Shown here: in pieces, positions 1-38,649 of the stretch
Position numbering within the stretch: the stretch's first letter is position 1
How the letters are laid out: every line of letters begins with the position of its first letter
NCBI GenBank assembly: GCA_023334545.1
Contig: JAADVB010000183.1
Coordinates: 1-38,649 of the forward strand
DNA from: Salisapilia sapeloensis CBS 127946
Lineage: Eukaryota; Protista; Oomycota
Direction of reading: 5' to 3'
DNA: 38,649 nt
Position numbers and translations under genes: made by a program
Notes under the pieces: generated by a model
Databases searched by the model: none
Seen by the model: the letters and a program-made list of their open reading frames with translations, nothing else
Told to the model about the DNA's origin: nothing

Positions 1-2130
1 ACAAGAGGGCAGACACCAGTGCTTCAAAGTACGCTTCCTCCTCAAGTGCATCAATCAGCTATCGTGCACCCATATCAAGCGAGTGGTAATTGGAGTACAA
101 TATCAACAAGCCAGCCAGTTATAAATGCCTCACAGCAATACCCGAACGAAATGGGCCACCCACACACGATACCGAGTACCCATACTGGTCAACTCATGTA
201 TCCGAATGGTATTACGAATATGTACAATAGTACCGGAATACTTCCCGCACAATACTCATCAGTACAACATCCTGTGAACTCCAACTGGAACAATCCTCCG
301 TCTCCTTGCCGGAGCGCAGGGATACTTAATCCCCAACAACCATACGTGAACGCACCATACCATCCAACAATGCCACCTGACACGCATCAAGTGCCGCCTT
401 CCACGGCACCCTCCGACGCTACAATACAAGATTACCACATGCCAAATATGGTACCGACGTATCCTAACGAAAACATTATAATGGCAAACAATGCATCAAA
501 TAATAGAGGGGGTAGAAAACGCGTTGGTTTGCAGAGTGATACAGGTTTATCTTCTGGTGCTGTATCAAATGTCTTGCATGCATCTGATCCGAATGGAGTT
601 TCTGGAAAAGACTTTAATCAAATACAAAAAGAGAAAAAAATTAGGCAGCAGCAAGAGATGCAAGCTCAGTTACAGCGTCAAATCGACGAAAAGAAGAGAT
701 TAAAAGAAGAGGAGAAGCGTAGGAAACAAGAGGAAGATCGAAAGGAGATGGAGAGGTTGGAACGAGAGCAGCGTCTGTTAAAGGAGCAGGAACAAAGGGA
801 GATACAAGAAAAGAAGCAGAAAGCAGCCAAAGAGCTCTTACAAGCACAGCAAGAAGCAATGACAGCGCAAGAAGCAAAACAACGCAATAAAAGGAAGAAT
901 AGCAATGAAAACGAAAATAGAGAAGTACTTCCTCATCCAAAAGAATTGGCGAATACGTCTATGGATAACCGTGTGGAGCCATTTGCTCAAAGTCAACAAT
1001 TCAAGCCATCATACCATCCTCCAGAGCATCAGATGAATATACCGTTTGAGCAATCTCATCATGCCGTTCATTCCCCGCCAAGACAACAAAATGATGCGTC
1101 CCAGCAACGACTCGAAGCTCCTGATTTTACAGTAGAGCTACAGAAGCAATGCGAAATGCTTCGAAGGGAATTGCATATTCAAAGACAAGAAATGGAACAA
1201 CTTCGAAGAGAGCATCTGGAGCTCCAACAACAAAATCTTGATCCGCAAGCTCAACGAAGCGTACAGTTATCATCCTATCAGAAAGATGAAAGTAAAACCA
1301 CGAATGACCATGAGCGACTACAGTTTGAACTTCGGATGCAGCGCGAAGAAATTGCTCAACTACGCCAAGCCCATTGGGACCATCAACGCCAAGCACAGTA
1401 TAATCGATCTCAATTACCAAATGCACCGGCTCTTGATTCTCCCGCGAGACCGAGTGAAGTCGATCGACCCACAACGGCTTCGGATCTGGAAAAGCTACGC
1501 GAGGAACTAAAGCGGGAACTGGACGAGCGAGAAAGACAACATCAAGAGCAGCTGAACGCTCTTCGAAGAGAACAATTCAAGAGAGCTAGTTATGAAAATC
1601 AAACAAGACCAGTAATTGCGAGTCGAACGAGTAACTCGATGGCAAATGCTACGTTTGAGTGTGAAAGTGAGCTTGTGTATGTGAAGGATGCAATCATTGA
1701 TGATAATCAAAATGAGGAAGACGATCAATTTGAATTGTATCTGTCACCTGGAGTTCAAGTATCAACCTCTTCAATGCAACATTCGCCCAGTCGGAACCAT
1801 CGTTATTCGTATACATTTCGAGATGGAGGTTTAGAAGATAGCGTTGCGTCCCAGACGGATGAGCAAACTGGTAAAGAGAGAAGTAGTCTGACTGGAAATG
1901 AATTAGAAGCCATTTTCCAACGAAATTTACAGCGACATGAAATCTTAAAGCAGTATAACGCTTCTGAGTCCATCCAACAGCCTGACTGGAACAGACAAAA
2001 ACTTCAGCAACAGCTCCGAGATATTAAAACTGGCAAGCTGAGTGCTCGGAAAGCAATGGAGGCGCCAGAGGATTTGACAGTCGAAGAGAGTCTTGCAGCT
2101 TCTTCGAAATGGGTATCATCTCCTCAATAA
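1..2130 (+). CDS. 5'-truncated low-complexity/coiled-coil protein with a CCDC66/CSPP1-like charged helix (putative centrosome/cilium protein)
   Basis: Frame 1 is open from base 1 to TAA at 2128-2130. The ORF-track start at 19 is a GTG, so the true start is probably upstream. A P/Q/S/N-rich N-part is followed by QQQEMQAQLQRQIDEKKRLKEEEKRRKQEEDRKEMERLEREQ (about 650-780), which resembles the CCDC66-domain signature, then further coiled coils. Family call by eye. Confidence 0.6.
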   Translation, partial: TRGQTPVLQSTLPPQVHQSAIVHPYQASGNWSTISTSQPVINASQQYPNEMGHPHTIPSTHTGQLMYPNGITNMYNSTGILPAQYSSVQHPVNSNWNNPPSPCRSAGILNPQQPYVNAPYHPTMPPDTHQVPPSTAPSDATIQDYHMPNMVPTYPNENIIMANNASNNRGGRKRVGLQSDTGLSSGAVSNVLHASDPNGVSGKDFNQIQKEKKIRQQQEMQAQLQRQIDEKKRLKEEEKRRKQEEDRKEMERLEREQRLLKEQEQREIQEKKQKAAKELLQAQQEAMTAQEAKQRNKRKNSNENENREVLPHPKELANTSMDNRVEPFAQSQQFKPSYHPPEHQMNIPFEQSHHAVHSPPRQQNDASQQRLEAPDFTVELQKQCEMLRRELHIQRQEMEQLRREHLELQQQNLDPQAQRSVQLSSYQKDESKTTNDHERLQFELRMQREEIAQLRQAHWDHQRQAQYNRSQLPNAPALDSPARPSEVDRPTTASDLEKLREELKRELDERERQHQEQLNALRREQFKRASYENQTRPVIASRTSNSMANATFECESELVYVKDAIIDDNQNEEDDQFELYLSPGVQVSTSSMQHSPSRNHRYSYTFRDGGLEDSVASQTDEQTGKERSSLTGNELEAIFQRNLQRHEILKQYNASESIQQPDWNRQKLQQQLRDIKTGKLSARKAMEAPEDLTVEESLAASSKWVSSPQ

Positions 2131-2843
2131 ACTGTTATGAAGAAAATATCAATCTGAGAGTTGAGTGCATACTGGTCAAGTGCTTGCGTTTGAATAGAGC
2201 CCAAAATTACTTGGATCATACCAATTGCTAGAGAAACACAGAAAGCATTCACATGTCTCTTTGGTTTCAAAGGATGAAGATATCGACATTAGACAGCAGG
2301 AAGATAATTTAAAAGTGGAAGCTGTACTTCAGACTCCTGCACAGAACACAAAGGCAAGACATTGAGCATAGGTTGAAGTCGAAGTTGTATCTGAGTACAT
2401 GGATACTAGATCTCTCAACCATGGTTTTTAACTGGAGGTCATAGACTGCAGCAGAGGTCCTCATAATTGTAGCATATCCTAGGTCATCCCAGTGCGTCCT
2501 GTGTCTCTATCTTTTATGAATATAAACGTGCAATCGTTTTAAAATTTACTGCGCAAAGCACCAAGAGGTGACTTTCGGTTTTCCTTATTTGCCTGTCTAG
2601 ATATGTATTTTTAGTTCACGTACTTGAAGCAGTACAAGCATGTATTTATGGTAGGTGTTTTGGCGTATTTCATACAAAGCTGTATTCTGGCAACACTAAT
2701 GCAATGGCATTCTGTTTCCAGCTTCTCATGGGTGTTTCGAAACGACCTAATATGAAGTGCACACAACCACCGCATAGAGCAGCCTTAACGCTCACATTTT
2801 ATCATCTGCTGCCGTCGAGCAGACTCGGATTATCGTTGCAGCT

Positions 2844-5303
2844 ATGAGGTTTACTTGGCCTTTAATGGTCTTTGTTCTAGCAAATATGTCGCTAGCAACT
2901 GCTAGCTATGGAAACCATCGTGAGTTGCAGGCGATCGACCAAGAGACTATGGACGAAGCTCAAGACCAAGCGAATGCAATTGGAGCCTCAGCTCGCGAGT
3001 CAATGAAACAGCTTCGTGGTGGTACAGAAAAATTTTATGATGATCTCATCACAGCGGTGAATATCCTCTACTGTAACGAGCTCGTGAAGAGTGCTGCTAC
3101 TCCCGCCGATAATCCGGCACTGCGGCTTGTTCTCAAAGATAATGAGCGTGCGTACGTGACACAAGAAGGAGAATGTATCCGTGTTAATGTCGAGCTTCGC
3201 ACGGAAGACAAAGTAAAGTCTTTCTACTCCCTAGGCGGGTGTGAAGTCAAACCGAACTGCTATTGGGGTGATTTCGACCCGGTAACTGACTACGATCGAC
3301 GTCCAGTGTACTCTCTTAGCGAATCGATGATGCCACCGGCCGGCGCCATGTCCTATCCTGAGGCAGAAAAATTCTTAATGGACTGGCTGTATAGCTTCCT
3401 CATCTTCGTTGTGCCTGGTATAGTACTCGCGATACTATCCTTTCTCACACTTGTCTTTTTTCTGCTATGCCGCTGCTGCTGTAATCGTTGTGGAGGTCGT
3501 TCTCCCCGTCCTGGTGGATATACCTTCATCCAGAAGTTCTTGCCAGTACTCTTCTTCTTTGTCTTTAGCGCTGCCATCGCTGGTGTTGTAGGAGTATCCT
3601 CCCTCTACCAAAACACTATTATTGGCGCTATTGATGACACCTTTGTTGGCGCCACTTATACGCTGGGCAACAGCACGAATTGGATTGGAGATGTGAAGGC
3701 GCCACTAATTGACATTCGTGACACCGTCGTGAATTCGGCAGACGATATTCAAGTGAAACTGGACGGGTCTGACTTTATCGAAGATGGTATCGATGGCCTC
3801 ATTCTTCGGCTTAGCAAGTTTTCAGCAGATTCTTCTGGACGCACACTGCCCGAAGGCTGTGTCGAAAGCGATGATGATCCGTACTGTATTCCGTGCGAAA
3901 TCTGTCAGTCGATTAGCGACAAAATCGGTCAAGCTTCCAAAGAGATTAAAGACAATGCCGGTGAAGGTGTAGATCAGCTGAAGCAAGTCCGTCGCGATCT
4001 TAATGGTAAACTTGTGGAAATCTCGCAGTCTGTGCGAGACACTGTCAACACCAATGCAGAGTCGCTGGACGTCTTTGTTGCCACCATCAATGACACACAA
4101 GGTGAGGTGGATGTAGTTCAAGACCAATTTGACAGTCAGGAGGGCGTCCAAGATTATACTGTCATCGGTATCTTTGCCTTCCCGATTATCGTAGTCTCCC
4201 TGGGCGTCGTCGGCATTGTACTGGGACTAACACCATGCAAGTTTTTGGCGAACATTATCCACATTGCCTATCTCATAGGTTTCATTACGCTCTTTATTAC
4301 CTTTTTAATAAGCTCCATCACCCTCGCTCTCAGCGTTGTGGTTGGTGACGTGTGCGAGGTTACTGCAATCTTGGCAGATGACTGGACTATAGTACTCGGT
4401 GCTGATGCCAATGCCCTCAATGCGTGTTTCCGAAATGAGTCACTCATCGAAGTGCTAAACTTGACTGAGTCCCTGTCCTTTGCCCGAGGTGGTATTGAAT
4501 TCCCAGAGAATCAAGACATGAGCTCCATGCTAGACTTTAGCAAGTTGGATTCGTTTGCGGGTGAAATTGGCGATGCGGACGAATCGACCTTTGCAGTCAA
4601 CGACACGCAGACACTTGAGCTCCTCGATGCGTTGAACGAATATACGAACCAACCCGACGGAGGTGCTTGCAACCCAAGTAATACGTTCACATTGGACAAT
4701 ATCTTGACTCCATGGACTGTACTTGGTGGCGATGAACCTGCGGATCCGGATAAAGAAGCAAAGGAATTCGTCAAGTCCTTTTATTCCGACTACAACGATA
4801 AATGTCTGAACAATGGTCCAGGAAAAAAGTTTTCGTGTGGCGAAGATGACCAGCTCTGTTCGTTCTCGGACTTTGTGGGCGACATCTTGTATCACCCAGT
4901 CCATTCGCTGGCGCTCGTCAAGCGTGATTCCAGCGCATTTGTGGAGGCCTTAAAAACCAATATGACACGCATCCAGGACTACACGTCCGACTTTAAAACC
5001 AATATCACGGACTTGGATACTAGCATCACGGAAATCAAGGACGATCTTCAGGCGAACCTCATCCTCTACGTCGATCAATTCGAAGAAGCAATGTACTGCA
5101 CGTTCCTCGCAGACAGGTTCTTCGACATGTACGGCACGCTCTGCGACGATCTACTACCGGCATTCCTCATGCTGTCCATCATGATCCTGCTCTCCGGTAT
5201 CTTTTTGATCCCGGTGACAATCTGCCTCATCATCGCCGTTAAGCGTCTCAAGGCGCGTGGAAACGGATCCGTCGTGATGGACAACGAGCTTAAATTTAAG
5301 TAA
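2844..5303 (+). CDS. Pentaspan membrane glycoprotein, prominin/tweety-like topology (819 aa)
   Basis: Intronless ATG-TAA ORF. Topology: signal peptide (MRFTWPLMVFVLANMSLATA), TM1 followed by a Cys cluster CRCCCNRC, TM2, large Cys-containing loop, TM3-TM4 hairpin ending GDVC, second large loop with N-glycosylation sequons, TM5, short basic tail. Confidence 0.7.
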   Translation: MRFTWPLMVFVLANMSLATASYGNHRELQAIDQETMDEAQDQANAIGASARESMKQLRGGTEKFYDDLITAVNILYCNELVKSAATPADNPALRLVLKDNERAYVTQEGECIRVNVELRTEDKVKSFYSLGGCEVKPNCYWGDFDPVTDYDRRPVYSLSESMMPPAGAMSYPEAEKFLMDWLYSFLIFVVPGIVLAILSFLTLVFFLLCRCCCNRCGGRSPRPGGYTFIQKFLPVLFFFVFSAAIAGVVGVSSLYQNTIIGAIDDTFVGATYTLGNSTNWIGDVKAPLIDIRDTVVNSADDIQVKLDGSDFIEDGIDGLILRLSKFSADSSGRTLPEGCVESDDDPYCIPCEICQSISDKIGQASKEIKDNAGEGVDQLKQVRRDLNGKLVEISQSVRDTVNTNAESLDVFVATINDTQGEVDVVQDQFDSQEGVQDYTVIGIFAFPIIVVSLGVVGIVLGLTPCKFLANIIHIAYLIGFITLFITFLISSITLALSVVVGDVCEVTAILADDWTIVLGADANALNACFRNESLIEVLNLTESLSFARGGIEFPENQDMSSMLDFSKLDSFAGEIGDADESTFAVNDTQTLELLDALNEYTNQPDGGACNPSNTFTLDNILTPWTVLGGDEPADPDKEAKEFVKSFYSDYNDKCLNNGPGKKFSCGEDDQLCSFSDFVGDILYHPVHSLALVKRDSSAFVEALKTNMTRIQDYTSDFKTNITDLDTSITEIKDDLQANLILYVDQFEEAMYCTFLADRFFDMYGTLCDDLLPAFLMLSIMILLSGIFLIPVTICLIIAVKRLKARGNGSVVMDNELKFK

Positions 5304-5581
5304 GACGCGACCGTATCGTCCAAAACACAAGGTCTTGTAGACTCCTGTGAAAGACATGTATAGGTCGAATCGAAATATAATCCATCATTTACTTCTTTCC
5401 ACACGAGATACCTCGTGCGCCATGTATTGCTTCCTGCCGTACGAATCCTCTTCCTTTAAGGCAATGCAGGAATGTCCTAGCTAAAGACAAGACGTGTGCG
5501 TTTGAGAGTGCGAGTCAAGTGTCCAATGTGATTTGTATTTGTCTTCTACAGTCCCGTTACGTTCCTATAGAAATGCCGAGT

Positions 5582-8500
5582 TTACTCGAGATGAATGGCG
5601 CTCTTGACGATGCGTTCCTGCTCAATCTGGTGGACGGCAGAGTATCCGGTCGCAGGAGCCGCAGCCGACGGTCGGCCAATGTACTTGGCGCGACGGTCAT
5701 CTCCGTTGATCTGACTGAATGCCGTCTCCATGCGCGGGTTCACGTACTCCCAGAAGCCCATGTTGTGCGGCTCCTCCTGCACCCACGTGACCTCGGCATT
5801 CGGGTACAAGGCTCCTTGTTCCGCGACCTTGTCGAACGGGAACGGCGCGAGCTGCTCCACACGGACGATGGCGACGTCCTTGATACCCTTCTCCTCTCTC
5901 TCCTGTGCCAGCTCGTAGTAGATCTTACCAGAGCAGAAGACAACACGCTTCACGTCGTTCGGGGACGCAATATCATCCGGTCGCGTCTCCGGGATGAGGC
6001 GCTGGAACCGCGTGCCTTCCGCCATGTCCTCCATCTTGGACGACGCTTGACGCAGACGCAAGAGGTGCTTGGGCTGGACGGAGATCAGCGGCTTTCGGAA
6101 GTCACGGTGCACCTGTCGACGCAAGACGTGGAAGAACTGTGCCGGTGTGGAACAGTACACCACCTGCCAGTTCGCGTGCTGGATCTGCATACGATCCTCT
6201 TCGTCCATGACAGGCACAACGTCCGGCTCGTCGTCCGTCATCTGGAGGAACCTCTCCACCCGGCACGACGAATGATCTGCACCAGCGCCTTCATATCCAT
6301 GCGGAAGCATCATAACGAGTCCCGACTGACGCATCCACTTGTCCTCTCCGCTGCTAATGAACTCATCGATCATGACCTGCGCACCGTCGGCAAAGTCGCC
6401 GAACTGAGCTTCCCACATCACGAGCGCATTCGGGTTCTCGAGTGAGTACCCGAGTTCAAAGCCGAGAACGCCGTACTCGGACAAATGCGAGTTCGACGCG
6501 ACGAACTCAGCCTGTGTGTCCGGGATCGTCTGCCCAACCTCCGGTCGCTCCAACGGAGCAGACGGTGACGCACGTTTGGCCAAGTGGTTCAACGGGATGA
6601 ACTCTTCGTTCGTCGTCTGGTCATGCAGCACCGAGTGGCGGTGGCTGAACGTACCTCGCTCGACGTCCTGTCCACTGATACGGACGTGGTTGCCTTCCAG
6701 AAGGAGGGAACCCCACGCCAGCGCCTCGGCTGTACCCCAGTCGATGCCTTCTCCCGTCTCGATCGTATCCTTCTTGGCCTTTAGGATGCGCTTGAGCTGA
6801 CGGTTGAGGTCGAATCCGTCGGGTAGAGACACCATCTTGTTGCCAACGTGCTGGAGGACGTCCATGTTGACTCCAGTCTCGCGGATACGACTCTGCTGGT
6901 TCGGACTCTTGAACGACTCCCATCGATGCGCCAACCAGTCGCTCTTCTTTGTTGGCTCCCAGTCCTTGCTCTCTTCAAACGTGCGTTGGAAGAAGTTCCA
7001 CACCTTGTCGACGATACCATCACATTCTTCCTCCTTGGCAACCTTGTTGTCCACCAAGTGCTTCTTGTATGTATCCAAGACAGATGGCATGTCGCTGATC
7101 TTCTGGTACATGAGTGGCTGCGTGAAGAGCGGGTTATCGATTTCATTGTGGCCGAAACGACGGTAGCACGTAAGGTTCACGATCACGTCCTGACGCCACT
7201 GCTGTCTCCACTCGGCCGCGAACTCAAACACCTTGACGACAGCCTCTGGGTCGTCGCCATTGACATGCAAGATCGGAACGTCCAGTGCTTTGCCCAAGTC
7301 GGAGCAGTACTCGGACGATCGGCCGTCGCGCATGTCGGTTGTGAAACCCACTTGGTTGTTCACGACGACGTGGACTGTTCCGCCCGTGCCGTAGTTGTCC
7401 AGACCAGCCAAGTTCATCGTCTCGTAGACGACGCCTTGTCCGGCGAATGCAGCGTCACCGTGAAGCAGGAGAGGCATCACCTTCTTCTCGGCATCGTCGT
7501 CGTTGCCGAGGTAGAACTGCTTCGCCTTGGCTTTACCGACGACAACAGGGTCCACGGCTTCCAAGTGCGACGGATTCGCCACAAGTGACAGGTGGATGTT
7601 ACGTCCGTCCGGGTATGTTCGGTCGTATGACGTACCGAGATGGTACTTGACGTCTCCGGCGTTGGACCAATCGGCCATGCTCGAGTCTTTGTATTGCTCC
7701 AAGTCAATGTGCGTGCCTTGGAACTCCTTAAAGATCTGTTGGATGGGCTTCCGGATGACGTTCGAGAGGACGTTAAGACGACCTCGGTGGGCCATACCGA
7801 TGACAATGTGCTCGACGCCGAGCTCCGTGGCTCGATCGACCATGAACTTGAGGCCAGGGATGAGAGACTCGGCACCGTCGAGACCGAAACGCTTGGTCGT
7901 GTTGTACTTGTTGTTCAAGAAACGCTCAAAGACGACGGAGAACGAGAGACGTTCCATGAGGTGCATTTGCTTCTTGTGCGATTCCTCCGCTTGGACCAAA
8001 TGCTCGAGCTTGGCACGAATCCAGTTACACTTGTCACGGTCGAGAATGTGCATATACTGGACGCCAATCGTGTTGCAGTACGTCTCCTTGAGACGGTTGA
8101 CAATGTCGCCGAGCGTCATGTCGTTCTTACCGTCCGCGAGCTCTTCCAAGAAGCCAGACACGCCAGACGAACTGCAGAACAGAGTGAGATACAGACGAGG
8201 ATAAATATTGCGTAGTTGACGTACAAGTTCTTCGGGATATCAATGACACGGTCCAAGTCGGCGTCCGTGAAGCCGTACATCTTAATGTCGAGCTCCGGCG
8301 GGTCCTTGCGCTGGGTCAAGCCCAACGGATCGAGCTTGGCAGCTTCGTGACCACGCACTTGGTACGCACGGATCAAGTAACTGAGTCCCAGGGCATCGTT
8401 CTGCTCCGTGGACATGGCGGAGGAGGCACCAGCCGCACGAGCGACGGGCGTGACGCCGCTCATGATGGTCGGAGGCGGGATGAAGGCCTCGCCTGGCACG

Positions 8501-8797
8501 GCTCCCTTTTCCACTTGTCGAAAGTAGACATCCCACGACTTGTGGACACTGGTGGAGAGCATTAGCGGGAGAGCACGATGATATCTAACGCAATAATTTG
8601 TACCTGGACGGATCTTGTTTCCAGGAAGAGTACATTTCCTCCACGTAGGCGTTGTTCGTGCCGGAGAGGAAGGTCTCACTGGCATGCGGTGTGGATGCGT
8701 ACCATCGCTGGAAGGGTGTGTTGGCTGGACGGACGGACGCGCGCTGGACGCTGCGTCTCGCGAGCTTGGAAGCTGCTCCAAGCCACTGCGGCGCCAT
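5582..8797 (-). CDS. OGDH: 2-oxoglutarate dehydrogenase E1 component, mitochondrial precursor (about 1035 aa; exons 8797-8604, 8548-8225, 8171-5582)
   Basis: Arg/Ser-rich presequence, then FLSGTNNAYVEEMY, SVHKSWDVYF, LIRAYQVRGH, KRFGLDGAE, MAHRGRLNVL, GDVKYHLG, NPSHLE, the ThDP motif GDAAFAGQG...NNQ, YRRFGHNE, RISGQDVERGTFSHRH and WVQEEP. Two GT-AG introns join all pieces in frame (3108 nt). Confidence 0.97.
8172..8224 (-). other. Spliceosomal intron 2 of OGDH (53 nt)
   Basis: GTACGT...TGCAG; splicing gives IPKN-F-SSGVSGFLEEL in frame. Confidence 0.9.
8549..8603 (-). other. Spliceosomal intron 1 of OGDH (55 nt)
   Basis: GTACAA...ACCAG; splicing gives WKQDPS-S-VHKSW in frame. Confidence 0.9.
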
Positions 8798-10991
8798 GGT
8801 CTAGAAAAAAGGCTTGGGTGTTGCGCGTAGCAAAGGGAAAATGGCACAGGAGATTGTGAGCCGTCGATACGACGATGGTCTCTTGGCACCTGACAAAGTC
8901 CCTCGAGATCGAATGTGCGGTTGGGAGCGCATTTAACGGTATTCGTTTCCGAGAAACGAATAAATGGAATGGGTTTGGGACGATGGTTCTGTTCAACAGG
9001 TAGAGGTAGAGAGATGAAAGAGTGGTATGGTTTGAAGAGAAGGACGGAGGGAGTTGGATGGTATGGTGCTTTGGAGTTGGAAATGTGGTTAAAAAAGACA
9101 TGGGCGTGTTGAGTAGGTTGAACGAAGATGATCATGGCTAAATGTCGACTAGTGATTGCTCGCGTTAGTGATTAGACCTGAGTGATTTGTGGATGCAGAA
9201 AACAGTATGTGACAGACCAGGTTTGTATGAGCAAAGCCCTATGAAGCTGTAGGTAGATGTGGATTCCGTATCTAAATTGTGTCTTATGCATTCTGTTGCT
9301 GGATACGAAAGATATCACTTAACGCGGTTTTGCATGAACTTGTACTTGTATTTTGCTAAGAGATGAAAACCTGCTTGCAAAGCAGAACGGAGGAAGGAGG
9401 CACAGAATGTAGTGGATTTATGGAGAAGTATAGAAGTGAACGATTTCAGTTGACGCATATCCGCTGAACGCTATGAGCGGGATCGGAGTCTACAATGAGG
9501 ATCACGAGATCCAAGATACTTTAATATCATGCGTCGAGAATTTATAGTCTACTTATCCTGTGCGGAGAGATAGCGCAGTATCAAAATGATTGAATGAAAA
9601 GCTGCATGTGACTTTTACATTCATCAAAATCAGAGTCGCTTGTTAGTTCAAAACGTTCCATTAGATGCTTCTGGTGTCCAGACACCAAAAGCCTTCCCAA
9701 TTGTAGATGAATCGAACACATTGTAAAAAGACATGCAGGTACGTCGTACTTCAAAGCTCGGCTACTGGGCATTGCACCAACGAGCACGATTTTTTACTTG
9801 CTTGGGACTCAACTTTACCTTTAAACATCATACATACGTTTCCAAAAACGTGTACAATTGCGACGAAATCATTTTGTCTGCTCTATGTAGGTCCTCGTTG
9901 TAGGCATTGTCTTATTTTGGCATTTTCGGCATGCGTCCAGAGATTAAAAACAAAATCATCATAGGAAGCATAAAGCGGTTATTTGTCGGTTATCCAAGTG
10001 TCCATTAGGCAAGGAAAGCGTCATGAAGCCGCTTGGAAGAGAGATACTTGCAATGATCTATATTTACCATATTAAAACCATGTTGTACCAACTTATGCAT
10101 CAATCTGCGTTCGCTGAAACTCGTCTTTGGGCAACTTGCTTTTGCATATCAAGACAGTCACTCCATCTCAGTACTAACAAATCACATCTTTCAAGACTAG
10201 TGTTATTAAATCAGGTGCCTTTGGGTTTCAATGATAGGTATGAGCAAGAGCTGAGCTTCTTCTTTCTAGGCATAGCAACGCGAGTTCCACAGAAGCTCGC
10301 CTGTGTGCTTTGAACGTTTCGAAGACCATCAGGTTCTTTGCTGGACGTATTCAGCTTGGTTGGAAAGACTATTATCAGTGTTCTCCATTATAAAGCTATA
10401 CCAGTAAAGCCAAATCCCATTGCTGTTCTCCACTTTGTCCATTCGATTGACAGAAAGCCGACTACGAAAACTGAAGTGGATAGAGAGTTACCGAAATAAA
10501 ACGAATCTCAATTTCTACATATATGAGGCAGCTTTGCAAGTAAAAATTAAATGAAAGAAGCGAAAGAAGAGTGCAAGTACAGGATGTCAGTACGTAGGAA
10601 TATAATAGTTTGTGAGCATCTACTAACAGGACATCTACGGGTATAGTTCATATATAGACAGAGAGGCAAAGATAGATAAGATGAGACAAGAGAAGAGTTT
10701 CCATTGGATTTACTCAAACTTTAGCTTTCCATACTACGGTCGTTGTCCATGGACACGCCAATCCACGCTTCATCTTGGGTCTTCAAAACAGCTTTTGCTC
10801 TGAAATAGCTTTCAAACGTACTCTTGTATCTACACAACACTCTTCTCGAGGCTAACTCACAAGTAGCTGTGCATGAGCAGGCTAGATATGTACCGACACA
10901 AGCAGCACTTGGTAACTTTAGAATACAACTTTAACAAGATTATATTTTATTGCAGTGTTTATAATTATGATTTCTGTTGAAACTTTCGTAA

Positions 10992-11063
10992 GGTCCTATG
11001 GTGTAATGGTTAGCACTCTGGTCTTTGAATCCAGCGATCCGGGTTCAAATCCCGGTAGGACCT
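10992..11063 (+). tRNA. tRNA-Gln(TTG): tRNA-Gln, anticodon TTG (11025-11027), intronless
   Basis: 72-nt cloverleaf: acceptor GGTCCTA/TAGGACC, D arm GGTGTAATGGTTAGCAC, T arm CCGGG-TTCAAAT-CCCGG, discriminator T. Typical eukaryotic tRNA-Gln except for a T-T mismatch at pair 31-39. Confidence 0.95.
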
Positions 11064-11064
11064 C

Positions 11065-11070
11065 TTTTTT
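11065..11070 (+). terminator. RNA polymerase III oligo-dT terminator
   Basis: T6 run starting 2 nt after the tRNA discriminator base. Confidence 0.8.
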
Positions 11071-11949
11071 CGACTGACTTATTTTATTTTTCAATTTACT
11101 TTTGCTCAACTTTATTGGAGCACTATGTTTGTTAGAAGCTATGACTAGGACCTCCATGGCGATCATTTTGACCTTGACGATTCAAGATGCAAAGTACAGC
11201 AGTGGAAAGCTCGACCGTCCTGGATACTGATTTGGATACCAGTCACTATCGTCACTTTTTTATCACACTATCAACTTGTATGTGGGTCGAGGTGATGTGG
11301 AAATCCAGTCGCAGCGCGAATGGCGACGCACAAGCGTAGCAACCTTGACAAGCAGCACATATACACGAAACCAAGAAGGCACACAAAGGAGCTTTCTATC
11401 TGCTATGCAAACTCTTATACAACTACAAGTACAAACGGATCGTGTAGAAACTCTTTTGATCGACTAGTTGAATAAAGTAACTTGAGATATCAATGCGGCT
11501 CATCCGATGGCCATCAGTCGTGAATGGCGTCTCCCAAGGCATGTGACATCTACTTCACAACGCCACTCGCGACTCGTACCCTGTAGCTTCCACCTCGTAC
11601 GTACGTCGCAAAGATGTATATTTTACAATCCCAACGCGGCACGCTTCAGTCTGGTGTGCCCGAACGATCGTGGCCCAAGTCCTGCATCCACTGTCCGCTT
11701 CGATAAAAAATCATACGACCTCTATTTTTAGATAGTTGCCACAGTCTACTTCCGATACATTTTGTATGCACAGCTACCTGTCATTGTCTATATCATCGTC
11801 CATTTGTAATACCTGGCGCCACGGAATCCATCAATAAGCAAACTCGCTCCTCGACCCGGCGATCTCTACCGTTTCCCTGCTTCCTGCGCGTGACAGATAG
11901 CAAAAACGTCCTCGTCGCCACTGCTCCGCAGTCCCCACCGTACTTGTGA

Positions 11950-14900
11950 ATGAACCCGTACAACTTGCAGCGACTTCGAGAAGAGGCTGACGGCGCGTCC
12001 AACACTCCTGCATCCGCGTACGTGATGTCCACCGACAATAACTTTACCAGCATCTCCAACACGGCTACCTCCGACCAATCCTTCAACAACAACGCACAGC
12101 CAGCTCCTCGCATGAGTGAAGCGGAGAAGGCCACGTACGAACTCACTAAGGGCGATGAGACCGAAGCCTTGGGACGCATCACCGTCCACGGGTACATGCA
12201 CAAGCAAGGTACTCGTGTGATCAAAGGGCCTGTGGCCAAGTCATGGCGAAAACGGTACTTTGCGTTAGAGGGAAAGAAGATCTACTACTTCCACGACTTT
12301 GTCGATTGTCGAAAGTACTTTAATAGTCGAAACGGAGAGCTCGTCATCGGTGCCATCGACCTACGAGATGCCTTCAAGCTAGAGCAGAGTGAACGACTCG
12401 ATCTTCCGTCCAGAGGTATCGAAATCCACACGAGGCATCGAAAGTGGCTGCTCTGTCCCGAGACCGACTCGGACTTTACGATGTGGTTCGACGCGCTCGA
12501 GTTCACCATCATGGCCGACGGCTCCGGAAACGTCGTGAAGCGAGAGCTGCCCAACGTTCGAGAGTACGAGATGAAAGGCCGACTTAGCTACCGCTTCTGG
12601 TACGTCATCTTCGTCCTGACGTCACTACTCGAACTCGCGGCTTTGACGCTGTGGTTCCCCCTCGGCATCGAGCCGTGTGATATGAAGTACAAGGAAGAGA
12701 CGTGTGAATTCATCGGGCAGACGTACGTAGACAAGATCCACTGCGGTGACAAGCCGTTCAACGGTTTGTGGAACCCACCCGAGTGGTACCACTGGTCCGC
12801 CGGCATCAGCGATGTCCAGTGTTTCCGAGAGCCTCTCATCGGTCACTGGATCTCCTTCTTCCTCTTTTATCTAGCCGAATTTATTTCCATCTCCCTCGGT
12901 TTCCTCTACTACTTGGGCATGTGGAAACCAGTACGTCGAGGCGCACAGTACCTCAAAGACTTTAAGCCTCACTTTTCTCCTGGCAAGTGGCCGACGGTCG
13001 ACATCCTCTTGTGCCACTACTCGGAACCTGCGGAAGACACGATCGCGACGTTGGAGTGCATTATGAACCTAGACTACCCGGCGCACTTGTACCACGTCTG
13101 GATCTGTGACGACGGATACTGTAAAGCCAAGTGGTCTGACGGTGCCGTCGTGCCAGAAGTCGGCGTCAACCATGGCGTCATTGAGAACGCTGGAGACGTC
13201 CGACATGAAGTTGCGCAGTTCATGTACGAACGCGTGTGTGAGAACGATGAGCTCGAGGTAGACGAGTGGCGCAAGCAGCACACGACCGTCCGCATGCCGA
13301 CGGATGAGCACCCTCGCGTCGTCCCTCGCGCGGATTGTGCCGTCGGATCCGTCCGAGACGACTATAGCTACATGGGCTTCCCTAAAGTCACGTTCGTCGG
13401 TCGGATCAAGCCTCCCGTCCACCACTCCAAGGCTGGTAACATCAACAACGTCCTGTACAACGAAGGCGCCGGCGGCCGATACGCCGTCATCCTGGATAAC
13501 GACATGAAGCCCCACGCCATGTTCCTCCAAGCCACACTCCCCTTCTTCTTCGCCGCGCCAGAGAGTGCGCGCATGGGCAAGTGCGTCGCGCCGGGGTGCA
13601 CGGACATTGCCAAGATCAGTTGCGCCATGTGTCTCAACGCCGGCGTGCCGGAGAAGCACATCTCCTTTTGCTCAAAAGACTGTTACAACGCTGCGCAACA
13701 CCAGGTCTCGTCTCTCCATCGCCGACAGACGCAGAACACCATGACCGAGCGATGGGCGTGTGCGACCTGCGGCAGCAAGATCAACCAGAAGAAAGGCATC
13801 TGTCGCAAGTGCAACGCGCCTGTGAGTCGTCGCGACTCGGCCGTCGAGTTCGCCGAAGTCGGGCAGGATGACTACTCGGACCACGTGTCGATGAATCAAG
13901 TCGGGTACGTCCAGACGCCGCAGTACTTTGAGGATTGTCTCCAGCTGCGTCTAGGAGATCCATGCGGACATCGTAACGCGACCTTCTTCGACTCTGCTCA
14001 GACAGGTATGGACGGATACGAGTGCGCTTCCTTCGCCGGCACGAACGCCATCTTCCGTCGCGATGCGCTGGACTCGGTCTGTGGCATCCAGTATGGCAGT
14101 TTGACAGAAGACGCGTTCACGGGAAAGATGATGATTGACAAGGGATGGAAGGGTCTGTACTTCCGAAAGGATCTCGAGGGCGAGGAAGGAGATCGGATTC
14201 GACTCGCAGAAGGAGCCGTCCCAGAGACTGTCGCCGCAGCACTTGCACAGCGTAAGCGATGGGCAAAAGGTAACTTCCAGATCTACCTCCGGAAGAAGCA
14301 TTCGCTCGTGGACCCAGAGTGGAGTCCACCCAAAGTGGAGCTTCCGCCGAAACGCAAGGTCAACAAGTTCATGCGATGGGTCTTCTTTATGAACTTGACA
14401 GTCTACCCCATCGGATCCTTCCCTGCCCTCTTCTTCTTCTATTGCACAGCCTACTTCTTGTACACGGGCGACGCTCCTATCTACACGAGTGGTCTGCGTC
14501 TACTCATGGCGCTCGTGCCCAAGATCATCGCCCAGAGTGTCTTGTCTGCGCTTTCCAATCGGACAGTCGAGAATGATGACGTCCTACGTAGTCAGCAGAC
14601 CTGGTTCTCGTACGCTTTCGTCCACGTCCTCGCTGTCTTTGAGACCTTCCAGTGGAAAATCACGGGCAAGGAGGCGTCGTGGGCCAACACGGGTGCGCTC
14701 TCTGGAAATAGCATCATGGAACTGCCCAACCTGATCGTCTTCCTCGCCATGGTCTTTGGCATGCTTTGGGCAGTCGTACGCTTCTTCGTCGGCTACAACA
14801 TCGCCGAGCGGACGCACAACACGCCTCTGCTCTTCGCCAGTCTCTTCCTCGGCGGCTTTGTCGTCGCGCAGCTCGGTCCGATGGTCCGCATGAGCCTCCA

Positions 14901-15036
14901 GACGTACTTTGGCTGGAGCCACAAGAGTCTGACGGACCAAGGCAACATTGTCGGCTCCTTCTCGCTCGCCTTCTTCCTCGTCGTCCTCTGCTTCTGGGTG
15001 TACGTGGAAACACCAAACCATGAAATCTTTGGTTAA
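11950..15036 (+). CDS. CesA: Cellulose synthase with N-terminal PH domain (oomycete CesA1/CesA2 type, GT2; 1028 aa)
   Basis: PH domain (HGYMHKQG...SWRKRYFAL...WFDALE, about 12180-12520), 2 N-terminal TMs, DDG, HSKAGN, DND, QTPQ, FAGTN, TED and QRKRW (14248-14262), then a multi-TM C-terminus. Which paralog it is cannot be settled without a tree. Confidence 0.95.
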   Translation: MNPYNLQRLREEADGASNTPASAYVMSTDNNFTSISNTATSDQSFNNNAQPAPRMSEAEKATYELTKGDETEALGRITVHGYMHKQGTRVIKGPVAKSWRKRYFALEGKKIYYFHDFVDCRKYFNSRNGELVIGAIDLRDAFKLEQSERLDLPSRGIEIHTRHRKWLLCPETDSDFTMWFDALEFTIMADGSGNVVKRELPNVREYEMKGRLSYRFWYVIFVLTSLLELAALTLWFPLGIEPCDMKYKEETCEFIGQTYVDKIHCGDKPFNGLWNPPEWYHWSAGISDVQCFREPLIGHWISFFLFYLAEFISISLGFLYYLGMWKPVRRGAQYLKDFKPHFSPGKWPTVDILLCHYSEPAEDTIATLECIMNLDYPAHLYHVWICDDGYCKAKWSDGAVVPEVGVNHGVIENAGDVRHEVAQFMYERVCENDELEVDEWRKQHTTVRMPTDEHPRVVPRADCAVGSVRDDYSYMGFPKVTFVGRIKPPVHHSKAGNINNVLYNEGAGGRYAVILDNDMKPHAMFLQATLPFFFAAPESARMGKCVAPGCTDIAKISCAMCLNAGVPEKHISFCSKDCYNAAQHQVSSLHRRQTQNTMTERWACATCGSKINQKKGICRKCNAPVSRRDSAVEFAEVGQDDYSDHVSMNQVGYVQTPQYFEDCLQLRLGDPCGHRNATFFDSAQTGMDGYECASFAGTNAIFRRDALDSVCGIQYGSLTEDAFTGKMMIDKGWKGLYFRKDLEGEEGDRIRLAEGAVPETVAAALAQRKRWAKGNFQIYLRKKHSLVDPEWSPPKVELPPKRKVNKFMRWVFFMNLTVYPIGSFPALFFFYCTAYFLYTGDAPIYTSGLRLLMALVPKIIAQSVLSALSNRTVENDDVLRSQQTWFSYAFVHVLAVFETFQWKITGKEASWANTGALSGNSIMELPNLIVFLAMVFGMLWAVVRFFVGYNIAERTHNTPLLFASLFLGGFVVAQLGPMVRMSLQTYFGWSHKSLTDQGNIVGSFSLAFFLVVLCFWVYVETPNHEIFG

Positions 15037-15105
15037 GAGTGGATTTTTCTTTGAACAAAACACAATTTTTTTTCAAACTACAAGTAGTCGTCTCTCGCTT
15101 GCAAA

Positions 15106-17619
15106 CTACTCTTCCAATGGTACAATATGCTCTTCATCCACTAGCAACGTGTAGCTATAGTACTGTAGGTACTGGGAGAAGAACGCTCCTTCCAACGCGA
15201 TGACGACTTTCATCGAGTGGTGACGGAAGGAAAAGGAGAATTCGCTACCAGCGTCCCACAACACATTCCCGACGCCTCGACTCTGATACAGCACTTCACC
15301 GTCTAAGAGGACGCTGCGGAATCCGCCGCGTAGTCCGTGCTGGAGCTCGACGCAGTGCTTTTCGTCCTCCATCTCGAGCACCCACCAGATCTGCTTCCAG
15401 GGGAACGTGAACAACAAGGCACTGGCTGGATGCTTCATCTCTTCTAAAGTACACTCCCACACCTCCTTGCCATCGTCCAAGCTTAGTCTACCTCGTCGAG
15501 ACATGGGGACGCTGTCTTTGCCTTGAGACGACGTCCCGAGGACGTGTCGGTCTTGGAACACTTGCATCTGCAGCAACGTTTCGTCCAGCAATAGCTCAGG
15601 TCCTCCGTCGTCCGGGACCTTGACCCACGTCCGATTCGGGTACCCGAGACTCACCCAGTCCGGCGGATTCGCATACAAGTTGAACAAACGTTCCGAGATG
15701 CGCATGAGACTCGGACCTTCGTCCTCATACCCTCTCTTCTTGGGTGCTTCCGGTCCGTCCAATTGGATCCATCCTTTATCCGACGACACCAACCGGATGA
15801 ACGTCTCCTTCGACCTTGGCGCTGTGTACTGCACATCTGCCTTGAGGATCGCTCCTTCCGGCAGCTGCCGCAAGACCTGTGATCGACTTTCAGGAGACAA
15901 GAGCACGTCTTTGCTTTCACATAAAATACGGTAATAAAAGGTTCCACTAACGCGTTCCGAATGGTCATCGACTAGATCCACCACTTGCTCTCCAGTCGGT
16001 GTCATATCAAAGATCCAGCCACCATTGTGCGATACCTTCAAGTACGTGATACGACTGCCTGGTGGTTTATATTGTAAAGAGCTTTCGACGATACTTCCTG
16101 CCGCGAAAGGAGTGATGCCAGGCAGACGACTGCACTCAAAGTCCGGCGCGGATCGAGGGTACGTCGGCATGAGGACGCGATAGAACTTGGCGTCGTCCTT
16201 TGTCATGGCAAAGCCTTGCACTTGCTCCAGGACACGACTGTAGGGCGGAGACAACTGTTGTTCGCACACCCATCCAGCGTCATGACGTAGCTTAACGAAG
16301 CTCAGCTCCGTCGCTGGCGCTGGAGGAGGCAGGAACTCAGTTGGGATGGTCGGAAGAGACGTATCGGACGGCACGAAGCGTTCACTACACTCGATCAAGG
16401 TATCCTTATATCGTTTTCTCTTTGATTCTAGGCTAGATGGCAGCGCTGGAGTCGGCAGCACGACCACGTCTTCTAGGACCTGATAGAAGAGGCGTTCCAC
16501 CAGTCGTTCTTGCGGCCGAGCAATAGGTTCCAATACCACTTGTCCGTCCATTGTGGTCTCAAAGACCCATCCACCATGACAGGACGCAACGTGCTTCCCA
16601 TTCATACCGTGTGCACAGCCACAATTCGCGTCTTTTTCTTTACAAACACGAACGTAAGTGATCTTACTACCAGGCGGCGTTAAGCGTTGCGAAGCTTCGA
16701 CGATCGAGTGGAGCTTGAAGCCTTTGCCAGCTCGTTGAGCCATGATATGAGGGGCGACACGGACGCCGACGGGAATGCGGACGATGTAGAAGAACTGGCC
16801 GTGCTCGATGTGAGGCTGCGACTTGAGCTTTTCCAAGACACGAATGCCCGAGTTGAGACAATCAAAGAGCCATCCGTCTTCATACGCGAGCTTACAAAAG
16901 GTGACGCCAGAGTCAGGGCATCGATAGAGGCGGTTGCACTCGACGATCTCCTCAGCGTTTTTAAAGACGTAACGAGAGATAACAGGTGAAAGCAAGTCTG
17001 GCTGCTTGCGTAATTCGATCGGAACGAGAATACGAAAGTGGAATTTGCCAGACTCATCGTATGGCTGCGCATCAGACGGTAGACGCTCTAGAAAGTAGGT
17101 CGATGGAGATGACGGAGGGTGGACGGACGCGAGGAGATAAGCATTATCTACGTGAGAGAGACTGACGAACCAAGCGGAGACTATGTGACCATTGTATGGG
17201 TATTCACATTGGAAGCAAGCGTCGGACTCGACCACTTCTTCCGCCATCTTCTTCAGGTTGAAGCCTACGCAGGAAGGATGTGAGCGGCATGGATACATTT
17301 ATAATCGGACGTGTCTACTTTGAGCATTTGTTTCGTCTTTCCGCTGCGGCGCTTTGCCTGGATCATTGCGACTCAGCTCTTCAATACGAGCGAGACCAGT
17401 GGACCCATTTGGACTTGTCGGATTATCGCTTGTGGTGGTGGCAGTGCCGGTCGAGCCAAAGTCGACAGTATATAAATGGCTATCTTCCAGCACACGATAG
17501 AAAGCATGATCTTCATGCACGCGACGATGCTCATTAAGGTCTTCATCGGCAGCAGGGGATAGGACTTTGCAGAAGGACACGCCATCACGAGAGCTACTCG
17601 CACTCAACCTCCGCGTCAT
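15106..17619 (-). CDS. Uncharacterised protein with 5-6 tandem SH3b-like repeats and a C-terminal FAIM-like domain (about 819 aa; exons 17619-17319, 17264-15106)
   Basis: A 730-codon ORF plus an upstream same-frame ORF, joined by a 54-nt GT-AG intron that removes the single TAA. Repeats have the form FY(R)V-...P...(I/V)VE...PGS..T(Y/F)-..L....GW(I/V/L)F(D/E). The C-terminus W-V-L-E-M-EDEKHCVELQHGLRGGFRSVLLDG...YSYTLLVD matches the FAIM beta-sandwich pattern. The coding status is strong; the exon-1 start and domain names are by eye. Confidence 0.8.
17265..17318 (-). other. Predicted 54-nt intron containing an in-frame TAA
   Basis: GTAGAC...GCTCAC(branch-like)...CCTGCGTAG. It keeps frame (NAQ-S-FNLKKMAEE) and its length matches the other introns in the window. 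Confidence 0.75.
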
Positions 17620-18528
17620 GCTGATCAAAAATAAAACTTTGTTGTATAAAACGCCTCTTGTATGGAAAAGATAGACCGTATACAAAGTACAAGTGAATTT
17701 AGATAAGTGCTTCGTCAGTTTCATGGCGAAAGAAATTATGCAAGCTAATTATGATTGATAGAAGCTCGGTCGTAGTTGGCATTAGGTAGAGTGAGCATGT
17801 AGAAACTTGGAATGCTATGGATGTATGTGTTGTGACTTGTTGATACACTCTCATGTGCCTTGGAGAATTTATCATTACCCCACATTGACTGCCATAAAGA
17901 TCGGATGTCCTACGCAAAGTAGTAGCCTCGAGTTTTGAATAAAGAGTACTTAATACTCAAATGAGATGCGTGATACAGGTTGAGTTGGTTATATAAAATG
18001 CTATAGCTGGTAGTAAATACTGCGTTCTTGTAATACTCAAAGCATCCGCTCTGTTAATGGCCTTCGAGAGCTCACATCGGCATTGCATAAAGAATCAAAA
18101 ATTTATAATAGTTGTTAGCAAAGTCATATCTTTCATTTCTCGTAGGTATGCCTATCAGTCCATAGAATAGAAGAGGATAAAAGATTGGATATGGAGGTCA
18201 CCGAGTAATAATGAAGTGACAGAAGCGTGCAACACGTTTCTTGATGATCGTTTAAAGGAAATTGGACAGGACACGTAGACTGAGAAGATATTGTAATAAA
18301 GAGGACGAGATGCTCTTAAAGACGCTTTCCCTAGTAAGCACTCGCCCACGTAAAAACAAAAAGAATGCTACGTGAACCTTGGTAATTGATGAATTCAGTT
18401 AATGGTATTGCATTGCAACCTTTAGGCAGGTTCTCATTTTGATCTCGTTCGTCAATTTTAAAACTATGGTGCGATGCTCCATATGCAACGACGAATATTG
18501 CGTTTAATAATATATGCTCCAGCCTCTT

Positions 18529-18957
18529 TTAAAGAGTTTCGCCAGGCTCTTCGGGCGTCGCATTTGTCACGGGCGGTACCCAGTATTCGACGGACTGAAG
18601 AAACTCTTCATCCGATAGAACGTCGACAGGATGTAGTGGCTCGACAGGGGCTGCGCATGGAAGCGGAAGTGGATATGGAGCTAAGTCAGTCGCTGCTGGG
18701 AGGTATGACTGCGCAACTTTTTCCAGTCGGTCGTTTTCCTTCTTCAATCTTTCGACTTCCGTTTGGAGGTCACGGAGGCGCTTAAGCTGGCGCTGACGCG
18801 ATCTCGCAGCAGATTGACGGTTACGCTCCCGGCGTACTTCGACAGGGTCATCTGTTGACTTCTTGAAGGCAGAGCTCGGGCTGCACGGTGATACCGGATG
18901 TGAGACCGAACGAGGTGACGAGTCGCTGGCATTACTGGTCGAGGAGGCGCAAGACAT
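18529..18957 (-). CDS. Small bZIP transcription factor (142 aa, canonical Asn type)
   Basis: Basic region RRERNRQSAARSRQRQ (N-x7-R), then heptad leucines L-QTEVER-L-KKENDR-L. Ser-rich N-terminus and Pro/acidic C-terminus. Confidence 0.88.
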   Translation of the reverse strand: MSCASSTSNASDSSPRSVSHPVSPCSPSSAFKKSTDDPVEVRRERNRQSAARSRQRQLKRLRDLQTEVERLKKENDRLEKVAQSYLPAATDLAPYPLPLPCAAPVEPLHPVDVLSDEEFLQSVEYWVPPVTNATPEEPGETL

Positions 18958-19000
18958 AGTGCTAATTCCAAGTCGAGGGTGTGATTGCCCGTGCAGTGGT

Positions 19001-19016
19001 AATTTTCAAAATGAAA
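19001..19016 (-). promoter_or_regulatory. Candidate INR(-FPR) core promoter of the bZIP gene
   Basis: TTTCATTTTGAAAATT about 45-60 nt upstream of the ATG. It contains a perfect YCAYTYY; the FPR half is imperfect. Confidence 0.45.
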
Positions 19017-20987
19017 AAGCTGGCATCGTGCTGGAAGCGGTTCGGCATCTGTTTGCACTCACCACTCTTTCACAGTTTACGCGTGGACGAGCGAAATAAG
19101 TCAGTGTAATGAGCATGCAATCGCATACAGAGCATCTATGTTCGACTACTTGATTGTTTAAAGATTTGTTCGGGCGAACAATCAGCTTCGCACGTGCTTG
19201 ACCAAAGTATCTAACATGACACTGTCAAGTAGCGAACGAAGGGGTGATGACTAAGGAAGAGGTCTCATTGACGTGCCCGGATAAGATATTTTTGAACTCT
19301 CTTGCGAGTATTGTGACGACTTTAGAAAGTATCGCTCCACTGATTGCTTTTTCGACTTAAACTTGATTCCTGCATTTCTAAGATATGCAATCGACTACTG
19401 GAGAAGGCATACGCTCAATCGATTCATTGATTTTATATTAGCCACAATTGCGATGCTTTGCATTAAAAATCTTCATCGTCTTTATATGTACTATCGAAAT
19501 TTTTTCGCTCCGTCCATTTAATTGTTGCTGTCATGCTTGGAGATCGCTTGGCCTCATGGATATCTCGTGCCGTGTAAATTTTTATAGTGGGATGCAAAAG
19601 ATAATTAACGGAAAACTTCGGCTCTTGGTCGTGACCCAAGATACATGACAGACACTTGACCGGTCGCTGTCCCTGCCGTGCCACTTGGCGTGATTGAGCT
19701 GCTTGATTCCTGCCATTTGAAATCAATATTTTCAGTAAGACACATCGAGCTGTAACATCATCACTTCCGACGACAGGTGACAACTGCTAAGTAATTGAAC
19801 TCAAAAGACATATTGATCTGCAACCGTGGCGAATGGCGAGTAGACGCCAAACTATGAGCACCGGATCAAACGGTTGAGTTAATGTGGCTCATACCTTGTT
19901 ACAACGGCAGCCTGCGTTCCTACTGGAACTAGTGAGTAAAATCCGCAGTATGCACATGACAAAGCAAGCCTACGGAGCCTTACCCATAATCAGAGTCAAC
20001 ACATGTTCCAAGGGCGGATATGCTTCTCGTTTTAGTAGCCAGACGAATACAACTTTTGTTCGTTTTTGCAGTCACAATCGATAACCTAGGCGCTGGATAT
20101 AAAACAGTGCGACGTGCTGAATTCTACTTTATAAGAGTGTGCGTTTGCTCCTTACTTTAAATATACAAATGTATTGTGCTAGCATGTCTTGTTATGCACT
20201 GAGAAGCGATTCTTTCTTCCACCCTTTGTAGGATCTCTTCTTGTACCCATGACCTAAATATAGAAGATGCTTTGGTTGGTAGGTTGACTCGAAGTTGATC
20301 AAACCAACTCGTGGAATCCTCCATTTGATGTCTACCCCCACCCATATCGTTGAGTCGATCTCCGACGTACCAACAGTATATTTTCATCACTCTAGCTTGC
20401 GCATTATGCTGCGGAGGCACAGGCTTTTGCTTTAAGTGGATCGGAAACGTTTGGATTACCGGTAACCGTCTAAGATGACCGCATTTTATCCCCATTTTGT
20501 CATCTACTCAAAAGATTTGATCCATGGTTTTCACTAGCTGCACTCACTATTCTCGAAGGTGTATCCGCATTTCCATTTGGCAACCCCATCACACGTAAAG
20601 ATATCAAGTTGAAACTTTCGACACGAGGAAGACGGTTTGTGCAGTGCACTTTGCATCGCGCACTTGATTTCCTTATGATGTGCATGCGAGACAACTCACA
20701 CAAAGTTTCGACCGTCGGGTGGGTTTGAAGTTAAATTACCTCGTAGATTAACAAAGACTTCCGGCAGTCGCGTCGCTAGCACACAAACGCCAACTGTCTT
20801 CTGCTTGTGCCAATTGCACTCGTGGCGTGACAAAATGCTGTCTATACAGGTGCACTTCAGATCATCGGATCGTGATGCGATAGATACAGAATCATACAGT
20901 GCCCTCCATTTCCATTATCCCGAATGATGTGGTACACATAGAAAGGTACTTGGACTTGCCGACTAGCTCGTGGGCACAATTAGCACA

Positions 20988-21191
20988 ATGGCTTTCTCCC
21001 TTCGTAACCCTCCTCGTGTACGCGTAGCAGCATGGGTGCTCACAGCTGCAGCAGCAGGAGCCTACTACATGTACGAGCGCAAGAGAGCTCGGTCATTTTC
21101 AGACAGCGAGATTCAAAAGTGGAATGACAACGTTCTCTTCAAGACCGGCACCAAGTCCGTCGAGCAAGAGCGTTTAGATAAAAAGAAATAG
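20988..21191 (+). CDS. Putative 67-aa single-pass membrane microprotein
   Basis: ACAATGG start context. MAFSLRNPPRVRVAAWVLTAAAAGAYYMYERKRARSFSDSEIQKWNDNV...: basic N-terminus, one hydrophobic helix, charged tail, coding-like C/G-ending codons. No homolog recognised. Confidence 0.6.
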   Translation: MAFSLRNPPRVRVAAWVLTAAAAGAYYMYERKRARSFSDSEIQKWNDNVLFKTGTKSVEQERLDKKK

Positions 21192-21406
21192 ACATTTTCT
21201 CCCTTACAACACTGCTGATCTACTCTTCCAGAGGCCCATGTCTTTGCAAACACAAGAGACAAGTACACCACAGCGCCTCTACTTCAATACTGGTCCTTCC
21301 AAATGTCATAGATACGCACATATATATGATTCTTTCTATACTTCATGCTCCTCTCCTCTCGCCAAGGCAGATAGAAATGCGCCTTACCGCCTCGCATAGC
21401 CATTCT

Positions 21407-21422
21407 GCTCATTCTCCAATTT
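21407..21422 (+). promoter_or_regulatory. Oomycete INR-FPR core promoter element
   Basis: GCTCATTCTCCAATTT is an exact match to the oomycete consensus GCTCATTYBNNNWTTY and lies 53 nt upstream of ATG 21476. Confidence 0.8.
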
Positions 21423-21475
21423 TCCAAACCACTACCAAGCCTCCAGAGCAACTCCACTGCCTTCTACCAAGCGCC

Positions 21476-21631
21476 ATGGCCCCTGCCTCGAAACTCGCAC
21501 GCACCACCGGCAAGATGGGTCCCGTACAAATGGTCTCCTTCGCAGCAGTCGGCGTCGGTCTCGTTTGGAGTACATTCCGCCAAGGCGTCTACGGAACAGT
21601 ACACAAATCGCCTTCTAAACCACAAGAATAA
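21476..21631 (+). CDS. Putative 51-aa single-pass membrane microprotein
   Basis: GCCATGG context and the first ATG after a perfect INR-FPR. MAPASKLARTTGKMGPVQMVSFAAVGVGLVWSTFRQGVYGTVHKSPSKPQE, with C-ending codon bias. Confidence 0.65.
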   Translation: MAPASKLARTTGKMGPVQMVSFAAVGVGLVWSTFRQGVYGTVHKSPSKPQE

Positions 21632-21675
21632 GCGAACAACAAGCGTTCTATGTTTACATGCAAGTCTGTCTTTGT

Positions 21676-22840
21676 TTATAATGTCGTACGCGGGCCTGTG
21701 GCAGGCACGTCCTCCGACTTGGTTTCGTCCTGAATGTCCATATCCTGCATGACTTTCGAGATACTCTCTTCCTGCTCTCCACTTTCCTTGGCTTGTTTCT
21801 GCTGAATGCGCTCAATCAGTTCCGGAAGGTACTCGTCCTCATACTGCTTCGCAGCCTTCTCCACTGCCTTGTACAAGTCATCCATGCCTTCTCCCGTTGC
21901 AGCAGACACGCCGACAGAAGTCAGGTTGGTGTAAAACTCTTCCAGGACGAGACTGAGCGATCGTGAGAGAGAACCCATGTAGCTCTCGTCCTGCACTTGG
22001 TCCAGAGCTGCTTGGAATGCCTCAAAGTCTTCCATCCACTCCTGAGCAAAGCCATGGTGGAGGACATCGGTCTTGTTAAACACAATCACAAAGGGAAGAC
22101 GGAGTTTATATAGAATACTGCAGGCGTAGAGCATATTCGACATGAATGTCGTCGGGTTCGCCGTTCGAGGAGTGTCCACGACGTAGACGATGACCGTGGG
22201 GAAAGCAGTCGCGAGAGACTCGGTGATAATGGAGCCCGATGCGGACCACGTAAACGCTTCGATCTGACCTGGTGTGTCTACTACGGCATAGCTATACATG
22301 CGATTAGCTTTCGACGATTCGTACATGGAGATAAGTGAGCTCACTCCAAGTCTTCATGGCGTTTAGAGAGAAGGTTGATGACTTGGTCGAAGCGTGTGGC
22401 GAAGAGATTGAGCGACGTCATGATGGCACCATTCGGACCGAGAGCATATTCCTTCATAACTTGCTTGTAGTCCACCGTGTCTCGAATGTCGACGTTGGCA
22501 GTGTATCCTGTTTTCCGTACGGCCGGGTCCAAATTCACAACGTAGTTGCGAATGCCATTATCCACACCATAGGCTGCAATCCGCTATACATAAAAGTTTA
22601 GTTTCTAGTCGTATACGCTTGCATCAATTGTGTAGATGCAGTTCATGTAAGATCAAAGCATCAAGACTAGGATGAATGGCAATGATTTTCTGTCAATAGT
22701 ACCTGCATGAGTGTCGTTTTTCCACTACCAGCCATACCGATCACGAGCATCGTAACAGGCTTGGAGAATAGTTGCGGCATGTTACCATCTTTTGCAGCAG
22801 CGGCACGAATGCCTTCGGAAGTAGAAGTATCGGTCGCCAT
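21676..22840 (-). CDS. GPN1: GPN-loop GTPase 1 (XAB1/Npa3; 330 aa; exons 22840-22703, 22583-22345, 22291-21676)
   Basis: P-loop [62 protein letters not shown] and an acidic tail. Two GT-AG introns keep frame (993 nt). Confidence 0.95.
22292..22344 (-). other. GPN1 intron 2 (53 nt)
   Basis: GTGAGC...GCTAAT...GTATAG; gives [12 protein letters not shown]. Confidence 0.9.
22584..22702 (-). other. GPN1 intron 1 (119 nt)
   Basis: GTACTA...CTAAAC...GTATAG, phase 0; gives KTTLMQ-RIAAY. Confidence 0.88.
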
Positions 22841-24812
22841 TCGCGTTTCGAGTATTGGTGCCGAGGTTCCGGAATTGTGGCATTCTGTGTTTGCATGATC
22901 AATCTAGAGGGACCTTTTCAAACTGATATTATCCGTAAATATGATTTATATTGTATAAGAAAGGACATCTGGTAACTTGGACAGGACTCGAGACACCATT
23001 CAAAGTTTGATTTTGCGTTCAAATTTCGCAATCGAAACTTTTCTCTTCCACTGATGAGGCTTCTTCGGAGTAGTTAGAGCTACGGAATAGACCTGTGGTG
23101 AGCAGAACTTGACTTTAAAGTCCTACATGTACGTGAGCTTTGAAAGCGCTCGAATATGACTTAAGGCCGCGTTCGCGCAGAATATCAATTCAGCGTTATT
23201 GGGGATTCACATTTTATCATTCTATCTATGCTCTTCGAATCGGGCAGTTCCGCGTTCGATGAGAATAGCCGATATTGCTTTGCTATTTGCTATTGGAAAC
23301 CTAACGTAGCACTTCAATATAGGTTTCCGACCAAACTAGGAGTACAAAAGCAAGCGATCGTTCGTCTTGGATGCAATTAGGAGGAAACGGTCCCCGAGAA
23401 GACTTTCAGTCACGCCTGGTGCTCAACATATGCAAATTTGAAAAAGCGCGCGAAGCAGTCGCTCAACTTGGTGAGCTCTTCGATTTACTTGTGCTAGTTA
23501 GCTCTTCGCTATTATTTCGGAGCAGACATCGTACAGTGGTAGATGAAATAATTAAAGGATACTTGTGACTCGTACTGTATTCTGTCCCACTGAAACGGCG
23601 AAAAGCTCACTAACGCAAGTAAATCGGATGCAACTTCAACCCGAATGATTTCTGACGATAAAACACGATACGCTCGACACTAGTCCCCGCCAAAGACTTG
23701 TGCATTGATTCTTATTACAGTGTTTGTGTCTTTGTTCACATGATGCCTTTAATGCTTCACATCATCCCCTATTATCTGCTTAATGAACGCGACCTAAACT
23801 TCTACGATGACTAGAGTCGAACCAAATAGATGGAGTCTAATACTGCCATCTAGTAGCCAGCGGAATGCTTAAAGGATTATGTGGAAAGCTGGACCACATC
23901 CATTCGACGAACATCATTCCATTTGTTCCCTTCCTGTCGTGATTGAACATGAACGGTAGATTGTGTGATACCTTTAAAACGCTGGATGAATAGTCACTAC
24001 CGCTGCCACTCTCAACAATGTCATTGCCTCCAATATTGCTTAGATGTCCACTTCAAATTAAGCTTTTGACTTAACCTTCGATCCACTCAAGTGTCCCTTT
24101 AATCTATTCGATATCATGGACAATGACTGCAAAATTGCTTTTCAAGGTAAGCATTATATATCAAGTCGTACATTTTATAACTGTGATAAATCAAGCACCG
24201 CCCCACATAATTCCATCGGCTCGTCTGACTAAAGCAAGTTCACTATGATACTTCATGCTCTTCATCTCCGTCTATTAACGTTTCCACATTCGTCTCTTGC
24301 AGCTATCCCACGTAAGTACCGACTATCCATGCCTCCTCTTTCGTACCGACATTTCATCATCAGTTGAGCACCATACGCGGAGAGGATACCTGCTATGCAC
24401 AAGTATAGACACACTTCTTCAAGAGGGAAATATTTTACTTGATCCATAATTGCTCGTGCAGACGGTATCGTGCAGGTGAAGTTATTGGCGCTTCTATGCT
24501 TGACGAAGAGGCAATGCATGGTAGAGAACAACTGGTTTTATTTATAAGGAATGGTAGCAGTCAAAGCCACGTGTATATGGACTACTGTTCACATGGACAC
24601 GTAGGTATGAAGGATTAGAAAAGGTTATTGGTCAAGTCACTTTCTTTGAAGTACAAAACCGTGTATCTTATGATCCCTTAGCGCTCGCAGTGATAGCAAA
24701 CCACTTTACAGATTTTCTCCATCAAGCTTGACGCGTACCAGCACGGTACTGACATTTCTGTGATTTCGTCACTCTGCCATCTTACTCAGTGTCCTAGTCC
24801 TTGAGTAGCGAC

Positions 24813-26942
24813 ATGGTAGCTCACCAACCGTCAGAGCAGACTGGAACTAGCGAGAACGCTCCTGACACATACATTATCGCCAAGTCCGGTGCAGAAGATA
24901 GCTTCAAGTCGTTACCACCAAATGCTGCTTTCGACCAAGGACCAGAAATGACTGCTAGTACGCAGACCTTCAAGCAATCTGATGCCGAGCCACGTATCAC
25001 CGAAGGAAATACGGATAGTACCGCTGAAACGACTTATAATAATGTTCAAGATGAAGCACATCAGGATACAGACACAGCAAAGTTTACCTTCACTGACCGT
25101 CCAACTTCTACTCCGTCGAAGTCACCGACAGAGACTTCGAATGCAGAGACACCGGCTGCAAATTCTCCTCCTCTAGACGCGGTAAGTAGTCAAGAAAACT
25201 CGAAAGAAGGACAAGCTTCGCCAGTACATGGAAATGACGGATCGAGTGAGGCGCACAGTGACAGCAGCAACCGAGAGAACTCACTTACTAATCGAAGTGA
25301 TCATTTATCTTTCACTTCTACCTCAGGTGGTCCATCGGACGCGAATGCCGGGGTTGTTGCTCCCGACTTGGACGTCATTGAAGACTCTGAGACAGGATAT
25401 ACGTACACGAATGACAATATCTCAGCTCTCTACCCAAGCATTGACATCTTGAGAGATGGTTCACAAGAAACAATGGAGATTACCGACCGTGAGGGTGTGT
25501 CAACGTCCAGTGTCGTTGGCATTTCTGTCGGCTGTGCGGTCGGCATGGTTATCGTAGCAGCCTTGTACGTCTTTCGAAAACGTTTTCATCGAACGATTAA
25601 TGATGATGCAGTGGTGGGCACTGATGAAGAACTTGGTACTGATATGAACCATCGACAACTATCTTCCAGCAAGCGCATTACGTTTGAGGCGACGAATGAA
25701 TTTACAAAAGTCCTATCAGCGCACCGTATTAGTATGCCATTCCATCGCGCGAAGGTAAACGGAAATGATGCTCATCTCTCTGACTACCGCGAAACAGCTC
25801 ATTCTATTGATCTTTCAAGTGCATATGGATCTCATACGTCTAGTGACGACGTTGAAAAGAATGTATTATCTGGAAGCAAAGACAGGCATACTATCGACTT
25901 AAACGATAAACGCTGGGGAAACAGTTTTGTTGATGCACTTCTGGCATCCTACCACTCTTCCGAGGTTTTGCAGGTCGATACTATTTCTTCTATTCACTCA
26001 TCAAGTGAAGGAGAGCGCGTATCATCTAGTGCTTTATTAGACAAGCATGAAATCTTGGATGCACGTATTGCGTTTGAGGAAGTTGCCATGAACAAGTTCA
26101 CTATGAAAGGAAATGCAACGGATGTGTATTGTGGAAACTATCGTGGACAGGAAGTGGCAATTAAAAAGCTTTCGCTCGAGTCTTCAATGAGATTGAGTAC
26201 GCTCAACAAATTCTTGGCACAAGTCGAAGTTGCTACGTGCGTCTTTCATGATCGCATTGTACCCTTTGTCGGTATCGCATGGACGTCGTTCAGTGATTTG
26301 CGTGTCGTACATGAATACATGCAGGGCGGTGATCTGAAAAGTGTGTTAAACGCTAACAAGGATGGAGTTGCGAGGAAGGAAGGATTCAACTTTCAAGAAA
26401 TGCACATTGCAGTGCAGATCCTCGAGGCAATGGTTTTCCTCCATTCCTTTGATCCCCCGATTGTGCATGGCCGGTTAAAGACACAAAAGGTTTTACTTGA
26501 CGAAAGAATGGACGCCAGACTTAATGCCTTTGGTAGTACCCAGGATGTAATGGATTTCGACACACTTGCTCAGAGGTTCGAAACGGATTGGATTTGGATC
26601 GCGCCAGAGATTCTAAGTGGCAGAAAGCAGGATACGAGGTCCGATATGTATGCTTTTGGCATATTATTGAGTCAGTTGGAGACACATGAGGAGCCGTATC
26701 AAAATTTGACGAACAGCATCCACCGACATGGTATCGAGAAATGTTCAGATCTAGAACTATTGAACTTTATATCCTCAGGAACCTTTAAGGTGACATTTTC
26801 ACCAGACGAAGACGATGACTTAACATTGCTCGGCATTCAGTGTGTCTCGCAAAACCCAGACGAAAGACCAACTGCACAAGAAGCATTACAAGTTTTCAAA
26901 ACAGCGATGGAAGAATCGCATGGACATACTAATCGAAAATGA
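24813..26942 (+). CDS. Single-pass receptor-like TKL-family pseudokinase (709 aa from the first in-frame ATG; 5' end uncertain)
   Basis: S/T/E-rich ectodomain, TM (about 25512-25574) followed by RKR, then a kinase fold: VAIKKL, IVPFVGIAWT, EYMQGGDL, HSFDPPIVHGRLK, NAFG, WIAPE, DMYAFG. The HRD and DFG aspartates are absent. Confidence 0.85.
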   Translation: MVAHQPSEQTGTSENAPDTYIIAKSGAEDSFKSLPPNAAFDQGPEMTASTQTFKQSDAEPRITEGNTDSTAETTYNNVQDEAHQDTDTAKFTFTDRPTSTPSKSPTETSNAETPAANSPPLDAVSSQENSKEGQASPVHGNDGSSEAHSDSSNRENSLTNRSDHLSFTSTSGGPSDANAGVVAPDLDVIEDSETGYTYTNDNISALYPSIDILRDGSQETMEITDREGVSTSSVVGISVGCAVGMVIVAALYVFRKRFHRTINDDAVVGTDEELGTDMNHRQLSSSKRITFEATNEFTKVLSAHRISMPFHRAKVNGNDAHLSDYRETAHSIDLSSAYGSHTSSDDVEKNVLSGSKDRHTIDLNDKRWGNSFVDALLASYHSSEVLQVDTISSIHSSSEGERVSSSALLDKHEILDARIAFEEVAMNKFTMKGNATDVYCGNYRGQEVAIKKLSLESSMRLSTLNKFLAQVEVATCVFHDRIVPFVGIAWTSFSDLRVVHEYMQGGDLKSVLNANKDGVARKEGFNFQEMHIAVQILEAMVFLHSFDPPIVHGRLKTQKVLLDERMDARLNAFGSTQDVMDFDTLAQRFETDWIWIAPEILSGRKQDTRSDMYAFGILLSQLETHEEPYQNLTNSIHRHGIEKCSDLELLNFISSGTFKVTFSPDEDDDLTLLGIQCVSQNPDERPTAQEALQVFKTAMEESHGHTNRK

Positions 26943-27242
26943 GTTTATCAAATAACTTTATAAAAGTTTGCTTTATCTGTTTTTTTCAAGATAAGACGCT
27001 CCTTTCTGATTTTGATTTTCTATCCTCAATTATCAGAAAAAGAAAAAATCAGGTCCATACTCAATCCAAGTGAATCGCACGTAAAAATTTATCCATCCAT
27101 CGTATCGAATATCTAGCTACATTTCTACGTCTCCAACGCTCGGTCCGTGAAAATAGCTTGACATGTGGTATTGAAGTGATGTAGTAGTGGCGTCGTCAGG
27201 AGCCACGAAAATTGTTTGGGCAATGCGATATTGATGGGCATC

Positions 27243-27258
27243 CCTCATTTCTCAATCT
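27243..27258 (+). promoter_or_regulatory. Candidate INR-FPR core promoter
   Basis: CCTCATTTCTCAATCT is a near match to GCTCATTYBNNNWTTY, 31 nt upstream of ATG 27290. It argues for that ATG over the TTG at 27212. Confidence 0.55.
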
Positions 27259-27289
27259 CTTCTCCTTACCTCAAAAGACAGACACGAGC

Positions 27290-28111
27290 ATGAGTGGTAG
27301 TAAAGAAGATCGGAACTTTTTGGACGACTGGGATGACAAGGTCGATGACCTAACCAACGACGTCGACAATCTCCTTGGTAACTCAGGCAGCGGTAGTGCT
27401 GATATACCTGATTTCCTCAAGTCTTCGTCGAAAGAAAGCGAGGACTCTGGATCCGATACGTGGGATAAGTTCGAAAACTTTGTCAGGGGAAAGTATGACG
27501 GCTCCAACGAGGACTCGGGCTCTGATACCGGTCTTTTGGATGAATTCCAAAACTTTATCGGCACATCCATCGACACGGACAGCTTTCTCACCGACTGGAT
27601 GGATGACATAGGCATGTCATCCGAAGAAGCAGCGGCAGTGCTCAGTAGCTCTTCCGCCGGCGTTTTTGATGTTATGCACGGCTTCATCTCGGGCAAAATC
27701 ACAAGCTCCGAGGCGTACGATGAGCTTGGCGACATCTATGAGCGTGAAGTAGGAGGTGATGACGATGGTGGTATTGGCACTGGTGGCGTCATTGGTATTA
27801 TCATCGCCATTGTCCTCGTATTGGCCTTTGTCGGATACTTTTTGCGCGACAAGATCATGGCGCACTTTGGCTACTTCCGGGGCCGCAACCGAAGTCGTAG
27901 TCGAAGCCGAAGCTATAGCCGCAGCAGGAGCAGGAGCCGACACCATCACCGTCGTCGGCGATCATACTCGTCGTCTCCAAGTCCTGAACGCAGGAAGGAC
28001 AAGACGAAAGATTTGGAAAGCGGAGGCACTCAGTCGACGGAGGTTGATGGTAACTACCAAAAGGTCGAAACCCCCAAAAAGGAACCGGAGAGCACGGTTC
28101 AGCACGTGTAA
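27290..28111 (+). CDS. Single-pass membrane protein with an acidic N-domain and an Arg/Ser-dipeptide cytoplasmic tail (273 aa)
   Basis: ATG-TAA ORF. D/E/S/G-rich N-part, TM GGVIGIIIAIVLVLAFVGYFL (about 27782-27844), then RGRNRSRSRSRSYSRSRSRSRHHHRRRRSYSSSPSP. Confidence 0.8.
   Translation: MSGSKEDRNFLDDWDDKVDDLTNDVDNLLGNSGSGSADIPDFLKSSSKESEDSGSDTWDKFENFVRGKYDGSNEDSGSDTGLLDEFQNFIGTSIDTDSFLTDWMDDIGMSSEEAAAVLSSSSAGVFDVMHGFISGKITSSEAYDELGDIYEREVGGDDDGGIGTGGVIGIIIAIVLVLAFVGYFLRDKIMAHFGYFRGRNRSRSRSRSYSRSRSRSRHHHRRRRSYSSSPSPERRKDKTKDLESGGTQSTEVDGNYQKVETPKKEPESTVQHV
27878..27985 (+). repeat. Coding RS-dipeptide repeat tract
   Basis: Repeated Arg-Ser codons with mixed synonymous usage (CGA AGT CGT AGT CGA AGC... 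CGC AGC AGG AGC). This is a protein-level repeat rather than a recent microsatellite. Confidence 0.8.
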
Positions 28112-28306
28112 ATGAACAATTCCCTAGGATGGCAAGAATGTCCAGACCGACCTGATCCATTACAATCGACCCTATACATCTATGCCTTCACGCAGAAGAC
28201 CAATGTAATCTTTTCTCAAAACATTTAAACAAAAATAGGAAGCTTTAAAGCTCATTTCATTCGATCAAAGATGTCAATTTCTTATTTTTTCATATCGCTT
28301 TCATGG

Positions 28307-30776
28307 TCAATCCTTAGTGATCGGAGGGGACAAATTCGTCATCTCCTTGCTCTGCTTGTTCTTCTTGTATGATCGGAAGGCTTGCTTCTTCGCCGGTCCG
28401 TCAATGTAAGCCACGAGGTCGTCGCTCATAAAGTAGTTGCCAGATCCAGCATTTACCTTGGAATCTTCACAGAAGCACATGAGGATGGTATCAATCGCTG
28501 TTTCGTATACATCAAGGAAGAACGAAGCAGTCGCGTATCCGAGCAGTCCCGTTAACTATGACACCATTAATATTCGCAAGGATAGACTCATATTATAGGT
28601 AGACGTACGATCATGGGGAAGATAGGACTCGAAATGTTTTCCAGGTCATCCATGAAGAAACTTGGCAGGTGCTTAGGAGGATACTTGATGAGCACGAACA
28701 TGAAGAACATGGACGTTCCAGCGATCCCAATCTTGCCAAGGATCAAAAGGAACTGGCTGATAACACTGACCGTCGCAACGCGACCAATGTTCGACAGCAT
28801 TAAAGTGAACGAGTCTTTCATGGCTGGACAGAAGCTATGACCTTTCATTGCGATCATGATGTAAGCGCGTTTGTTCAGGAACTTGAGGCACTTTTCAAAG
28901 CACCAAAGTACGCATTTCAGGCACGTCATGACAACTTTAACAATCTTATTGCCTTCCTGAGCTGACTTCATCTGGTGATCAATGTACTCAACGATGATAC
29001 GGAGCATCTGGACTATCGCGATGATCAAACTTCCAAACGCTGCCGACCCACAATGACTGGTAATAGTACGTCGAACTGACCGCAACAGTGGGAAGCGTTG
29101 AAGGTTGTTTTTGTCGCGTGTCCAGTAGTATTCGCAGAATGTACCGGAGACAATCAAGTATGCTACTGCCTGGATAAATTGCGTCATCCACAGCAATCCA
29201 AAGAGATGGTAACCTAGCATATAATTCACGACGCGTTGATCTGAGACTTCTACTTTGATTGCAGGCGTACCAACAAGTTTATTTGCCGTATCTTTCACGT
29301 CCTGTAGTGTCAGTGAAGCAGACGTCGCAATGAAAGCCGCGGCAATTAGCCACAAGCAAACAAAGATGGCCGTTACAACAGTAGGAAGCAAAGGGAAAAA
29401 GGTAATCGATGCCATCTTATTCACTGCCTTTGACGATTCTCGGACGATGCCAACAGCAAGCTGAATGCGTCGACACATGCAGACGACAAGGAGCACCAGT
29501 ACGAACTCAACAGCAAGCATGACGTAGGCTGCAATCGCCCAATAGCGGATTTCGTCTTGAGCGGCAACATAGCCTGCGCTGTTGATAATCGATGTCGATT
29601 CAGAGATAATCGTAGAGGACGTCGTGTCGGATACACCCATCTTATCCATTGCCTCAGCCAAGTGGTCACTCGTAATGAGGTCACCTTGGTACGCACAGAA
29701 AAGTGTTAGTACAAGCTGGACGGTGCACACCCCAATGACGGTAAGCCACACGAAGAATCCGGCTAAAAAGCGAAGTAGAAGCAACCACCCGAAGCCAAGC
29801 AGCATGGCAATTAGTCCACCACACAACAAGATTGGTAATGCTGCTTTCTCAATGTCACCCATCCACCTTGCTACCTTGTACCACGAACTCCTTAAAAGCT
29901 CTAGCACAGGTGCAGAATGAGCCGTCGAGACCTGGGTTTCTGTTCGAGCAGTCTCCATGTTCGAGCAACTAGGTCGAAGCTCGGAAATCATTTCTGGGCA
30001 AGACATGTCTCCACACTCACGCATCGGATTGGCCTTGAGGTCATTGCCACACGTCAGCGATGGCTTGTCTCCGTCATTGTAAGCCTTTTCTTCTTCATCT
30101 GTGCATGCATCGATACAACGGGCCATTTGCCTGATGTGAACGGTTTGTAGTTCCAGACACCGATATAGCACTTCTGTTGTGTTGACAAAAAGTTGCCATG
30201 GCGAACCTGCCGACTCGTCTTCCAATTCTTTACCCAGTGACGTATCCTCTTCATTCACAGGATCAGGATTTGCATCGTAGTCTGTGTAAGCGTGAACATA
30301 GGTAGCCGTGGAGGTACTATCAGCCATTGGGCACTTTTCAACACAAACGCCATACAACTTGCTTAACGAGACATCTGAAGCACTTTTGATGTTCATGTCC
30401 ACAAGATCTTGTGAAAGACGTGGATATATGAGGTAAGGATATCCCGTAAAGTTATAAGCAGGCACATTGCCAACTTCTTCCGTTTGCATATAGCCACAGG
30501 TCCGACCCATCCAGTCCGTTCCATGAACAAGTCTCTTGGGGTTTCCATGCACATACCCAACGACACTGATTGCAACGAGACCCAGCAAGAAGGCAATAAA
30601 AAAGATGAGACATATCAAGTCCGTACAACCGCGCTTGTTCGGCTTGAAAGAGGAGTTTCCATTCGCATCAGACGGGCCCTACGACGGATATTTTTATTAG
30701 ATAGATCAATAAAGCATTCTCCTCGTGGTACTTGTACCTCAGGACCTTCTGCTGGCGTGCTGCACTTGGCTCCCAT
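28307..30776 (-). CDS. Choline transporter-like protein (CTL/SLC44 family; about 785 aa; exons 30776-30738, 30678-28609, 28555-28307)
   Basis: KRGCTDLICLIFF, GNPKRLVHGTDWMGRTCG, RRIQLAVGI, HCGSAAFGSLIIAIVQ, CLKCVLWCFEKCLKFLNKRAYIMIAMKGHSFC, VYETAIDTILMCFCED; about 10 TMs. Both introns are in phase. Confidence 0.92.
28556..28608 (-). other. CTL intron 2 (53 nt)
   Basis: GTACGT...TCATAG, phase 0; gives SPIFPMI-LTGLLGY. Confidence 0.88.
30679..30737 (-). other. CTL intron 1 (59 nt)
   Basis: GTACAA...TCTAAT...TCGTAG, phase 0; gives MGAKCSTPAEGPE-GPSDANG. Confidence 0.8.
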
Positions 30777-31028
30777 GATCCCAGCGACCCGTCAGATTGG
30801 TTATGATGAATCGCTTCTACTTCAAAAGGACAATGAAGATGAAACGACAAGCAGTAGAGCGAAACTTTTTCTCTTCCATCATTTAAAACTCAGAATCCTA
30901 ATTGAAACCAACGCGCCATATCCAAGGCTTAGAGCCACAAGAGTGAAGGATACAATCGAGAATAGTATTCGATTACGCAGAAACGGATGCATCGCATTCG
31001 TTCGTTTCTATGGTAGCTAGTATCTGAA

Positions 31029-34000
31029 TCAGGCATCGGCCGTTGGAACAGAAACGGACGTATCCATGCCAGCAATCGCATCCGACCATACACGCACTGT
31101 GTACTTCTCACTGTCTGCGATCGGCACATTGAACGTCGACTTGGCACCGTGTCTCCAGACAACGTGCTTCAGATGCACCAAGTCCTCTCCTTCGATCAAG
31201 GCAATGTAGAAGCCGTACGGTCGTGGCTTTTGGAAACGCTTTCCCTGGACACTGACGCTACCAGTGCTCTTCTTACCAAGTTGCTTGAGCTCCACAACTA
31301 CACCTTCCTTGTGCATCACTTCCACATTAAACGACGGGATGTCTTCCAGTGTCTTGAAAAAGTCTTTCACGGCCGCATTCTTCATACCTGCACTCTGTAC
31401 CATTTTCGAGACACTCTGCCTCTTCTTCGTGTCCGCCACGACTTCGACGAGATCTTGCAGCTTTAAGAGTTGACTCTTGTTCATTTCTTCCTTGAGCTTT
31501 GACGACACATGCGGCAGTTGATCCAACTCTTTCGACCTATGCGTATCATCCGACGCCATGGGCCAAATAGATTGCGTGACACCTTGACTGAGCTTGGCAC
31601 AAGCTTCCACGAGTCTCCACTTCTTCTTCATAGCACACAAGTCCGTCAAGGCACTTAGCAACCGAGGCATCTGGTCCAACAAGGACCGCAAGTCATTCGC
31701 AAAGTCACTTGATGGCATCACAAGACGCTGCAAGTGCATCTGCATCAACAAACAGCTCTTGACTTCACTCCCGTGCGTTTCCAATAGAGCTCCCTGTTTT
31801 CTCTGAGACTTAAACAACGCATTTAACGGAGAGAAGGCGACACGAGCGCTCAGATCTTGGATCAAATTGCTCTGGACTTCGTAATGTCGCAACGGAATCG
31901 CGTCCTGAAGCTCACTACTTGCTTCACAAACGACGCAGATGAGACATTGGATCAACTGGTCGAACGTCAAGTCATCCACTTTCAACTTGTCAATGGCTTC
32001 ATGCATATATGCCACCGTCGTCGTATCTACATACAAGGCAGCTGCAATCTTCCCAACGGATGTCGAAGCGAAGCCTGCATCCGTCGTACGCACACACTTG
32101 CGTTTGATCAGCGCATCTTTATTCGCTTGAACAAGTGATCGGAAAAATTCGGCCAAGTCGCCTTCACCCAGATCCGAACCATAGTACTGTGAGTTCTTCA
32201 TCGCACGTTGGAAGAGAAGACTCCAGCTCAAGTACTCGATCATATGCGCTTCCGTACGCACGAGACCGGCAGCAATCTCAGCGTTCAAGTGGTTCGTCAA
32301 GTGGTCTCCCAAGCAAGATTCAATCGCCAGTGGCTCATACAGACACCGCTGGACCATATTCTTCCGGCTGTCCTCTAGAAGGACACAAGCGACGCCTTCC
32401 GTGTCCAGCAACGGACGTCCCGCACGTCCAATCATCTGAAGGATGTCGCTCATGGGATATGGCTGGTACCTTCCGTTCTGGAAGAACTGTGTTCCTTTCA
32501 CGACGACCAAGTGTGCTGGGAGGTTGACACCCCACGCCAGTGTCGATGTGGATATAACGACTTGGATCATTTTGTCTCGGAAGAGCTGTTCCACCAGCTC
32601 CCGATCGCCTCGACGCAGGCCGGCGTGGTGGAGACCAATGCCAAAGGCCAGTGTGTGTCGTAGGTTCTCATCCTGAACCTTGTACCCCGATCGTCCGTTC
32701 AACAGCTCATCCATCACCTCTTCCTCCATATGCAGGAAAGGCTTTGCGCCAGCACCTTCAGCAGTCGAAACGCAGAAGGCAATGAGATCGAGAGCAGTGA
32801 GCTTCGTCTGTGCTCGAGAAGACACAAAGACGAGAGCTGGCTGGTGCTTCGAGTGCGCTTGGATAGCCATGAACACTGGCTTGTTCATCGCTGCCATGCG
32901 TGACACATAGTGACGTTCCGGGAAGCCTTGGACGTGTACCTGCAACGGAACAGGACGCACGGACGATCGAAAGTTGTAGACGTGTCCCCTCTTTTCGGAT
33001 GCACCGAGCCAATGACCAACGTCCTTGGGGTTCGCAAGAGCAGTCGACAAACCCACGAGACGTATGCTCGACGCATCCGACTTTTGGAAACGACGAAGAC
33101 GACTGACGAGGACTTCCAGGACAGCTCCACGAGGTGCATCTCCAACCAAATGCACTTCATCAATGACGACAAGCGCAGTCTGTTGCATGAGTTTCCTACC
33201 GATGCCGTGGCTTCTCGTGAGCATGTCCCACTTCTCCGGAGTCGTGACAATGATATCTGCTTTCGAAAGTAAGAAATGGATGTTAGCGACAGTATCCCCC
33301 GTCACTTCGACTGTCACCTTGCCTAAACTACCAAAACGCAACTTCCACTCTTCTACTTTCTCTCGCGCAAGTGCTTTCAACGGCGCTACGTACACGATCA
33401 ACTGTTTCCTATCACTTGTACTTTGCTTCCACACGCGCATCATGGCCAATTCAGCACACAACGTCTTACCACTCCCTGTTGGCGCACACAAAAGGACGTT
33501 GCCATCGTCATGATATATATCATGAAATACTTGTGTCTGGATCGGATTCATGTGCTGGAACTTGTCCCGATACAGACTCTCGTACGCATCGTCTTGTAGA
33601 GACGTAAGTGGCTGTGGGTGCAACTGCAGGAGCTTGGTGTACATGTCCTTCGTCGTTTCTTCCTTGCGTGGTTTATACGAAATCTCTTCCATCGCTTCCA
33701 TACCGACGAACCGATCGCTCAACACACGAACGACGTACTCTGCTTCGTCATTCGTGGTTAAAAACACAGGCAAGTAGCACTCCATCGATAGCGACTGCGT
33801 GCCTTCCTGCCATGCCACGAACTGACTTTGATGCAGAACTGTATACTCCGAGTGGTAGATGAAGCCAGACACTGCGTCCTCGACCCAGACCCAGGACCCG
33901 AGTGTTCGTCCACCAAACGCATGCTCCTTCCAATTAGGAAAGAGAGGGAGGAGCTCATACTTGAGCTTCAACATGTTCCCAGCGATCGGCTGCAGCTGTA

Positions 34001-37000
34001 CGTTGGAGATATCGATCCACGGTAGCCACGACACCCACTTCTTCACTTTCTCCGATAGATCAAAGGCATGTGGATCAGCCAAGATGTCGTACACGTCGAT
34101 CTTTTGATTATCCAATTGCGCGACAATGTCCATCGGGACATTCGGTAGCTGCAGCAGTGGATTCTGATCCAACCACATCTTCTGATCAATGCATTTCGCC
34201 ATTTGCAAGAACTTTTCCGCGCGACGCGCAGCATTCTGTTTCACTGCCATCTCGAACAAGGCACGACAGACGCGAGATGCGTTCTGACTGACGTAATTCG
34301 TATCGGAGATCAAGGTAAACGTCGACACTCGAGCGCGAGCGATCAACGCTTGGAGCAACACACTCGTCTTACCAGTATATGTCTCCAACCCACCTCCACG
34401 TACTTCGAATCTACAAAAGTTGCGCTTCAGGCGCTCCAACTCGCCCATCTCATCTTCTCTCGACTTGAGCTGCTCGAATTCGTTGCTACTACACAAGACA
34501 AGGAGCACGTGTTCCCACGAAATGTCGCCTCCTTCCTCCTCCTGTCGATCCAACAAGTCGTTAAACGTCTGGACGGACGTGTGGCGGATGTAAAAGTGAC
34601 TCGCGACTCGACCTAAAGACGTGACGGCAAAGTGCGTCGGCCCTTCCACCGGATTATCTAGTCGCATCTTCTCTCGCTTTATTTTAATCATACGGCACGC
34701 CGCGAGTTTCTGCGCTGCATCCATGATCAGCTCTCGACTTTTCTGAATCAAATCTGGATCTTGCTGCTGCTCATCAAAACGCATGCCGTACGCAAGCGGA
34801 TTACGAAGCATGCGAACGTATAAAAAGGTGTATCGAAGCCACTCGCATGCTTCCTCCAAGTTGCTCACGGTACCAGACACGATCTCAGCGTTCAAGTGGT
34901 CTGGAAGAGCCTTGATCAAAGCAGACTCCATCGGCACACCTGCCGTCAAGAGGCGAAGGTAGTGCGGCAGCTGGTCCTGCGTCGTCACCATCACAGCATC
35001 ACCTGTGGTGTCGTACTGCGGTCTTCCAGCACGTCCAAAAATCTGCATCACATCGAGCATACTCAACTGGGTCATGCCTCCCTTGTCGGTATTATACACC
35101 TGCGTGCCCTTGATGAGAACACTGTGAGCTGGTAGATTGACACCCCACGCCAGTGTGGCTGTACAACACAGTACGCGGATGTGTCCTTGCTCAAAGAGTT
35201 GTTCACTCAGATTCCGATCAGATCGGAGCATGCCGGCATGGTGAATCCCCATGCCGTAGCTAAGCAACTCTTTTAATTCTTTATTCCTACTACGCTGCAC
35301 ACGTTCTAGTAGCTGCGTCGGTATCGACAGATCCACTGGTGGTAAGAAGCTATCTAGAAGGCTCATGTCGTCTTCGTCGTTCTGAGCGATCTCGATCATA
35401 CTACGCAACGTCGCAGCGGTTTCTTTCCGAGAATGCACAAAGATCATCACTTGCTCGCCGTTCCGAGTCTGCTTCGAGCAGTGGGACAACGCGAGTTTAT
35501 TCATCAACGCAGCGACTTGGCGCTGTTTACTCATACCCGACGGAGGAGCTTTGTTCGAAGACTTGTCGTCTGCTTTGGACGAATCGAGCTTGTCGATACT
35601 CATGCCCAGTGCGTCTTTCATACCAGCATTCGCATTCACACCGATAAACGTCTGGTCTAACGGAACTGGTCGGTACGTCGAGTCGAAGAAGAAGAGACCG
35701 CCTTTGCCGCCATTCTCGGCTGCATTCTGCGCCTTGGCGTTACCAGGCGGCACGGGGACTTTGAGAAAGTGAGCCACATCTGCGTAGTTCGGGAGTGTCG
35801 CCGACAGACCGACGATCCGGATCATGCTCTGTGTCGTCTCTACTCGACGCAGCGTCCGAGCCACGATCGTTTCAATCACTGGACCACGTTCATCCGCGAG
35901 TAGATGCACTTCATCTATAATCAAGAGACGTACTTGACTCAACAGCGTCTGCTGCGCACTCGACTTGCGCGTGATGACGTCCCACTTCTCTGGCGTCGTG
36001 ACTATCACGTGCGTCTCTTCAATCTCCTTCTTCGTCAACTGCATATCTCCTGTCAATTCAGCAACCTTTAGCCGTAAACTAGCTAAACGTTGTCCGAACT
36101 TGGTCACGACTTCCTGTGCTAAAGCTTTCATCGGTGCGACATAAATGATTTTCATATTCTTCAACGCCTCTCCTCGTGATTCTTTTCGTGAGGACGCAGA
36201 GTGCTGCAATTGCATCTTGATCTCTTGCAAGATCGTTAGCATCGCGACATTCGTTTTACCTGCACCTGTCGGAGCACACACCAATAGATTCTGATTCGAA
36301 TGATATGCAGCCTGGAAGAGCTTGGACTGGAGGCGATTTAAGTGGGTCATGCCATGAAAGGCTGATTGGGCAAAGTCTTCCAAGGAAGAGATTGGAATGA
36401 GACTATCATCCCCGTCCTTCTTCCCAGCAACTTTGGCTGGGATCACCACACGTTCATACCCTTTACGATACTCACGTCGAGTGCTTTCTGGGAGCGAGAC
36501 CATACCAGCAGATGTGAGCTGTCCCGCAGCTTTAGACGTCTCGTACCCACCTTCCAACTCGCCAAATTCACGCATTAAGAGAGACGTCGACTGATTACGT
36601 TCTTCTTCCATGGCGAATTCACGCTGGAGACGAAGGACTTCTGGGTCGTATCCTGCTGCCTCGAGCCAATTCTCCGACTCGTGAGACGAGTCTTGTCCAC
36701 GATGCTTTCGCTGCGCTTTACGTAACTGCTTTTGCATCACCTGCTCGGAAGCGGTTTGGATACTAAAGGCAGCACCACTCGTATGCTTTCCTGCCATCCC
36801 ATTCTCTTGTATCTGATGTACTTGTTCTAGTTTCTCTGCACTATCTTTAGCAGCTAAAGTCGACAAATTCTGGACTACAAAAGCAATGAGATCCATTCCT
36901 TCCACGCCAACAAGACCAAACAGTTGGGCTTGGACGGTATCTGGGTCATTCACACCGTCCTGAGCAGTCTGAATGATCATTTTAGCTAGTTCATACGATG

Positions 37001-37382
37001 ATAGGAAACTTTCAGGACCAGCAGTCGACGTATACGTTTGACAGGACTGTAATAGTTTGTCCTGAATTTCGAACGGACTCTTCTTTGCCTTTCGCTGCTG
37101 GGTTTTCGATGCCGTCTTCTTTGTGAGAACAGCGGCAGCGCTATTCGCTGCAGCTTCCGCAGCATTCGCGGCTTGCAAGTCGGCATGGTCAACTGCTAGT
37201 ACCTCTAGTAGCTTGGAATAGCTGCTGGTCTCCGTACGCGTAAAAGGATCTAAGAATGTATAGTCCTGCTCGAGACGATCGACCGGTCTGCAGCTCACAC
37301 GGGCGACACTTGGACTAGACCGAGGACGTTTCAGTGCATTCTCCCTTAGCGTATCGAGAAGGGATGGTAGTGAAGTAGCCAT
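31029..37382 (-). CDS. ASCC3: ASCC3/Slh1-type tandem Ski2-like DExH helicase with two Sec63 domains (2117 aa, intronless)
   Basis: Two intact cassettes: APTGAGKT/DEVH/SAT/HHAG/QIFGRAGRP and APTGSGKT/DEVH/STA/HHAG/QMIGRAGRP. Segments such as MAAMNKP and ALVFVSSRAQTKLTALDLIAF resemble ASCC3 rather than Brr2. Confidence 0.9.
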   Translation of the reverse strand: MATSLPSLLDTLRENALKRPRSSPSVARVSCRPVDRLEQDYTFLDPFTRTETSSYSKLLEVLAVDHADLQAANAAEAAANSAAAVLTKKTASKTQQRKAKKSPFEIQDKLLQSCQTYTSTAGPESFLSSYELAKMIIQTAQDGVNDPDTVQAQLFGLVGVEGMDLIAFVVQNLSTLAAKDSAEKLEQVHQIQENGMAGKHTSGAAFSIQTASEQVMQKQLRKAQRKHRGQDSSHESENWLEAAGYDPEVLRLQREFAMEEERNQSTSLLMREFGELEGGYETSKAAGQLTSAGMVSLPESTRREYRKGYERVVIPAKVAGKKDGDDSLIPISSLEDFAQSAFHGMTHLNRLQSKLFQAAYHSNQNLLVCAPTGAGKTNVAMLTILQEIKMQLQHSASSRKESRGEALKNMKIIYVAPMKALAQEVVTKFGQRLASLRLKVAELTGDMQLTKKEIEETHVIVTTPEKWDVITRKSSAQQTLLSQVRLLIIDEVHLLADERGPVIETIVARTLRRVETTQSMIRIVGLSATLPNYADVAHFLKVPVPPGNAKAQNAAENGGKGGLFFFDSTYRPVPLDQTFIGVNANAGMKDALGMSIDKLDSSKADDKSSNKAPPSGMSKQRQVAALMNKLALSHCSKQTRNGEQVMIFVHSRKETAATLRSMIEIAQNDEDDMSLLDSFLPPVDLSIPTQLLERVQRSRNKELKELLSYGMGIHHAGMLRSDRNLSEQLFEQGHIRVLCCTATLAWGVNLPAHSVLIKGTQVYNTDKGGMTQLSMLDVMQIFGRAGRPQYDTTGDAVMVTTQDQLPHYLRLLTAGVPMESALIKALPDHLNAEIVSGTVSNLEEACEWLRYTFLYVRMLRNPLAYGMRFDEQQQDPDLIQKSRELIMDAAQKLAACRMIKIKREKMRLDNPVEGPTHFAVTSLGRVASHFYIRHTSVQTFNDLLDRQEEEGGDISWEHVLLVLCSSNEFEQLKSREDEMGELERLKRNFCRFEVRGGGLETYTGKTSVLLQALIARARVSTFTLISDTNYVSQNASRVCRALFEMAVKQNAARRAEKFLQMAKCIDQKMWLDQNPLLQLPNVPMDIVAQLDNQKIDVYDILADPHAFDLSEKVKKWVSWLPWIDISNVQLQPIAGNMLKLKYELLPLFPNWKEHAFGGRTLGSWVWVEDAVSGFIYHSEYTVLHQSQFVAWQEGTQSLSMECYLPVFLTTNDEAEYVVRVLSDRFVGMEAMEEISYKPRKEETTKDMYTKLLQLHPQPLTSLQDDAYESLYRDKFQHMNPIQTQVFHDIYHDDGNVLLCAPTGSGKTLCAELAMMRVWKQSTSDRKQLIVYVAPLKALAREKVEEWKLRFGSLGKVTVEVTGDTVANIHFLLSKADIIVTTPEKWDMLTRSHGIGRKLMQQTALVVIDEVHLVGDAPRGAVLEVLVSRLRRFQKSDASSIRLVGLSTALANPKDVGHWLGASEKRGHVYNFRSSVRPVPLQVHVQGFPERHYVSRMAAMNKPVFMAIQAHSKHQPALVFVSSRAQTKLTALDLIAFCVSTAEGAGAKPFLHMEEEVMDELLNGRSGYKVQDENLRHTLAFGIGLHHAGLRRGDRELVEQLFRDKMIQVVISTSTLAWGVNLPAHLVVVKGTQFFQNGRYQPYPMSDILQMIGRAGRPLLDTEGVACVLLEDSRKNMVQRCLYEPLAIESCLGDHLTNHLNAEIAAGLVRTEAHMIEYLSWSLLFQRAMKNSQYYGSDLGEGDLAEFFRSLVQANKDALIKRKCVRTTDAGFASTSVGKIAAALYVDTTTVAYMHEAIDKLKVDDLTFDQLIQCLICVVCEASSELQDAIPLRHYEVQSNLIQDLSARVAFSPLNALFKSQRKQGALLETHGSEVKSCLLMQMHLQRLVMPSSDFANDLRSLLDQMPRLLSALTDLCAMKKKWRLVEACAKLSQGVTQSIWPMASDDTHRSKELDQLPHVSSKLKEEMNKSQLLKLQDLVEVVADTKKRQSVSKMVQSAGMKNAAVKDFFKTLEDIPSFNVEVMHKEGVVVELKQLGKKSTGSVSVQGKRFQKPRPYGFYIALIEGEDLVHLKHVVWRHGAKSTFNVPIADSEKYTVRVWSDAIAGMDTSVSVPTADA

Positions 37383-38649
37383 GGCTTGTGTAATTGGCTT
37401 TTATGTAGATAATGAAGACCAGAAACAGGATACAGCAGTAGGTGATGGCACACGATGCCTTGGCTCTTGTTGCTGAAGCGTTCCGTGTGGCAGTTAAATT
37501 TACTTATTAAGTATGATATCTATCTACGCTGATTAGTGAAAATGAAGTAGTGATAGTGAAGACGAGAGAAAAGAAAAACATTGTTTTGTGGACTAATTAG
37601 ACCTAGAGTGGGATATCGTTGATGATGGAACTTTATAAGTCCATTGCATGCTTGCAAGTAGCTTTCTACCGATCTAGGTAACTCTTTGTAGCGGATTCGT
37701 TGAATATGCTATTGGATAGTGGTCGTATTAGAGGTATGTATGGCTTGAACAAGATGGAAGGATGGAGCGCGATGGTAATCGAGTATACGTACCGATGGAA
37801 ATCTAGATGTCTTTCGACTCTTCACAGAGCAAACGAAAAGATGCCATCGTACAAAACGCGTTATATCACAATTCTGTCTGTAGAGGATAAAGTAGTGAAT
37901 GAACTTATATTCCTAAGACGAATATAGCTCGATGGCAGCTACTTGCGAACGATTGATAGCAAAATTAAAGGAACAACTTCATCTTTATTGCGTAAAGGCA
38001 CTACGTCACTTCAAATTCAGAGCAAATCTCTCACACATAGCTACCGCCATTCAGAGCAACGTCCTGAAACGTTCTAACGAAAGGGTTGGCAGCGTACCAG
38101 CTATAACGGTATATGAAATTTGCTCCGTGATCGGCGTTTTCACTTTCAAGCATTAAACCCGTGCTAAAATGAACGGCTATACTCTTCTCGCAACCAAGAC
38201 GCTTTACACCAGAAAAAATTGCCATTAGCCGGAATAGACGATATCACATCATCGGTGCATGTGAAACTTTGTCTCAATTCGCCATTCGTCGCATCAGCAA
38301 GCAGCTACCAAATCGCTCTGATGAATAATCTCTCGCAATTACTATTAAGCTATAAATGGACATCTGCGCTCGGTTGTGATCCTAGGTCCTCTCTTGATTA
38401 GCAAACAGTGGATGGAAATTTACAGCAGTATTCTTAAATACCGTATATGCAGATCCACTAATATCGCGGTAACCACTCAAGTTCCTTAATTTTGGTGGCC
38501 TCGTTTGCATACGACGCGTTCTTGACGTCCTGTATGGTAGATGGATGGATATGAGAGCTAGGCCTTGCATGGAAGGTCTAGTAGCCAACACGACCACGAG
38601 CCATGCAATTAGCTTCCATGTTACATCTCTCGCCACGCCTATCCTCGAC

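Follow-up and report, generated by a model that had tools for sequence, protein, structure and literature searches.

A lineage-wide oomycete protein with a tandem array of probable SH3b-type repeats and a C-terminal FAIM-type domain

RESULTS AND DISCUSSION

The window analyzed here, a stretch of 38,649 nt that makes up contig JAADVB010000183.1 of Salisapilia sapeloensis CBS 127946, carries an oomycete gene best explained as a whole as coding for a soluble, acidic, non-enzymatic protein of ~819 aa, in which an array of repeat units is followed by a middle region and a FAIM-type sandwich, and which would act as a multivalent adaptor. We give this explanation a probability of about 0.6. The architecture and the repeat family are undescribed, both are built from recognizable folds, and the protein family is already deposited in the databases. 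An earlier sequence-only reading of the locus had proposed SH3b-like repeats fused to a FAIM-like domain. The succession of a repeat array and one FAIM-type domain was borne out, the FAIM assignment with strong support from sequence and fold; the premises that FAIM is restricted to animals and that the architecture belongs to a single genome had to be corrected.

A two-exon gene with conserved synteny

The window is made of coding islands of 52-58% G+C within spacers of 40-46%, which marks it as eukaryotic, and its genes and their best matches are those of an oomycete. Two minus-strand open reading frames in the same frame, 15106-17298 (730 aa) and 17299-17724, are separated by a single TAA, which lies inside a 54-nt GT..AG intron. 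Four annotated orthologues, those of Phytophthora infestans, Pythium oligandrum, Pythium insidiosum and Plasmopara halstedii, each have one GT-AG intron, of phase 1 and 61-108 nt long, at the identical place, defined by the split codon followed by four residues and then a KM.EEVV motif. The position of the TAA within the intron and the orthologue introns at the same place led to the following gene model.

15106-17619, minus strand: gene, two exons and one intron, product of ~819 aa
17319-17619, minus strand: exon 1, ATG at 17619, 100 complete codons followed by the first base of a split Ser codon
17265-17318, minus strand: intron, 54 nt, phase 1, GT..AG, with the in-frame TAA at 17299-17301, read directly from the sequence
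15106-17264, minus strand: exon 2, 718 codons in frame from 17262, stop at 15106-15108

The two exons were searched and modelled separately (exon 1, 17320-17619; exon 2, 15109-17262). The N terminus encoded by exon 1 aligns with the N termini of the orthologues, and exon 2 is 42-57% identical to oomycete proteins of 800-950 aa over 99-100% of its length. The best matches are proteins of Phytophthora, Plasmopara and Pythium (53-57% identity), with those of Albugo at 42-43%; altogether 41 homologues were retrieved, with E values down to 1e-284. Synteny with genes for a GPN-loop GTPase and a kinase is kept at the orthologous loci, and the window gene is the positional orthologue of PITG_17568 of P. 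infestans T30-4. Its sequence has the features of a genuine, expressed-looking oomycete gene; a pseudogene or an artefact was ruled out by the conservation of the protein and of the intron. The product is predicted to be of soluble type and acidic (pI ~5.6; maximum 19-residue hydropathy, 1.28). No signal peptide or transmembrane segment was detected in it, and neither the window protein nor its orthologues gave a Pfam match to a catalytic family.

The combination of units and FAIM-type domain occurs in Peronosporales, Pythiales, Albuginales and Saprolegniales. Among the last, the Thraustotheca protein (P0042) has six units and a FAIM-type domain, and two proteins of Aphanomyces astaci (P0108 and P0111) have ankyrin repeats in addition to units and FAIM-type domain. 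The window genome contains one FAIM-type locus and one further unit-bearing gene. The gene is single-copy, lineage-wide in oomycetes and strongly conserved, and for oomycete biology it represents a hitherto unstudied protein. All family members are named "hypothetical" or "uncharacterized" in the databases, and a literature search for FAIM in oomycetes, for PF06905 or for eight locus tags or accessions of the family returned nothing relevant. The fusion had been put forward as new; this holds insofar as no paper on it was found, but the family extends across the oomycetes and its members have already been deposited as hypothetical proteins.

One degenerate and five clear repeat units

The N-terminal part of the protein is built of a beta-rich unit of 65-95 aa, present in five clear copies and a degenerate one, as the sequence-only reading had counted them. 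In the list below, bit scores are those of the unit HMM, and percentages marked hhalign come from pairwise comparisons of unit profiles cut from a 32-species alignment.

17470-17511 (unit HMM match, in exon 1), minus strand: unit 0 (degenerate), N-terminal strand motif, 5.1 bits (best shuffle, 1.4)
17122-17250, minus strand: unit 0 (degenerate), C-terminal half with an EEVVE ... W.V.L.H motif, hhalign against U1 26% in the correct register
16822-17052, minus strand: unit U1, 75.4 bits, hub of the hhalign matches
16519-16803, minus strand: unit U2, 97.9 bits, with a Cys/His-rich loop insertion ahead of the GW motif
16213-16500, minus strand: unit U3, 66.1 bits, the most divergent unit, Pro-rich insertion in a loop, hhalign 90% to U1 and 73% to U4
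15967-16194, minus strand: unit U4, 79.5 bits, hhalign 99% to U1 and U2
15754-15945, minus strand: unit U5, 47.4 bits, without the last strand, hhalign 97% to U1 and 93% to U4

The unit HMM was built from database proteins only, without any window sequence, and 300 shuffles of the protein served as the null. The five window units scored 47-98 bits, and the best of the shuffles reached 1.4 bits. Profile comparison gave a concordant picture: U1 matched U2, U3, U4 and U5 with hhalign probabilities of 98%, 90%, 99% and 97%, respectively, U2 matched U4 at 99% and U4 matched U5 at 93%. All ten unit pairs span 17-99%, and comparisons of the units with two non-repeat regions of the same protein, used as a control, gave at most 1.5%. 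Self-BLAST of exon 2 yielded no off-diagonal match, indicating that the repeats are old and diverged. When the five units of several species were pooled in one alignment, one Pro, located after the V.vR strand, and the GW pair were invariant, and the consensus read G.FFYRVL.PV..R..P...I.E.S..YTPP.S..TYVKL....GW.F.....G..VLE. In the loop of U2, 24-28 of 32 orthologues retain residues C207, C214, C216, C228 and H229.

Unit 0 is divided by a long insertion and the intron, and its first strand reads FYRVLE.... We judged it from its two halves, with the exons left unjoined, and from annotated orthologue proteins. Its counterpart in the Thraustotheca protein P0042 is a whole unit scoring 32 bits, so that a degenerate unit 0, weakly supported in the window, appears more clearly in that species.

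The units are probably diverged SH3b barrels

The units resemble the bacterial SH3 domains (SH3_3, PF08239; the SH3b domains of lysostaphin and ALE-1; the GW domains of InlB and AtlE) in being all-beta and ~65-80 aa long, and they have the same motif order, i.e., an initial strand, an LNVR.GP-like strand with V.vR..P, hydrophobic strands, a GW turn and a last strand. They occur in tandem in the oomycete protein, as SH3b arrays do in autolysins and InlB. The oomycete protein differs from the bacterial ones, which are secreted and wall-binding, in being eukaryotic and, by prediction, cytosolic, and the unit loops, unlike those of bacterial SH3b domains, contain long lineage-specific insertions (Cys/His-rich in U2).

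By the gathering score of Pfam SH3_3 (27 bits), every unit of the window and of the oomycete orthologues falls short of membership, and neither the window protein nor 31 orthologues gave a Pfam SH3 match at E<=1. Sub-threshold SH3_3 matches of 19.1, 24.0 and 26.1 bits were obtained in remote homologues, exactly on unit instances: residues 303-359 of P0090 within the unit at 291-362, residues 695-750 of P0063 within 682-751, and residues 187-240 of P0079 within 175-249. When 27 isolated units were scanned singly (E<=10), SH3_3 was the only family to match several of them (6/27; best E, 0.0076). The language-model neighbours of U1 (Atlas features) were nearly all SH3_3 clusters, with a score of 0.92. 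The agreement of three weak and independent signals, namely the language-model neighbours, the sub-threshold Pfam matches and the recurrence of SH3_3 in the single-unit scans, argues for the SH3b reading. When the unit profile was compared by hhalign with a genuine SH3_3 protein encoded on a metagenome contig, V.vR..P fell on LNVRvGP and GW on GW, at a pairwise E of 0.008 but a probability of only 4.9%. PDB sequence searches with the unit profiles returned no SH3 domain, only chance matches to an rRNA methyltransferase, a designed repeat protein and Raf1, and a search with the whole-family profile returned nothing.

U1 (87 aa) was modelled with AlphaFold2 from a 32-sequence alignment and came out all-beta, with a pLDDT of 75. 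Foldseek against the PDB placed endolysin SH3b cell-wall-binding domains in its highest-probability rows, with no match below E 0.25. The top VIA rows for the unit were SH3-like barrels, including the SH3b/GW domains of lysostaphin, AtlE and InlB.

The proposal that the repeats are SH3b-like therefore stands on motif order, the all-beta U1 model and the SH3_3 signals, but no unit reaches the Pfam SH3_3 cut-off; SH3b identity is probable and below threshold. We consider it likely that the unit is a highly diverged bacterial-type, SH3_3-like barrel. The units might instead be a new protist family of small beta-barrels or beta-sheets without shared ancestry with bacterial SH3, their likeness to it in the V.vR..P strand and the GW turn being convergent or an effect of a common fold. 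This we regard as unlikely, as the three independent signals, weak as they are, converge on SH3_3 alone. The units make up an undescribed domain family, which is probably an extreme SH3b offshoot.

A single FAIM-type domain ends the protein

Two further regions follow the repeat array.

15427-15720, minus strand: conserved middle region, ~100 aa, with many invariant columns in the 32-species alignment
15127-15402, minus strand: FAIM-NTD-type beta-sandwich domain, last ~95 aa

A FAIM-like pattern had been noticed in the last ~97 aa, and it proved real. Pfam FAIM1 (PF06905; gathering score, 22 bits) matched the open reading frame at 21.6 bits (E 1.9e-4), with exon-2 residues 625-711 aligned to profile positions 3-79 of 172; in a six-frame search of the genome it reached 24.5 bits, above the cut-off. 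FAIM1 also matched 25 of 32 family members at E<=1, all below the cut-off. Conversely, when the family profile was run against 1.84 billion representative sequences, its positions 800-892 matched ~25 proteins (E 4.5e-7 to 9e-4), and nine of ten retrieved proteins that were checked carried Pfam FAIM1 at 28-54 bits. Comparison of the oomycete domain with a profile of 13 retrieved proteins by hhalign gave a probability of 99.4% (E 2e-21; 82 columns at 34% identity). In the PDB, the domain, alone or as a profile, matched a single sequence, the human FAIM-NTD 3mx7 (13.9 bits; E ~0.5). The same structure was the top Foldseek match of a model of the last 208 aa (E 5.7e-3; next, 0.1), and an unbiased structure search ranked FAIM-NTD first and FAIM-CTD second. 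As the FAIM part of this model is of low confidence (pLDDT of 48 overall and 50-70 in the sandwich), the match by structure depends on that by sequence. Together, the data strongly support a C-terminal beta-sandwich of FAIM-NTD type that shares ancestry with the N-terminal domain of FAIM. The label "START domain-containing protein" that UniRef gives to two orthologues is unsupported by Pfam, and the sandwich of the model matches FAIM.

FAIM1 (PF06905; human NTD 3mx7, CTD 2kw1/2kd2) is a protein of ~180-200 aa composed of an NTD and a CTD, whereas the 819-aa oomycete protein has a single domain of NTD type, at its C terminus. The domain is also nearer to microbial FAIM1-positive proteins than to animal FAIM. 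As it is single, ends a ~819-aa protein and is preceded by an unrelated region, we would call the product a FAIM-domain protein; it is not a FAIM orthologue, human FAIM being more distant by sequence than the microbial proteins.

The middle region was ruled out as a second FAIM domain or a seventh unit. Its hhalign probabilities with the units or the FAIM-like domain were at most 0.8% (0.1% with the FAIM-like domain), and the unit HMM scored it at -2.9 bits. Its model is poor, with a pLDDT mostly below 50, and an Atlas search with it gave no usable match. Its last ~50-65 residues accompany the FAIM-like domain in three other proteins (P0058, P0059 and P0062).

Both modules recur in other proteins

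The second unit-bearing gene of the window genome, on contig C800, codes for a protein of 1312 aa with RabGAP-TBC, rhodanese, PDZ, fn3, unit and fn3 in this order, and P0098 has the same architecture. A C2 domain with four units is found in the protist proteins P0061, P0063, P0090 and P0101 and in the MMETSP transcript P0118. The units of these C2 and RabGAP-TBC proteins score 35-69 bits with an iterated unit HMM. The repeat unit is a domain family of its own that is reused by other protist proteins, including ones that combine ankyrin repeats with units. Like the oomycete protein, the C2 and RabGAP-TBC proteins carry the unit in tandem or among interaction domains; unlike it, they are devoid of a FAIM-type domain, and their C2 (membrane-targeting) and TBC (Rab-regulating) domains are absent from the oomycete protein. 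Given the use of the units in protist C2 and RabGAP proteins, annotation of the family would name many "hypothetical" proteins.

FAIM-type domains likewise occur in varied settings. They are fused to a guanylate kinase in P0058 and to an acyl-CoA-binding domain in P0059, and form a tandem pair in the Picozoa protein P0088. Elsewhere, single N-terminal FAIM-type domains are followed by hydrophobic tails. One FAIM-type gene lies on a contig of bacterial layout, with genes for DnaK, a fused YjeF_N/carbohydrate kinase and a radical-SAM protein. Another FAIM1-type gene, on the prokaryote-like contig L013, is arranged head to head with a gene for a 400-aa SH3_3 protein. The oomycete domain is closest to microbial proteins of metagenomic origin, some of them encoded on bacterial-looking contigs, and to the Picozoa protein. 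Pfam-based annotation evidently already flags some non-animal FAIM1-type proteins.

FAIM has been said to have arisen in the last common holozoan ancestor, without homology to other proteins (PMC7056718), and the oomycete lineage (Stramenopila) lies outside Holozoa. Judged by sequence, the FAIM-type domains of oomycetes, protists and bacterial-looking contigs contradict this origin. The sequence-only reading had referred to FAIM as known from animals; FAIM-type domains are not confined to animals, and the nearer relatives of the oomycete domain are microbial and picozoan. The occurrence of the domain in oomycetes, in protist architectures and on bacterial-looking contigs suggests a much deeper origin of the fold, and the non-animal proteins open its binding partners to study in simple systems that are amenable to genetics.

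The head-to-head genes of L013 raise the possibility that the pairing of SH3b and FAIM is itself old. In that case the FAIM fold would be an ancient binding module of bacteria, Picozoa, stramenopiles and other protists, and the oomycete protein the fused descendant of a bacterial SH3b/FAIM pair. We hold this scenario to be rather improbable; if true, partners of the FAIM fold could be sought in a non-animal system.

A putative cytosolic multivalent adaptor

The unit and the FAIM-type sandwich accompany C2, TBC/PDZ, ankyrin, guanylate kinase and ACBP domains or membrane anchors in other proteins, which is consistent with general interaction modules that act near membranes or in trafficking. The presence of the same unit in C2 and RabGAP/PDZ proteins, and the lack of a transmembrane segment, signal peptide or catalytic match, favor the adaptor reading. 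By its domain content, the protein may be a cytosolic multivalent adaptor. A repeated or polymeric partner would be bound weakly at several sites along the barrel array, and the FAIM-type sandwich would add another surface for binding or self-association.

The two-domain FAIM of animals has anti-apoptotic and anti-aggregation activities, and homology of the C-terminal domain to FAIM lends some support to a role in proteostasis, whereby this domain would be a module that binds ubiquitinated clients or counters aggregation, tethered by the barrel array. By analogy such a function is conceivable but quite doubtful. The oomycete protein has a single NTD-type domain instead of the FAIM pair of NTD and CTD, human FAIM is only distantly related (13.9 bits; E 0.5) and the nearer relatives are uncharacterized microbial proteins. 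The fusions of the FAIM-type domain to guanylate kinase, ACBP and membrane anchors elsewhere suggest instead a general binding module. The genomic neighborhood brings to mind a link of the protein to the cell wall or to cellulose synthase: a convergent gene for a PH-domain cellulose synthase (11950-15036) lies 69 bp from the end of the gene, a PH-CesA gene is located ~2.7 kb downstream of an Albugo-like orthologue, and in bacteria wall polymers are ligands of SH3b domains. We find this highly improbable, since the protein has neither a signal peptide nor a transmembrane segment and the adjacency to CesA is absent from the P. infestans, Pythium and Plasmopara loci. The other unit-bearing proteins, moreover, are of cytosolic trafficking types.

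Cys/His-rich loop of the second repeat unit

The second repeat unit, U2, carries an insertion (exon-2 residues 207 to 229; window 16570-16645, minus strand) in which C207, C214, C216, C228 and H229 are kept in 24 to 28 of the 32 orthologues. This insertion may form a small zinc-binding knuckle within the distal loop of the barrel.

Two of the orthologues, P0023 and P0031 (Hyaloperonospora brassicae and Peronospora belbahrii, in listed order), bear the UniRef name 'START domain-containing protein'. Comparison of P0023 with Pfam START gave no match at E <= 0.1, and the model showed no sign of a helix-grip fold; the START name of both proteins is probably an erroneous automatic label.

Repeat units and FAIM-type domains in other proteins

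The genome of the window contains a second gene with a repeat unit.

G000:C800:5561-9499 (= L021:3062-7000), minus strand, second unit-bearing gene

Its 1312-aa product comprises RabGAP-TBC, rhodanese, PDZ and fn3-like domains, one repeat unit (at about residues 955 to 1043, 41 bits) and fn3.

FAIM-type domains were likewise found in other architectures.

P0058, 664 aa, guanylate kinase plus FAIM-like
P0059, 596 aa, FAIM-like plus ACBP
P0088, 168 aa, two-domain FAIM-like protein of Picozoa

Conservation with the middle region of the oomycete protein, the segment between the repeat units and the FAIM-type domain, extends over approximately 50 to 65 residues preceding the sandwich.

On a prokaryote-like metagenome contig (L013:246-2052), two adjoining genes are divergent, with 115 bp between them; one encodes a 400-aa SH3_3 protein (74.8 bits), and the other is of FAIM1 type (53.9 bits). 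This pair represents one case only; its two folds match those of the oomycete repeat/FAIM protein.

Genomic neighborhood

The window also contains the following genes.

5582-8161, minus strand, 2-oxoglutarate dehydrogenase E1
11950-15036, plus strand, cellulose synthase with an N-terminal PH domain
18529-18957, minus strand, bZIP gene
21676-22344, minus strand, GPN-loop GTPase (ATP_bind_1)
24801-26942, plus strand, protein kinase
28588-30618, minus strand, choline-transporter-like protein
31029-37382, minus strand, Brr2-type U5 snRNP helicase (2117-aa ORF)

The dehydrogenase, transporter and helicase genes are ordinary housekeeping neighbors. The cellulose synthase gene, whose GT2 catalytic region contains a zinc-finger-like insertion (zf-C6H2, sub-threshold), is convergent with the repeat/FAIM gene, with a stop-to-stop gap of 69 bp; in the Albugo-like locus L004, too, a PH-CesA gene lies downstream of the orthologue, at a distance of approximately 2.7 kb.

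The GTPase gene lies upstream of the repeat/FAIM gene on the same strand, with the bZIP gene between them and the kinase gene near the GTPase gene. An upstream GTPase with a kinase nearby is common to the window and to the Pythium and Plasmopara loci (L003, L005 and L006). Some public annotations fuse the GTPase and the repeat/FAIM protein in a single model (P0032, 1159 aa; P0129, 1250 aa).
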